Below, one piece after another: positions 1-64,000 of a stretch of DNA of 64,000 bases. The stretch's first letter is position 1. Each line of letters opens with the position of its first letter. Made by a program: the position numbers and the translations under genes. The notes beneath the pieces are model-generated. The model searched no databases and was not told the origin of the DNA. It saw only the letters and a program-made list of their open reading frames with translations. Source of the stretch: Candidatus Poribacteria bacterium (GTDB lineage: Bacteria; Poribacteria; WGA-4E; WGA-3G); NCBI GenBank assembly GCA_965214095.1, contig OZ243938.1:2080001-2144000 (forward strand). The letters run 5' to 3'.

Positions 1-45
1 TACACCACAGAAGAAGTCGGAGACCTAATTGCTGAAACTCTGTAA
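1..45 (+). CDS. 3' end of an upstream gene, possibly isocitrate/3-isopropylmalate dehydrogenase family
   Basis: Frame 1 reads YTTEEVGDLIAETL*, resembling the C-terminal T-x-E-V-G-D-x-I helix of LeuB/Idh proteins; only 14 codons visible. Confidence 0.3.
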   Translation, partial: YTTEEVGDLIAETL

Positions 46-62
46 CCGGTTAAACATTCTTC

Positions 63-815
63 TTATACTAATTGTGCTGTAAAGTTTATACGATCCGAAG
101 AACGAGTCCATCGATTAAAAGTATACATATCATAGGTACTCAACGATTTATAGCCTGCTGCTTTTAATAAATCATTCACCGTTCCTACTTCATAGATGCG
201 TTGATGGTGTACCTCTTCATAACGTCGAAACAACTCACCTTCCCGTATAAAAAAGGTTAAGAATGTGCGGCACATTTTCGTGTGATGTATGTAATTATTC
301 TTCCATATAAAAGAGAAATCCTGATGGTTCTCGGAAAATGTTCTGTTATGAAAATGCTCAACGATATTCTTCTCGGTAGTAACATCAAAGATAAACAGTC
401 CCTCAGGTGTGAGATGCTCTGATACCCTTTTGAACGTATCTTGCATTTCTTTTTCATTAGAGGCATAATTTATGCTGTCATAGGTGCATAGAATTGCATC
501 AAATTGCTGATCTAACTGAAAATTGAGCATGTTTCCTTGATGGAATGATATATTCAAATCCAGGTTTTCAGCTTTTTCCCGTGCAACTTTCAGCATGCCT
601 TTTGCCCTATCAATGCCAGTCATTGAATATCCTCTTGACGCTAACAGGGAGGTTAATGTGCCTGTTCCACATGCGATATCAAGTATTGTTTTAGGCTCAC
701 AACCGTATTTACCGAACAGTGATTGAATGTAATCTGCCCATCTTATATAGTTGACATTTTTCATCATTCGGTCATAGGCATAAGCAAATTTTTCATAAGG
801 TGGTGTTAATAGCAT
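63..815 (-). CDS. Class I SAM-dependent methyltransferase
   Basis: ILDIACGTG SAM-binding motif, GID motif II, L.PEGLFIFD. Confidence 0.9.
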   Translation of the reverse strand: MLLTPPYEKFAYAYDRMMKNVNYIRWADYIQSLFGKYGCEPKTILDIACGTGTLTSLLASRGYSMTGIDRAKGMLKVAREKAENLDLNISFHQGNMLNFQLDQQFDAILCTYDSINYASNEKEMQDTFKRVSEHLTPEGLFIFDVTTEKNIVEHFHNRTFSENHQDFSFIWKNNYIHHTKMCRTFLTFFIREGELFRRYEEVHHQRIYEVGTVNDLLKAAGYKSLSTYDMYTFNRWTRSSDRINFTAQLV

Positions 816-824
816 TTGTTTTAC

Positions 825-1217
825 TTACTCAGTTTCTCGTTTATACCCTATAGAAGCGTTCAAATACCTCAATAGAATATGTATTTCTTCTGCATCCCAA
901 GTTCCATCATTGCTTGTTGCAGCAATGGCATAATCACCAGCTAATTTGATTTTACGTATATTTATTTTTCCTGTGATAAAACTGAATGGGAGTTGTTGTA
1001 CTCTTCTTTTGACTCTTTCAAATGTTTGAATTAATCTGTCTCTGTCTACGTCTTCTGGTGCCTGACTTATCATTGCTTCTTTTAACATCTCTGTTGCTAT
1101 ATTAATAAGATATAGTATAACAAACCATTGCAATATGGATAAACAAACAAAAAATATTAATATTATTAATAATATTTTTGGTAGATGACGTTTCAAATTT
1201 GGAATATTAATTTTCAT
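825..1217 (-). CDS. Hypothetical membrane-anchored protein
   Basis: 130 aa with N-terminal hydrophobic segment; 9 bp from the methyltransferase start, same strand. Confidence 0.6.
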   Translation of the reverse strand: MKINIPNLKRHLPKILLIILIFFVCLSILQWFVILYLINIATEMLKEAMISQAPEDVDRDRLIQTFERVKRRVQQLPFSFITGKINIRKIKLAGDYAIAATSNDGTWDAEEIHILLRYLNASIGYKRETE

Positions 1218-1362
1218 TTGCTTTACTCTTGAAAGTGTTTAGCGTTATCTATTAACTCTATTCTGTTCTCCCCTATATTCGTATATGTTATCATGTTGTT
1301 TAGATGTTGTCAAACATTAACTAATAATCCTAACCACACCAAACAAAGAACTGACCATCATT

Positions 1363-2475
1363 ATGAAAATTGGTATCGTCGGACGACCCCATGTCGGAAA
1401 AACCACAGTATTCAATGCATTGGCTCAATCCAATGTTGAAATAGGAGACTACACGAGCAAACAACAGGTAAACCTAAGCACAATTACTGTGCCAGATGAC
1501 AGGTTAGAGAAGTTGTTACCTATCTTTCAAGCAAAAACTATTGTCCCTGCGACTATTGACTATGTGGACGGTGGTGGAACGTCACGGTCAGCATTCAATT
1601 CTAATGTAGATGTTGCAGACAGTCCAGAGATAGATGCCAGTGTGCTTGCCGAACTCCGTACTGTGGATGCACTTGCCCATGTTGTCAGACTATTTGAAGA
1701 TGAGACAGTCCCACACGTTGATGGTGATATAGATGGAAAAAGAGACATTGATGCAGTCAATTTAGAATTAGTTTTTGCGGATTTACAGATAATTGAGGGA
1801 CGACTCTCAAGGCTTGAAAAACTTCTGAAGAATCAGAAGACACCAGAATATCAGAATGAATTCAGGGTATTGGAAACCTTTAAACAGACGCTTGACGATG
1901 GCATTCCCTTACGTTCATTAACAATCGCAGAAAACGATGAGAAATTGATCCGTGGATACGGTTTCTTAACACAGAAACCCCTTCTTATTATATGCAATAT
2001 TAGTGAAACGCAGCTACAAGAGGCAGACCAACTTGCTGAACGTTTCGCAGAATATGAAGAACAAGCACAGACGACAGTCATAGTCCTCGCGGCAAAGCTA
2101 GAAATGGAAATCGCACAGCTGGATGCTGAAGATGCAGAGATATTCATGGTAGAAATGGGATTGAATCAATCCGCTTTAGACAGATTTATTAAGACATCAT
2201 ACAATCTTATGGGATTGATTACTTTTTTCACGGGTGGTCCAAAAGAGGCGCGCGCGTGGACACTACGGCAGGGACAGACTGCGGTTGAAGCAGCAGGCTT
2301 GATCCATACTGACTTTGAACGCGGATTTGTTCGAGCTGAATGTATCAATTGGAATGATCTGGTCAATTGTGGCAGCTACACACAAGCCAGAAGCAAGGGG
2401 TTGTTGAAAGTAGAAGGGAAAACGTATCAAGTTAAAGAAGGTGATGTCCTCAATATATTGGCAAATCCAACATAG
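1363..2475 (+). CDS. ychF: YchF/Ola1-family ATPase
   Basis: GIVGRPHVGKTT P-loop, HVVRLF, NISE G4 motif, AAGLIHTDFERGFVRAE, TGS C-terminus EGKTYQVKEGDV. Confidence 0.9.
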   Translation: MKIGIVGRPHVGKTTVFNALAQSNVEIGDYTSKQQVNLSTITVPDDRLEKLLPIFQAKTIVPATIDYVDGGGTSRSAFNSNVDVADSPEIDASVLAELRTVDALAHVVRLFEDETVPHVDGDIDGKRDIDAVNLELVFADLQIIEGRLSRLEKLLKNQKTPEYQNEFRVLETFKQTLDDGIPLRSLTIAENDEKLIRGYGFLTQKPLLIICNISETQLQEADQLAERFAEYEEQAQTTVIVLAAKLEMEIAQLDAEDAEIFMVEMGLNQSALDRFIKTSYNLMGLITFFTGGPKEARAWTLRQGQTAVEAAGLIHTDFERGFVRAECINWNDLVNCGSYTQARSKGLLKVEGKTYQVKEGDVLNILANPT

Positions 2476-2507
2476 TTATTTAGATAATTCAACAAAAAAT
2501 ACCAAAA

Positions 2508-3170
2508 CTAAACATCTGGATTGTCCATCTGGTCCCTTAACTTTACTAAAGCATCAATCATCCGCACTCCCATCTTTTGATACATCTCCCGTTTAACATC
2601 CGTTTCAACTATTCCTGAGAAGTCTATAGGTTCTCCAAATGCTAAATCCAGTTTTGCACGTCTGAGACGCATGCTGCCACGCGGTAAAAACTTCTCAGCA
2701 CCTCGGTGGTAGACAGGTATAGTTGGAACATTTGCATGGTGTGCTATAAAACACGATCCATCGTGAGCTTTACCTAACTCACCATCCCAACTGCGCGTTC
2801 CTTCAGGAAAAATAAGAACTGCATTTCCAGCTTTCAGAAGAGAGATAGTTTTTCGCAATGCCCCTAAGTCAGGTCTACCTCTATTGACAGGAAAAGCATT
2901 ATATGTTCTGATTAACTTACTTAATCCCGGCACACCGAAGAGATCACTTCGTGCCATGTAGTGTATCTCTCGATTCGCTACAGAACCTATGAAGAGTGGA
3001 TCTAACAGACTGACATGATTGGCAACGATCAATGCCCCTCCTTCTCTTGGAATATTGTGTACACCACTTGCCTCAATATCCCCCATTACTTTACAAAAGA
3101 GATATGTCAATCTATGTGACCAACGGTATAATCGATTCGGTGACCAGAATTGGTTGTTTGTATACCACAT
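2508..3170 (-). CDS. plsC: 1-acyl-sn-glycerol-3-phosphate acyltransferase
   Basis: NHVSLLD (HX4D) and IFPEGTRS motifs. Confidence 0.9.
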   Translation of the reverse strand: MWYTNNQFWSPNRLYRWSHRLTYLFCKVMGDIEASGVHNIPREGGALIVANHVSLLDPLFIGSVANREIHYMARSDLFGVPGLSKLIRTYNAFPVNRGRPDLGALRKTISLLKAGNAVLIFPEGTRSWDGELGKAHDGSCFIAHHANVPTIPVYHRGAEKFLPRGSMRLRRAKLDLAFGEPIDFSGIVETDVKREMYQKMGVRMIDALVKLRDQMDNPDV

Positions 3171-3192
3171 AAGCGTTTATTTTAGTTTTTTC

Positions 3193-3861
3193 TTACTTCT
3201 CCTCAATATGTGTTACTATCATCTCAATGACTTCCTCAACGGTTTTCCTTGTTGTATCCACACGAATTGCGTCTTTTGCAACTTGTAAGGGACTGTGTTC
3301 GCGTGAGGTATCCTTTTCATCACGAGCATTTATTTCTGCTTCAACAGCTTCTATTGTAGTTTTCACATTTTGTTCCTGAAGGTCAGCAAATCTTCGCTTT
3401 GCCCGTTCTTGGATAGATGCGTCAAGATAGAACTTATAATCTGCATTCGGGAAGACAATTGTCGTTAAATCCCTTCCCTCTGCAATGATATTTCCATCCT
3501 CACCAATTCTCTGTTGATGCTTAACAATCTCGTGCCGAATACTGGGTATTTTGGCAATATCTGCAACTAATTTGTTAACATCGGGAGTCCGTATCTCTTC
3601 CGATACATCTATAGAATTTAGAAAAATCCTTTTTCCATTGTCAGTAAATTCTATATTGCACTGTTTCACGAGTTCAATCAATTCCGACACATTTTCTTCA
3701 GCACCGTTCTCTATCGCAAGCAGTGTAACGGCTCTGTACATCGCACCGGAATCAAGATATAGTAGCCCCAGTTTTTCAGCAACACACCGAGCCACAGTGC
3801 TTTTCCCGGAACCCGCTGGTCCATCTATTGCGATCGTTACACAAGGTACAACTTTACTCAT
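3193..3861 (-). CDS. cmk: Cytidylate kinase
   Basis: IAIDGPAGSGKSTVA, YLDSGAMYR, EGRD, RD..D..R..SPL. Confidence 0.95.
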   Translation of the reverse strand: MSKVVPCVTIAIDGPAGSGKSTVARCVAEKLGLLYLDSGAMYRAVTLLAIENGAEENVSELIELVKQCNIEFTDNGKRIFLNSIDVSEEIRTPDVNKLVADIAKIPSIRHEIVKHQQRIGEDGNIIAEGRDLTTIVFPNADYKFYLDASIQERAKRRFADLQEQNVKTTIEAVEAEINARDEKDTSREHSPLQVAKDAIRVDTTRKTVEEVIEMIVTHIEEK

Positions 3862-3877
3862 CTGAATCCTGTTTTTC

Positions 3878-4795
3878 TCACTGTTTTATAACTATTTTTT
3901 GTGCTGCTTCCAAAATTCGTTCAATCTGTATCTCATCATTTTTCTGAAGTGTATCTCTGAATTCTTGTAAGTTATCAACAATAATGTCTATGAGTGCCAG
4001 GAGAACATCTTTATTTTGCAAGAAAATGCCAGTCCACAATTCAGGTGAACCGGCGGCAATTCGGGTGGAATCCCGAAATCCTGTTGCAGTGAAATCTATT
4101 GCGGTATTCCCTTGTGCATCAACATCTGCAACCGTATTAGCGAGTATACTTGCCATTAAATGTGGGAGATGACTTGCAGCACCGACGAGTAAATCGTGAA
4201 CTTCAGGGGAACAGACATGAGGTACTGCACCAACAAATTCCCATAAATTCTCAACTAATTGTAATGCTTCCTTATCAGTGTTTTCAGTGGGTGTTAACAG
4301 ACAATTTGCGTTATTAAATAGATCAGAATTTGCAGCATCAACCCCAGTTTCATGTGAACCTGCCATCGGATGTGCACCAACAAAAGCAACCGAATCAGAT
4401 TTCGTTGCTTTCAGTTGTTCTTCAACGGTTCTGACAATGACTGACTTCGTACTACCGACATCTGTTATCACGATCCGTTTCTGCTGTGGAACAAGAGTTT
4501 CAAGGATCTGTTTTGTGAATATCGAAACAAGTGTCACAGGTGTGCATAACACTACCAGATCACTTTCTTGTATCCCCTCAGACAAGTCTGTAGTTATGAC
4601 ATCAACCGCATTGAGTTTGCGTGCCTTCTGAAGTCTACTGATATTTCGTCCTAAACCGATACGTTCTCCTTGAAATCCGTTTTCCTTTAGTGCCAATCCC
4701 AGAGAACCGCCTATCAGACCGACACCCCATATAGTAATCTGACGTAATTCCTGGATTTGTTGTATAATAAAGGCAGGTTTCTGATCTGTAAACAT
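3878..4795 (-). CDS. tyrA: Prephenate/arogenate dehydrogenase
   Basis: GVGLIGGSLG, TDVGSTK, HPMAGS, SHLPH, GFRDSTRIA. Confidence 0.92.
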   Translation of the reverse strand: MFTDQKPAFIIQQIQELRQITIWGVGLIGGSLGLALKENGFQGERIGLGRNISRLQKARKLNAVDVITTDLSEGIQESDLVVLCTPVTLVSIFTKQILETLVPQQKRIVITDVGSTKSVIVRTVEEQLKATKSDSVAFVGAHPMAGSHETGVDAANSDLFNNANCLLTPTENTDKEALQLVENLWEFVGAVPHVCSPEVHDLLVGAASHLPHLMASILANTVADVDAQGNTAIDFTATGFRDSTRIAAGSPELWTGIFLQNKDVLLALIDIIVDNLQEFRDTLQKNDEIQIERILEAAQKIVIKQ

Positions 4796-4827
4796 TCAGA
4801 CGAATTCCAATAAATAGTATTCATCAT

Positions 4828-4856
4828 ATTTTAGATAATATTGTTCCTGATGTCAA
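4828..4856 (-). promoter_or_regulatory. Sigma70-type promoter for tyrA-cmk-plsC
   Basis: Minus strand TTGACA-17 bp-TAAAAT upstream of tyrA. Confidence 0.55.
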
Positions 4857-4881
4857 GTCAAAATTCCGAGTGATAAAAATG

Positions 4882-4910
4882 TTGACATCTGATGGCATAT
4901 TCTATACAAT
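4882..4910 (+). promoter_or_regulatory. Sigma70-type promoter for the Gfo/Idh/MocA gene
   Basis: TTGACA-17 bp-TACAAT. Confidence 0.55.
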
Positions 4911-4939
4911 TCCACTCAGGAATGGAGTGTTTTGTAGAA

Positions 4940-5057
4940 TAATACTATTTCTATGAATGTTTATCCCATTAATATTTGTTAAGAATGTCTTGAAGGAGTA
5001 CACAAACTGGCAGTTTGTGCTACAAAAATGCGAAGTTTTCTATTAGAAATGGTATAA
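4940..5057. mobile_element. MITE-like element, shell family S4, with one internal GTAG-type palindrome
   Basis: Ends TAATACTATTTCTA / TAGAAATGGTATAA (inverted, 12/14); internal CACAAACTGGCAGTTTGTG-CTAC; same ends at 21918 and 57916. Confidence 0.6.
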
Positions 5058-5156
5058 CATACGGAAGAAACACGCATACGAGTATTATGAGTTTTTTATT
5101 ATTAAACCTTTCAAATCAATCTATAGTCTAAACAGGGATTTCCTAAGGAGGTATAC

Positions 5157-6323
5157 ATGGCAGAACGAATTAAAATGGGTTTAATCGGATGTGGTGGCAT
5201 GTCCGGTGCCCACATGAACGCCTACCGAGAGTTGTGGTCAAAAGAGGTACGAGTTTTTGATATTGTCGCTGCGTGTGATATAGACGAGGGTAGAGCCGAA
5301 CAACGGGCAAGTCAGGCACACGAATTTCAAGGTGGGACGAAGCCTGCTGTCTATACTGACCTTGACAAGATGCTTGCTAAACACCCCGATTTAGAATGTG
5401 TTGATATCTGTGCGCTGCACAGTGCACATCATGTGGTTGCTGTGCCAGCATTGGAAGCAGGCAAACATGTTATCATAGAAAAACCTTTTGGCATTACGAT
5501 GCGTGCGTGTAAACTGATGATGGACGCTGCAGAGAAAAATGATAAAATTATTTCTGTTGCAGAAAACTATCGGTTGGCTCGTATCCAACGTACTCGAAGT
5601 TGGGCAATTGCCCAAGGACGTATCGGTGATCCGCGCATGTTCTTCTGGGTAGAAGTTGGCGAGGCATTAGGTAAATGGGGTTGGCGTAACTTCAAGATGG
5701 ATGCAGGCGGTGGTTGGGCATTAGATGGTGGTGTGCATTTCACCGATCTTATGCGATATATTCTCGGTCTGGAGGCAGTGGAAGTTTATGCTGTCAACAA
5801 AGCTTACGAACCTTTCCGTTATGATAATGCCGGTGCACGTGAAGGTGGTTATTCAGTTGATGTTGAAGACTGTATGATTGCTACAATCAAGTTTGAACAG
5901 GATGTAACTGCACAGTGGACATGGGTCGGTTCCGCTCCTGCACACGGCTTTGGTCAACACACAATCTATGGCAGCGAAGGTGCACTCGATTGGGGTAGAG
6001 GATTAGTGCCACGCGGCGGTGAACCAATCTCCAATGACGATTTGATGAAGGAATTCACTGATAGTCTTGATGATGAACAGCAGGAATACTATTTCCCATC
6101 AGGCATCGGTGACACAGTCGCTATTGAGTTGAAGTATTTTGCTGATGCAATTCGCAACGGTGGTAAACCCGAAGTCGACGCGGTTGAAGGACAGAGATCT
6201 CAAGCTATCTGCATGGCTGCCTATGAATCTGGATATTGGGGTCGACCTGTAACTATCGCAGAAATTGAGAACTGTGAATTGGAAGGGTATCAGAAGGAAA
6301 TAAACGACCACTTGGGTATATAA
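5157..6323 (+). CDS. Gfo/Idh/MocA family oxidoreductase
   Basis: GLIGCGGM Rossmann motif, GKHVIIEKP, GGG.ALDGGVH; AAGGAGG SD. Confidence 0.9.
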   Translation: MAERIKMGLIGCGGMSGAHMNAYRELWSKEVRVFDIVAACDIDEGRAEQRASQAHEFQGGTKPAVYTDLDKMLAKHPDLECVDICALHSAHHVVAVPALEAGKHVIIEKPFGITMRACKLMMDAAEKNDKIISVAENYRLARIQRTRSWAIAQGRIGDPRMFFWVEVGEALGKWGWRNFKMDAGGGWALDGGVHFTDLMRYILGLEAVEVYAVNKAYEPFRYDNAGAREGGYSVDVEDCMIATIKFEQDVTAQWTWVGSAPAHGFGQHTIYGSEGALDWGRGLVPRGGEPISNDDLMKEFTDSLDDEQQEYYFPSGIGDTVAIELKYFADAIRNGGKPEVDAVEGQRSQAICMAAYESGYWGRPVTIAEIENCELEGYQKEINDHLGI

Positions 6324-6401
6324 TAACCCATTGTATATTTCGTTTTATTCTTTCTGTAAGGCATTCGTGTTATGCCGTTCCAATATTAGGATGTAGTAGA
6401 T

Positions 6402-6448
6402 TGCCAAATCAACTATGAATGTATATTCAACGTTGATTTGGCATTTTT
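6402..6448 (+). terminator. Putative intrinsic terminator
   Basis: 12-bp stem TGCCAAATCAAC/GTTGATTTGGCA followed by T5, downstream of the oxidoreductase. Confidence 0.55.
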
Positions 6449-6550
6449 GAGCGTGCAGGTATGATGAAGTGAATAAAAAACATCTAACTTTTTCTAAACA
6501 TACAACCTAAAAATATAAAATCTGTCCAAGTCAATAAATGGGGCAATTGC

Positions 6551-7252
6551 GTGATAAAAATCGGACAACAATATTATTTTTTCGGATTTACCATAACATT
6601 TCTTTTGTTGTTGTCATTTAATACTGTAATGGCATTTGGACTTGAAGACAAGAACCTAATTTATGAACAGCAGTCTAATATACGTCGTCCGACAAATAAA
6701 CTCGGTCAACGTAGAGGTTTCATTTTTGGTCTTGGTGCTGGTGTTGGCAATGTGAACTTTGCAGAACCACTTGCGGAGTATTGGGGTAGCACTTATGAAG
6801 GAGATTGGCCAGACCCGCGTGGAACTGCCTCTGCATTTGCTACTGAGATTAAAATTGGACATGGGTTTTCAAATCACTTTCTTCTTTACTACACCAGTCG
6901 CATCACTTGGATGCCATTATCCAATCTTTATCGAGATACGATGATTGCTAATGGAACAGCAGGGGTTGGCATGATGCTCTATCCTCTGAGTAGTACGGAT
7001 TTTTATCTTATAGGTTCTGCAGGACTTGCAGCACTTGTTACCTGGGAACCACCTTTCAGATTGGAGCGTGCGAGACAAACAGGACTCGCAGTTTCTGGAG
7101 GAATCGGATTTGAACTTGTCCGTCATTTGAACATAGATTTTACCGTAAACTATGGAAATGCACATTCCACACAGGTTGATGATGTAAGTGAAATAACACT
7201 TACCGATGAGATAGTTTCCTTTTTAGTAACTGCACATCTCCTATTCTATTAG
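6551..7252 (+). CDS. Putative outer-membrane beta-barrel protein
   Basis: Signal-peptide-like N-terminus, Gly/aromatic alternating strands, terminal aromatic (LLFY). Confidence 0.55.
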   Translation: MIKIGQQYYFFGFTITFLLLLSFNTVMAFGLEDKNLIYEQQSNIRRPTNKLGQRRGFIFGLGAGVGNVNFAEPLAEYWGSTYEGDWPDPRGTASAFATEIKIGHGFSNHFLLYYTSRITWMPLSNLYRDTMIANGTAGVGMMLYPLSSTDFYLIGSAGLAALVTWEPPFRLERARQTGLAVSGGIGFELVRHLNIDFTVNYGNAHSTQVDDVSEITLTDEIVSFLVTAHLLFY

Positions 7253-7270
7253 TATGATGCTGAGGTAGTA

Positions 7271-7918
7271 ATGTCAGAAAATAGAGTAATAAGATTTAGA
7301 ACAACTTTCCTTCTATTGATAGGTATGCTATCATTTATCTTGAGTTGTGGAGATTTGAGTGATGAGGAAACTAAAGACCGCCTTCGTTTTGCTGAGTTTT
7401 TCTTCTTTCCCACCGCACCTTATATAGATAAATCATACATAGAAGAAGTTCCTGCTGATGAAGTAGCATCTTTGAAAATTGACTATGACGTTGAAATAGA
7501 AGCAATTCAAAATGTGTATAAAACATTTATAGATTCCTATGTTGCAAAGGACATGGATTCCCTGTCTGCGACATTTGATAGAGCATCAAGCATGGAATAT
7601 GGCACTACTACGGGTATAGTGTATGGATGGAGTAACATTAGAAGTTATATTCAAGCTAACTGGTCCGGTGAGTGGGCTGCAGACTGTAAAAGTGATCCAA
7701 ATTGGAAACTGACAGATTTTCATTACCGAGCTAAGAATGTGAAATACAACTATGCAGAAATGAGTGCCAAGGGACCAATGTTTTACTACTTAGTAGATAG
7801 GGCTATTTGTTTTAACGAAATTGGGACATATTATTTGACTAAAAAGTCTGGCGAATGGCGTATTCATCAGATAGATGGATCACTATATTTTGCAGACTCA
7901 GAATATAAAGTTCCTTGA
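7271..7918 (+). CDS. Lipoprotein with NTF2/SnoaL-like domain
   Basis: Lipobox ILSC; IEAIQNVYKTF..SY..KD helix; YLTKKSGEWRIH terminal strand. Confidence 0.55.
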   Translation: MSENRVIRFRTTFLLLIGMLSFILSCGDLSDEETKDRLRFAEFFFFPTAPYIDKSYIEEVPADEVASLKIDYDVEIEAIQNVYKTFIDSYVAKDMDSLSATFDRASSMEYGTTTGIVYGWSNIRSYIQANWSGEWAADCKSDPNWKLTDFHYRAKNVKYNYAEMSAKGPMFYYLVDRAICFNEIGTYYLTKKSGEWRIHQIDGSLYFADSEYKVP

Positions 7919-7925
7919 CACCAAC

Positions 7926-8028
7926 TATGGTAAATGATTGAATTAAGTCTACACATTGATCCGGCGAGGTTAGGAAACCTCGCCTACCGTTGATAGAAAG
8001 CGTAGATATAATTATATGCTTCACCATA
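7926..8028. mobile_element. 103-bp MITE-like element (S2 variant) with internal REP-A palindrome
   Basis: TA-bounded ends TATGGTAAAT..AATTAAGTCTACAC / GCGTAGATATAATT..TTCACCATA; core GGCGAGGTTAGGAAACCTCGCC-TACCG. Confidence 0.7.
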
Positions 8029-8064
8029 AAGATATTACAACATAATCAACAATTATGAGGAAAT

Positions 8065-9417
8065 ATGCCAAAACCAACAGATATTCGTATCCTTGACGTT
8101 GCATATAACTTTGAAGAACACCAGTACCGGACTCCGCTAAAATTTGGTGGTGTGCCAACTGACCACTGTATCCTATTTAACGTGCAAATTCTGGTCCAAA
8201 CGCGTGATGGCAAAGAAGCAGTAGGCAACGGGTCTACGCCCTTGGGAAATGTGTGGGCATTTCCACCGCGCTATGTACCTTTTGAACAAAGTCTCGCTGC
8301 GATGAAGCATCTCGCTGAATTGGCAATTGATTTGACACGAGATTGTGCACACTATGCACATCCACTTGAACTCTCTGATGTACTTGAACCTGAATTTTTA
8401 CAGGTATCGAGAGAGTTATCGCAAACGATGCAGTTAGAAACTCCAATACCGAAACTCTGCACTGAGGTCACAACAAGTCCAATTGATGCGGCAATTCATG
8501 ATGCATTCGGGAAGGCGAACGGTATCAATAGTTACAACGGATTAGACGAAGATTATATACAATCGGATCTATCCCGTTTCCTGGATTCTGGTTTTGCGGG
8601 AAAGTATCTTGACCAATATACCACACGTCATCCGAAACCCAATATGCCACTTTATCACCTTATCGGTGCATTAGATCCACTCACCGATCAAGACATCGTT
8701 GAACGTCTTAACGATGGACTTCCAGAGACATTACCTGAATGGATTATGGCTGACGGGTTGACACATCTCAAGATAAAACTGAATGGCGATGATTTAGAGT
8801 GGGATATCGCGCGTGTTCTCGCGATTGACCAAATCACTGCTGAAACGCAAGCACACCGAGGTGTTAGTTCTTGGCATTATTCTGCAGATTTCAATGAAAC
8901 CTGCCAAAATGTGGATTATCTGTTAGAGTTTCTCAATCGGATTCAGGAAGGTGCTGGACAAGCATTTGAGCGGCTTGCCTATATTGAACAACCGACTGAC
9001 AGAGACCTCAAAGCACACCCGGAAAACAAAATGCACAAGGCTGCCAAGATAAAACCGGTAGTGATTGACGAGTCCTTGACAGACTTTGAAACCTTGTTAT
9101 TAGCTCGCGAACAGGGTTATTCTGGTGTTGCGCTCAAGGCGTGTAAAGGTCAGTCGCAAGCGTTGTTGATGGGGGCGGCTGCGCAGGAATACGGTATGTT
9201 CCTTGCAGTACAGGATTTGACATGTCCTGGCGCATCGTTCTTACATTCTGCTGGACTCGCTGCGCGTATTCGGGGTGTGACTGCTATTGAAGGGAATGCC
9301 CGTCAATTTTGTCCAAGTGCAAATGATGGTTGGCGAGAGGAATATCCGGAAATTTTTGAAATTATTGATGGTACTGTCGGGACACAGATTCTTACCGGTC
9401 CTGGACTTGGGTATTGA
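8065..9417 (+). CDS. Mandelate racemase/muconate lactonizing enzyme (enolase superfamily) protein
   Basis: HLKIKL (KxK), ADFNE, YIEQP, VIDES metal ligands, ALKACK. Confidence 0.85.
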   Translation: MPKPTDIRILDVAYNFEEHQYRTPLKFGGVPTDHCILFNVQILVQTRDGKEAVGNGSTPLGNVWAFPPRYVPFEQSLAAMKHLAELAIDLTRDCAHYAHPLELSDVLEPEFLQVSRELSQTMQLETPIPKLCTEVTTSPIDAAIHDAFGKANGINSYNGLDEDYIQSDLSRFLDSGFAGKYLDQYTTRHPKPNMPLYHLIGALDPLTDQDIVERLNDGLPETLPEWIMADGLTHLKIKLNGDDLEWDIARVLAIDQITAETQAHRGVSSWHYSADFNETCQNVDYLLEFLNRIQEGAGQAFERLAYIEQPTDRDLKAHPENKMHKAAKIKPVVIDESLTDFETLLLAREQGYSGVALKACKGQSQALLMGAAAQEYGMFLAVQDLTCPGASFLHSAGLAARIRGVTAIEGNARQFCPSANDGWREEYPEIFEIIDGTVGTQILTGPGLGY

Positions 9418-9518
9418 CAATGAATCAAAAACAAGTTTGGCATTACCGACACTTGAAAACATTAGCATGAAGCAGAGGAAAGTAAAAGTTTACGCATTTT
9501 GGTTCTCCTTCAAGAAAC

Positions 9519-9869
9519 TTATGAGATGTTTTCTGAATTACTTTGTGCGTTGGTTTCTGGTTCTGTGACTGAGATATTCGTGACAATATTCCTTTGTTCT
9601 GGATGGCGCACTGGAAAATCCGTGATCACTTCATTGATTAAATCTTGTATTATCTTTTTCACATTATCAAACGGGATGCACTCTAAAACGATATTGGCGC
9701 GATGTTTGGACGGTGCTATATTATATTTCAATCCGTACTGTATACCGAGAGACATTAACTCTGGTTCAACGTTGATTGAAATCTGTCTGCATTCCTGTTC
9801 GGTAATGTAATAACTATCAACAATGAAATGCGTGTGAATCCATGCTTCTTTTTCTTCAATGATCTTCAT
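9519..9869 (-). CDS. Hypothetical protein
   Basis: 116-aa ATG ORF co-oriented with the FGE-fold gene; no recognisable motif. Confidence 0.55.
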   Translation of the reverse strand: MKIIEEKEAWIHTHFIVDSYYITEQECRQISINVEPELMSLGIQYGLKYNIAPSKHRANIVLECIPFDNVKKIIQDLINEVITDFPVRHPEQRNIVTNISVTEPETNAQSNSENIS

Positions 9870-9937
9870 ATTTACATTTTAGCATGAACAATGGTTGGAG
9901 TCAACGATTCTGAGGTTAGATTACAAGATTTTCAGGT

Positions 9938-10819
9938 CTATTTTTCTATTCCTGGACGTGGGAGTACAACACGAAAACCGATGGTCCGTGTTGAATCCAA
10001 CGGATAGAAGGGAGACCGTAAAGCTGAACGCAGGAATGTACTACCGACATCCCATGCACCGCCACGAATTATGCGGACTCGTAACACGTCACGGAAACGT
10101 AGATTCAGCGGATTACGCTGCAGTTTTTTTTTGCTCTGCTGATAAAATGTAGGGTTATACTCATCAAGACACCATTCCCATACATTTCCAGCAAGGTCTG
10201 CAATGCCATTGGGTGATGATCCATTTGAAAATTGTCCGACAGGCGTAGGATGGTTGTGTTGACGTGCGAAATTTGCATGGTGTCGTGCTTTTGGTGGGTG
10301 GTTGCCCCACGGATATTTTCGTCCTTCTGTGCCTCGTGCTGCGCGTTCCCATTGTGCCTCAGTTGGCAAACTTCCACCGATCCATTCCGCAAATGCTTGT
10401 GCATCAAACCATGTGACACCAACAACAGGTTGTGTATCTGCATTGAAGTTACCATCTTTCCAAATTTCTTCGCCTTGTTGTCCACGAGGCGTGGGACGGT
10501 TCGTTGCTTCAATAAAAGCGCGATATTGTGCATTTGTGATTTCGTATCGGGAAATTTGGTATTCGGAGAGATAGACTTCGTGTTGTGGGACTTCAGTGTC
10601 AAAGGTATATTTTTCAAGCAGAGAACTTCTTAGCTTAGCTTGTGTATAGGCTGCTTCTGCTTCCTTTGGAGTTGATCCCATTAGGAATTCACCTGCGGGA
10701 ATAGTTATCCATTCTATTGTTGCGAGTGTTTTTTCAGCGGTTGGACTAATTTCGGCAGTAACAGAGCTCATACAATGGCAAAGAAGAAATACCAGCATCG
10801 TAAGACAGAGGCATCGCAT
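9938..10819 (-). CDS. Secreted FGE-sulfatase (SUMF1/EgtB/PvdO) fold protein
   Basis: Signal peptide; IPAGEFLMGS, EITNAQY, LPTEAQWERAARG, GNVWEW, RGGAW, GFRVV. Confidence 0.9.
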   Translation of the reverse strand: MRCLCLTMLVFLLCHCMSSVTAEISPTAEKTLATIEWITIPAGEFLMGSTPKEAEAAYTQAKLRSSLLEKYTFDTEVPQHEVYLSEYQISRYEITNAQYRAFIEATNRPTPRGQQGEEIWKDGNFNADTQPVVGVTWFDAQAFAEWIGGSLPTEAQWERAARGTEGRKYPWGNHPPKARHHANFARQHNHPTPVGQFSNGSSPNGIADLAGNVWEWCLDEYNPTFYQQSKKKLQRNPLNLRFRDVLRVRIIRGGAWDVGSTFLRSALRSPFYPLDSTRTIGFRVVLPRPGIEK

Positions 10820-10978
10820 ACCCTAAAATATCCTTTATTTTTTGGTGATTTCTCATCAAAGTTGAATTTCTTAAAGAACAGTTCAATTTTCTGTAATAAA
10901 ATTTATGCATTAACATTGATTTAATGTAAGTATATTATCACGTTTACAGAGAAGTGTCAATTGCTCTTAATGTGAGTC

Positions 10979-11201
10979 CAGGGTTATTTAGTTTTAATAA
11001 ATTATCAACATCAGGATTTACTGAAAGTTAATACTCAAAGCGGTAGGTGCGGTTTCCTAACCGCACTAAAACCTGTGAGAAGACCTATTATGAAAGGTAT
11101 TTGACACAAATCCGGTGCGGTTAGGAAACCGCACCTACCGGCTTGGGGAATTTAAATTTGTGAAATAATACATAAGAAAAACTTAAAACTAAATAACCCT
11201 G
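10979..11201. mobile_element. MITE, shell family S1, 9-bp target duplication, carrying an inverted REP-A pair
   Basis: 19-bp perfect TIR CAGGGTTATTTAGTTTTAA; ATGTGAGTC at 10970-10978 and 11202-11210; CGGTAGGTGCGGTTTCCTAACCGCAC at 11041 and its inverse at 11115-11140. Confidence 0.9.
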
Positions 11202-11209
11202 ATGTGAGT

Positions 11210-11548
11210 CAGGTGCTGTTTAGTTTTGAGAATTTGTAATTATTGATATTAACTTTTTGTTAAGTCCCTGCATCGGTTTCATCACTGAATTTATTGGATA
11301 TATTGATTCTTGTCTGAACCAGGATTTGCAGGATGGACAGATTTCCAGGATAAGAGTCTGAAACATCAAAGTGCCAGTCAGAGAATAAACGTCAAACTGC
11401 GAATAGGAACTATGGAGAGCCAAACTCATAATCCTGAAAATCTACTAATCCTGCAAATCCTGGTTCAGACAAAGAGGAATACAAACCTATAATAAATTTA
11501 ACGTTTGTGAATAATATTGAACAAAAATCCTCAAACTAAATACCCCTA
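11210..11548. mobile_element. Degenerate S1-related MITE with 25-bp internal inverted repeat
   Basis: Ends CAGGTGCTGTTTAGTTTTGAG / CTCAAACTAAATACCCCTA; perfect IR TTGTCTGAACCAGGATTTGCAGGAT (11310-11334 / 11448-11472); right half recurs at about 57417-57568. Confidence 0.7.
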
Positions 11549-11617
11549 ACAAAACAGTGGTTTTATTCACAGAATTCGTGTAAAATCTTAGGATACATTA
11601 AACGAAAGGAAAAAATA

Positions 11618-13534
11618 ATGAGACATTTTTTAATTTGTGTTGGATTACTAATTATTACTACAACAGTCCTTGCACAAGGAATAACCTTAACATCAATAGA
11701 CTATCGTAAAGATATGTTATTGGCAAATGAACCAAAAATAACAGGATTTGAAGGTGCATCAGCGATAATTGAGTTTGAAACATTGATTGATACCCCTGCA
11801 GCGGTTGCATATTACGGTGTTCCACATACCGAAGGGAACTTGACTACGCCAAGATACCGTAAAGCAGTGAAAGGTATACACATTGATGACAACAAAACGA
11901 AACATCGTATTGCACTGGATATATCAAAACTTGAGGATGTGCATTATGATACAGGTTTGATTGCTAATAATGGTGGTACAATAGTCTATCGTATTGAGGT
12001 GTTTGATCCACGTATACAGACAGCACGAGCTTATGATAGGCGATTGCGTTACGAAAGGGATGGCGAACCTAAAACAGGTAAATATACATCGCTTGTGACT
12101 TTGACAGAAGGTCCGTTTGTGGATCTTGTAACACACAATTCTGCAGTTATTTCTTGGGAGACAAATATTCCAACAAAGGGGTCTGTTCTGTCTGCAAATA
12201 GGGAATTTCTTTCATTACAACCTTCTGTTCGGCATGAAGTCAAACTCACGAAGCTAAAACCGAATACAGTCTATACCTATCAAGTCAATTACGACATCTA
12301 TACACCAAAGTATACATTTAAAACAGCCCCTGACATAGGTACACGGACAAGTATTAAGTTCGGATTTATGTCTGATTCACGTGCTGGTGTAGGTGGTGGA
12401 GAACGTGCGCAAAACGGTGTCAATGCTAAAGACCTCGCTCGGTTCGCAATAGAACTCTATAATAAGAAAGCAGATTTTGTATGTTTCGGTGGTGACCTTA
12501 TCAACGGTTATACCTCTGACCCCAAAGACTATGAGTGGCAGTTGGAAACATGGAAACGAACCATCCAACCAGTTGCTGCAAATATTCCATTCTATGAATC
12601 AATGGGTAATCATGAACAGGTCGGTTCGTATTACAAGATGACTGCACCGCATTTACCACGGGACGAATACTATATCCCATTCACTGGTACAGTTGGAGAA
12701 GATAGTGCAGAGGCGATTTTCGCAAAAGAATTTGTCAATCCTAAAGGAAGTCGATATGAGTTAGGAATTCCAAATCCAGAGACAAAAGGTAGCAAAGAAA
12801 TGGAGGGTGCTAATGTTGGTCCCTCATACAGTGAAAATGTCTATTCATTCATTTACGGTAGGATCCATTTCATTTCTCTGAATACCAATTATTGGGGAAC
12901 AGGTTATAGGAATATAAGCGATTTTGGCCAGAAATCTCAGGATAAAACTGCGATAAACCTTGCCCTAAAACATCTCGGTGGTAATAGGGAAGGATATGTA
13001 ATGCGTAATCAGATGGCATGGTTGAAAAACGAGTTGGATGCAGCACAAAAAGACATCAGTGTTGATTGGGTGTTCATCATACTTCACGAACCGCCTTTCC
13101 CGAATGGTGGACATGTCAAGGATGCGATGTATTGGGGTACACCCGGTGAAGGTGGAACTGGTGGATACAACGATAAAAACGTGCCTCTGGGTAATGTGCT
13201 TGATATGCGAAACGAATTTTGGAAGATAGTTTCAAGCAAATCAAAAGTGTTAGCAGTGCTTTGCGGTGATGAACATAATTACAGTCGCACTTTAATCGAT
13301 TCATCTGTCCATCCAGATTTTAGGTTTCCCGTTTGGCAGATAATAAGTGGTGGTTGTGGTGCACCATATTATGTGCAAGACAAGTCGGTGCCTTGGGTTG
13401 ATAAGGTAAAAGCATTTACTATTGATAAACATTTCTGTTTATTTTCTATAGAAGGTAGTCAGGTCGGGTTGGAAGTCTACAACGACAGCAACCAGCTCTT
13501 AGATAGCATTGACAACCTAACAACAATTCGATAG
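11618..13534 (+). CDS. Secreted metallophosphoesterase (purple acid phosphatase-like, FN3-type domain)
   Basis: Signal peptide; HEVKLTKLKPNTVYTY; GDL, GNHE, LHEP, GDEH motifs; immediately upstream of pstS. Confidence 0.85.
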   Translation: MRHFLICVGLLIITTTVLAQGITLTSIDYRKDMLLANEPKITGFEGASAIIEFETLIDTPAAVAYYGVPHTEGNLTTPRYRKAVKGIHIDDNKTKHRIALDISKLEDVHYDTGLIANNGGTIVYRIEVFDPRIQTARAYDRRLRYERDGEPKTGKYTSLVTLTEGPFVDLVTHNSAVISWETNIPTKGSVLSANREFLSLQPSVRHEVKLTKLKPNTVYTYQVNYDIYTPKYTFKTAPDIGTRTSIKFGFMSDSRAGVGGGERAQNGVNAKDLARFAIELYNKKADFVCFGGDLINGYTSDPKDYEWQLETWKRTIQPVAANIPFYESMGNHEQVGSYYKMTAPHLPRDEYYIPFTGTVGEDSAEAIFAKEFVNPKGSRYELGIPNPETKGSKEMEGANVGPSYSENVYSFIYGRIHFISLNTNYWGTGYRNISDFGQKSQDKTAINLALKHLGGNREGYVMRNQMAWLKNELDAAQKDISVDWVFIILHEPPFPNGGHVKDAMYWGTPGEGGTGGYNDKNVPLGNVLDMRNEFWKIVSSKSKVLAVLCGDEHNYSRTLIDSSVHPDFRFPVWQIISGGCGAPYYVQDKSVPWVDKVKAFTIDKHFCLFSIEGSQVGLEVYNDSNQLLDSIDNLTTIR

Positions 13535-13549
13535 TCGTACCCCAATCTA

Positions 13550-13652
13550 TATATTGAATTATAAATATAAGTTGACACTTTCGTCCCATGGTAGGCGAGG
13601 TTTCCTAACCTCGCCTATGCAGAGTGTTCAAGTAATTTCAATATCCACTATA
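13550..13652. mobile_element. 103-bp MITE (shell S2) with REP-A core
   Basis: TATATTGAATT...ATATCCACTATA ends; reverse-complement copies at 27063 and 36677. Confidence 0.85.
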
Positions 13653-13681
13653 ACACGACATGACAAAAATTATACCCAGTT

Positions 13682-13715
13682 TTGTCTTATTTTCGTAACA
13701 TTTCATTGCTATAAT
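13682..13715 (+). promoter_or_regulatory. Putative Pho box plus extended -10 for the pst operon
   Basis: TTGTCTT-ATTT-TCGTAAC (7-4-7), 10 bp spacer ending TGC, then TATAAT; matches E. coli PhoB promoter geometry. Confidence 0.5.
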
Positions 13716-13747
13716 TCTTGCATAAGTTTATGAAAAGGATTATTTAC

Positions 13748-14659
13748 ATGCAATACAGAGGACTGGTCATTTATGTTACTTTAAGTATACTTGTCTTTTC
13801 AATATACGGTTTTGTCATCCGAGATGGTTCATCTGATAAGCAGCAGGGGGAAGAATCGGGACAATCCATCATCAAGAATAAAGGTTCCGATACTATGGTC
13901 AATTTGGCACAGGCTTGGGCTGAAACATATTCTGGCATTTCAGACACAGTTTCTGTAGAAGTATCAGGGGGTGGTTCAGGAACAGGTGTTGCTGCATTGA
14001 TCAATGGTACAGTCGATATTGCAAACTGCAGCCGCCAGATAAAACCCAAAGAGAAGGAAGAGGCAGAGAAAAACACTGGTAAAGAACCGATTGAGTTTAT
14101 TGTCGGTTATGATGCGCTTGCTGTTTATGTACATAAAGATAATCCTATTAACCGAATTACAATACCACAACTCGCCGAAATATATGGTGAGGATGGTAAG
14201 CTCACTAAATGGAATCAACTTAGAATTGCAAATGCGGGTTGCCGTAGTGATAAAATCATCCGAATCAGTCGACAGTCAAACTCAGGCACCTATTTTTATT
14301 TTAGGGAAGCACTTCTTGGCAAAGAACGAGATTTTGAGTCAGGATCGTTAGATTTACACGGTTCAAAAGATGTGGTGGAAGTCATCGGACGGACACTTTG
14401 TGCTATAGGGTATAGTGGTATGGGATATGCAACTGACCATGTGAAGATGTTAGAGGTAGCAACTGCATTAGATCAACCTTATTACTCCCCGAACCTTGAG
14501 AACGTTATTGCCAAAACATACCCAATTGCGCGTCCTTTATATATGTATTCTCTTGGTGAACCAACCGGTGAAGCAAAAGCTTACTTGGACTGGATTCTTT
14601 CAAATAAAGGACAAAAGATTGTTGAGGAACTTGGTTTTGTGCCATTAACAAGAAACTAA
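13748..14659 (+). CDS. pstS: Phosphate ABC transporter substrate-binding protein
   Basis: KGSDTM, GGGSGTG, R..NSGT, YPIARPLY; start moved to ATG 13748 (AAGGA SD, downstream of the -10). Confidence 0.93.
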   Translation: MQYRGLVIYVTLSILVFSIYGFVIRDGSSDKQQGEESGQSIIKNKGSDTMVNLAQAWAETYSGISDTVSVEVSGGGSGTGVAALINGTVDIANCSRQIKPKEKEEAEKNTGKEPIEFIVGYDALAVYVHKDNPINRITIPQLAEIYGEDGKLTKWNQLRIANAGCRSDKIIRISRQSNSGTYFYFREALLGKERDFESGSLDLHGSKDVVEVIGRTLCAIGYSGMGYATDHVKMLEVATALDQPYYSPNLENVIAKTYPIARPLYMYSLGEPTGEAKAYLDWILSNKGQKIVEELGFVPLTRN

Positions 14660-14676
14660 AGGGACCTCCTGTTTAG

Positions 14677-15954
14677 ATGAAGTTTATCCATATCTTATTC
14701 TCAATTAATGGACGTATCAATAGAGCCGGTTGGTGGTTACTGAATCTTCCGATATTTGTTATATTGGCAATATCCCTTACAACATTCGATTTTCCAGCAA
14801 CTTTATTATTTGAGCAAATACAGTTACTTATTCTCTTAGTCCTAGTTTGTGTACATAGTGCGGTATCAGCTAAACGTTGGCATGACAAAGACAAATCAAC
14901 GTGGTGGTTGCTGTTTCATATCATTCCGCTTATCTGTTCAATCTGTATATACGCAGCGAAACTGTCTTCAACATGGTGGGAGTTGATTCATGTCATCACA
15001 GTTATTAATTGTCTGTGGACATGCGTTGAATTGGGCATAATCAAAGGGACAGCAGGTGACAATCAATACGGACCTGACTCAGAAACCTCTTCGGAGTCTA
15101 TAATTGATGTCTATATCAGTATTTGCGGAATAAGTGCAATTCTCTTTGTTTTCGGAATATTCTTTTTTGTATTTAAAGAAGGGGCAGGCTTTCTCTTTGG
15201 TGAACTAAACATCTGGCAGTTTTTGTTCAGTGAAGAGTGGTATCCAACTTCTCTGAACAATAAAAGATACGGAACATTGGCGCTGATACTTGGCACTTTT
15301 AGTGTGACAGTATTAGCCATGCTGCTTGCTGTTCCGTTTGGACTCGGTGCGGCAATCTACGTATCCGAATTCTCTAGTCCCAAACTTAAAGAAACCTTCA
15401 AGATAGTCATTGAATTTCTCGCAGCAATCCCGTCTGTTGTTTGGGGTTTCATCGGTTTGACGTTGATGAATGAGATGATTATTAAGGTATTTAACGCACC
15501 CATTGGTTTAACGATGTTAAACGGTGGTATAATGCTGGCATTAATGAGTGTTCCGATCATCGTATCCATTGCTGAGGACGCATTAAAAGCGGTACCAGAT
15601 TCGTATAGAGAGGCTGCAGAAGCACTCGGAGCAACACGTTGGCAGGTGATTTTCCGTGTACTGCTACCTGCTGCGAAGAACGGATTATTGGCGGCAGTAT
15701 TACTCGGTGCTGCGCGTTCCATCGGTGAAACAATGGCAGTTTTGATGGCTACTGGACACTCTGTCAATATACCAGGTGGACCTCTTGCTTGGATACGCAC
15801 ACTCACTGCTACTATCGCCGCAGAATTAGGTGAAGTTGCAAGAGGTGGAGAACATTATCAGGTTCTATTTATTATCGGCATATTACTTTTTACCCTAACA
15901 TTTATCGTAAATCTCATCGCTGATTTAGTAATCAAAGGAATTCGTCAAAGTTAA
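14677..15954 (+). CDS. pstC: Phosphate ABC permease PstC with N-terminal DUF805-like domain
   Basis: C-part: LAAIPSVVWG, EAAEALGAT, RSIGETMAV; N-part: FSINGRINR...KRWHD...GTAGDNQYGPD. Confidence 0.9.
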   Translation: MKFIHILFSINGRINRAGWWLLNLPIFVILAISLTTFDFPATLLFEQIQLLILLVLVCVHSAVSAKRWHDKDKSTWWLLFHIIPLICSICIYAAKLSSTWWELIHVITVINCLWTCVELGIIKGTAGDNQYGPDSETSSESIIDVYISICGISAILFVFGIFFFVFKEGAGFLFGELNIWQFLFSEEWYPTSLNNKRYGTLALILGTFSVTVLAMLLAVPFGLGAAIYVSEFSSPKLKETFKIVIEFLAAIPSVVWGFIGLTLMNEMIIKVFNAPIGLTMLNGGIMLALMSVPIIVSIAEDALKAVPDSYREAAEALGATRWQVIFRVLLPAAKNGLLAAVLLGAARSIGETMAVLMATGHSVNIPGGPLAWIRTLTATIAAELGEVARGGEHYQVLFIIGILLFTLTFIVNLIADLVIKGIRQS

Positions 15955-15977
15955 TGGACACAACATCGTAGGAATAT

Positions 15978-16895
15978 ATGAATAGCAAGACAGAAATAGC
16001 TGCACAGGATATGTTTACTGAAACTGCAGTAGGCAAACAGAATAGATACACAGAGAATATAGTCAAAATATTCTTTCTCATCATGACTTGTCTGATGATT
16101 CTTCCGCTATTATTAATCATTGGATACCTTATCTATAAAGCATTACCTGTGCTATCTTTTGACTTTCTGTTATCAAACCCACAAGATAACATGCGTGCGG
16201 GAGGGATATGGGCACCGTTTCTCGGCACAATATATTTGGTAGTTGTCTCACTCTTGGCAGCAGCACCGATTGGTGTCTTCGCTGCGGTATACCTTAACGA
16301 ATATGCACGGGATAGTTGGTTCACTCGGATAGTTAATTTAGCAGTCGTGAACCTTGCAGGTGTGCCAAGTATTGTTCATGCGTTATTCGGCTTAGGTGCA
16401 TTTGTGTTGTTTGCTGGATTAGGTGAGTCAATCCTTGCTGCATCTCTAACCTTAGCAATTATGACGTTACCCGTGATTATTGCAAGTACAACGGAGGCAC
16501 TGAAAGCGGTCCCGATGTCATTCCGTGAGGCATGTTGGAATGTTGGGGCAACCCGTTGGCAAACGATCAGGCGTATTGTCCTGCCAAACTCTATCAGTGG
16601 CATTCTTACAGGCGTAATTTTACAAGTCTCGCGTGCAGCAGGTGAAACTGCACCGATTATGTTTACAGGGGCGGTATTCTATAAACCTATTGCAGAAGGT
16701 GACCTTTTAGCATATAATATATTTGACCAGTGTATGGCACTTTCATTACACCTCTATACGATTTCAACACAGGTGCCGGATGTAGCAGAGGGCATACCCT
16801 ACGGGACAGCTATTGTGCTGGTGGGAAGCGTTCTTCTGGTTAATGCCGCGTCAATTGTGTTACGGGTATATCTTAGGACGCGAAAGAAGTGGTAG
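15978..16895 (+). CDS. pstA: Phosphate ABC permease PstA
   Basis: NLAGVPSIV, REA...GATRWQ, SRAAGETAP. Confidence 0.93.
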   Translation: MNSKTEIAAQDMFTETAVGKQNRYTENIVKIFFLIMTCLMILPLLLIIGYLIYKALPVLSFDFLLSNPQDNMRAGGIWAPFLGTIYLVVVSLLAAAPIGVFAAVYLNEYARDSWFTRIVNLAVVNLAGVPSIVHALFGLGAFVLFAGLGESILAASLTLAIMTLPVIIASTTEALKAVPMSFREACWNVGATRWQTIRRIVLPNSISGILTGVILQVSRAAGETAPIMFTGAVFYKPIAEGDLLAYNIFDQCMALSLHLYTISTQVPDVAEGIPYGTAIVLVGSVLLVNAASIVLRVYLRTRKKW

Positions 16896-16986
16896 GCTTT
16901 AGGAATTTGAGGTACGGGTGTCATTTGCTGGCATCATCTACCTCAGCACTGAGGTCTGTTATCTCGCTAAAAAGACGTAAAATAGG

Positions 16987-17745
16987 ATGTTACCCATGTT
17001 GAATGATCTTAACGATGAATATACTGGTTTCAGAAAGAACATTTACGAAATAATTGAAGGACCTGTTGTAAGCGGAATTATCCAATTTTTGATACTTGCT
17101 TCTGCAGTAGCCTTTGTTCTTGAGACTGAATCTGCCTTTGATAAATATGAGACTTATTTTGTAATATTAGATTGGACTTTTTTAGCACTTTTTACAGTAG
17201 AATATATATTACGTGTCTATACCGCTCCTGATAGGAAAGCGTTTATATTCAGTTTCTTCGGCGTTGTTGATCTGCTCGCGATTTTACCGGCTCTCATGCT
17301 GATACCCGGGTTTCGTGTGCTACGTGTTCTCAGATTTTTACGGATTTTCAGAATCTTTAAAGCCACACGATTCGTTTTAGCAGTGGATAGAATGATTGAG
17401 GCATTAGCGGAAGTTAGAAGAGAGCTTCTGGCACTTGTGATTTTGTGCTCACTGTTTGTTTATTTAGCTGCATGTGGCATCTACGTTTTTGAAAAAGATG
17501 TTCAACCAGAGAAATTCGGCTCTATTCCTGATGCGATGTGGTGGGCAATCGTATCACTAACGACTATCGGATATGGTGATGTGTATCCCGTTTCAACTGG
17601 TGGCAAAATCTTTACTGCATTAGTTGCTTTAGTCGGTGTAGGACTTATTGCTATTCCATCTGGATTGTTAGCATCTGTTCTAACTGAAGCGAGGGTTGAA
17701 GAAGAAATGCAAGACGAGGAGAATGGTGAAAAAGATGAAAAATAA
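16987..17745 (+). CDS. 6-TM voltage-gated-type potassium channel
   Basis: S4 RVLRVLRFLRIFRIFK; pore SIPDAMWWAIVSLTTIGYGD. Confidence 0.92.
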   Translation: MLPMLNDLNDEYTGFRKNIYEIIEGPVVSGIIQFLILASAVAFVLETESAFDKYETYFVILDWTFLALFTVEYILRVYTAPDRKAFIFSFFGVVDLLAILPALMLIPGFRVLRVLRFLRIFRIFKATRFVLAVDRMIEALAEVRRELLALVILCSLFVYLAACGIYVFEKDVQPEKFGSIPDAMWWAIVSLTTIGYGDVYPVSTGGKIFTALVALVGVGLIAIPSGLLASVLTEARVEEEMQDEENGEKDEK

Positions 17746-18055
17746 ATTTGGTGCTCTCATGTTGATTTGTGTGTGTGTTTTCATGTTGCTAAACATACTG
17801 TTCATTTCTGCAGTTGCTCTCTATTTCTTTGAAAAAGATTCACATCATGGAGAGTTCAGTTCACTCGCTGACACTATAAGACATGTTTCATTAGAGTTCT
17901 TCACTGTAGGATATTCAGATATAACTCCTGTCTCTTTCGGTGGAAAACTAATATGTATCGGAGTCTCCATATTAGGCAATTTACTTGGTGTCTTAATATT
18001 TATAGGAATAGCCGTTTGGATATTTAGGTCTGTATCATCCTATAGAAGAATATAA
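17735..18055 (+). CDS. Small 2-TM pore-only K+ channel-like protein with TVGYSD filter
   Basis: TM-FFE...FSSLAD..FTVGYSDITP.SFGGK-TM; in-frame ATG 17735 overlaps the end of the 6-TM channel gene. Confidence 0.75.
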   Translation: MKNKFGALMLICVCVFMLLNILFISAVALYFFEKDSHHGEFSSLADTIRHVSLEFFTVGYSDITPVSFGGKLICIGVSILGNLLGVLIFIGIAVWIFRSVSSYRRI

Positions 18056-18071
18056 ATGGATATAAGAATAG

Positions 18072-18845
18072 TTGGAGCATAGGGACATAGTGCAACCTGT
18101 AATTGAAATTTCAGATTTAAAAGTGTTCTATGAAGACACACAAGCATTGAATGGAATATCATTGGACGTTTATCCAAATGAAATACTTGGTATTATCGGT
18201 CCAGCACAATCAGGAAAAACGACTCTGTTAAGAGTTATCAATAGAACTTTGGAATTTACACAAGGCACATCTATTGAAGGCACAGTGAAGTTAGACGGTG
18301 TTGACATCAATTCAATCAGTGATGTATATGGGTTGCGGAGACGTATCGGAATGGTGTTGCCGTTGCCGGTGGGTTTACCGTTGTCCATATATGACAATGT
18401 GGCGTTTGCTCCAAGAACTGCGGGTCTTCGCAATAAGACAGATTTAGATGAAATTGTTGAGCGATGTCTGCAACAGGCTGCGCTATGGGATGAAGTAAAG
18501 GATCGTTTGGACAGCCTCGGCACTAAACTCTCAGGTGGTCAACAACAACGATTAACCATCGCAAGAGCACTTTCACATCAACCAGAAATCCTTTGCCTTG
18601 ATGAATTCTCTATTGCAGTTGACCCGATTACAACGATGCGTATTGAAGATGTCCTCAAAACACTCAAAGAAGAGATGACTATTTTACTTGTTACGAATTT
18701 GGTTCAACAGGCAAAGCGTTTAGCCAACCGCACTGCATTTATGCTCAACGGAGATTTAATTGAAATTGATAAGACCGATGTTATCTTCTCCGAGAACCCT
18801 ACTAATCAATCCACCTATGATTATGTAAATGGTACTTTCGGCTAA
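18072..18845 (+). CDS. pstB: Phosphate ABC ATPase paralogue 1 (intact signature, degenerate Q-loop and H-switch)
   Basis: GPAQSGKTT, ALWDEVKDRL, LSGGQQQR, LDEF; GMVLPLP and VTNL. Confidence 0.85.
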   Translation: MEHRDIVQPVIEISDLKVFYEDTQALNGISLDVYPNEILGIIGPAQSGKTTLLRVINRTLEFTQGTSIEGTVKLDGVDINSISDVYGLRRRIGMVLPLPVGLPLSIYDNVAFAPRTAGLRNKTDLDEIVERCLQQAALWDEVKDRLDSLGTKLSGGQQQRLTIARALSHQPEILCLDEFSIAVDPITTMRIEDVLKTLKEEMTILLVTNLVQQAKRLANRTAFMLNGDLIEIDKTDVIFSENPTNQSTYDYVNGTFG

Positions 18846-18856
18846 CATCAAGAGGA

Positions 18857-19639
18857 GTGTCTCAATTGGATACAAATAACTACAGTATAGAAACAGAGAA
18901 TCTTAGCCTGTGGTATGGTGATTTTCAAGCACTTATTGATGTGAGTGTTAACATTCCTACTGGCAAAATAACTTCTTTGATTGGACCATCTGGGTGTGGC
19001 AAAACAACACTTCTTCGCTGTTTCAACCGAGTCAATGAAAGGTATGGGAACGTTACAACAGAGGGTGAAATAAAGATATTAGGAAAAAACATTTACGATC
19101 CGGATGTTTCTCTGCTTGAATTGCGAAAAACAGTAGGCATGGTATTTCAACGTCCTAACCCGTTGCCGATTTCGGTTTATGAAAATATCCTTTTCGGTCT
19201 ACGAATACATTCACCTTTTAGAAGTCTAAATCGAACACAAGCCGATGAAATAGTAGAAGAAGCACTTACTGCAGTTTTTCTGTGGGATGATCTGAAGGAT
19301 AAATTGAAAATGCGTGCGACCTCATTACAATTAGAACAGCAACAGAAACTATGTATTGCACGCCTGTTGCCGCTCAAACCGCAGGTGATATTGATGGATG
19401 AACCTTGCTCAGCACTTGATGCCAAAGGCACGCTTGCTGTTGAGGAATTGATGTCAGTACTCGCTGGTTCATACACTTTTTTGATTGTTACGCATAATAT
19501 GGCACAAGCAAGACGGGTTAGCAATGAGTGTATTTACATGTTCCTCGGTGAACTCATTGAACATAGAGAAACACAGGCACTATTTGAAACGCCTGAACAT
19601 CCGAAAACTGCGGATTATGTGCAAATGCGATACGGATAG
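18857..19639 (+). CDS. pstB: Phosphate ABC ATPase paralogue 2 (intact Walker/Q/H motifs, degenerate signature)
   Basis: GPSGCGKTT, GMVFQRPNP, MDEPCSALD, VTHN; signature LQLEQQQK. Confidence 0.88.
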   Translation: MSQLDTNNYSIETENLSLWYGDFQALIDVSVNIPTGKITSLIGPSGCGKTTLLRCFNRVNERYGNVTTEGEIKILGKNIYDPDVSLLELRKTVGMVFQRPNPLPISVYENILFGLRIHSPFRSLNRTQADEIVEEALTAVFLWDDLKDKLKMRATSLQLEQQQKLCIARLLPLKPQVILMDEPCSALDAKGTLAVEELMSVLAGSYTFLIVTHNMAQARRVSNECIYMFLGELIEHRETQALFETPEHPKTADYVQMRYG

Positions 19640-19714
19640 ACGACATTCACAGGGATATAATAGTTAGTATATACAAGAAACAATTATCCCCACCTGTCCG
19701 GAAAAAGGCATTCC

Positions 19715-20440
19715 TTGATGAATGCAAATATCATGAACAGGTCAGAACTAATTTATCATACCATTGCCATAGTAACACTGGCGATAGTCATTATTCTGTT
19801 ATGGAACTTCACTTCAGATGTGTCTTATGTTGAAGATCAAACCAGTTCTGATGTGATGACAGAAGAGACTTTGTCTACAATATATGGTCAACTATACCGA
19901 ATGATTCCGAGTTTCTGTGGGGTGATATTGTTTAGTATTGCTATCTCATTTTATTTGGAAGAATGGTTGCAACAAACATCATGGCAATACCAAATAATAG
20001 AACGGCATATTGCGATTTTGGCAAGAGTGCCGTCTCTTGTTGTTGGCATATTGGCTGTTTACTTTATCTTATTTTATTTTCAAAACATCACATATTATGG
20101 TCTATTATTGACTGTTGCGTTGCTTGTGATGCCTGTTACCATTCGGTCTACACAAGAGTCAATTCAAACTGTTGATATGTCTGTGCGAGAAGCAGCGTAT
20201 GCGTTAGGAGCAACCAGATGGCGTGTGGTTACTGGTCATGTTTTTCCACGTACCTTTCCTAAGATATTGGCTATAATAGGCACTGCAATTTCACGAATTC
20301 TGGCAGTTGCTGCATTACTCATCTCTGGTGTATGGATTTACGTATCAAACTCGTTTAGTTTTCCGACAAGTGTTATTCTGCTGATAACAGGTGCAGTAAT
20401 AATCAGTGTTCTTTCAAGTCTGCTTGAAGTGAAACAGTGA
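19715..20440 (+). CDS. Short, divergent PstA-like ABC permease
   Basis: YLEEW, LARVPSLVVG, VREAAYALGATRW EAA loop; lacks GETA motif; start uncertain. Confidence 0.75.
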   Translation: MMNANIMNRSELIYHTIAIVTLAIVIILLWNFTSDVSYVEDQTSSDVMTEETLSTIYGQLYRMIPSFCGVILFSIAISFYLEEWLQQTSWQYQIIERHIAILARVPSLVVGILAVYFILFYFQNITYYGLLLTVALLVMPVTIRSTQESIQTVDMSVREAAYALGATRWRVVTGHVFPRTFPKILAIIGTAISRILAVAALLISGVWIYVSNSFSFPTSVILLITGAVIISVLSSLLEVKQ

Positions 20441-20465
20441 CTCCAATGACAAAGGATTCATATAA

Positions 20466-21236
20466 ATGCAACAACCAATAAATGCACCTGTTTTATATAT
20501 CAATGATTTGAATGTATGGTTTGGGAAAAATCATGTTTTAAAAGACCTAACTTTTGATATTTTTCCAAGACAGGTGACATCATTTATTGGACCTTCAAAA
20601 TGTGGTAAAACAGCATTAGTTCGTTGCTTGAATCGCCTGAATGATTTGAAATCGGACTTTAGATATACCGGTAAGGTACAATTCAATGGAAAGGATCTAT
20701 ATTCGTCCAAAGTACATGTCATTGATATTTCCCAGAAAATAGGAATGATATTTCATAAACCGATTCCTTTCCGTAGATCTATCTATGAAAATGTGGCTTA
20801 TCCTGCACGGCTTCGCGGGATAAAACAATCCTCTGAACTTGATACTGTTGTTGAAGAATGTCTGAGAGAAGCACAAGTTTGGGATGAAGTCTGTCATGAT
20901 CTTGATGCATTACCCGACATATTAACTATCGGACAGCAACAACAGCTTTGCATTGCCCGCGTATTAGCGGGTAATCCTGAAATATTGATATTTGACGAAC
21001 CGTGTGAACAACTGGATGCTACGGAAACTCCTAAATTGGAAGCAACTGTCCAGAATCTCAAAAGCCGATATTCACTCATATTCGTCACTAACAAGAGAAG
21101 ACAAGCAGCCCGTGTGTCTGATGTTGCTGGATTTCTATATAACGGTGAATTAATAGAATTTGGACATACAGAACAAATATTTACGAATCCAAAAGACAAA
21201 CTAACTGAAGACTATGTAACAGGACGTTTAGGATAA
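20466..21236 (+). CDS. pstB: PstB-like ATPase paralogue 3, multiply degenerate
   Basis: GPSKCGKTA, CLNRLND, IFTNPKDKLTEDYVTGRLG; signature LTIGQ, Q-loop MIFH, switch VTNK. Confidence 0.75.
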   Translation: MQQPINAPVLYINDLNVWFGKNHVLKDLTFDIFPRQVTSFIGPSKCGKTALVRCLNRLNDLKSDFRYTGKVQFNGKDLYSSKVHVIDISQKIGMIFHKPIPFRRSIYENVAYPARLRGIKQSSELDTVVEECLREAQVWDEVCHDLDALPDILTIGQQQQLCIARVLAGNPEILIFDEPCEQLDATETPKLEATVQNLKSRYSLIFVTNKRRQAARVSDVAGFLYNGELIEFGHTEQIFTNPKDKLTEDYVTGRLG

Positions 21237-21260
21237 TTCAAAATCTGACAGGAGATACCG

Positions 21261-21920
21261 ATGCAACACTATTTGGAATCAGAGCTCAAAGCACTACAAC
21301 ACCAACTGCTTAAAATGGGTGGTATTGCAGAGAATATGTTGCGTGATGCTGTCCATTCTGTCCTGAATCGGGACGAGGAATTAGCGCGTCGTGTAATCCT
21401 TGATGATGATACGGTGGACAAATTAGAAAATGAGATTGAAGCGCGATGTATACAACTCATTGCCAGACACCAACCTGTTGCGTTTGAGTTGCGTTATTTG
21501 ACGATGACATTGAAGGTTAATAGAACCATAGAAAGAATGGCGGATAAGTGCGTATCTATTGCCAGACGAAGTATTGAACTGTTAGAATATCCACCGATGA
21601 AACCATTTGTTGACTTACCGTCTGTAACCCATCTTATACAAGAGATGGTGAAAGATGCACTCGACGCATTGGTCAATAGAAATGCGGAACTTGCACGAGA
21701 ACTTCGTGAGCGTGACAGCAAAGTAAATGCTTTTTACGAACAGATGTATGGTGAACTTTGTTCTCTAATGTCTGACCAACCGCAACAGATTCAGACAGGT
21801 ATAAGTCATCTACTTATTTTCCGTCATTTGGAACGGGTGGGTGATTTAGCAGTGAATATTGGTGAAGAGGTTTATTACCTTGTTGAAGGGGAGGTAATTC
21901 GTCATACGGATATTGTCTAA
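21261..21920 (+). CDS. phoU: Phosphate signalling protein PhoU
   Basis: DD.VD.LE.EIE, QPVA.ELR, ERMAD, LERVGD.AVNI.E. Confidence 0.95.
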   Translation: MQHYLESELKALQHQLLKMGGIAENMLRDAVHSVLNRDEELARRVILDDDTVDKLENEIEARCIQLIARHQPVAFELRYLTMTLKVNRTIERMADKCVSIARRSIELLEYPPMKPFVDLPSVTHLIQEMVKDALDALVNRNAELARELRERDSKVNAFYEQMYGELCSLMSDQPQQIQTGISHLLIFRHLERVGDLAVNIGEEVYYLVEGEVIRHTDIV

Positions 21921-22057
21921 TACTATTTGTAAAAGATAAGGTGTCATTGAGCATTCGTAGGTTTATCTTCAATTGCTGAATGTAAGAGGCGCAATAAATT
22001 GCGCGACTACAAACGCGTTTTTTCTTAATGTTAGATTATCAATTAGAAATGGTAAAA
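21918..22057. mobile_element. 140-bp MITE-like element (S4), overlapping the phoU stop codon
   Basis: Ends TAATACTATTTGTAA / TTAGAAATGGTAAAA; core GGCGCAATAAATTGCGCG-ACTAC; paralogous to 57916-58055. Confidence 0.7.
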
Positions 22058-22099
22058 TATCCAGTTTGCCACGCTGAAAATAGCCATTCCCATAGATTT

Positions 22100-23341
22100 C
22101 TATTTCTGTTCTGCTGAGAAAAAATGCACATCTCGCTGTGGGAATGGTATTTTGATATCGTATTCCTTAAACTTCTCCCAAATCATAAAATGCAGATCGC
22201 TTGCAACATCAAAACGATCAAATGTATCTGGAATCCATGCTAATAATTCGAAGTCTAGCGAAAACTCACCGAAATTAGTAAATCTAACAAAAGGAGGCGT
22301 AACGTTTTCCATTTCAGGTGTTGGTTCTTTTATCACATCAGGATGTGCATGTGCCACCTCAATCAAGGCTTTCTTGACGAGTTCTGGGTCTGCACGAAAT
22401 GAAACACTTGCTTTAATACTAATCCGAAAGCGATTGTTATAATGTGTAAGGTTATGGACGGGTTCGGTAATTAATTGGGAATTTGGAACAATAATCTCCT
22501 TTTCATCAACTGCTATAATGACTGTGGATCGGAGATTAATACTACTCACTCTACCAAATATACCAACATCCATAATTTCTACTAAATCCCCTATTTTGAT
22601 AGGTCGTTCAAAAATGAGAATAAATCCTGATATGAAGTTTGAGACCATAGTCTGCAAACCAAAACCGATACCGATACTCAACCCACCAAAAATTAATACA
22701 ATGCTCGTGAGACTTATTCCAAGTGTATTAAATGTAATAAGGATTCCGATAGTGATAAGACTGAAATGAAGAATGCGAAGAAGGATGAATTGTGTGTGTC
22801 TCTCAATTTGAAATTCCTGTAAAACCTGTCGACTAAGTATATATTGTGAGTACTTAGACAGAATAAACATACCGAAGAGAATGACAAATCCATAAAATAG
22901 ACCTGCTAATGTTAATCTGCGCGCGCTGTCATCAACGACTTCTGGTTTTCTTCCTAAAAGTGTCTGCAAGAAAGATGAAATACCTGTTGTTTCTTCTACC
23001 TGTTGTTTGGGTGGTTGAAATAGGTCTGCGATTGGGTAGTTGAATATTCTGCCAAAGAGTCCCGTGCTAATTCCCGCCACATTTAGTGCTACAATTATCC
23101 CTGCAATCAAGATAATCAGGAACAGGATTGCGATCATCCGATTTTCAAAATTTTGTGGCATCTTCAAACGATTTAGAAATTTGCGTATCCAGCGTCGAAA
23201 GAATTCACCAATAACTAAGGTCAAAGCCAAGATACCGACAAATGCGATTATCTGCCAAACTTTCACCTCATCATCTAAGGTTATAGCCTTAGTATTAAGA
23301 AAATCCGATATTTGTTGAAAAAGTTCGCCCATCTTAGCCAA
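22100..23341 (-). CDS. mscS: Small-conductance mechanosensitive channel (MscS family) with extra N-terminal TMs
   Basis: GIGFGLQ..SNFISG, ERPIKIGD, IIVPNS, IPFPQRDVH. Confidence 0.88.
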   Translation of the reverse strand: MAKMGELFQQISDFLNTKAITLDDEVKVWQIIAFVGILALTLVIGEFFRRWIRKFLNRLKMPQNFENRMIAILFLIILIAGIIVALNVAGISTGLFGRIFNYPIADLFQPPKQQVEETTGISSFLQTLLGRKPEVVDDSARRLTLAGLFYGFVILFGMFILSKYSQYILSRQVLQEFQIERHTQFILLRILHFSLITIGILITFNTLGISLTSIVLIFGGLSIGIGFGLQTMVSNFISGFILIFERPIKIGDLVEIMDVGIFGRVSSINLRSTVIIAVDEKEIIVPNSQLITEPVHNLTHYNNRFRISIKASVSFRADPELVKKALIEVAHAHPDVIKEPTPEMENVTPPFVRFTNFGEFSLDFELLAWIPDTFDRFDVASDLHFMIWEKFKEYDIKIPFPQRDVHFFSAEQK

Positions 23342-23367
23342 CCCTATCTACATAGGTACAAACATTA

Positions 23368-25683
23368 TCAATCAATAGCAATCTGCTCTTTAGCATGAAC
23401 AAACAAGACATCGTTAACACCTTGGTATCGTTGTAAGACATCAGGAAAGTCATTTGAATTGATGTCCTCTGAAGTTAGACCAACGATGACTAAGTCTGCC
23501 TGAGCGGATCTTTGTGCGACATCATGCTCCAATCCTTCCAGACTGTCGTAAGAGACAGAAGTTACATTTTGCATTGATATAGGTAGTCTTCCATCTTTTA
23601 TAAAATTTGAAAGTTTGTCGGCTTCCAATTCAGCATCCCAAGAACCTGAACATGCAAATAAACGTATCTTTGCTTTTTTCCATTCAGGGTGTCCCACCAA
23701 TATATATGCAAGTAATAACATCATAGGTACATTGCTGATATTATCTTCCGTTACCCACACATGTATTGAAGATCTATATCCAAAGCGGTATTTCGTAGAA
23801 CGTAGAACGAGTGCATTGAAAAGAGATTCCGCTGCAAGTTGAGTCCCAAGCATGACTTCTCCGATTTCATCGGGGTTTTCTTTATCAAATTCAAGTAGTA
23901 TTGAGTTGTTTGATAAACCAGAGATTCCGGGCATCTGTAGGACTTGTGCTAATCCTTGTTGAAAAGTTGGACAAATAAGAGAGTCGACGTATATTCCTGC
24001 TCCACTCGCTTCAGTCTGCTGTATTAGTGATTCGACGTGAATCCGTGCTGAGATTTCTTCCTGAATGGAGTAGTCTCCAGGGAAAAATTGGATAAAGTGT
24101 CCAAATCCTTGTCTGTGGCAAATCCATCGTAAGAGGTCAAAATGTCCGAGTCGTCGGTCCCCGAATTGTGTAATAGCTACAATTGCTGGTCGCCACCCAC
24201 TTTCCGCTGCACTCGCCCTATTTTTTTGTAATGTGGTTTGCAACCAACGTGTTAATTGGAACATTGCACCTTGGAAGATACCGGACATACCGCGTTGTTC
24301 TCTATGTCCGCGTCTAAGTCCGATATAAATTGTTAAGATGAGAACAATTGATATGACTGCATAAAAGACGTTAATCTGAATCATCATCAGACCACACATA
24401 ACGAAACCTAACAATGACACATACCATCGTGAATGGAAAGTTGGACGGTAAGATGGATTTCCTGCGAAATGTTCAAGGAATGAGACGAGACACAGCGCCC
24501 CATAGGTAACTAAGAAAAACATCGTCAGTATCATAGCGATAGAATTTAATTCACCTATTGCGACAAACACTATTGCGATAACTCCAGAAACAAAAGTTGC
24601 TGGAATAGGTTCTTGGGTTTTACCAACCCCAAATCGCATGAGTCGGTTCAATCCAGGAATCGGTAAAACGTCATCCCGTGCGAGTGCTTGGAGTGTTCTG
24701 GGTGCGACCATAATAGAACCGAGTGCAGACGATACCGAAGCTGCTCCCAACCCAATGTATATAGCGTCTCCCCAAGCAGATATTTTCGCCATAATGAATT
24801 CGTCATTAGCAAGTAGTTCGGGGACTGCACTCTGACAAAGCTTATACGCCACTAGAATATATATTACCATACCTGCGAGCGTTGCACTAATTGTTCCGAG
24901 TGGTATACTTCGTTGCGGATTCTTCAAATCACCAGATAAACCTAATCCTGCGATCATCCCTGTAAAAGCGGGGAAACAGATAGCGAAAACTATGCCGAAA
25001 GTATCCGCCCCTTCTTTTATACCTTCCGTGATATTTAGAGTTTCAGGACGAAATCGCTTTTGAACTCCATCAATGGTGACAAATTCTTCAGGGCTCCCCA
25101 GGAAAAATGTAACAAGTGCTACTGCCAAAATGCCACATATTAACCATAATATAGAAACGCCCATATTCGCGCCTCTTGTCAACATAATTATGATAAGAAC
25201 AAGCGTGCCGGGGATACTTATCCAGCGAACATCAATTATTCCCTTAAAATCCGGATATTGCGTGCCTAACATATCCAGTACAGGTTCAAAAGCAGAAGCG
25301 AAAGCGACCATGTAAAATGCGATTGATATTGCCTGAGAAAGATATAACGCGATTCCTATAGTGCCACCGATACTTGTTCCGAAGGATCGGCTAACGATAT
25401 AGTATGCACCACCACCAGCAACTCGGCGGTTAGTTGCTACTTCGGAGACGGCAAGGACTGTCGGTATGGTTACAAGATGTCCAAGTACAATGATTGCCAG
25501 ACTCTTCAAGAAACCTACATGTCCGACGGCATAACCGAAACGTAAGAAGAGAATTGCTCCTAATATTGTGCTAATGGATGCGAGAAAGACAGGGGCTGTT
25601 CCAAACCCGTGTCCATGTTGTTCCTCAGCGAAGTTGTTTTGATCAGTCACTGATTGGCTCTGTTGTCTGAATTTAGAAAACAT
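23368..25683 (-). CDS. Cation-chloride cotransporter (SLC12/CCC)-like APC permease
   Basis: TILGAILFLR, GGGAYYIVSRSFG, FPAFTGMIAG...SGDLKNPQRSIP.GT, NPSYRPTF, large soluble C-domain starting WRP. Confidence 0.85.
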   Translation of the reverse strand: MFSKFRQQSQSVTDQNNFAEEQHGHGFGTAPVFLASISTILGAILFLRFGYAVGHVGFLKSLAIIVLGHLVTIPTVLAVSEVATNRRVAGGGAYYIVSRSFGTSIGGTIGIALYLSQAISIAFYMVAFASAFEPVLDMLGTQYPDFKGIIDVRWISIPGTLVLIIIMLTRGANMGVSILWLICGILAVALVTFFLGSPEEFVTIDGVQKRFRPETLNITEGIKEGADTFGIVFAICFPAFTGMIAGLGLSGDLKNPQRSIPLGTISATLAGMVIYILVAYKLCQSAVPELLANDEFIMAKISAWGDAIYIGLGAASVSSALGSIMVAPRTLQALARDDVLPIPGLNRLMRFGVGKTQEPIPATFVSGVIAIVFVAIGELNSIAMILTMFFLVTYGALCLVSFLEHFAGNPSYRPTFHSRWYVSLLGFVMCGLMMIQINVFYAVISIVLILTIYIGLRRGHREQRGMSGIFQGAMFQLTRWLQTTLQKNRASAAESGWRPAIVAITQFGDRRLGHFDLLRWICHRQGFGHFIQFFPGDYSIQEEISARIHVESLIQQTEASGAGIYVDSLICPTFQQGLAQVLQMPGISGLSNNSILLEFDKENPDEIGEVMLGTQLAAESLFNALVLRSTKYRFGYRSSIHVWVTEDNISNVPMMLLLAYILVGHPEWKKAKIRLFACSGSWDAELEADKLSNFIKDGRLPISMQNVTSVSYDSLEGLEHDVAQRSAQADLVIVGLTSEDINSNDFPDVLQRYQGVNDVLFVHAKEQIAID

Positions 25684-25749
25684 ATCATGAATCCTTGTGA
25701 ATTATATAGAGGATAATTCAGTTCTGTTTATCATGTATTTAAGTCTAAG

Positions 25750-26475
25750 TTACAGTGTAATTCGTAAAATTGATAAATATTTATAATTGAGATTCTCGGT
25801 CAATGGTTCACTATTATATGCTAAAGAACCGCTTAAACGCAACCCAAGTCGTGTTGTAAGGTTGAATGTTAATGCGGGTTCAGCTGAAAAGCGATAATTC
25901 TTGAAGCCAACTTCTGGTGTGAATTTGAGTACTACATTTAGTTTTTTCCATCCTATTGATGAAAACGCCAACCATCGAAATGAGGTCGGGTCAAATCTTC
26001 TTATAGTAAGTCCTCTGCGTGGTTGTATGTTTTCAATGAAGTAGCCAATCCCGCCTGAAATCCGTAGCGTTCCTTTTTCATATATTCCAGGACGGATGTA
26101 ACTTCCGATTTGTGATGTCAAAGCACTTCCTTGGCTAATGTTGCGTTCCAAATCTGTAAATGCTTCAATACCGAGTTTATTTATTCGCATTCCTCCTTGT
26201 ATACGTGCCTTGATGATTTCAGAATGTACACCGTCTTCACCTGATGCACGTGAACCAAAGATACCTCCCCATCCATTGATGTTTTTGAATGGGACGACTG
26301 CGGTTAAGGAGAGTGTTTGTGACGTGCCATCACCTGAAATACCAAAGTCCATTGTCTTCGCATCGGTCGGCAAGTCAGCAAATTGACTATATACAGGCAA
26401 AGCATTATAAATACATAAGAGTGCTATAAATGTAAAAAGATAGATAATTTTGCATTTCGGACAATTAAAGGACAT
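25750..26475 (-). CDS. Putative outer-membrane beta-barrel (DUF481-like)
   Basis: Signal peptide, amphipathic strands, GIGYFIE and YNSEP motifs. Confidence 0.5.
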   Translation of the reverse strand: MSFNCPKCKIIYLFTFIALLCIYNALPVYSQFADLPTDAKTMDFGISGDGTSQTLSLTAVVPFKNINGWGGIFGSRASGEDGVHSEIIKARIQGGMRINKLGIEAFTDLERNISQGSALTSQIGSYIRPGIYEKGTLRISGGIGYFIENIQPRRGLTIRRFDPTSFRWLAFSSIGWKKLNVVLKFTPEVGFKNYRFSAEPALTFNLTTRLGLRLSGSLAYNSEPLTENLNYKYLSILRITL

Positions 26476-26552
26476 TTTTTGGTGACCAGTTCCCTTTGTA
26501 TATCAAGTTCCACTGAGAATAATTATATGAGAAAAATAACAATGCTGTTTTC

Positions 26553-27050
26553 TCAGTCAGTATTTGCGTTTATTAGTATTCCTAATAGACATGCATCTAC
26601 CAATCCACCAACAATACATCCTGCTAATGCCCAATTGTATCGATGTTTTTTCATATAGATCTCATAGGAGTCAATATAAAATGCAACATATTGCGAGGAC
26701 TTGCCGAGTGTTCGTGCTGCTGGTACTGATTTCATATCTCTTTGTGAAACCAGAGGACCGATGATAGGAAGAAAACACCCAGTTGTGAACCACAATGTTT
26801 GATTAAAATGTGCTTTAACATCTTTTTTGGCATCAGCGATTGCCTGTACCTCATCTGGTGATGGTAGATTCTCTTCTTTACCCTCAATCCGTCCTGGTAT
26901 AATAATATCAACTTTACCTGAAGGTAATTGCTGAACTTCATACCTGTTTATTGGTTGCTCTTGTGCAGAAGTTGGTGTTTGTGAAGCCACATAGAACAGT
27001 AATGTGAAGATAATAAACATTAATAAATGAGAATATGAACTTTTATTCAT
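26553..27050 (-). CDS. Hypothetical secreted/membrane protein
   Basis: Signal peptide plus two hydrophobic segments; AAGGAG SD. Confidence 0.65.
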   Translation of the reverse strand: MNKSSYSHLLMFIIFTLLFYVASQTPTSAQEQPINRYEVQQLPSGKVDIIIPGRIEGKEENLPSPDEVQAIADAKKDVKAHFNQTLWFTTGCFLPIIGPLVSQRDMKSVPAARTLGKSSQYVAFYIDSYEIYMKKHRYNWALAGCIVGGLVDACLLGILINANTD

Positions 27051-27062
27051 TAATTTCTCCTT

Positions 27063-27165
27063 TATAGTAGATTTTTAAATTACTTGAACACTCTGCATAG
27101 GCGAGGTTAGGAAACCTCGCCTACCGTGGGGCGAAAGTGTCAACTTATCTTTATAATTCACTATA
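27063..27165. mobile_element. 103-bp MITE (S2) with REP-A core
   Basis: TATAGTAGAT...AATTCACTATA; near-identical to 36677 and to the reverse complement of 13550. Confidence 0.85.
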
Positions 27166-27278
27166 CCTTGAGAAATACATTGTTTATAGATAAATAACAG
27201 AGTAATATTTCAGGATTTGTATGCCAGATTATCTGTAATGCTGTTGAATACACATGTGTTCTGAAATAACTAAATATT

Positions 27279-28001
27279 CTAATTCCTCTTTTCATACACA
27301 TGTGTAGTAGAAGTATCCGCCCAATATATCACAAGAAGTTGACCGTCCCATGTATATGTGCTAACAGAAAGTGACTGTATTCCATCAGGATACCAATTGA
27401 TTGTTCCTTTATTTCTACCATAAGGCTCTACCAAATTATAGGAACCGGAGAAAAATTGTGATGCGTCTTCAAACTGCCGTGTAAATGTAGTTGTAGTTAA
27501 CCGCATGGATCCACCTAACGATTGTACAGTGTCGCCATTTACTTGCGTTCTAATAAGTTCATATACGCCTCTAAGCGTATTTGCAATTTCATAGGCTTTA
27601 GAGTATACAATAATAGTCGCAGATTTTGTTGCTTCTTCTTCTCCACCGTCGCGTACTGATAGATAAACCGTAATCGTTTTTGGAGCAACAACTTCCTCAT
27701 CGGGTAAAGGAGGGGCAATCCATTCGACCTTTGACGTAGTTGCACTTTTTAAGACACCATCTGTTACGTCCCATAAGTAGGACAAGCTGTCATCTTCTGG
27801 GTCAAAAGCGGTAACTCTAAACTCTACAGTTTCACCATAATGCACCTCACTTGGTACAATAAAACTGTTGATTTTCGGTGTATCATTTCTCCAATCATCA
27901 TATAGGTCACAACCGCCAAATACTGAACTTAGGAGAACTAAGTGGAGAATCAGGACACCGAGTTTGGAGTTTACTTTTGTATTCACAACATTTTTCCTCA
28001 T
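27279..28001 (-). CDS. Lipoprotein with PKD/Ig-like domain
   Basis: Lipobox FGGC; AFDPEDDSLSYLW, V.LSVRDG. Confidence 0.7.
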   Translation of the reverse strand: MRKNVVNTKVNSKLGVLILHLVLLSSVFGGCDLYDDWRNDTPKINSFIVPSEVHYGETVEFRVTAFDPEDDSLSYLWDVTDGVLKSATTSKVEWIAPPLPDEEVVAPKTITVYLSVRDGGEEEATKSATIIVYSKAYEIANTLRGVYELIRTQVNGDTVQSLGGSMRLTTTTFTRQFEDASQFFSGSYNLVEPYGRNKGTINWYPDGIQSLSVSTYTWDGQLLVIYWADTSTTHVYEKRN

Positions 28002-28209
28002 TTATGTATTGCAGTGTATTGTTAGACACCAATATATCCTACAAGTTCAGAAAACAAAACGGTTTATACCATGTATGGTAGATTAAGAATAAATAATGCA
28101 TTTTATTGATTGACTCGGTGCCACTAAGCACTTTTATCATGCAATACAAATTTGAACGTTTATATTATACTTAGTCAGACCATCTTTGTCAAATCAAATA
28201 GCAAGAAGG

Positions 28210-28397
28210 CAGGGTTATTTAGTTTTAATAATTTTCAATTGATGAACGTTACTAAGAGTTTATATCGTAGGTCGGGTAGAGCAAAGCGAAACCCGACACG
28301 TTCAATGCTTGTCGGGTTTCGTGCCTCTACCCGACCTACAGGTGTTATATTGAAATGTGAAAAATATAGCAGAAAAACCGAAAACTAAATAACCCTA
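28210..28397. mobile_element. MITE, shell S1, 9-bp target duplication, carrying a different (REP-B) inverted pair
   Basis: CAGGGTTATTTAGTTTT / AAAACTAAATAACCCTA; GCAAGAAGG at 28201-28209 and 28398-28406; GTAGGTCGGGTAGAG..CGAAACCCGAC and its inverse within 28267-28339. Confidence 0.9.
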
Positions 28398-28425
28398 GCA
28401 AGAAGGCAAGAAGTTCAAATATGTT

Positions 28426-30249
28426 CTATTCTTTGACTTCCTTATATCCTTTTGGCAATGGTTTTCCTCCGACAAGTGCTGTTTTCAAAGGACGGACATG
28501 TCGGCAACTCCCACGATGCTGGAATCCAGGACAATCACAGGTTATATCAGCACCAATTACCTCTAATGTGTAAAACTTTCCTTTTTGTGATGAACTTTCG
28601 GCGTGGTAGACAGATCGTTGTGGGCCGGTAAGGACTTCTGCTAAAATACGGATTGCTTCATCAGAATAGGGTACAAGTTGTTGGCGTGTGGCTTCTTCAA
28701 GGTGTGATGCGTTTTCTTCAATGTATACATTCCCCGCATTCTGTAATATTTCTTGTATATTATCTTCCTTAATTTCATGAGATTTAACAGAAAGTGCGTT
28801 CATCATCCGTTTGAGTTCACTGAGGACATCTAACTTAATTGCTGCTTCACCCCCTGGCACCAATATTGAACCTTCAACGATAGAATCCATCAGTGCTGCC
28901 TTCGTTTCTAATACAGTCTTGACGAAGGAATCAACGGTTCCTGATGCGATCATATAGGTTACATTCACAGTGCCAGTCTGCCCAATACGGTAGGCGCGAT
29001 CCTCTGCCTGCCAATGATTAGCAGGAACCCAATCTAAATCGTTGAAAACGACTTGACGTGCGGCAGTAAGGTTTATACCGACCCCTGCTATGTGCATATT
29101 TGCGATAAATAATCTAATGTTCTCATCGTTTTGAAACCTATCAACCCTCTCCTGCCTTTGATGTATTGGCACATTACCTGATACGTATACAGCTCTATCT
29201 TTGAAGTGTTTTTGGAAACGTTGCATCGTATTGAGGAATGACGTAAAAATAATGACCTTTTCACCCTGTTCTAAAGCATTTTCAACGAATTTTATTGTGT
29301 GCCGACATTTGACGAATGCAATCGCCCTACGAACTTGTGTTACTCTTCCCATAGCATTTCCGACATCTGTTAGGTCTATCGATTCCTCAAATTCATCGCG
29401 TTGTTCCGCTGTGAGTTCAAGAGATTCAGGTAATCCTATCAATTCTTCTGGTGACTCAAACTTATGAAGGAAATTCTGCAGTAATCGGTTGTAGTGTTGG
29501 ATAGCATAAGGGTGTAGTTCTACATCGAACCAAGTACGAACTTTAGGTGGTAGGTCTAAAACTTCATCTTTTGTGCGGCGTAGCATTACACCGTGTAGCT
29601 GCACGGTTAATTCTTCAATATTGCTCGCCCCATCTGCTACTAAACCGAAGTCTCCTTGATACGCTTCACAATATCGTTTTGCAAAACTGAGGAAACTTTT
29701 TCCAAGTGGGTGGTTGAGAATTTGTAGTAATGGAAAAAGGTCGCGGGGACGGTTTGTCATCGGTGTGCCAGTGAGTGCATGGACAACAGGTTCATCAGAA
29801 ATTTCTTTGATCAATTTTGATGCGTTTTTACTACGTTGGCTCTGGTAATTCTTTAGGTAATGTGCTTCGTCAAAAACAACCCCTTTCCAATCAAACTCCA
29901 GAAGTTGATCAAGGTTTTTTCCAAGGATTTCATAGTTGATGATAACCCAATCTTGATAATCAGTTGGTGGGAGCGGTGTGGGTCCGACGATGGCAGGTTC
30001 TGCATTTGGTAGGACAATATTGATTTCGCGTGCCCAATTTCGTTTGATAGATGCGGGACAAATTACGAGGTAGGGACCGACAGGTTCAGCTTCAACCATT
30101 GCTAACACGGATTGACGGGTTTTTCCTAAACCCATATCATCAGCAAGGAGTGCCCGACGCCGTCCTAATAAGAAGGCAATGCCTTCAATTTGATGTGGAA
30201 ACAGCCCTTTTGCGATTTCTTCAGCACGATCTTTTCCTGTGTGCTGCAT
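28426..30249 (-). CDS. SNF2-family helicase with C-terminal SWIM zinc finger
   Basis: ADDMGLGKT, DEAH, TGTP, QAEDRAYRIGQ; C-terminal CDC...CRH. Confidence 0.9.
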   Translation of the reverse strand: MQHTGKDRAEEIAKGLFPHQIEGIAFLLGRRRALLADDMGLGKTRQSVLAMVEAEPVGPYLVICPASIKRNWAREINIVLPNAEPAIVGPTPLPPTDYQDWVIINYEILGKNLDQLLEFDWKGVVFDEAHYLKNYQSQRSKNASKLIKEISDEPVVHALTGTPMTNRPRDLFPLLQILNHPLGKSFLSFAKRYCEAYQGDFGLVADGASNIEELTVQLHGVMLRRTKDEVLDLPPKVRTWFDVELHPYAIQHYNRLLQNFLHKFESPEELIGLPESLELTAEQRDEFEESIDLTDVGNAMGRVTQVRRAIAFVKCRHTIKFVENALEQGEKVIIFTSFLNTMQRFQKHFKDRAVYVSGNVPIHQRQERVDRFQNDENIRLFIANMHIAGVGINLTAARQVVFNDLDWVPANHWQAEDRAYRIGQTGTVNVTYMIASGTVDSFVKTVLETKAALMDSIVEGSILVPGGEAAIKLDVLSELKRMMNALSVKSHEIKEDNIQEILQNAGNVYIEENASHLEEATRQQLVPYSDEAIRILAEVLTGPQRSVYHAESSSQKGKFYTLEVIGADITCDCPGFQHRGSCRHVRPLKTALVGGKPLPKGYKEVKE

Positions 30250-30278
30250 GTATTAATCCCTGTGAATTCAGTTTCTAA

Positions 30279-31250
30279 TTAATCTCTATCTACGAGCCAG
30301 AAATCACCTTTACTGTCAATACTTAGCTGCTCCAGCATCACTGCCCCAGGAAAACTCGGTGCAATTCCTATACTCATCGCGAATATTTTTCCATTCCCTT
30401 TCGCGTGTCCCCCAACAAATTTCAAATCGGGTGTTTCAATACTTGTAGGAATACCGTCACTGAAGAGAACGACAATGGTGGGAGAGGTTTTTGCAGTTTC
30501 TGTCAACGCAGTGAGCATATCGTAATCGTTTCCTTTTGTATGTATACGAGATTTTATGTCCGCTAAATAGGCAGATGATGCTTCCACTGATTCTGATGTC
30601 ACAGGAACATAATCGTCATGATAAACAACGTACTCGGTGCTAAAGGCGACGATATTAAAAGTGTCGTGTGGTTCAAGGAAAGTCAATGAATCTCGCATGA
30701 TGTCAACAACTTTTTTTAGTTTGTAATGTGCTAAGTTCTGCAGGCTTGAGGACAGATCAATGCAGTAGACAATGCGTTGCGGTCCGTTTTGTGCTTCAAT
30801 GAATTTTACTAACCTGCTTTTAGGACGTTCTGGTGCTTTCTTTTCTTTCTTGATGGGTTGTGCAACGCCTCTCGGAATTTGAGTTGGACCTTCAAACTTG
30901 ATGTCAACTGCAGTGGGTGCGACTCCATCACTTAGATTTACTTTTTCAAAAGGTTGAAACACCGTGGGTTCAGATGCAGAAACGACACCGTGCTGTGAAA
31001 CGGGTTGATTGCTTGTCAGTATCTTCATGTTAGGTTGATTTGTGGTTTGCGAGGTTTCTTTTCGGATCTGTGTGCGTTTTGGAGGCGTGATCCGTTTGGT
31101 TTTCGGTTGCTCCACAGTAGTGAAAATCGCATCTATGCTGTCTGGATTATGGCTTGGCATGGTGTTGAACCAATAAAAGAAACCGATGATCCCAACGATA
31201 AGATGTAAGGCGAATGAGACGAATAGTGCTGTGCTTTTTTTATATTTCAT
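30279..31250 (-). CDS. Membrane-anchored vWA-domain protein
   Basis: SFALH TM anchor, Pro/Lys linker, MIDAS DLSSS, LFSDG. Confidence 0.75.
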   Translation of the reverse strand: MKYKKSTALFVSFALHLIVGIIGFFYWFNTMPSHNPDSIDAIFTTVEQPKTKRITPPKRTQIRKETSQTTNQPNMKILTSNQPVSQHGVVSASEPTVFQPFEKVNLSDGVAPTAVDIKFEGPTQIPRGVAQPIKKEKKAPERPKSRLVKFIEAQNGPQRIVYCIDLSSSLQNLAHYKLKKVVDIMRDSLTFLEPHDTFNIVAFSTEYVVYHDDYVPVTSESVEASSAYLADIKSRIHTKGNDYDMLTALTETAKTSPTIVVLFSDGIPTSIETPDLKFVGGHAKGNGKIFAMSIGIAPSFPGAVMLEQLSIDSKGDFWLVDRD

Positions 31251-31370
31251 AATCTGAGTAGAAATTAAAACAGAGGATTGAGATTAACGATTGATACTTT
31301 TTTAGATTAATTTGTTGCGGGTTGGTTAAGGAACGAAACCAAACCTACAATCTACTTTGCGTCTAACGAA

Positions 31371-32828
31371 CTAATTCCACCTTTCCACAACAACTTTCTT
31401 CTGTGTAAAGAAATCAACAGCATCCCAACTTTGTCCGTGCAAATCACCAAAGAAGCTATCCTTCCAACCGCTAAAGGGGAAGAAAGCCATCGGTGCTGCG
31501 ACGCCAATGTTTATGCCGATATTGCCAATCTGTGCTTCGTAGCGGAACTTGCGTGCTGATGCGCCACTGCTTGTAAAGAGACATGCCATATTGCCATAAC
31601 TGCCGCTATTGATAAGTGAGATAGCATCGTCAATTGAATCAACATGAATGAGTCCTAATACTGGTCCAAAGATTTCAGTTTTTGCGATTTCACCTTCTGG
31701 GTCAATATCAGCAAGTACGGTTGGACGGATGAAGTTTCCGTTTTCACAACCTGAAATACTGGGATAACGACCATCAACAAGGACGCGTGCCCCTGCATCA
31801 GCCCCAGTCTGAATAACACCCTCAATACGTCTCCGGCTATCATCCGTGATGACAGGCCCCATTTGGACATCTTCATCTAATCCGTTACCAACAACTCTAT
31901 CAGTTGCAGTTTCACTTATTGCTTTTGGAAACCAGTTCCGAGCCCCACCGACAGCAAAAACAAGTGAAGCAGCAAGACATCGTTGACCAGCACAACCGAA
32001 TGCGCTATCCGCAGTCGCATTGACCGTAAACTCCGGATCAGCATCTGGTAGAACAATCAATGGGTTCTTTGCCCCACCTTGACACTGAACGCGTTTTCCG
32101 TGTGCAGCTGCTTTCGCATAGATCGCTTTTGCTGTAGTTGTGGAACCGACAAAACTAATTGCACGAATTTCCGGATGCTCCAAGATTGCATTCACTGTCT
32201 CCTGCCCACCATTGACAAGATTAACAACCCCTTCTGGTAACCCAGTCTGTTCAAGGAGTTGAAAAATCTTCTGCATGGTAAGCGGCACTTTTTCAGATGG
32301 TTTTACAATGTAGGTATTACCACAAGCGATTGCGTACGGAAGAAACCAGAAGGCAATCATACCGGGAAAATTGAAAGGAGCGATGACAGCACTGACCCCG
32401 ACAGGTTGGCGGATCATGAATTCGTCAATTCCTGTAGCGATGTCCTCCAAATTCGTGCCTTGCATCATTGTGGGAATTCCACATGCGACTTCAACGTTTT
32501 CAATTGCCCGTCTCATCTCCCCTTTTGCTTCTGCAAGTGTTTTTCCAGATTCCAGTGTGATCGTTTTTGCAATGTCGTCTATATTCTCCTCAAGCAGATT
32601 TTTCAGTTTGAAAAGATATTGAATACGTTGTACTGGAGGTGTACGTCTCCATTCGTCAAAGGCATTAGCTGCCGCAGTTGCAGCTTGATTAACCTCGTCT
32701 GTGGGAGACATAGGCACTTGTGTCAGGACTTCACCCGTTGCGGGATTTGTTACATCAAGTAATTCAGAAGATTCTGACTGATGCCATGTATTGCTAATAT
32801 AATTCAGAACTGGAGTCTGTAGGTTCAT
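31371..32828 (-). CDS. mmsA: CoA-acylating (methyl)malonate-semialdehyde dehydrogenase
   Basis: [52 protein letters not shown]. Confidence 0.9.
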
Positions 32829-32894
32829 TGAATGATAACCTTTATAAGATTTTGTAATCTGTTCGTCTTGAACTGTTGCACTGTAAACCTTATA

Positions 32895-34325
32895 TCAGTC
32901 TTGTTTTGCAAAGAGTTCAAGGACTTTCAGTTGTTCCATAGCAGCCACCACCTGTGGGTCATGCACTATTTCATCTTTGGTATTCTGTGTTTCCAATGCG
33001 ATGGCGTATTTTATCCCAATGTCACTAAGGATAATTTGTTCTTCAGTGAGTGCATCAGTCAACCGGTTATATGCGCGTAATAATTTCCCTGCCTGACGGT
33101 CATCCCTTGGTGCGTGCTCAGCTGCATATAATTTTTCAAGGACATCATCACCGTTTTCTTCAACAAATGTTTTTACTTCTTGGTGATTTCGCAATTTTAT
33201 CTGCATTTGCACTTCTGATCGACTAAAGTACGCTGATTCAACATCAGGTAAGATGCCTATTTTGTCAATGTCAACACCATTTGGTGTGAAATACTTTGCT
33301 ACGGTTAATTTCACGGCTGCTTTTGAGTTGCTAAGTGAGAACACCTTCTGAACTGATGCCTTCCCAAAGGTTTGACTACCCATCACAAGCCCTCTACTAT
33401 GGTCTTTTATTGCCCCAGCGACAATTTCAGATGCACTTGCACTACCGTTATTGACGAGAACAATTAATGGAAATTTGTCTCTCGGAGGACCTTTAGCGGT
33501 AAAGTCTTTCCGTTCCTCTTTTCCTTGACTGTAAACAACGAGTTGTCCTGGTTCAAGAAAATCGCTGGAGATTTCAACTGCGGAACCGAGAAGTCCGCCA
33601 GGGTTAAACCGTAGATCAAGTATGACACCTCGGATATTGTCTTGATTGAATTCTTCAAGTGCCATATCAACATCGTTTGCAGTTGTCTGTAGGAAATTAT
33701 TGATTTTGATATATCCAATGTTATCACCGATATTTTCTTTCTCAACGCTTGGAATACGAATGACATCTCGTGTGATAGTAATTTCTAAAGGTTGACTCAC
33801 CTTTGGACGATGGATGGTTACGGATACAGATGTACCGGGTTCACCCCGTAACAGATCAACAGCATCATCTAATGACATGACTGCAGTTGATTCTCCATCA
33901 ATTTGACTGATAATATCGCCGTTTTGCACACCTGCTATTGCAGCAGGATTCCCTTTGAAAGGTGTGATGACGGTAATCGCATCTTCTCGCATTCCAACTG
34001 TCATACCGACGCCACCATAATTTCCTTGGTTTTGAGTTCGAAAGGCGATATAATCCGGTATAAATTGGCTGTATGGGTCTAAGGTGCGAAGCATTCCTTT
34101 GATTGCCCCTTCTAAAAGTTCTTTTTTCTTTGGTTCTTCAAGATAATGTTGCTCAACGCTCGCGAGGATTTCAGAAAAAAGTGCAATATTTTCTAAGAGT
34201 ACATTCTCTGAATTATCTAGTACATTCTCTGAATTATCTGTGTCTTCAGCCAGAATCATACCAGAAGATAAGAATAAAGCGATGAGAAATGTTAATACTG
34301 TGATGTATGTATATTTACTTTTCAT
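32895..34325 (-). CDS. ctpA: S41 carboxyl-terminal processing protease
   Basis: LDPYS, PDZ GGVG, LDLRFNPGG, SASASEIVAG, TFGKAS; start placed at ATG 34325 (GGAG SD). Confidence 0.9.
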   Translation of the reverse strand: MKSKYTYITVLTFLIALFLSSGMILAEDTDNSENVLDNSENVLLENIALFSEILASVEQHYLEEPKKKELLEGAIKGMLRTLDPYSQFIPDYIAFRTQNQGNYGGVGMTVGMREDAITVITPFKGNPAAIAGVQNGDIISQIDGESTAVMSLDDAVDLLRGEPGTSVSVTIHRPKVSQPLEITITRDVIRIPSVEKENIGDNIGYIKINNFLQTTANDVDMALEEFNQDNIRGVILDLRFNPGGLLGSAVEISSDFLEPGQLVVYSQGKEERKDFTAKGPPRDKFPLIVLVNNGSASASEIVAGAIKDHSRGLVMGSQTFGKASVQKVFSLSNSKAAVKLTVAKYFTPNGVDIDKIGILPDVESAYFSRSEVQMQIKLRNHQEVKTFVEENGDDVLEKLYAAEHAPRDDRQAGKLLRAYNRLTDALTEEQIILSDIGIKYAIALETQNTKDEIVHDPQVVAAMEQLKVLELFAKQD

Positions 34326-34361
34326 GTCTGACTCCGTTTCTATGATAAGCAATTATTAATG

Positions 34362-34859
34362 TTAGTTATCCTTTAGTTTGTATAAAATTCTTCGTATACG
34401 TTGGTTTGATGTGATGTAAAATGCGACAAATACCGCGATAGCACTAAAGATTAGGTCAAACCAATCCATCCTGCTTTTCATGAGTTCCAATTTTGAAGTT
34501 CCTGAATATTGGGTTTGTGCAATTGCAGTGGCTGCCTCTTCTGATAGTAATGGCTCACTGGCAATTATTTGCTCCGCTATTTGTGCAATAGCGTTCCATC
34601 GGACATCAAGATATTTGCCAATAACAATTCCTACTAAAGCGAAAAATACGGCACCAACAGAGAGAATCAACCAATGTTTCTGTTCATTTGGATCAATAAC
34701 TTGTGAAGCTGCTAACACCATTCCAATCCCTGTAAACACACCAATACCGACAGCGGTGAATCCAGCAATGCTTCCAGTCCACTGAATAGATTTTGCCCAG
34801 AGAACACCACCCAACATTGCTCCGAACAATCCTCCTGTAGGAATAAGTAGTACCTTCAT
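34362..34859 (-). CDS. Hypothetical membrane protein
   Basis: Four hydrophobic segments; 4-bp overlap with the gatA stop. Confidence 0.7.
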
Positions 34860-36337
34860 ATTTTTCCTTTTAAACTATTGATTTCAGGTTTTCTTAAATG
34901 ATGTTCAGTATTTTGCTCATAGGTATAAGCAACACGAAAAAGCACATCTTCAGCAAAAGGTGGTGCAAGTAGTTGCAACCCAACTGGTAATCCATTATCC
35001 ACGAACCCACAAGGAATAGAGATGCCCGGCAATCCTGCTTGACTCGCGGGTGTTGTCATAACATCACAAAGATACATTTGCAATGGATCATCAGTGCGTT
35101 CACCGATTTTGAAAGCAGGTGTTGGCGAGGTCGGTGTCGCTATGACATCCACCTTTTGAAATGCAGCGTCAAAATCGGACTTAATCAGTGTTCGGACTTT
35201 CTGTGCCTTACGATAATATGCATCTTGATAACCCGCACTAAGGGCAAAAGTACCCAGCATAATGCGGCGTTTTACCTCTTGCCCAAAACCCTCACTCCGT
35301 GTCTTTTTATACATACTAATCAAGTCTGTATGTTCCTCAGTGCGAAAACCGTAGCGAACTCCATCGTATCGTGCAAGGTTTGCACTTGCTTCTGCAGGTG
35401 CGATAATATAATATGTCGCAATTGCATAGTCTGTATGCGGAAGCGATATCTCTTCAACAGAAGCACCAAGTTTTTCCAAATCAGCGATTGCATTTTGTAC
35501 ATGCACCGCGACCTGATTATCTAAGCCTTCGGCAAAATATTCTTTCGGAACACCTATCTTTAATCCTTGAATATCGTTCACAAGACTCTGCGTAAAATCT
35601 GGAACCGGGACATCAACAGAGGTAGAATCCATTTCATCCTTGCCACAGATTGCATTGAGAACCAAAGCACAATCGGTAACATCTTTGGTAAACGGACCAA
35701 TTTGATCAAGCGAGGATGCAAATGCGATAAGTCCGTAGCGTGAGATACGTCCATAAGTCGGTTTCATCCCAACTACACCGCAAAGTGCTGCGGGTTGACG
35801 AATTGAGCCACCAGTATCTGAACCTAACGAACAGATTGCGGTATCTGCGGAAACAACCGCTGCGGAACCACCGCTTGACCCGCCTGGTATCGTATCCAAA
35901 TCCCACGGGTTGTGTGTAATCTGATACGCAGAATTTTCTGTGGATGATCCCATTGCAAATTCATCCATATTTGTTTTCCCAATCATGACCACACCTTGCT
36001 TATGTAATTGTTCCATGACAGTTGCATCGTAAGGTGGGACGAAGTTGCTAAGGATTTTTGAAGCACAGGTTGTCCGTACACCTTTGGTGCATATCACATC
36101 CTTAATTGCGATCGGGATACCGGCGAGAGGTGGCATATCGTCCCCATTTTGAAATCCTGTATCCGCAGCACTCGCTTGTTCCAATGCAATCTCTTTGGTT
36201 AATGTCAGATATCCTTTTACCTTGGACTCCACCTCCTCTATTCTTTGGTAAACAGACTTGGTCAATTCTACAGCAGTAATTTCACGGTTCTTTAGTTTGT
36301 CATGAAGTTCATGTGCAGTCAATTGATTTAGCGACAT
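34856..36337 (-). CDS. gatA: Asp/Glu-tRNA amidotransferase subunit A
   Basis: [39 protein letters not shown]; start placed at ATG 36337 (AAGGAG SD). Confidence 0.97.
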
Positions 36338-36350
36338 TTCGTTCTGCTCC

Positions 36351-36647
36351 TTACTCTGTGTCAATTACTCTGGGTACACCGAAATATCCTTCTTCAGGCT
36401 CCGGTGCGTTTGCGAGAACTTCGTCGCGTGGTAATGAAGTTTTGACGACATCCGGTTTAGTGATATTATGTAACGGATGTATATGTGATGTTGGTTGCAC
36501 GTCATCCGTATCCAATTCGTTCAACTTGCCGATATAGTCTAAGATTCGTGCAAGTTGTTCTGTGAAATCTTGTGTTTCCTCTTCGTTGAACTCAAGCCGT
36601 GCCAAGTTTGCGACATGCGAAACACCTTCTGTGGTTATGGTTGCCAT
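36351..36647 (-). CDS. gatC: Asp/Glu-tRNA amidotransferase subunit C
   Basis: [29 protein letters not shown]. Confidence 0.95.
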
Positions 36648-36676
36648 GTGATTTTGATTTCCTACCTATCTGTTTA

Positions 36677-36780
36677 TATAGTAGATTTTGAAATTACTTG
36701 AACACTCTGCATCGGCGAGGTTAGGAAACCTCGCCTACCGTGGAAAGAAAGTGTCAACTTTATATTTATAATTCACTATA
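36677..36780. mobile_element. 104-bp MITE (S2) with REP-A core
   Basis: Near-identical to 27063-27165. Confidence 0.85.
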
Positions 36781-36824
36781 TATTCTGTGATTTTATCAAA
36801 GCACCTATAAGAAAAGCCTGATGT

Positions 36825-37250
36825 TTAGATATATTCAATTTCCAAAATTGCCATACTCCATATCTTCCAGTCCCCGTTTTCCTCACGAAATACATGAACG
36901 GTGTCAATGTTGTTATCATTAAATTCCGCTCCAGCCAACTTCTGTGCAGAGTATTTTAATCTGACGATTGCGTATTCACCATCCTGTTCAATGTATCGAA
37001 ATAAGAGTACTTCATAACTTAAATCATAATTTTCAAACAACATAGTAGCTAATTTTTCTGTCTGTGCATAGTTAGGAGATTCGCTATGCACTGTAGCCAA
37101 CATTGCATCCATATCTTCTACTTGAGTTGCTCTTAGATTTTCAAATACTACTTCTTTTATATCTTCTGCTATATCCTCGTCAGAAAAGCCAATAACTAAA
37201 CAGACACTTACCCCAACTATCGCTATAAGGATTGTATAAAACATTTTCAT
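36825..37250 (-). CDS. Exported NTF2-like fold protein
   Basis: N-terminal hydrophobic segment; ED.DAML..VH; FREENGDWKIW. Confidence 0.6.
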   Translation of the reverse strand: MKMFYTILIAIVGVSVCLVIGFSDEDIAEDIKEVVFENLRATQVEDMDAMLATVHSESPNYAQTEKLATMLFENYDLSYEVLLFRYIEQDGEYAIVRLKYSAQKLAGAEFNDNNIDTVHVFREENGDWKIWSMAILEIEYI

Positions 37251-37361
37251 AGTCTTCTTTTTCTCCTAAATTTGTTATAGAAAGTTTTTGTTTGTTGTAT
37301 ATTTTCATTTTCTTGCAATCGTCGCGAATAGAGACTGGTGTAAATGCCTTCTACAATCCAT

Positions 37362-39548
37362 CTACAAAACGGCTTTCAATGGGGCTAATTCCGCATCAAA
37401 TTGTTTTGAACCAGCGCGGTCAAAGCGAACTGTAACATAAGTAGATTCACCAGTACCTGTGAGTTTCGTCACCTTTCCCCGACCAAAACTCGGATGGAAT
37501 ACAATTTGACCAATCCCATAGGACTCTTCTATTTCTTCTTTTTCATCCTTGATGTAATCAATCTCTTGTTGTGAATATGTTGAGTTTGGCTGTGAAAAAG
37601 TTGAGTTGTATCTGTCAACATGCCTTATTACATCTGGTGAGATTTCTTCAATGAAACGTGATGGAACTCTATATTCATTCCCACTCCAAGTTCTACGCGC
37701 CTGGGCATGCACTAAATAAAGCTGCTCCATCGCACGTGTGATTCCGACATAGCAGACTCTACGTTCCTCCTCTAAGTCTGCTTCTGAATTAACGGAATTT
37801 TTATGTGGTAAATAACCTTCTTCCATACCAACAATAAAAACGAAAGGAAATTCCAATCCTTTTGCACTATGTAAGGTCATCATCGTAACGATATTGGTTT
37901 CATCTGTATCATCAGTTTTCATTGTGTCAATATCTGCAATGAGTGCAACATTTTCTAAATAATCTGCGATGGTGGGTTCTTCGGCAATCATTTCATATTC
38001 ATAAACAGCGTTGCGTAGTTCTTCAATATTTTCAACACGATTTTGCGCTTCTATCGTACGTTGCCCTTTAAAGTTTTCCAAATAATTTGTAGTGTCTAAA
38101 ACATGTTCAAGCACATCCGCGGGTAGGTCGTCTGGTTCGTACCCTTCAAATATTTTAGCAAAGCGGCGTATTTTTGTTTTGATTCCGCTGTTGATCGTAT
38201 CAATTTCGTCAACCCGTTCAATAGCCTCAAAAAGTGTTATATCATTTTGATCAGCAAAATTCATGAGGCGTTCAAGCGATGTTGCGCCAATACCGCGAGA
38301 TGGAACATTTATGATTCGTCTCAGACTAATTGAGTCAAACGGATTACACATCACGCGGAGATATGCGATCAGGTCTTTAATCTCCATTCGGTCATAAAAA
38401 CCGAGTCCACCGACAATCTGATAAGGTATATTAGCAGAACGCAAGGCTTCTTCAAAGATACGCGATTGTGCGTTTGTCCGATAAAAAATAGCGAAGTCTC
38501 TAAAATCAACACCTTCTGCGTTCCAATCTTCTATCTTCGTGCCGACGAAACCTGCTTCGTCCCGTTCATCCATCGCTTCATAGCAGGTAACAAGTTCACC
38601 TTGATCATTTTTTGTCCATAGTTTTTTCTCTTTCCGTTTCTTATTATTCTGAACGACACTCCATGCTGCATCCAAGATATTTTGTGTTGAACGGTAATTC
38701 TGTTCTAAGCGTAAAACACGCGTATTAGGATAGTTCTTTTCAAAATCAAGTATGTTATGTATATCTGCCCCCCGAAATCCGTAGATAGACTGGTCATCAT
38801 CTCCAACGACACAAACATTCTTTTTTTCGCCAGTTAAATAACGCACTAAATCATATTGGCAGCGATTCGTGTCCTGATATTCATCTACAAGCACATGTTC
38901 AAACTTCTTCTGATAATGTTCAAGTACATCAGGATGTTTTCTAAAGAGTTCTACTGTGAAGTTCAACAGGTCATCAAAATCTAAGGCGTTGTTTTTACGA
39001 AGCGAGTCCTGATATAGAGGATATACTTGTGCGACAATCTTTTCATAAAAACCGTCTGCCAGGTTTGCATAAGTATCTGGTTTTATGGAGTCGTTTTTAG
39101 CTTTACTGACCAAATCGTGTATAGTACGTGGACTGTACATCTTGTCATCTAAATTACATTGCCTGAGAATATCTTTGACGACAGTAACCTGTTCACTTTT
39201 ATCGAATATTGTAAAGTTGCGAGTAAAACCGTTTAAATGTTCAATGTCTCGGCGTAGGATTTTAGCACAAGATGCGTGAAAAGTTGATACCCATAGGTTT
39301 TTGCTCATTCCCTCTCCGATGAGTGAATCCAGACGTTCCTTCATCTCGTTAGCTGCTTTGTTGGTGAATGTCACGGCGAGGATACGGAATGGTGAGATAC
39401 GGTAATGTTTGATGAGGTATGCGATGCGATGTGTAATTACACGTGTTTTACCGCTCCCCGCACCCGATAGGATGAGGAGCGGTCCTTCGGTGTGTTGGAC
39501 AGCCTCTTGTTGGATATCGTTCAAGGAACTTAGTAGATTGTCGGACAA
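37362..39548 (-). CDS. pcrA: ATP-dependent DNA helicase PcrA/UvrD
   Basis: GAGSGKT, TFTNKAA, VDEYQD, VGDDDQSIY, QNYRST, TLHSAKGLEF, EERR..YVGITRA, HP.FG.G tail. Confidence 0.95.
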   Translation of the reverse strand: MSDNLLSSLNDIQQEAVQHTEGPLLILSGAGSGKTRVITHRIAYLIKHYRISPFRILAVTFTNKAANEMKERLDSLIGEGMSKNLWVSTFHASCAKILRRDIEHLNGFTRNFTIFDKSEQVTVVKDILRQCNLDDKMYSPRTIHDLVSKAKNDSIKPDTYANLADGFYEKIVAQVYPLYQDSLRKNNALDFDDLLNFTVELFRKHPDVLEHYQKKFEHVLVDEYQDTNRCQYDLVRYLTGEKKNVCVVGDDDQSIYGFRGADIHNILDFEKNYPNTRVLRLEQNYRSTQNILDAAWSVVQNNKKRKEKKLWTKNDQGELVTCYEAMDERDEAGFVGTKIEDWNAEGVDFRDFAIFYRTNAQSRIFEEALRSANIPYQIVGGLGFYDRMEIKDLIAYLRVMCNPFDSISLRRIINVPSRGIGATSLERLMNFADQNDITLFEAIERVDEIDTINSGIKTKIRRFAKIFEGYEPDDLPADVLEHVLDTTNYLENFKGQRTIEAQNRVENIEELRNAVYEYEMIAEEPTIADYLENVALIADIDTMKTDDTDETNIVTMMTLHSAKGLEFPFVFIVGMEEGYLPHKNSVNSEADLEEERRVCYVGITRAMEQLYLVHAQARRTWSGNEYRVPSRFIEEISPDVIRHVDRYNSTFSQPNSTYSQQEIDYIKDEKEEIEESYGIGQIVFHPSFGRGKVTKLTGTGESTYVTVRFDRAGSKQFDAELAPLKAVL

Positions 39549-39823
39549 AAAAGGACACCTCCGTTATTGTGGTAGTAATGTATAAAGTATACGGAATTAA
39601 GATTTTGTTTGCAAGGAAATTGTTGGGAAATATAACTTGACAAATTAAGTCTGTTTTGAGAACATAATTATATCCCTCCTATGTACTGTAGAAAAAGTAA
39701 CCTATTTATGCGATCTCTCAAAACGTAGATTAATCCTCAGTTTTTCATAATAGACCGCTAATCAGGTAAACCGGCAAACAATTCTTGCAGGAATACACTT
39801 ACTATTCCGATATGGAGGACAAG

Positions 39824-40111
39824 ATGATTATTAGAATTCTGAGACTTATGTTTGTTTTCGCCGTTATAGCAACTGAATTAACCACTGCAAATATTGCACA
39901 AGCACAACAAGCGATTACAGACGAACTGATAAGTTTTTGGTCATTTAATCAAAATACAGTTACTGATAATACGGTCAAAGATATTTTTGGCACTAACAAC
40001 GGAACTATGAACGGGAATGTAGAGGTAGTTAACGGTAAGATCGGTGATGCACTCAAGTTTAGTGGGGGACATGTTGATTGTGGTTCAGCTATAGATTTAA
40101 TCGAAAGTTGA
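39824..40111 (+). pseudogene. Truncated LamG/concanavalin-like secreted protein
   Basis: GGAGG SD, signal peptide, LISFWSF...VKD..G.N.G...GKIGDALKF.G; stops after 95 aa, well short of a full domain. Confidence 0.6.
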
Positions 40112-40112
40112 A

Positions 40113-43100
40113 TTATTGTTTGGGTTCAGGTAATGCATACATTCCTCGACGCACTTTAACAATCTCATTAGTATCCACAAGGCGTCTCATTTCTTGTTTT
40201 ATTGATACAGGATGTCCTTCAACACATTCCACCAATTCCGCTGTGGTTTTGTCACCAGTGGAGAGAGCAGATAGAATTTGTTCTTGAAGTGGTACACGTA
40301 GGGGTATGCCACCTCTGAGTCTTTGCAATACACGGTTTGCTTGGCGCGTGGAGCATCCTAAGATCCGTTCCACCTCTGCTCTGCTGTATTCTGCTGTGAT
40401 ATTCTCACGTTCCTTTTCAAAACGTTGGCGTGTTGCGACTGTTTCAGGGAGTTTGTCTAACCCACCCGCTACTTCAAAATCTTCCCAGTCAAAAAGGATG
40501 GTTTCAGGTCTATCTGTAATGTCCGGCAGTTTAACACTCGTGATTAATACAATCTTCTTGCCAGTTAAGCTGTTTAATCGAGCACGTCCTATAACATTCG
40601 TAAAAAGACTGATGATATGTTGGTTACTTTCATTCTGAACTCGTTCGTCTTTAAATATGCCCGTTTCAGAATCAACTTCATAGGAGATAGGTTTCTCATC
40701 GTTTCCAAACAACATTTGTGATCGTAACCACAAAACCCCTGGTGCCCAATATGGTGTTCCAATTAACCATACGACTTGTGCTTCTGCCAAATCGGTATCA
40801 AATTGATCTATATTTTTAAAATGTGTGATGCAATAAGTGTTTTCATTATTAACAAATTCCAGAATCCATTTTGCAAAGGTATTATAGGTGATTATTACAT
40901 GCTTGATGTTCGGAGTCCTCTCAATTTCTCCGAGAATACCGAGAAGAAAACGCAATGCTGTTTTTGACAACCATGATTTGTTCCAATTATCGTCATAGTC
41001 AACAAGTGAATGTAGTGGATAGTTACCCGTCCGAATCTGAAAAACTTGATTTCCCGTTTGCCATGTAGTAGGTTTAACTTGTAATACTTCGGCTTTCTCC
41101 GTTGGAAATATATTATGATAATGTCGTTGAAACAAACCTGAAGACATTATCAATAGACGTTCAACCTTTGGATGCAATACTGGTGGTATCCAGAACAGTA
41201 GCGTATCATTACTTAATCCTATAGGGGCATCAACATCTCGCTTGTAGTGTTCAAAATACCGTTGTAACTGATGCCAAATCGTCCAGTTTGGATCTTGATA
41301 GACAGTTGGTAATGCCCGAATCTTTTCCAAGGTGCTTATATCGAAGACACCTAACTCAATAGCTTGAGTCATCTGCATTGGTATTTTGACATCTTCGTTG
41401 AGTAGAAAATATCTGAGATGAAAAGAAGGTAATCCTTTTTCCCTGAGTCTATTCGCAGCTTTCTCGTTTAAAGGTATGTAAGCAAACTTTCCGCTCTCAA
41501 ATTGTATCGTGTGCCGTGCTAACTCCTCTCCAGTTTCCTTATCAACGATCCCATGCTCAATGACTTTACCTTGTACATTGACTTGACACATCTGTTCTAC
41601 AAGTTCTTTTTTCTGCTGTTGGAATAGGTTTACGGTTGCTCGGATGCGTTGCACAATACTATATCCATTTACATCTCTGGTTTCCAGAATATTTAGTAAG
41701 GCTCTGGCAAAGTTCCCTAAGACATATCCATGCCATTGTTCGTTCCACTCTTCCAATAATTCTTTTGGTATGATACATTCAATAAACATACTATGCAGCT
41801 CATTCTCATACATAATACAGAGTCTATCTGTGTTATCACTTTTTTCAAGAATGTCATCTAACAATCCTGCGTATATGGGATTGAAAAACAGTTTGGGCGT
41901 GTAGACAATCTGTGCCATCACTTGTTTTAATGTATTGTATTGTGATAGATAACCTCGTTGCTGACACTCCGTGTGTACCGGACACTGTGGACAGATACTG
42001 ACACGAGGATCTCCCCCTTTTATCTGAAGTTCATTGCACCGTTTTGGATCCTCACAGACATTACCTCCTTGAAAAGGGTTTGCCATCCTCATTTCAATGG
42101 GTATATCTTTCACTTGATTCCATTTATAATTCCTCGGTTTCCATAGAGCGACTGCTGGTAAATTATGTTTCTCAAAATGTTGTAATGCTTCCTCTGCTAC
42201 TTCAATGTTCGGAATGTTTAAGCAGATCGTCCCACTATCACGGAGATAAGATTCGATGCCTGAGTTTGTTCCAGCACTCGTGTCAGTGATAAGTCCGGTA
42301 ATTCGTGTAGTTCGGTCAATGATTTTCCTTATAAAATCTATATTCTTTTCGTAGGTCTCGTAAGTGTTTGTTGTGTATGTCTGCTCGCTCAGTATAGGAG
42401 CAGATCGTTTTAGTCCCAACGGACTTAGCTGACCTTCACGGACTGCCCAGACCTTATCTGAAATAGGTAATATGCTTTTAGGTGTTGACGGTTGAATTCC
42501 GGTATCCTTCCAGACATCTGTTATAGGTGTGGGTTCTACGGGTAATTCCGTATCCTCCACAGAGGCGGGTACATCCACCCACTTAAACGGCCATATCCAC
42601 ACGGTGTCGTCGCACTCCCAAAGAGATACGTAGATGTTAGGAGTATTGTTGTTGAACTTTGCCCAATAGTGAAAAGCATCTTCTTTACGTATATATGAAA
42701 ATCCTCGCTTTACAAATGCAGCATTAGCAAGATCAAGATTATGTGAAGCGAGTGTTGGTAATTCTGTAGTTGCAGATGGAATATTAGGTCTTAGTTGATG
42801 TTCACTTGGAGGAATTGGTTTGTGAATCAGAGTGCGGAGTGTATCAACATGAGCAAACAGGACATCTTTTCTAATGATAGGCGGATTTAATAGGTCTCCT
42901 GTCAGGATCTCGTAGCGTGCATCCCAACAACTCAGTCCATTTTCTCCAAAGATTACAAGATAAACTTCTTGATGATTTGGCTCATCTACGGTTGATGCCC
43001 CACCACAAATATACAATCTTGCTTCCTTTGTATTTGGATGTAAGTAATCTGGCACTCTGCAGGAAAAGCGTAACCCACCAGATTCTGTAATAGTCAACAA

Positions 43101-43577
43101 CGGATTAACAACAGCATTGGTCAGTGCTTCTATACAAGCCATAACAGCCTCTGGTTCAGCACATAATGCTTGATATGTAAATTCCAGATCGTGCCATCTT
43201 GCGCCATTGTGTTCAGAGAATATACCTGTATAGATCTGAATTCCCAATGAAGACTTCCAATGTCTTAGCCCGCGGTTCATAAAACTCTCTGGTCTAAGAA
43301 ATCGTTGCTCTTCGGAAAAAGTCCTATGATGTCGGTCATGTTTTGAAGCAAGACCTATAGGTACGAAGCTGATATGAGCTTGTTCTAAATCACTTAGCAT
43401 GACAGGATATTTGTGTGCACAATAGACTGTAAATTGATGCGTGTAGTTCTTGTTGAATAGGCAATGCGTTGCCAATCCTTTCCGCTGGTTAAGCGGTTTA
43501 TTGTGTCGCTGGTGGCAGTATTCTAATATGTCTTTAAAATCCATCATGAGATTACCTACCTTGCGTATCAGAATCAA
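40113..43577 (-). CDS. Large hypothetical protein: Prim-Pol-like N-terminus, degenerate helicase-like core with Cys cluster, C-terminal HTH/wHTH
   Basis: GIQIYTG, HDLEF, TESGGLRF; C..P..C...CPQCP..C; RAEVERILGCSTRQANR; LVDTNEIVKVRRGMY; true start may be the ATG about 10 codons in. Confidence 0.55.
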   Translation of the reverse strand: MILIRKVGNLMMDFKDILEYCHQRHNKPLNQRKGLATHCLFNKNYTHQFTVYCAHKYPVMLSDLEQAHISFVPIGLASKHDRHHRTFSEEQRFLRPESFMNRGLRHWKSSLGIQIYTGIFSEHNGARWHDLEFTYQALCAEPEAVMACIEALTNAVVNPLLTITESGGLRFSCRVPDYLHPNTKEARLYICGGASTVDEPNHQEVYLVIFGENGLSCWDARYEILTGDLLNPPIIRKDVLFAHVDTLRTLIHKPIPPSEHQLRPNIPSATTELPTLASHNLDLANAAFVKRGFSYIRKEDAFHYWAKFNNNTPNIYVSLWECDDTVWIWPFKWVDVPASVEDTELPVEPTPITDVWKDTGIQPSTPKSILPISDKVWAVREGQLSPLGLKRSAPILSEQTYTTNTYETYEKNIDFIRKIIDRTTRITGLITDTSAGTNSGIESYLRDSGTICLNIPNIEVAEEALQHFEKHNLPAVALWKPRNYKWNQVKDIPIEMRMANPFQGGNVCEDPKRCNELQIKGGDPRVSICPQCPVHTECQQRGYLSQYNTLKQVMAQIVYTPKLFFNPIYAGLLDDILEKSDNTDRLCIMYENELHSMFIECIIPKELLEEWNEQWHGYVLGNFARALLNILETRDVNGYSIVQRIRATVNLFQQQKKELVEQMCQVNVQGKVIEHGIVDKETGEELARHTIQFESGKFAYIPLNEKAANRLREKGLPSFHLRYFLLNEDVKIPMQMTQAIELGVFDISTLEKIRALPTVYQDPNWTIWHQLQRYFEHYKRDVDAPIGLSNDTLLFWIPPVLHPKVERLLIMSSGLFQRHYHNIFPTEKAEVLQVKPTTWQTGNQVFQIRTGNYPLHSLVDYDDNWNKSWLSKTALRFLLGILGEIERTPNIKHVIITYNTFAKWILEFVNNENTYCITHFKNIDQFDTDLAEAQVVWLIGTPYWAPGVLWLRSQMLFGNDEKPISYEVDSETGIFKDERVQNESNQHIISLFTNVIGRARLNSLTGKKIVLITSVKLPDITDRPETILFDWEDFEVAGGLDKLPETVATRQRFEKERENITAEYSRAEVERILGCSTRQANRVLQRLRGGIPLRVPLQEQILSALSTGDKTTAELVECVEGHPVSIKQEMRRLVDTNEIVKVRRGMYALPEPKQ

Positions 43578-44102
43578 TCTGTAATTCTTATTACTAAGAA
43601 ATTTTCAAAATTGTGGAATGTGGTAAAAAAATGTTTAAATAAGGTTATTGACATCAATATAAATGTAACAAATAGTAAATATAAAATATTATCACAATTC
43701 TACTTCTAAGTCAAGTATATCCAAATATTAACATAGCATCCATTCATAAAAAAAGCCACCATAATAATAAATAGTGTAAAGTCAAAATATATTATATGGT
43801 TAATATTATATAACGCCTTTATACTATTTTATGGTTATTTTGTATTTTCTTTCCTATATCTATAATATGATCCCGTAAGTTATAAACGATTATATGGTAG
43901 GAATATAACCCAAAACCATAAATATATCAAAACGCCAGTTGAATGATCTAAAGTCAATCCATTCAATAGGTTTGAAATGAAACCTTAATCAACATATAAA
44001 GTGTTTCATTGAATTATCCGCTCTACAAAACCATAAATACACATAACAAACCCAATCTATCTTACTTTTTCTGGTAAAAAGAGCGAAATTTCTATAATTT
44101 TG

Positions 44103-44131
44103 TTGACATTACACCACTATATCCATATAAT
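44103..44131 (+). promoter_or_regulatory. Consensus sigma70 promoter upstream of the first giant-protein locus
   Basis: TTGACA-17 bp-TATAAT. Confidence 0.7.
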
Positions 44132-44230
44132 TAATAGTGTTAAGACTTATATAAATATTGTATAATAATATTTATAGTCTTAATCTTATTATACGCGTTA
44201 TATACCATAATTTGATGTAAAGGGGAGACA

Positions 44231-44582
44231 TTGAAGACTTTAAATTTCTATCCCAAAGCGATTCTATCCATTTTACTTTCTCTGTTAACGATATTTTGTA
44301 TTCAGATATCTGGTTATGCGAACAACAATCCTGTTTTACTGGTGGTGATTCATCAGAACGAGATGTTCGTGAGCATTACGCTGCCGATGAAAACATTGGT
44401 GACCTTGGATCCTACAACCGATGATGCCTAATCAATTGTCTGGGTGGTGGAGATGTGTCTGAGTTTGATATAGAGAGCACTATCGGACAGTTAAAGACGA
44501 AGAGAACACTTGATTATGAAAACAAGTAAACTTATAAGTTGACATTTACTGTCTTAGTCAACAGTGACGGGAGTGATACTAT
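44231..44582 (+). pseudogene. Decayed signal peptide plus cadherin-domain gene
   Basis: GGAG SD and signal peptide, then across frameshifts NNPV..R.V.E...NIG..LGGGD..FDIEST.GQLKTK.TLDYENK*; ends at a MITE. Confidence 0.75.
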
Positions 44583-44719
44583 TATAGCGAAATCATAAAA
44601 TTTGTGCACAATCCCGGTAGATGCGGTTTCCTAACCGCATCTATGTGACTAAACAAACACCGGTTCGGTTCTGAAACCGAACCTACCGTCGTGTGCAAAT
44701 AATTATGGTTTTTACTAGA
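44583..44719. mobile_element. 137-bp MITE (shell S3) with inverted REP-A pair; empty allele
   Basis: Ends TATAGCGAAATCATAA..TTGTGCAC / GTGCAAATAATTATGGTTTTTACTAGA; CGGTAGATGCGGTTTCCTAACCGCATC ... GGTTCGGTTCTGAAACCGAACCTACCG. Confidence 0.75.
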
Positions 44720-44734
44720 AGAAGGAAGTTTACG

Positions 44735-47700
44735 GTGAAAAGAATATTTGTTTTGGTTTCATTTTTTTTGATTCTTGGTTTACAAATAACAGGTTTTACG
44801 GAAATCACTCCAGTGGTTGATCGCACAACACAGGTACGTGATGCTATAGTGGCTGCTGCGAGTGTTAATTCCGCAAGTGATGTGACTGAGACACAACTTG
44901 TTGCTATCACAAGTCTGAACCTACGTTCAAAAGGTATTACAGCACTAAAATCTGGTGATTTTTCTGGGATGACTGGATTAACAAGTCTGAATTTGTATAA
45001 TAACGAACTCAGCAGTCTACCTGACGGTATCTTTGAAGGACTTACTGCGTTGTCAAGTCTGCGATTAGGTGGCAACACTGTTGATCCGATGCCGATAACC
45101 GTATTACTTGAAGAAGTCGGAGAAGACCAAATCAAAGCAATTGCACCCACAGGTGCTCCTTTTGATATAGTGCTCCCAATTAGTGTTACTAATGGTAGTC
45201 TTTCTGAAGATGTTACTTCGCTTACTATTTCCAAAGGTAGTACGAAAAGTAATTTAGTGCTAGTTTCTCGAACTGCGGGAACGACTGCAGCGGTAACTGC
45301 CAATATCGGAACATTATCCAGTGTACCGAATAATCACTACGGTTATGCACTCTCCAAATCCGATACATTACCGCTTGAAGTTATCGGTGTCATCAGTACG
45401 CCACCAGAAACTCCGATAGAACCAGAAACACCAGTGGAACCAGAAACACCAGTGGAACCAGAAACACCTGATAATACGGCCCCGATGTTCAATGATGACA
45501 CTATTGTCGTCCGTTCGGTATCTGAAAACACAGCACCAGATGTGAATATTGGGAGTGCGGTTTCAGCCACTGATGCTGAAAATAATACATTAATATATAG
45601 TCTCAGTGGAGTGAATGCGGACTCATTTTCAATTGTAAGTACGACAGGACAATTAAAAACGAAATCTTCATTGAACTATGAGACAAAACGGATTTATTCA
45701 GTATCAATTACTGTCTCCGATGGGAACCTTACAGATTCTATAACTGTGATTATCAGCATAATTGATATAGACGAAACACCTTATGTTTCTACAATGCTTT
45801 CTGTTGAGGATCGCACACCAGAAGTGCGTGATGCTATTGTTGCAGCAATACCCAGTGTAAGTGCTGCTGAAGATGTGACTGAAACTCACCTTGCAGCGAT
45901 TACCTCTCTAAACCTTCGGACTGCTGGGATTTCAGAACTCAAAACAGGCGATTTTTCAGGTTTAACAGGTCTTACAAATCTAAGTCTCTACGACAATATG
46001 TTGGAGAGACTACCCGTAGGCATATTTGAAGGACTCACATCGCTAACTACCCTTCGTTTAGGTAGTAACCTTGCAGACCCAATACCGCTCATTGTATCAC
46101 TTCAACAAGTTGCTGCTGATCAGTTCCAGGCTATTGTTCATACAGGGGCACCATTTAATGTTGTCCTACCGATAGAAGTGACCAATGGCATAACGAGTAA
46201 TGGAGAAACGACAATCACAATACCACAAGGGAGTCTGAAGAGTGATGCATTCACTGTCGTATCAACGAGCACATTAGAGGCTATTGGCGTATCTATTGGA
46301 ACATTACCTTCCTTACCCGCGAACCATTATGGTTATATTTTGGCAAGATCAGCAGTGTGTAGCCGCACTCCGCAAGTCGCAGATGCAATTGCCGCTGCTG
46401 TGTCCGGTGCAAGTGACTGCAATAATGTGACAGATGTTGATTTAGCGACCATCACATCGCTTGATCTAAGCGATGTGGATATTACATCACTGAGAACAGA
46501 TGATTTCTCAGGATTACTGTCACTATCAGCACTCAACCTTTCAAATAACCTATTAGATAGTCTACCTGACGGTATTTTTGACAGTTTGACATCATTAACA
46601 TCCCTTAACTTGAGTGGTAATACTGTTGACCCATTTCCCTTTGGGATTGCATTGGAGAAGGTTGGAGAAGACCAATTCACAGCCGGAATATTAACAGGTG
46701 CTCCTTTTGATATTGTTTTGCCGATCACTGTAGCGAATGGTAGTCTCAGTGGTAATGTGACGACTCTTACGATTCTTCAAGGGAACAGAGACAGCATGGC
46801 TGTGAGTGTTGTCCGAACTCCTAAAACTTTTGGGGCTGTCACAGTTAATTTGGGTGCCTTACCGAGTCTACCTACAATACAAACAGGTTATGCACTTGTC
46901 AAGTCCAATCAAGTGCCGTTGGAGATTCTTCCAGCACTAAATGTTGCGCCTGAGTTCATTGATGGTGAGAGCACAACGCGTTCTATTGCAGAACGGACAG
47001 TAGCCGATGTAAATATCGGTAGTCCTGTTTCCGCTACGGATGGTGATGGTGATACTCTAACCTATAATCTTAGTGGTACCGATGTTGAATCTTTTAATTT
47101 TGATAGTACGACAGGGCAACTAAAAACAAAATCTGAACTGGATTATGAAGAAAGAATATCTTATACGGTCACAATTACTGTTTCCGATGGCGTTCTCACA
47201 GATACTATCACAGTTACCATCAATATTACTGACATAAATGATAACCGTAGACCTGAGTTTACAGAAGGTGATAGTGCTACAAGGATCATAGCGGAAAGTA
47301 CGAATGCTGGTGTAGACATTGGGAGTGCTGTTTCCGCAACCGATCCTGATGAGGACACCCTGACCTATAGTCTTTCAGGCACAGATGCTTCTGCATTTGA
47401 TATTGACAGTTCAACAGGTCAATTACAAACGAAAGCATCCTTAGATTATGAAACGAAATCATCATATTCGGTAACAGTAGATGTATCTGACGATGAGTTT
47501 TCGGACAGTATTACTGTCACAATCAACATCGCAGATATAGATGAAACCACTGCCGATGTAAATGATGACACACCGAATAACGCGCCTGTTTTTACCGACG
47601 GTGAGTCTACTACGCGATCCGTTGCAGAAAATACGGGTTCCGGTGTTGACATTGGTAATCCTATTTCTGCAACAGATGAAGACAAAGACACTTTAAGCTA

Positions 47701-50700
47701 CAGTCTTGGCGGTACAGATGCATTATCGTTCAGTGTCGGTAGCACGAATGGTCAATTGCGAACAAGCGCAGCTCTCAACTATGAAACGAAATCTTCCTAT
47801 TCAGTGATAATAACGGTTTCTGATGGCAATGAAGGCAGTGCTACCATCAGCGTAACCATCAATATTACAGATGTGTTAGAGAAAACCAATACAGCTCCTC
47901 AGTTCACGGATGGCAGTACCACGTCGCGTTCGGTTGCTGAGAATATAGGATCGGGTGTAGATATTGGCAGTGCTGTCTCTGCGACAGATGCTGACGATGA
48001 TACTTTAACTTATAGTCTCGGTGGCACAGATGCAGCATCTTTTACCGTTGGAAGTGCGAATGGTCAACTGCGAACGAGCGCATCACTTGATTATGAAACG
48101 AAGTCCTCCTATTCAGTGATGATCACGGTCACCGATGGAAGAGGTGGAAGTGATTCTATTGTTATCACAATCAATGTTACGGATATTGTTGAGGCAACAA
48201 ATACAGCACCCACATTCACAGATGGCAGCAGCACATCTCGTTCCATAGCAGAGAACACAGGTTCGGGTGTAGACATTGGCAGTGCTGTTTCTGCGACAGA
48301 TGCTGACGATGACACGTTGTCTTACAGTTTAGGTGGAACGGATGGGTCCTCATTTAGTATTGATAGTAGTTCAGGACAACTCCGCACCAGTGCATCGCTG
48401 GATTATGAAACAAAGTCATCATATATCGTAACGATGACCGTATCTGATGGAAAAGGTGGTAGTGACAGCATCACAATCACTATCAATATCACTGATGTAG
48501 ATGAAGCGACGAATACTGCACCAATCTTCACAGAGGGTAGCAGTACATCGCGCACCATAGATGAGAATACGGGTTCGGGTGTAGACATTGGCAGTGCTGT
48601 TTCTGCGACAGATGCTGACAATGATACTTTAACTTATAGTCTCAGTGGCACAGATGGATCTTCGTTTAGTATTGATAGTAGTTCAGGACAACTCCGCACC
48701 AGTGCATCACTGGATTATGAAACCAAGTCATCCTATACCGTAACGATTTCTGTCTCCGATGGGAATGGTGGTAGTGCAAGTATCACGGTCACCATTGATG
48801 TCAACGATATCGACGAAAGTCCTGCCAACAACGTTCCTGTCTTCACAGATGGCAGCAGCACGACCCGCACTATTGCTGAAAATACAGCAACGAATGTGAA
48901 CATTGGTAGTCCTGTGTCTGCAACTGATGCTGACGATGATACATTATCCTATGGTTTGATTGGCATAGATGCCAGTTCTTTTAGCATTGATAGCACGACA
49001 GGACAGTTGAAAACAAAAGCAGCTCTTAACTTTGAAACGAAAGCTTCGTATAAAGTCACGGTGTCCGCATCTGATGGTCAAGGTGGCAGTACCAGGATCA
49101 ACGTAACGATAAACGTCACGAATGTCAACGAAGCACCGGTGTTTACTGCGGGAACAAGCACAATCCGCTCAATCGCAGAAAACGCTGGTTCTGGCATAAA
49201 TATAGGGAGTGTTGTGTCTGCAACGGATGTTGACAGCCCGACATTAACCTATACCCTCGGTGGTACGGACGCAGCATCATTTGACATTGAATCTACAACA
49301 GGACAATTGAAAACGAAGGTAGCTTTGGATTATGAAACAAAAGCATCCTATTCCATAACCATTACGGTATCAGATGGCAGCCTTACGGATTCCATCACAG
49401 TGACAATCAACGTCCGAGACTTAGACGAAACACCTTCAAACATTGCGCCTGTTTTCACTGATGGTGACGATACAACACGTTCAATTGCAGAGAATACTGC
49501 ATCTGAGACCAACATTGGAGATGCAATTGCTGCTACAGACGAGGATAGTGCTGTCCTCGCATATCTACTTAGTGGAACAGATGCTTCTTCATTTACCATT
49601 GATGGGACTACAGGACAGTTGAAAACAAGTGCTGTCTTGAACTTTGAAACGAAAGCGAAATATACAGTGACTGTGACCGTCTCCGATGGTAGTCTTACCG
49701 ACAAAATTACTGTCACGATTAACGTCACAAATGTCAACGAAGCCCCTGTGTTCACGGCAGGTGCGACAGCAACACGTAGTGTTGCAGAAAATACGGCAGC
49801 AGAGACGAACATTGGTGCTGTTCTTGCGGCAACCGATCCCGATGCTAACGACACCATAACTTACAGCCTCGGTGGCACGGATGCGGCATCGTTCAATATT
49901 GTCAGCACATCCGGTCAACTTAAAACGAAAGCAGCACTTGATTATGAAACCAAAACTTCCTACGAGGTCACGGTGACTGCGACTGATTCTGGGAATGCTA
50001 CTGACACAATCTCTGTCACGATCAATGTCTCGGATGTCAATGAGAACCGTGCCCCAGCATTTGCGAGTGAAAGCACCACTCGTTCCATCGCAGAAAACAC
50101 AGGTTCTGGTATCAACATTGGAGATGCTGTCTCCGCTACAGACCCCGACACCGACGACACACTTGTATATTCACTGGGAGGCACAGATGCTGCGTCCTTT
50201 GATATTGGCAGCACAAATGGACAACTCAGAACAAAAGCTGCTCTGGACTATGAAACAAAATCCTCATATTCCGTGACAGTATCGGTCTCTGATGGAAACG
50301 GAGGAACGGATTCAATATCTGTCACCATCAATATTACAGATGTCAATGAGAACCGTGCCCCAGCATTTGCGAGTGAAAGCACCACACGTTCCATCGCAGA
50401 AAACACAGGTTCTGGTGTCAACATCGGAGATGCTGTCTCCGCGACAGATCCCGACACCGATGACACGTTGGAATATTCACTCGGTGGCACAGATGCCGCT
50501 TCATTTGACATCGGCAGCACAAACGGACAACTCAGAACAAAAGCTGCTCTTGATTATGAAACCAAAGCCTCGTATTCCGTTACAGTATCTGTTTCTGACG
50601 GAAATGGTGGTACAGATTCAATATCTGTCACCATCAATATTACAGATGTCAATGAAAACCGTGCCCCCGTATTTGCGAGTGAAAGCACCACACGTTCCAT

Positions 50701-53700
50701 CGCAGAAAACACAGGTTCTGGTGTCAACATCGGAGATGCTGTCTCCGCGACAGATCCCGACACCGATGACACGTTGGAATATTCACTCGGTGGCACAGAT
50801 GCCGCTTCATTTGAAATCGGCAGCACAAACGGACAACTCAGAACAAAAGCTGCGCTTGACTATGAAACCAAAGCCTCGTATTCCGTTACAGTATCTGTTT
50901 CTGACGGTAATGGTGGCACAGATTCGATCTCCGTCACCATCAATGTTACGGATGTGCCCGAGAACCGTGCCCCGGCATTTAGCACGGACAGTGCTACGCG
51001 ATCCGTCGCTGAAAATACAGGTTCCGGTGTCAACATCGGCATAGCAATTACCGCAACCGATCCTGATAGTAGTGACACGTTGGAATACTCACTGGGTGGC
51101 ACAGATGCGAGTTCTTTTAGTATTGACAGCACATCAGGACAACTCAGAACAAATGCTGCGCTAAACTATGAAACCAAAAGCTCGTACTCCGTGACGGTTT
51201 CTGTTTCGGATGGAAATGGTGGAACGGATTCTATCGCTGTCACCATCAACGTTACAGATGTCAACGAAGCACCCACATTTACGGAGAATTCACCAACCAC
51301 GCGGTCAATTTCAGAAAATACAGCTTCGGACACGAATATCGGGAGTGCTGTGTCTGCGACTGATCCGGATTCGGGTGACTCTTTGACTTATGGTCTTGGT
51401 GGGACAGATGCGGCTTCGTTTAGCATTGATAGTAGTTCAGGACAATTGAAAACAAAAGCCGCACTTGACTATGAAGATGATGATGGTTATGAAGTGACCG
51501 TTATTGTCTCTGATGATAACTCATCAACTTCAATCACTGTCAACATTTCTATCTCGGATGTCAACGAAGCACCTACATTCACAGAAAGTTCACCAGCGAC
51601 TCGGTCTATAGATGAACATACTGTTTCTGGACAGAATATCGGAAGTGCTGTATCCGCTACAGATCCTGAGGGTGATACGTTGACATATACACTTGAAGGC
51701 ACAGATGCCTCATCCTTCAGTATTGTCAGCACGAGTGGGCAGCTACAGACAAAGGTTGCATTGGATTATGAAACTACGACTTCATACTCTGTATCAGTTA
51801 AGGTCTCTGACAGTTCTCTTACAAGCACAATCTCTGTCACCATCAATGTTACCGATGTCACTGAGAACCGTGCACCCTCATTTTCAGACAGTAGTTTCTC
51901 TTACAGAATATCAGACATTGAAAACGCATCTGTGGGGGATAGCATTGGTGATCCTGTCACTGCGTCCGATGCCGATGACGACACATTGAGTTATAGTGTT
52001 GGTGGGGATGATGCCGCTCTGTTTGATATTGATAGCAGTTCTGGACAACTGAAAGTCACACAATCTCTTATTGATCATAGCAGTTCTGCTTATTCAATAA
52101 AGGTGATTGCTACGGATCCTGATGATGCCACAGCTGAAATATCAGGAACGATATTTGTTACCCGTGTCACAAGACAATTAGCAAACAACCCACCTATATT
52201 TGATGATGGTGAAAGCATAACCCTTTCAGTCGCAGAAAATACTGCATCCGGAGTAAATATCGGTACTCCTATCACTGCCACAGACGATGATGCAGACGAT
52301 ACATTGACCTATAGTTTGGAAGGCACAGATGCGGCTTCGTTTTCTATTGTCAGCACGAGTGGACAGTTGCAAACCAGTACCGCGTTAGACTATGAAACAA
52401 AGAACTCATATTCGGTAACTGTCAAGGTCACTGATGATAGTGGGGCAAGTAACAATAGTGACACGATTGCTGTTGCCATCAATGTGACTGACGTGGATGA
52501 AGGTATTACTCCTGAAATAAACAATGCCCCAGTATTTGCTGATGAGAGCACAACCCTTTCAGTCGTAGAAAATACTGCATCCGGAGTAAATATCGGTAGT
52601 CCTATCACTGCCACAGATGATGATGCAAGCGATACATTGACCTACAGTCTTGAAGGCACAGATGCAGCATCGTTTTCTATTGTTAGCACGAGTGGACAGT
52701 TGCAAACCAGTGCTGCGTTGGACTATGCAACGAAGAACTCATATTCTATAACTGTGAAAGTCACTGACGATAGTGGTGCAAGTAATAATAGTGATACCAT
52801 CACTGTTACGATCAATGTCACAATCGAAACACTTCTCAGTAACCGTACAGCTGGGGTTAGGAATGCGATTTTAAATGCTATTGAAGGTGTAGATGATGCA
52901 GCTGATGTTACTGAAACGCATCTTGCAGCGATCACAGGAACATTAGACCTAGCTGGGGATAAAAGTATCAGGGCAAATGGTCTCAAATCTGGCGATTTTG
53001 AAGGTCTTACCAGTTTGACAGGACTCAGCTTGGGACAAAACGAGTTAACAATACTTCCAGATGGCATTTTTGAGGATCTTACCAGTTTAACAACACTCGA
53101 CTTGACTGGAAACGAGTTAACATCACTTCCAGATGACATTTTTGAGGATCTTACCAGTTTGACAACACTCAAGTTGATCAGTAACGATATAACAACACTT
53201 CCAGATGGCATTTTTGACAATCTTACCAGTTTGACACTCCTTGACTTCTTTCTAAACGAGTTAACATCACTTCCAGATGGCATTTTTGATAACCTCACCA
53301 GTTTGACACACCTTAACTTGGATTTTACCGAGATCGCATCGATATCTGCTACAATCTTTGATAATCTGACTTCGCTTACGATACTTGAGTTTGAAGCCGG
53401 TAACTTAACAAGTCTTCCAGCGGGTGTTTTTGACAACCTTACAGCACTGACAAGACTTGATCTGGATGGTCATGAAATCAGCATATTACCTGATGGGATC
53501 TTTAAGAATCTTACTAATCTGGAGATCCTTGAATTGGATAGTAATGAATTGTCTACTATACCAGCAGGAACGTTTGCCGGTTTAACCAATATAAAAGAAC
53601 TCTATTTATATGGTAACGCAGTTGAACCGCTGCCTATCAATATAGATTTTGTGGCAGTTCCAGGAGGTAAAATTAAAGCGGTTGCTCCGATAGGCGCACC

Positions 53701-56467
53701 CTTTGAATTGGAACTTCCTATAAATGTTACGAATGGCATTATCAGTGGGGGTGCAACGGGTGTAACAATAGCAGTAGGTGCGACAGAAAGTGAGACTATA
53801 ACGGTAACTCGTGCTGGGAGTGCTGTGAACGATGTCGTTGTGGCTTTTGGAAATATGCCCTCGCTACCTTCAGGTCACATGGGTTATAGTCTTATAAAAG
53901 GAGATTCACTCACGATATCCACAGGAGTAAACACAAATATAACCCCTGTCAGTGACCGAACAGCAGCGGTTCGTGATGCTATTGTCGCAAAGGTATCTGG
54001 CGTTACCGATGCAGCTGATGTTACAGTAACGCATCTTGCAGCGATTACTGGAACATTAGATCTAAGTTCTAATACTAATTTACAGTCAACTGGGATCAAA
54101 TCTGGCGATTTTCACGGTCTCACGAGTTTGACAGGTCTTAACTTGTCTGGCAACAATTTAAATACACCTCCAACTGGTATTTTTTCGGATCTTACCAGTT
54201 TGACGCATCTCAACTTAAGTTCAAACAACATTCAAACGTTAGGGAATAATTTCATTGACAATTTAACATCTCTTAAGATTCTTGAGCTTGAGAGTGCGTC
54301 GTTAACAAGCCTGCCAACAGGTATTTTTGACAACCTGACAGCTCTGACAAAACTTGACTTGGATAGCAATAATATCAGTTCATTACCTGATGGGATCTTT
54401 AAAAATCTTACTAATCTGGAAATCCTTGAATTGGATGGTAATGATTTGTCTGCTGTTCCTACAGGTACATTTGTAGGTTTAACCAATATCACGGAACTTA
54501 AATTAGGGGGTAATACGGTGGATCCGTTATCCATCAATTTAACATTAGAATTTGTTTCTATCGGTAAGATTAAGGTAGTTGCTCCGATAGGCTTACCATT
54601 TGAATTCGACTTTCCTATCACTGTTACGAATGGAAGTATAAGCGGTGGTGGGACTGGTGTTACAATAGCCGCCGGTGCAACAAATAGCGAGACGATCACT
54701 ATTATTCGTACTCCGGGAACGACCACCACTGTCACTGCAGATTTCGGGGATCTGCCCGACTTACCTTCAGACCACGAGGGCTATAGTTTTACAAAAGAGA
54801 ATTTGCTTACCGTATTCAGGGAATATAACGATGGTATAACCCCTGTCAGTGAACGAACAGCATCGGTACGAGACGCAATTGTCGCAAAGGTATCCGGTGT
54901 TGACGACGCTGCTGCTGTTACGAGTGACCATCTTTTAGCGATTACAGGAGCAATAGAAATAATTGGCCGTGATGATATACGGACAAACGGTCTAAAATCT
55001 GGTGATTTTGACGGTCTCACAAGTTTGACAGGACTCAGCTTGATTGGAAACAAATTAACAACACTTCCAGATGGCATTTTTGACAATCTTACCAGTTTGA
55101 CAACACTCAACTTGGCTCATAACGGTTTAACAACACTTCCAGATGGCATTTTTGACAATCTCACAAATTTAACATACCTGGGCTTGATTTGGCACGAGCT
55201 CGGAACGATATCTGGTGCTGTCTTTGACAATCTGACTTCACTTAAGACACTTGAATTCAGGAATGGTCCGTTAACAAGCCTTCCAGATGGTGTTTTTGAC
55301 AACCTCACAGCACTGACAACACTTGATCTTCAATCGAATAAAATCAGCACACTACCAGATGAAATCTTTAAGAATCTTACAAATCTGGAACAACTTGAAT
55401 TGGATAATAATGAATTGTCTGCTATTCCTGCAGGTACGTTTGTAGGTTTAACCAGTCTCACAAAACTTTATTTGGATAGGAATAAAGTTATTCCACTGCC
55501 TCTTAATATATCATTGGTGAAAGTTAGTAGTGGTGAGGTTAAGGCAGTTGCTCCAACCGGTGCTCCTTTTAGTATTGACTTACCGGTATATGTACAGGAC
55601 GGAAGTATCAGTGGAGATGTAACAAGTATTACTATTCCAAAGGGATCAACAGACAGTTCAACATTCACCGTAACCCGTAACGAGGGTAGTACTGGTTCTG
55701 TTGTAGTGGTAAATAGTGGACTACCTAGTCTGCCTTCCGTTCATGATGGATATTCTCTTATAAGACCATCACCAATTATTGTAATTGATGGTAATAATGC
55801 TGCTCCATATTTTCCTGATGGATTATCAACCACTCGATTTGTTAATGAGAATGCTGATTATGATGGTGAAGACTTTGACGATCCGGTAACAGCTATTGAC
55901 ATTGATGGAGATTCTTTGACCTATAGTCTCGGTGGCACAGATGCTTCAAAGTTTAGCATTGATAGTACCAGTGGACAATTACAAACGAACGAAGTACACT
56001 TAGACTACGAAACGGTAGGCTGGTCAAGATATACTGTAACCGTCATTGCGACTGATGATAGTGGCGAAGATAATGATAGCACATCTATCACAGTTACAAT
56101 AGAAGTTACCGATGTGGAAGGCAGTGCACCCCTCAGTAGTCTTACTCCACTGAACAATTCATTACAAATACCTGATGTAACGGCATTTCTACCGAATTAT
56201 CCCAATCCATTCAATCCAGAAACGTGGATTCCTTATCAGCTATCCAAAACAGCCGATGTTTCCTTGACGATTTACGATATGCGTGGGGTTGTCATTCGGA
56301 AGTTGGATTTGGGACATAAACCTGCAGGATACTATACTGACCGGACACGCGCAGCATATTGGGATGGCAGAAATGTACTCGGTGAGAAAGTCGCGGGGGG
56401 TGTATATTTCTCGACATTCAAAGCAGGTGATTTCACTGCAACGCGCAAGATGTTGATACTGAAATAG
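44735..56467 (+). CDS. Giant secreted surface protein (3910 aa): six LRR-Ig cassettes, about 21 cadherin-like repeats, C-terminal FlgD-Ig/T9SS-type domain
   Basis: GTG 44735 with AAGGA SD and signal peptide; LPDGIFDNLTSL 24-aa LRRs; N.AP.F...ATD.D.D...LDYE repeats; PNYPNPFNPETW...WDGRN..G...GVYF tail. Confidence 0.92.
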   Translation: MKRIFVLVSFFLILGLQITGFTEITPVVDRTTQVRDAIVAAASVNSASDVTETQLVAITSLNLRSKGITALKSGDFSGMTGLTSLNLYNNELSSLPDGIFEGLTALSSLRLGGNTVDPMPITVLLEEVGEDQIKAIAPTGAPFDIVLPISVTNGSLSEDVTSLTISKGSTKSNLVLVSRTAGTTAAVTANIGTLSSVPNNHYGYALSKSDTLPLEVIGVISTPPETPIEPETPVEPETPVEPETPDNTAPMFNDDTIVVRSVSENTAPDVNIGSAVSATDAENNTLIYSLSGVNADSFSIVSTTGQLKTKSSLNYETKRIYSVSITVSDGNLTDSITVIISIIDIDETPYVSTMLSVEDRTPEVRDAIVAAIPSVSAAEDVTETHLAAITSLNLRTAGISELKTGDFSGLTGLTNLSLYDNMLERLPVGIFEGLTSLTTLRLGSNLADPIPLIVSLQQVAADQFQAIVHTGAPFNVVLPIEVTNGITSNGETTITIPQGSLKSDAFTVVSTSTLEAIGVSIGTLPSLPANHYGYILARSAVCSRTPQVADAIAAAVSGASDCNNVTDVDLATITSLDLSDVDITSLRTDDFSGLLSLSALNLSNNLLDSLPDGIFDSLTSLTSLNLSGNTVDPFPFGIALEKVGEDQFTAGILTGAPFDIVLPITVANGSLSGNVTTLTILQGNRDSMAVSVVRTPKTFGAVTVNLGALPSLPTIQTGYALVKSNQVPLEILPALNVAPEFIDGESTTRSIAERTVADVNIGSPVSATDGDGDTLTYNLSGTDVESFNFDSTTGQLKTKSELDYEERISYTVTITVSDGVLTDTITVTINITDINDNRRPEFTEGDSATRIIAESTNAGVDIGSAVSATDPDEDTLTYSLSGTDASAFDIDSSTGQLQTKASLDYETKSSYSVTVDVSDDEFSDSITVTINIADIDETTADVNDDTPNNAPVFTDGESTTRSVAENTGSGVDIGNPISATDEDKDTLSYSLGGTDALSFSVGSTNGQLRTSAALNYETKSSYSVIITVSDGNEGSATISVTINITDVLEKTNTAPQFTDGSTTSRSVAENIGSGVDIGSAVSATDADDDTLTYSLGGTDAASFTVGSANGQLRTSASLDYETKSSYSVMITVTDGRGGSDSIVITINVTDIVEATNTAPTFTDGSSTSRSIAENTGSGVDIGSAVSATDADDDTLSYSLGGTDGSSFSIDSSSGQLRTSASLDYETKSSYIVTMTVSDGKGGSDSITITINITDVDEATNTAPIFTEGSSTSRTIDENTGSGVDIGSAVSATDADNDTLTYSLSGTDGSSFSIDSSSGQLRTSASLDYETKSSYTVTISVSDGNGGSASITVTIDVNDIDESPANNVPVFTDGSSTTRTIAENTATNVNIGSPVSATDADDDTLSYGLIGIDASSFSIDSTTGQLKTKAALNFETKASYKVTVSASDGQGGSTRINVTINVTNVNEAPVFTAGTSTIRSIAENAGSGINIGSVVSATDVDSPTLTYTLGGTDAASFDIESTTGQLKTKVALDYETKASYSITITVSDGSLTDSITVTINVRDLDETPSNIAPVFTDGDDTTRSIAENTASETNIGDAIAATDEDSAVLAYLLSGTDASSFTIDGTTGQLKTSAVLNFETKAKYTVTVTVSDGSLTDKITVTINVTNVNEAPVFTAGATATRSVAENTAAETNIGAVLAATDPDANDTITYSLGGTDAASFNIVSTSGQLKTKAALDYETKTSYEVTVTATDSGNATDTISVTINVSDVNENRAPAFASESTTRSIAENTGSGINIGDAVSATDPDTDDTLVYSLGGTDAASFDIGSTNGQLRTKAALDYETKSSYSVTVSVSDGNGGTDSISVTINITDVNENRAPAFASESTTRSIAENTGSGVNIGDAVSATDPDTDDTLEYSLGGTDAASFDIGSTNGQLRTKAALDYETKASYSVTVSVSDGNGGTDSISVTINITDVNENRAPVFASESTTRSIAENTGSGVNIGDAVSATDPDTDDTLEYSLGGTDAASFEIGSTNGQLRTKAALDYETKASYSVTVSVSDGNGGTDSISVTINVTDVPENRAPAFSTDSATRSVAENTGSGVNIGIAITATDPDSSDTLEYSLGGTDASSFSIDSTSGQLRTNAALNYETKSSYSVTVSVSDGNGGTDSIAVTINVTDVNEAPTFTENSPTTRSISENTASDTNIGSAVSATDPDSGDSLTYGLGGTDAASFSIDSSSGQLKTKAALDYEDDDGYEVTVIVSDDNSSTSITVNISISDVNEAPTFTESSPATRSIDEHTVSGQNIGSAVSATDPEGDTLTYTLEGTDASSFSIVSTSGQLQTKVALDYETTTSYSVSVKVSDSSLTSTISVTINVTDVTENRAPSFSDSSFSYRISDIENASVGDSIGDPVTASDADDDTLSYSVGGDDAALFDIDSSSGQLKVTQSLIDHSSSAYSIKVIATDPDDATAEISGTIFVTRVTRQLANNPPIFDDGESITLSVAENTASGVNIGTPITATDDDADDTLTYSLEGTDAASFSIVSTSGQLQTSTALDYETKNSYSVTVKVTDDSGASNNSDTIAVAINVTDVDEGITPEINNAPVFADESTTLSVVENTASGVNIGSPITATDDDASDTLTYSLEGTDAASFSIVSTSGQLQTSAALDYATKNSYSITVKVTDDSGASNNSDTITVTINVTIETLLSNRTAGVRNAILNAIEGVDDAADVTETHLAAITGTLDLAGDKSIRANGLKSGDFEGLTSLTGLSLGQNELTILPDGIFEDLTSLTTLDLTGNELTSLPDDIFEDLTSLTTLKLISNDITTLPDGIFDNLTSLTLLDFFLNELTSLPDGIFDNLTSLTHLNLDFTEIASISATIFDNLTSLTILEFEAGNLTSLPAGVFDNLTALTRLDLDGHEISILPDGIFKNLTNLEILELDSNELSTIPAGTFAGLTNIKELYLYGNAVEPLPINIDFVAVPGGKIKAVAPIGAPFELELPINVTNGIISGGATGVTIAVGATESETITVTRAGSAVNDVVVAFGNMPSLPSGHMGYSLIKGDSLTISTGVNTNITPVSDRTAAVRDAIVAKVSGVTDAADVTVTHLAAITGTLDLSSNTNLQSTGIKSGDFHGLTSLTGLNLSGNNLNTPPTGIFSDLTSLTHLNLSSNNIQTLGNNFIDNLTSLKILELESASLTSLPTGIFDNLTALTKLDLDSNNISSLPDGIFKNLTNLEILELDGNDLSAVPTGTFVGLTNITELKLGGNTVDPLSINLTLEFVSIGKIKVVAPIGLPFEFDFPITVTNGSISGGGTGVTIAAGATNSETITIIRTPGTTTTVTADFGDLPDLPSDHEGYSFTKENLLTVFREYNDGITPVSERTASVRDAIVAKVSGVDDAAAVTSDHLLAITGAIEIIGRDDIRTNGLKSGDFDGLTSLTGLSLIGNKLTTLPDGIFDNLTSLTTLNLAHNGLTTLPDGIFDNLTNLTYLGLIWHELGTISGAVFDNLTSLKTLEFRNGPLTSLPDGVFDNLTALTTLDLQSNKISTLPDEIFKNLTNLEQLELDNNELSAIPAGTFVGLTSLTKLYLDRNKVIPLPLNISLVKVSSGEVKAVAPTGAPFSIDLPVYVQDGSISGDVTSITIPKGSTDSSTFTVTRNEGSTGSVVVVNSGLPSLPSVHDGYSLIRPSPIIVIDGNNAAPYFPDGLSTTRFVNENADYDGEDFDDPVTAIDIDGDSLTYSLGGTDASKFSIDSTSGQLQTNEVHLDYETVGWSRYTVTVIATDDSGEDNDSTSITVTIEVTDVEGSAPLSSLTPLNNSLQIPDVTAFLPNYPNPFNPETWIPYQLSKTADVSLTIYDMRGVVIRKLDLGHKPAGYYTDRTRAAYWDGRNVLGEKVAGGVYFSTFKAGDFTATRKMLILK
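45404..45469 (+). repeat. 18-bp tandem repeat encoding a PETP(I/V)E linker
   Basis: CCAGAAACACCAGTGGAA-like unit, about 3.5 copies. Confidence 0.85.
50030..50960 (+). repeat. Near-identical 306-bp cadherin repeat units
   Basis: Three ENRAP(A/V)FASESTTRSIAENTGSG units; antisense ORFs recur at 50248, 50554, 50860 (period 306). Confidence 0.9.
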
Positions 56468-56509
56468 ACTTAATATCAGTATTAAAAGACTCATCAGAGA
56501 TATTCTAAA

Positions 56510-56562
56510 CTAACCAACAAATCAGGCATCGGATACTCCCCGTTGTCTGTTTTGTTGGTTAG
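56510..56562 (+). terminator. Hairpin downstream of the giant gene, possible terminator
   Basis: CTAACCAACAAA / TTTGTTGGTTAG inverted repeat. Confidence 0.4.
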
Positions 56563-56981
56563 TGAAATGTAAAAATACGTGCACACTCCCCGGTAGATGC
56601 GGTTTCCTAACCGCATCCATGAGACTGAACAAACACCGGTTCGGTTAGGAAATCGAACCATAGGCGTCAATTTAAGGATATATTTACCTATGAAGGATTT
56701 TGGAAGTCTCTTTTTATCCTATACACCTTTCGCACCGCTGGTGCTGAGTTTCTTGTGATGGATATTTTCTATACACCTTTCGCACCGCTGGTGCTGATAT
56801 GTGATTTACACAAGCCTCGGAGAGGCGATAGATGTATAGCACGTAATATCAACACAGACATAAGCCCAGCGGGGCGACAGGTGTATCATAAACACAAACT
56901 TTACTCACTAAATTGACGCCTATGGTGCGGTTAGGAAACCGAACCTACCGTAGTGTGTAAATAATTATGATTTTTACTATA
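56558..56981. mobile_element. S3 MITE, filled allele containing a nested insertion
   Basis: Colinear with 44583-44719 once 56659-56924 and one 20-bp duplicate are removed. Confidence 0.8.
56659..56924. mobile_element. 266-bp nested MITE (shell S5) with four internal CTAT-type palindromic repeats
   Basis: Perfect 16-bp TIR CATAGGCGTCAATTTA; flanking 20-bp duplication; CTATACACCTTTCGCACCGCTGGTGCTGA x2 and two inverse relatives. Confidence 0.88.
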
Positions 56982-57231
56982 AAGTGACGCGTTGTGCTAA
57001 TTAACATTTGGTATGTTTATATCTCACATATCCGTGCAAGATGAAAATGTCCAAACAATAGTAGTATTAAGTCATATAATAAATTATCGTCTATATTATT
57101 TATATGGTATGTTACTATATTGTAATATTGAATGCAAATAATATTGGCGTTTTGGTAGGATCGATTTCACAAGTGCTTATGATTTCGGTGGAACTGATGA
57201 ACACTCTAAACGAGATTATGTTGGGTAGGGA

Positions 57232-57370
57232 GTGTGTAAAGTTCTTGGCAAAATGGACACAGATATCCTGTAGGAGCGATCTCCGAATCGCGACTGAACT
57301 CAGTGATAATCTGGAATCGAAGTTCCTTCCTACATCTCAAAATGTCCCATTAATTCAAAAGTTTACTATA
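57232..57370. mobile_element. Degenerate S3-like element with GTAG REP pair
   Basis: GTAGGAGCGATCTCCGAATCGCGAC at 57270 ... TTCCTAC at 57333; decayed ends GTAAAGTTCTTGG / TCAAAAGTTTACTATA. Confidence 0.5.
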
Positions 57371-57416
57371 CTTGCTGTTTCTAAGTCCACATTCAAAAGA
57401 TAATTGTCATATTTTA

Positions 57417-57568
57417 GATAGGAACTACGGCGTGACAAACTCAAATCCTATCTATCTACTATCCTGAAAATCCTGGTTCAGACAAATAGGAATACAACCC
57501 ACAATAAATGTAACGTTTGTGAAATATAATGAACAAAAATCAATAATTCTTAAAACGAAATACTCTAA
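57417..57568. mobile_element. Right-half remnant of the 11210-11548 element
   Basis: Colinear with 11401-11548 (ATCCTGGTTCAGACAAA.AGGAATACAA...AACGTTTGTGAA). Confidence 0.7.
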
Positions 57569-57584
57569 ATTATAATTATTTTGT

Positions 57585-57613
57585 TTGACAATTGCGTGAC
57601 TTTATATTACAAT
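57585..57613 (+). promoter_or_regulatory. Sigma70 promoter upstream of the second giant gene
   Basis: TTGACA-17 bp-TACAAT. Confidence 0.6.
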
Positions 57614-57915
57614 TAGTAGTATTAAGTCATAAATATATAACTTTATATATAAAAAGTATAGAAAAACACTATTTATATTGTTAGTATTTGGTCCGTATTT
57701 ACCATAGTTATGGTAAACAGAACTGCCTTTGTTAGAATTGAAATATAAGAATTATGGTTGGATAGGGGAGTTAATAGGGGCAACCTAATTATTTTTTCAA
57801 ATGGACCGGACCAATACATGATTCTTTCCCATAAGAACTTAAGAATAAATCCCTCCTTGTAAAAGTTCTCCTCAATAGATACATAAAGCATCAACTGATG
57901 TGACTTTTAATGACA

Positions 57916-58055
57916 TTATACCGTTTCTAATAAAGAATATCTCATTATGAGAGTATAAATTCTAACTTAGATAGAGAATGTCCGAGGCGCAATGAATTGC
58001 GCTACTACGAACGCCTGTTTTGATAATGACGGGTTATTATTTAGAAATGGTATTA
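57916..58055. mobile_element. 140-bp MITE (S4) with GTAG-type palindrome
   Basis: TTATACCGTTTCTAA / TTAGAAATGGTATTA; core GGCGCAATGAATTGCGCT-ACTAC. Confidence 0.75.
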
Positions 58056-58084
58056 CTTTTATTTTATATATAAGGAATCATCCT

Positions 58085-61000
58085 ATGAAAACACGACTCA
58101 AGAATCTGAATTCCGTAATATCTATTTTACTTTGTTCATTAGTTTTCTTTGGTTTACCAGTTACAAGTTCGGCGGAGATTACACCAGTCAGTGAGCGTAC
58201 AACAGAGGTGCAGACTGCTATTGTCGCGGCGGCAGCAGTCGATTCTGCCGCAGATGTAACGGAGACTCACCTTGCAGCGGTTACGACACTCGATCTGCGA
58301 GCTAAAGGTATTACAGCACTGAAATCGGGTGATTTCTCTGGGATGTCCGGACTGACTAATATTAACTTGTATGATAATCAACTTAGCAGCCTTCCAGATG
58401 GTATTTTTGATGGTCTCACCGCGTTGACAACATTGAGGTTAGGTCGTAATACTGTTGATCCGTTTCCTATTACGGTTACACTGGAAAAGGTTGGAGAAAA
58501 CGAATTTAAAGCAGTGGTCCCGACAGGAGCACCGTTTGAGATAGTCGTTCCTATCAGTGTCAGCAACGGTAGTATTAACACTGATGCTAACACCTTAACC
58601 ATAGCAAAAGGTAATAGAGATAGCGGAACTCTCACAGTATCTCAAACAATAGAGAGAATGTCTGTCACCGTAGATATTAGTTCCTTACCCAACCTACTCC
58701 AGAACCATTACGGTTATGTGTTATCCAAATCTGAAACATTGCCTACTGAAGTAATCATAGGTAACACTGCTCCGATGTTTGTTGAAGGTTCCAGTGCCAC
58801 GCGCGCGATCGCTGAGAATGCTGAAACAGATGTCAACATTGGAACACCTATTGCAGCAACAGATTCTGACGACGACCTGCTTACGTATACACTTGGTGGT
58901 ATTGACGCACCGGTATTTTCTATTGATTCTGAGAGTGGACAACTTAAAACCAATACATCTCTGGATTACGAAACACAGCCTTTTTATTCTATCACCATCA
59001 CCACCTCAGATGGTCTGCTCACAGACACCATAACTGTCACAGTTAACGTCATTGACGTGATTGACAACCTTGCACCTCAGTTCACAGAGGGTGCTATCAC
59101 AGTCCGTCAAATTGCAGAGAACAGTGGGGCAGAAGTCAACATCGGGACACCTGTGGTCGCAATAGATATAACTGAAAATACGGATAACGATGATGCAGCA
59201 GATACCCTTGCATATACACTTGGCGGGATTGATGCTGTAACGTTTAGCATTGATAGTGACACAGGTCAACTCAAGACAAAAGAGTCGTTAGATTTCGAAA
59301 CGAAATCCTTATATAAGGTAACTGTCACGGTTTCAGATGGTGACCTCACCGACATAATCACTGTGGTCATCCAGGTTATAGATTTGGCAGAAACTGCCTT
59401 TGTATCTGAATTCCTACCACTTAATGAACGAACACAACAAGTGCAAGATAAAATCGTTGATATCGTCAGTGAAGATGAGATAAGCGAGGCACACATAGCG
59501 GCGATTACTTCACTCAATCTACGGGATACAGGCATAACAGAACTGCAATCGGGTGATTTCTCAGGAATGTCAGGTCTTACAGATATCAATCTGCACAATA
59601 ATATGCTGACGACACTACCGATTGGCATTTTTCAGGGACTTACATTGCTGACGACACTTCGATTAGGAAACAATCTACTGGACCCACTCTCGATTTTTGT
59701 CTCTTTGCAACAGGTTGATAAAAACGTGTTTCAGGTATATGTCCCGAGTGGTGCGCCGTTTGATATTGTCGTTCCAATTCAGGTTGCTAACGGACATATT
59801 AGTAGTGGTGAGTCAACAGCAAAGGTGCTGACAGGAACTCTAACAAGTCAACCGTTTACAATCGTTCCCACTACTGACACGTTGACACCTGCGTCAGTAA
59901 GTATTGGTCCATTGCCGGAATTACCACTGAATCATTACGGTTATATTCTTGCGAGATCTACTGCTTGCAATCGTACCCCAGAGGTGGTTTCAGCGATAGA
60001 GACAATGTATCCGTTTCTCATGCATTGTCAAAACGTATCAAATGTTGATATCGCTACCGTTACATTCCTTAATTTAGACGAAACGGGAATCCTATCACTT
60101 AGAACAGATGATTTCTCTGGATTTCTGTCACTCACAACACTGTATCTAAATAATAATGAGTTGACAGAGCTACCTGCTGGAATATTTGATGGTTTAGATG
60201 CATTAGACACTATTCGTTTGCGCGGAAATCGGTTGGAGTTACTGCCAGATGGTATTTTTAAGGGTATGACAAACTTAGAAGCCTTAGACCTAAGTGGTAA
60301 CGCAATTGATCCGTTACCCATAACTGTATTATTAGAAAAGGTTGATGAAAGTGCGTTCAGAGCGATTGTCCCGACCGGTGCACCATTTGATATAGTGCTC
60401 AAAGTGGAGGTAAACAACGGAAATAACGCGAATGGTATTGACAGCATTACCATTCCAAAAGGGAGTGTTGAAAGTGATGTTTATACCCTCACACGTATAC
60501 CGAATACATTCAATGCTGTTTCAGTAGATATTAGTCCTCTACCAAGTTTACCATCACTGCATACGGGTTATGAATTGGTCAAGCCAGACACGTTGCCACT
60601 TGAAATTCTCTCACGTATTGAAGTTGCACCTGTGATTACCGAAGGAGACACCACGACACGTTCTGTTGCAGAGAATACGGTTGCGGGGACAAACATCGGG
60701 GATCCAATCACAGCAACAGATGAGAATAACGATATGCTTACGTATAACCTTAGCGGTGCCAATGTTGCAGTGTTTGATATTGATTCTACAACGGGACAGT
60801 TGAAAACGAAAGGAGCTCTTGATTATGAAACAAAAACATCGTATTCAGTATCAGTATCCGTTTCTGATGGGAGTTTGACAGCAAGTATTGATGTGGTCAT
60901 CAGTATCACGAATGTCGCAGAAAAACCGGTGTTTCTTGAGGGTGTGAGTACCACGCGCGCTGTAGCAGAAAACTCAGTGGTCGGAACAATAACCGGTGAA

Positions 61001-64000
61001 GTCATTGCTGCAACGGATCCTGATGGTGATACGCTCACCTATAGCCTCAGCGGTGAGGATGCTGCGTTTTTCGATATTGCACCAAGAACAGGACAGTTAG
61101 AAACGAATACTTCTCTTGATTATGAAACAAAGTCATCGTATTCAGTAACAGTATCTGTTTCTGATGGGAGTTTCAGCACAAGTATTGATGTGGTCATCAA
61201 TATCACGAATGTCGCAGAAAAACCGGTATTCATTGAGGGTGTCAGTGCCACCCGCTCTGTAGCAGAAAACTCGGAGGCCGGAACACTAATCAGTGAAGTC
61301 ATTGCTGCAACAGATCCTGATGGGAATACGCTCATCTATAGTCTTAGCGGTGAGGATGCTGCGTTTTTCGATATTGAATCCAGAACAGGACAGTTAGAAA
61401 CGAATACTTCTCTTGATTATGAAACAAAGTCATCGTATTCAGTAACAGTGTCTGTTTCTGATGGGAGTTTCACCGCAAGCATTGATGTGGTCATTAACAT
61501 CATTGATCAACCTGAAACACCTACGGATACGACAGACACGGTGGAATCATTGAATATGCCACCAGAGTTTACAGAAGGAACAAGTATTACACGATCCATT
61601 GCTGAAAACACCGATCCCAACACGCCTATTGGACTACCTCTCTCTGCGAATGATCCTGATGATGACACATTGAGTTACAGTCTTGGGGGGACAGATGCGA
61701 CTTCTTTTAGCATTGATTCTACAACAGGACAATTGAAAACGAAGGGTTCTCTTGATTATGAAACAAAGACATCGTATTCAGTAACAGTATCCGTTTCTGA
61801 TGGGAGTTTGACTGCAAGTATTGATGTCGTCATCAGTATCACAGACGTTTCAGAAAAACCGGTGTTTCTTGAGGGTGTCAGTACCACGCGCGCTGTAGCA
61901 GAAAACTCAGTGGTCGGAACAATAACCGGTGAAGTCATTGCTGCAACGGATCCTGATGGTGATACGCTTACCTATAGCCTCAGCGGTGAGGATGCTGCAG
62001 TCTTTGATATTGAAACTACAACAGGTCAATTGAAAACCAATGCCTCTCTTGATTATGAAACAAAGTCATCGTATTCAGTATCAGTATCCGTTTCAGATGG
62101 GAGTTTCGCCGCAAGTATTGATGTAGTCATTAACATCATTGATCAACAAGAAACGGAGACAGAGATAGAAACGGAAACGGAGATAGAAACGGAAACGGAG
62201 ATAGAAACAGAAACGGAGACAGAAACAGAAACGGAAACGGAAACGGAGATAGAAACAGAAACGGACACGGATACAGAGACAGAAACGGAGACAGAAACAG
62301 AAACGGAGATGGACACGGACAGTGCCCTCATGTTTACAGAAGGAACAACTGCGACTCGTACCGTTCCAATAAATACTGATATTGGTAGGAATATCGGTCT
62401 ACCTATTGCTGCAACGGGTGCTGATCAAGATAACTTCACATATACACTGGGTGGTACCGATGGACTATCCTTTGACATTGTTAGTACAACTGGACAGCTG
62501 CTTACTAAAGGCACAACGTATTGTGATAAAACGTCCTATTCTGTGATTATCACAGTCTCAGATGGAAACCTATCAGATAGCATTGATGTCACCATCAACG
62601 TTGAAAAAGTGAATAAACGGGAAAACAACCGAGATCCTATGTTTACAGTTCCAGGTCCCTATACCATTAGTGTTCCTGAAAATACACCTGTCGGTGTAAA
62701 TATCGGAAGTCCAATACCGATTTCTGATCCTGATAATGATTGTTTAGAATACGAAATACAGGGGATTGGTAAAGAGTTGTTTGACATTGATCCCAGAAGT
62801 GGGCAATTTAGAACCAAGAGTCCATTGGATTACGAAATCAAAAACTCTTACTCACTAACCTTGTGGATTTCTGATTTCGCCTTAATTGTTCCTACTGGAG
62901 TGACGATTGAAATTACAGATGTCAACGACCCTCCTGTCTTTGCTGTTGATCATTTAACGTATACAATACCTGAAAATACGCCGATAGGACATATTTTTGG
63001 TTCAGAGGTGACTCTAACGGACCAGGATGACACAAGAGAGTCGTTAGCAATAACACTAACTGGGTCAGATTCTTCGGGGTTCAGCATCGCTGACGGAATT
63101 GTTGGAAAGTTTGAGGTCCAACAATCATTTGATTATGAAACCCAATCAGTTTTCAACGTAACGATAAGGGTAGAAGATAATAGCGGTGCTACAGATACAC
63201 TTCCGGTAGTAATCAGAATCATAGATATTGACGAGGGTGTTAACAATGCTCCAGTGTTTACAGGTGGCGCAAGTGCTACACGATCCATAGCTGAAAACAC
63301 CGACACTAACACTGATATTGGAGAAGTTTTCTCTGCTATTGATCCTGATGGTGACACATTGAGTTACAGTCTTGGCGGTACAGATGCGGCTTCTTTTAGC
63401 ATTGTTACGACAACAGAACAAACAGGACAGTTGAAAACGAATAGTGCATTGGATCATGAAACCAAAGGGACTTATTCCGTTGAAGTCATAGCCTCAGATG
63501 GTGAACTCAGTTCAAGTATTCAAGTAAGTATTACGATTACTGATGTCAACGATCCTCCTGTCTTTCCTGTTGAAAGTGTTACTTATTCAATTCCTGAGAA
63601 TACGACTGCGGGGCAAACTGTTGGGACACCGGTACTCGCAACTGACCAAGATGGTGACACTGTGCTGTATCGCGAATCGGGACCAGATGGGGATTGGGAA
63701 GGGTTTACACTTAATATACATACTGGAGGGTTACTGACGCGTATTTCTTCTTATGATTTTGAAACAAAGCCTACGTACACCCTCACCATAACTGCAAGGG
63801 ATAGGCATTCGGCAACAGATACTCTTGCTGTCACGATCAATATCACAGAATCTGTAAATGGTGCGAACCGTGCGCCGACTGCTGTTGGTTCTATTCCAGC
63901 ACAGACGATGCAATCGGATGACTCTGCCCTACTCTTGACTGTTTCAAGTTATTTCACCGATCCAGACAACGATAATCTCACATATACAGCAAGCTCAAGT
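58085..64000 (+). CDS. Second giant LRR-Ig/cadherin surface protein, paralogue of 44735-56467, 3'-incomplete (at least 1972 aa)
   Basis: AAGGA SD, ATG 58085, signal peptide then EITPVSERTTEVQTAIVAA; same frame reads YFTDPDNDNLTYTASSS at the window end; absence from the ORF track fits a frame with no stop. Confidence 0.9.
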   Translation, partial: MKTRLKNLNSVISILLCSLVFFGLPVTSSAEITPVSERTTEVQTAIVAAAAVDSAADVTETHLAAVTTLDLRAKGITALKSGDFSGMSGLTNINLYDNQLSSLPDGIFDGLTALTTLRLGRNTVDPFPITVTLEKVGENEFKAVVPTGAPFEIVVPISVSNGSINTDANTLTIAKGNRDSGTLTVSQTIERMSVTVDISSLPNLLQNHYGYVLSKSETLPTEVIIGNTAPMFVEGSSATRAIAENAETDVNIGTPIAATDSDDDLLTYTLGGIDAPVFSIDSESGQLKTNTSLDYETQPFYSITITTSDGLLTDTITVTVNVIDVIDNLAPQFTEGAITVRQIAENSGAEVNIGTPVVAIDITENTDNDDAADTLAYTLGGIDAVTFSIDSDTGQLKTKESLDFETKSLYKVTVTVSDGDLTDIITVVIQVIDLAETAFVSEFLPLNERTQQVQDKIVDIVSEDEISEAHIAAITSLNLRDTGITELQSGDFSGMSGLTDINLHNNMLTTLPIGIFQGLTLLTTLRLGNNLLDPLSIFVSLQQVDKNVFQVYVPSGAPFDIVVPIQVANGHISSGESTAKVLTGTLTSQPFTIVPTTDTLTPASVSIGPLPELPLNHYGYILARSTACNRTPEVVSAIETMYPFLMHCQNVSNVDIATVTFLNLDETGILSLRTDDFSGFLSLTTLYLNNNELTELPAGIFDGLDALDTIRLRGNRLELLPDGIFKGMTNLEALDLSGNAIDPLPITVLLEKVDESAFRAIVPTGAPFDIVLKVEVNNGNNANGIDSITIPKGSVESDVYTLTRIPNTFNAVSVDISPLPSLPSLHTGYELVKPDTLPLEILSRIEVAPVITEGDTTTRSVAENTVAGTNIGDPITATDENNDMLTYNLSGANVAVFDIDSTTGQLKTKGALDYETKTSYSVSVSVSDGSLTASIDVVISITNVAEKPVFLEGVSTTRAVAENSVVGTITGEVIAATDPDGDTLTYSLSGEDAAFFDIAPRTGQLETNTSLDYETKSSYSVTVSVSDGSFSTSIDVVINITNVAEKPVFIEGVSATRSVAENSEAGTLISEVIAATDPDGNTLIYSLSGEDAAFFDIESRTGQLETNTSLDYETKSSYSVTVSVSDGSFTASIDVVINIIDQPETPTDTTDTVESLNMPPEFTEGTSITRSIAENTDPNTPIGLPLSANDPDDDTLSYSLGGTDATSFSIDSTTGQLKTKGSLDYETKTSYSVTVSVSDGSLTASIDVVISITDVSEKPVFLEGVSTTRAVAENSVVGTITGEVIAATDPDGDTLTYSLSGEDAAVFDIETTTGQLKTNASLDYETKSSYSVSVSVSDGSFAASIDVVINIIDQQETETEIETETEIETETEIETETETETETETETEIETETDTDTETETETETETEMDTDSALMFTEGTTATRTVPINTDIGRNIGLPIAATGADQDNFTYTLGGTDGLSFDIVSTTGQLLTKGTTYCDKTSYSVIITVSDGNLSDSIDVTINVEKVNKRENNRDPMFTVPGPYTISVPENTPVGVNIGSPIPISDPDNDCLEYEIQGIGKELFDIDPRSGQFRTKSPLDYEIKNSYSLTLWISDFALIVPTGVTIEITDVNDPPVFAVDHLTYTIPENTPIGHIFGSEVTLTDQDDTRESLAITLTGSDSSGFSIADGIVGKFEVQQSFDYETQSVFNVTIRVEDNSGATDTLPVVIRIIDIDEGVNNAPVFTGGASATRSIAENTDTNTDIGEVFSAIDPDGDTLSYSLGGTDAASFSIVTTTEQTGQLKTNSALDHETKGTYSVEVIASDGELSSSIQVSITITDVNDPPVFPVESVTYSIPENTTAGQTVGTPVLATDQDGDTVLYRESGPDGDWEGFTLNIHTGGLLTRISSYDFETKPTYTLTITARDRHSATDTLAVTINITESVNGANRAPTAVGSIPAQTMQSDDSALLLTVSSYFTDPDNDNLTYTASSS
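62150..62320 (+). repeat. Hexanucleotide-based tandem repeat encoding an (ET)n/ETETEI acidic linker
   Basis: GAAACG/GAGACA/GAGATA units, 57 codons in frame. Confidence 0.9.

Follow-up and report, generated by a model that had tools for sequence, protein, structure and literature searches.

An ATP site of an ABC transporter is composed of Walker A, Walker B, Q-loop and H-switch of one nucleotide-binding domain (NBD) and of the signature of the other. In the Escherichia coli phosphate importer PstSCAB (PDB 9k3x, 9k3s, 9k3y; available text of PMC12976172), an operon logic of pstS, pstC, pstA and pstB together with phoU provides a PstB that acts as a homodimer, in which both sites are consensus. 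Pst operons that carry two neighbouring pstB genes of differing sequence are described for Firmicutes, namely Enterococcus faecalis and Bacillus subtilis (PstBA/PstBB), in the accessible parts of PMC12096839 and PMC11466899, respectively. The B. subtilis proteins were modelled as a heterodimer (PMC11466899), and one of the two tandem PstBs of E. faecalis, when overexpressed, can carry Pi import alone, as stated in the available sections of PMC12096839. Combinations of a consensus and a degenerate site are frequent in ABC exporters, where the degenerate site binds nucleotide without hydrolysing it, and for the histidine importer one active site can be enough (excerpts of PMC3971661).

Here, we analysed a window of 64,000 nucleotides from the genome of a sponge-type Candidatus Poribacteria bacterium (contig OZ243938.1). 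Its pst locus follows the same operon logic as that of E. coli and uses the same NBD family; it differs in having two different NBDs, PstB1 and PstB2, for which one consensus and one degenerate site are predicted.

The pst locus and its third PstB paralogue

13718..14659, + strand: pstS, periplasmic phosphate-binding protein (TIGR02136, 227 bits; cut-off 206.6)
14677..15954, + strand: pstC with an N-terminal DUF805 domain (TIGR02138, 268.8 bits; PF05656 over residues 8-133)
15607-15642, + strand: EAA loop of pstC, REAAEALGATRW
15712-15732, + strand: Pi-site motif of pstC, ARSIGET (R..GET in 75/75 rows)
15978..16895, + strand: pstA (TIGR00974, 260.5 bits; aligned to E. coli PstA, 9k3s_A)
16524-16559, + strand: diverged EAA loop of pstA, REACWNVGATRW (ACWN in 77/77 rows)
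16629-16649, + strand: Pi-site motif of pstA, SRAAGET (R..GET in 77/77 rows)
18072..18845, + strand: pstB1, proposed signature-donating, non-catalytic NBD (TIGR00972, 287.6 bits; PF00005)
18857..19639, + strand: pstB2, proposed catalytic NBD with degenerate signature (TIGR00972, 313.6 bits)
19715..20440, + strand: pstA2, short PstA-like permease (TIGR00974, 86.5 bits; cut-off 193.45)
20186-20221, + strand: EAA loop of pstA2, kept
20291-20311, + strand: Pi-site motif region of pstA2, GET lost
20466..21236, + strand: pstB3, third PstB paralogue (TIGR00972, 297.5 bits; cut-off 343.2)
21261..21920, + strand: phoU (TIGR02135, 202.5 bits; cut-off 130.25)

PstS, PstC, PstA and PhoU each score above the cut-off of their own family and form one cluster on the + strand, the operon context that a PstB role calls for. 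The pst synteny is retained across related loci, and a tblastn search found no further PstB beyond PstB1, PstB2 and PstB3 within the window. All three stay below the curated cut-off of 343.2 bits of TIGR00972, the NCBIfam PstB equivalog, which is still their top-scoring family; with 89.0, 92.7 and 72.8 bits, respectively, they exceed the cut-off of 25 for PF00005 (ABC_tran), and none of them carries the complete canonical NBD motif set in one polypeptide. Annotation pipelines name all such proteins just phosphate ABC transporter ATP-binding protein. The true start of pstB1 is likely the GTG at 18090, since it gives the 251 amino acids of most homologues, and that of pstB2 is likely the TTG at 18866, since it gives the 257 amino acids of many PstB2 orthologues; a GGAG-type ribosome-binding site lies upstream of each.

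The arginines of the R..GET motifs of PstA and PstC coordinate Pi in E. coli (available text of PMC12976172). These motifs are also kept here and, judged by this retention, the transporter appears functional.

PstB3, which like PstA2 had escaped the original prediction, is encoded 0.8 kb downstream, together with PstA2 and PhoU, and is more degenerate than PstB1 and PstB2: the Q-loop Gln is replaced by His and the switch His by Asn, and the first signature Gly is lost (LTIGQ). It shares the pattern of PstB1, being without the Gln and the His and largely keeping the signature Ser, Gly and Gln. In the tree described below, PstB3 forms its own clade (support 100) with a stem of 0.62, outside both the PstB1 and the PstB2 clade, which rules out a recent copy of either. 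Every named homologue of PstB3 is poribacterial, and on these homologues PstB3 appears confined to sponge-type Poribacteria. Over 154 residues, PstA2 shares 31% identity with PstA; none of the variants listed among 41 rows contains GET, and their Arg varies. Both proteins complicate the partner assignment in this organism: sharing the pattern of PstB1, PstB3 could also pair with PstB2, as a second candidate partner in this genome.

Reciprocal defects of PstB1 and PstB2

18198..18221, + strand: PstB1 Walker A, GPAQSGKT (residues 43-50); Lys49 kept, fourth-position Gly replaced by Gln
18348..18368, + strand: PstB1 Q-loop, GMVLPLP (residues 93-99); Pro97 where Gln is expected
18528..18542, + strand: PstB1 canonical signature, LSGGQ (residues 153-157; 81/81 rows)
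18588..18623, + strand: PstB1 Walker B, ILCLDEF (residues 173-179), with altered D-loop SIAVD
18687..18704, + strand: PstB1 switch region, LVTNLV; Asn209 where His is expected
18983..19006, + strand: PstB2 canonical Walker A, GPSGCGKT (79/80 rows; the exception is a truncated ORF of locus L041)
19136..19156, + strand: PstB2 canonical Q-loop, GMVFQRP, with Gln98 (80/80 rows)
19325..19339, + strand: PstB2 degenerate signature, LQLEQ for LSGGQ (residues 157-161)
19385..19420, + strand: PstB2 Walker B, VILMDEP (Glu182), with canonical D-loop CSALD
19484..19501, + strand: PstB2 switch, IVTHNM, with His213 (His in 80/80 rows)

The original prediction, made from the letters of this DNA, had described PstB1 as keeping LSGGQ without the Q-loop Gln and the switch His, and PstB2 as keeping Walker A and B, Gln and His with a divergent signature. 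In a residue alignment with the solved E. coli PstB (PDB 9k3x chain C; 210 bits for PstB1, 245 bits for PstB2), Pro97 and Asn209 of PstB1 and LQLEQ of PstB2 indeed occupy the homologous positions, and Gln98 and His213 of PstB2 are in place. Its further claim, that a heterodimer would have one consensus and one degenerate site, is supported as well: mapped by the established head-to-tail NBD geometry, all non-consensus residues fall in one composite site, made of the P-loop side of PstB1 and the signature of PstB2, and the other is fully canonical, in 80/80 pairs.

Could both composite sites be catalytic, with Pro, Asn and LQLEQ tolerated or compensated as in an ordinary two-site PstB? Lys49 of Walker A and Glu178 of Walker B are invariant in PstB1, and the invariance of the degenerate residues themselves could mean a compensated active-site chemistry. 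However, ABC proteins that have lost just the switch His, or just the signature, hydrolyse little or no ATP, and here the Q-loop Gln, the switch His and the signature Ser-Gly-Gly are all missing from one site while the other is untouched. In addition, the exchange E179Q alone largely abolishes the ATPase activity of E. coli PstCAB (available text of PMC12976172). We thus regard two catalytic sites as very unlikely.

Conservation and descent of the pair

Is the reciprocal pattern peculiar to this genome? Among the best 80 of at least 530 related loci, whose labels span nine phyla or more, pstB2 lies directly downstream of pstB1 in 79/80, the exception (L068) ending at a contig edge; apart from this contig end, the two distinct NBD genes always co-occur. 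The stop of pstB1 overlaps the start of pstB2 in 22/80 loci and the gap is within 30 nt in 45/80, which suggests coupled expression. The reciprocal pattern is present in 80/80 PstB1/PstB2 pairs (79 loci and the window), which share one ancient origin and do not count as 80 independent events.

Across the 81 PstB1 rows (80 loci and the window), Walker A reads GPAQSGK[TS] in 78, and the Q-loop Pro, LCLDEF with Asp177 and Glu178, SIA[VI]D and the switch Asn are found in all 81. PLP, VTNL and LSGGQ are also kept together in 120/120 further close homologues of PstB1. The signature of PstB2 is LQLEQ in 79/80 rows and LSLDQ in the remaining one (L066). At the codon level, all four Pro codons are in use for Pro97 and both Asn codons for Asn209 across the loci, and several synonymous variants for each of the five residues of LQLEQ. 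Mean pairwise identity is 0.768 for PstB1 versus 0.775 for PstB2, with 120/246 versus 129/249 near-invariant columns. PstB1 is therefore under constraint equal to that on PstB2, with purifying selection on both genes, and this equality, together with the exchange of synonymous codons at the unusual positions, rules out a pseudogene or relaxed selection. Since the pattern holds in all 80 pairs and all 120 PstB1 homologues and the odd residues persist across synonymous codons, it is neither chance nor decay.

The tree comprised 166 rows, of which 62 were PstB1, PstB2 and PstB3 sequences (25 loci and the window, selected out of 81 available gene sets) and 104 belonged to the 150 representatives, the other 46 being omitted for not reaching full-length coverage. 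PstB1 forms a single clade (support 99) and so does PstB2 (support 100). With phylum labels that include Poribacteria, Verrucomicrobiota, Thermodesulfobacteriota and Myxococcota, the reciprocal pattern is the mark of a widespread clade and not peculiar to the genome of the window. No PstB1-type protein was found in the plasmid collection, where identity reached at most 48.4% among the matches listed and all 157 records fell in the band below 60%.

The original prediction had named co-conservation in tandem pstB pairs as its check and non-conserved substitutions as its refutation; the 80/80 pairs from many phyla bear it out on both counts, and its remark that it knew of no such asymmetry in Pst importers is in line with our literature searches, which found no report of a degenerate PstB.

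Tandem genes alone are no proof of an obligate heterodimer, because a PstB of E. faecalis can act alone when overexpressed, although that pair is canonical. PstB1 and PstB2 might accordingly remain unpaired, either as homodimers in alternative Pst complexes or with PstB2 powering transport and PstB1 in an accessory or regulatory role, e.g. in PhoU/PhoR signalling. Such a role was proposed for PstB1 of E. faecalis, where PstB2 is required and an excess of it replaces PstB1 (available sections of PMC12096839); phoU genes lie near most of the related loci, and a canonical PstB can share a genome with the pair, as in L045. However, PstB2 paired with itself would place LQLEQ in both sites, and PstB1 paired with itself would leave both without Gln and His. 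In 80/80 pairs the defects of the two proteins complement each other exactly, the two genes are neighbours throughout and frequently overlap, and PstB1 is as conserved as PstB2. Moreover, the Firmicute tandem pairs are canonical, unlike PstB1 and PstB2 here, in the available text of PMC12096839; with canonical motifs in both proteins, the E. faecalis pair is not a like-for-like precedent. An unpaired function of the two proteins is, in our view, unlikely.

A predicted one-site ATPase and its relation to known systems

We propose, with a probability of roughly 0.7, that PstB1 and PstB2 form an obligate heterodimer in which the consensus site hydrolyses ATP and the other binds it with little or no hydrolysis. 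An importer of PstS, PstC and PstA would be driven by this ATPase, and hydrolysis at the canonical site, composed of Walker A and B, Gln98 and His213 of PstB2 and LSGGQ of PstB1, would power the cycle. The degenerate site, with Pro for Gln, Asn for His and LQLEQ for LSGGQ, would hydrolyse ATP poorly or not at all and may serve as a nucleotide-dependent latch or in regulation. At most one ATP would be used per transport cycle, and neither homodimer could offer a complete site. From motifs and their conservation we infer that the two proteins associate physically, that the degenerate site binds ATP without hydrolysing it, and that this stoichiometry applies. In many degenerate sites of exporters the Walker B catalytic Glu is lost; PstB1 keeps it as Glu178, so that the degenerate site may still hydrolyse some ATP.

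Among 30 diverse orthologues, the nucleotide-binding residues Y20, G43, P44, A45, S47, G48, K49, D177 and E178 of PstB1 are invariant. As Lys49, the A-loop Tyr20 and Asp177/Glu178 are among them, the degenerate site very probably still binds ATP. Alternatively, this site could bind no nucleotide, leaving PstB1 as a structural scaffold that donates LSGGQ to PstB2: its Walker A is without the fourth-position Gly (GPAQSGKT), and in the signature of PstB2 a Glu takes the place of the second Gly, the one that would face the gamma-phosphate. The invariance of the GxxxxGK[TS] core, of Tyr20 and of Asp177/Glu178 across phyla is hard to explain without a bound nucleotide, and a purely structural PstB1 seems quite unlikely.

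More tentatively, the proposed heterodimer may be part of a wider arrangement, which we find doubtful as a whole. Because Pro-Leu-Pro, Asn and LQLEQ are as conserved as catalytic residues, the degenerate site could be not merely dead but sense nucleotide or ligand and gate a one-ATP-per-cycle importer. The remodelled Q-loop region of PstB1 could further be co-adapted to the remodelled coupling helix of PstA (REACWN here, REAAYA in E. coli), so that the asymmetric ATPase would dock in one set orientation on the PstC-PstA channel, itself asymmetric. Within the Poribacteria that are sponge symbionts, a non-catalytic PstB3 with PstA2 and PhoU might then act as a dedicated phosphate-signalling pseudo-transporter or, alternatively, PstB2 and PstB3 might form a different engine.

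Most work on degenerate ATP sites concerns exporters. With a natural type I importer whose NBDs are separate and whose one consensus site is strictly conserved, it could be tested directly if high-affinity uptake can run on one ATP per cycle, and also what an importer gains from a site that does not hydrolyse. As Pst is the sensor arm of the Pho regulon via PhoU, an asymmetric ATPase may also bear on the readout of the transporter conformation.

The complementary design with one working site is well known among exporters, whereas for phosphate importers it seems not to have been described so far. As far as the available accounts go, TM287/288, TAP1/2, BmrCD, PatAB and CFTR have the same reciprocal non-consensus residues, with one degenerate and one consensus site; those are half- or full transporters with fused transmembrane domain and NBD, whereas PstB1 and PstB2 are separate NBD polypeptides. 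In TM287/288 the Walker B Glu is changed to Asp (excerpt of PMC3971661), while in PstB1 the Glu is retained and the residues lost are the Gln of the Q-loop and the His of the switch. Among importers, RbsA and NupO of B. subtilis were likewise judged by sequence to have one degenerate ATP site (PMC11466899); there, the NBDs are fused and the degenerate half is without the Walker A Lys, whereas the type I importer described here has separate polypeptides and keeps the Lys. A likeness is also found in a sister clade (P0134 group, with named members from Sorangium sp. So ce260, Polyangiaceae and Gemmatimonadaceae), which joins the PstB1 clade with 93% SH-aLRT. In this group the Q-loop Gln is replaced by Ala and the switch His by Asn in 120/120 rows and LSGGQ is kept, as in PstB1, in 119/120; it differs from PstB1 in Walker A (GPAGSGKT), Walker B (LLDEP) and D-loop (SGLD), and its presence in cultured Sorangium brings this related type within experimental reach.

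Reciprocal motif changes in PstB1 and PstB2

The window holds a single phosphate-acquisition cluster on the + strand at 11.6-21.9 kb, and the source is a sponge-type Candidatus Poribacteria, a name borne by the nearest homologues of PstB1 and by the nearest loci.

Genes of the phosphate-acquisition cluster
11618-13534, +, metallophosphoesterase, purple-acid-phosphatase-like
13718-14659, +, pstS
14677-15954, +, pstC with an N-terminal DUF805 domain
15978-16895, +, pstA
16987-17745, +, K+ channel, voltage-sensor-type
17696-18055, +, small pore-only channel ORF
18072-18845, +, pstB1
18857-19639, +, pstB2
19715-20440, +, pstA2, short PstA-like permease
20466-21236, +, pstB3, third PstB paralogue
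21261-21920, +, phoU

The three ATPases (B1, B2 and B3) all have PstB (TIGR00972) as their top family, with scores of 287.6, 313.6 and 297.5 bits, respectively, all under the curated cut-off of 343.2, and no further PstB-like gene was found in the 64-kb window. The B1 and B2 genes are present where they had been placed, but their starts at 18072 and 18857, taken from the longest open reading frames, probably include a few codons too many. Translation more likely begins at GTG 18090 and TTG 18866, each preceded by a GGAG site and yielding proteins of 251 aa (B1) and 257 aa (B2), the lengths of most orthologues.

Motifs of PstB1 and PstB2, with homologous positions set by alignment to the solved E. 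coli PstB (9k3x chain C)
Walker A: B1 GPAQSGKT; B2 GPSGCGKT
Q-loop: B1 GMVLPLP, Pro97 for Gln; B2 GMVFQRP, Gln98
Signature: B1 LSGGQ; B2 LQLEQ
Walker B: B1 ILCLDEF, Asp177 and Glu178 kept; B2 VILMDEP
D-loop: B1 SIAVD; B2 CSALD
Switch: B1 LVTNLV, Asn209 for His; B2 IVTHNM, His213

This alignment confirmed the reciprocal motif pattern described in the original prediction: B1 has lost the Q-loop glutamine and the switch histidine and B2 the signature.

Co-conservation of the pair

A genome scan with B1 returned 530 relatives among 589 pattern matches, and the best 80 of the 530 were kept. By the MAG labels deposited in the record titles, some of which may be wrong, these comprise Poribacteria (45), Verrucomicrobiota (15), Thermodesulfobacteriota, Deferribacterota and Myxococcota (2 each), Bacteroidota, Actinomycetota, Pseudomonadota and Fibrobacterota (1 each) and 10 loci without a phylum name. 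A B2 orthologue lies immediately 3' of B1 in 79 of the 80 loci, the sole exception (L068) being situated at a contig edge. All 81 B1 rows carry proline for the Q-loop glutamine, asparagine for the switch histidine and an intact LSGGQ, while all 80 B2 rows keep the glutamine and the histidine and 79 of them read LQLEQ (LSLDQ in L066). Checked locus by locus, the reciprocal pattern is found in 80/80 B1/B2 pairs, a co-conservation that had been set beforehand as the test, and the B1 pattern recurs in another 120 of 120 close homologues from the protein collection. The reciprocal PstB pair is widespread and not peculiar to the genome of the window.

In a quick IQ-TREE analysis of 166 rows (62 from 25 loci and the window, selected among 81 sets, together with 104 of the 150 representatives of the B1 search described below), B1 and B2 each form one clade (support 99 and 100, respectively), and because of this single origin the 80 pairs do not represent 80 independent events. 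Selection on the pair is nevertheless evident from codon turnover, equal constraint and gene proximity. Across the loci Pro97 is encoded by four synonymous codons, Asn209 by two and each LQLEQ residue by two to six. B1 is constrained equally to B2, with a mean pairwise identity of 0.768 versus 0.775 and 120/246 versus 129/249 near-invariant columns. The B1 stop and the B2 start overlap in 22 of the 80 loci and are at most 30 nt apart in 45.

The surroundings of the pair show several further features. The 638-aa metallophosphoesterase immediately 5' of pstS (secreted-looking, with a purple-acid-phosphatase N-terminal domain) is conserved in some of the Poribacteria loci and is probably a Pho-regulon phosphatase. 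Between pstA and pstB1 lie the K+ channel (Ion_trans, filter TIGYGD) and the pore-only ORF (filter TVGYSD); the larger channel recurs at this position in 39 of the 40 sponge-type Poribacteria loci, L010 being without upstream pst genes, and is missing from it in the non-sponge loci. The DUF805 membrane domain of PstC (PF05656) spans about 140 residues; of the 38 sponge-type loci holding pstC, 13 have full-length matches to this form (425-437 residues), and the remaining loci have a plain PstC of about 287 residues. Two giant ORFs at 44693-56467 (3924 aa) and 57992-64000 (at least 2002 aa, continuing past the end of the window) consist of cadherin, LRR, Big_9 and PKD repeats. Such eukaryote-like repeat proteins are typical of sponge symbionts.

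A putative one-sided importer ATPase

ABC dimers have an established head-to-tail geometry, which would collect every deviation in one site, composed of the P-loop side of B1 and the signature of B2, and leave the site formed by the P-loop side of B2 and the LSGGQ of B1 complete. Because the defects are reciprocal, a B1-B2 heterodimer would pair a consensus site with a degenerate one, and neither homodimer would have a consensus site. The one-active-site importer ATPase of the original prediction gains support from the co-conservation in all pairs, and we infer both the heterodimer and the catalysis at a single site from sequence. Since the nucleotide-binding residues Tyr20, Gly43 to Lys49, Asp177 and Glu178 are invariant in 30 diverse B1 orthologues, the degenerate site would be expected to bind ATP still. 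Hydrolysis would be carried out by B2, with the degenerate site acting as a latch or regulatory site.

The Pi-coordinating R..GET motifs, whose residue roles are treated in the available part of PMC12976172, are kept in 77/77 PstA rows and 75/75 PstC rows, so that the PstSCA-B1B2 machine looks like a working importer. The coupling helix of PstA departs from that of E. coli, with REACWN in the window and REAAYA in E. coli.

16524-16559, +, PstA coupling helix (EAA loop), REACWNVGATRW; E. coli PstA, REAAYALGTPKW

ACWN is present in 77/77 PstA rows of this clade, and the PstC coupling helix is ordinary. The Q-loop region of the NBD is the contact to the coupling helix, and in B1 this region is remodelled like the PstA helix, which may have co-adapted to it. 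From these two remodelled regions and the ordinary PstC helix, the predicted docking sites are PstA for B1 and PstC for B2.

The third paralogue, B3, was absent from the original prediction. It has Walker A GPSKCGKT, histidine for the Q-loop glutamine, the signature LTIGQ and asparagine for the switch histidine. Among 42 locus rows and 120 homologues the asparagine is nearly constant and the signature is LSxGQ; the Q-loop residue is variable, mostly arginine, with glutamine kept in 23 of the 120 homologues. B3 forms a separate clade in the tree and evolves faster than its neighbours, as identity in the same 41 genomes is 0.708 versus 0.866 for B1 and 0.892 for B2. It is present in L001-L040, the sponge-type loci, and in the window (19715-21920), invariably in the order pstA2-pstB3-phoU, and its named homologues are all Poribacteria. 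PstA2 keeps an ordinary EAA loop; at its Pi site GET is lost in all variants listed among 41 rows and the arginine is not constant. B3 may serve B2 as an alternative partner that donates the signature, or it may belong to a non-transporting signalling module (pseudo-transporter) with PhoU.

Relation to other PstB proteins and known ABC systems

Is the loss of catalytic motifs common in the PstB family? Among the 150 best representatives (50% identity) of the B1 search, 87 are canonical, 20 are B1-like (LSGGQ kept, without glutamine and histidine), 23 have a changed signature, 13 are incomplete and 7 fall elsewhere. Sixteen of the 23 signature changes are trivial (MSGGQ, FSGGQ, LSGGE) and seven are real (LSAEQ, LTEEQ, LTADA, LSIGQ twice, LSLGQ, LSAGQ); the LSAEQ and LTEEQ representatives are the rows closest to the B2 clade (support 95). 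The B1 clade clusters with a sister group (P0134, P0391-P0509; support 93) that has alanine for the Q-loop glutamine and asparagine for the switch histidine in 120/120 members, the named ones including the cultured Sorangium sp. So ce260, Polyangiaceae and Gemmatimonadaceae.

In a Syntrophobacterales MAG (L045:15424-15951, - strand), a canonical PstB truncated at the contig end (Q-loop glutamine, LSGGQ, DEP, SALD, VTHS) adjoins PhoU genes, with the B1/B2 pair about 5 kb away; a single genome can therefore carry both types. In a non-sponge Poribacteria locus (L042:12702-17911), a second module 3' of B1/B2 comprises a PstC-like protein of 728 aa, a PstA-like protein of 312 aa, a PstB-like protein that is strongly degenerate (Walker B IDDP, signature LSEGE, no switch histidine) and PhoU.

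No report of a degenerate or asymmetric PstB was found in the literature searched, which lay outside most subscription journals and does not prove absence. Tandem pstB genes have been described in Firmicutes by authors who, in the available part of PMC12096839, state that tandem pstB paralogues had not been studied before. B. subtilis PstBA/PstBB were modelled as a hetero-pair in PMC11466899, the accessible portion of which notes degenerate sites for the fused RbsA and NupO only. According to the available text of a review (PMC3971661), degenerate sites are frequent in exporters, and in the histidine importer a single active site suffices. The degenerate-site ABC ATPase is already known; the putative one described here would belong to a type I phosphate importer whose NBDs are separate subunits.
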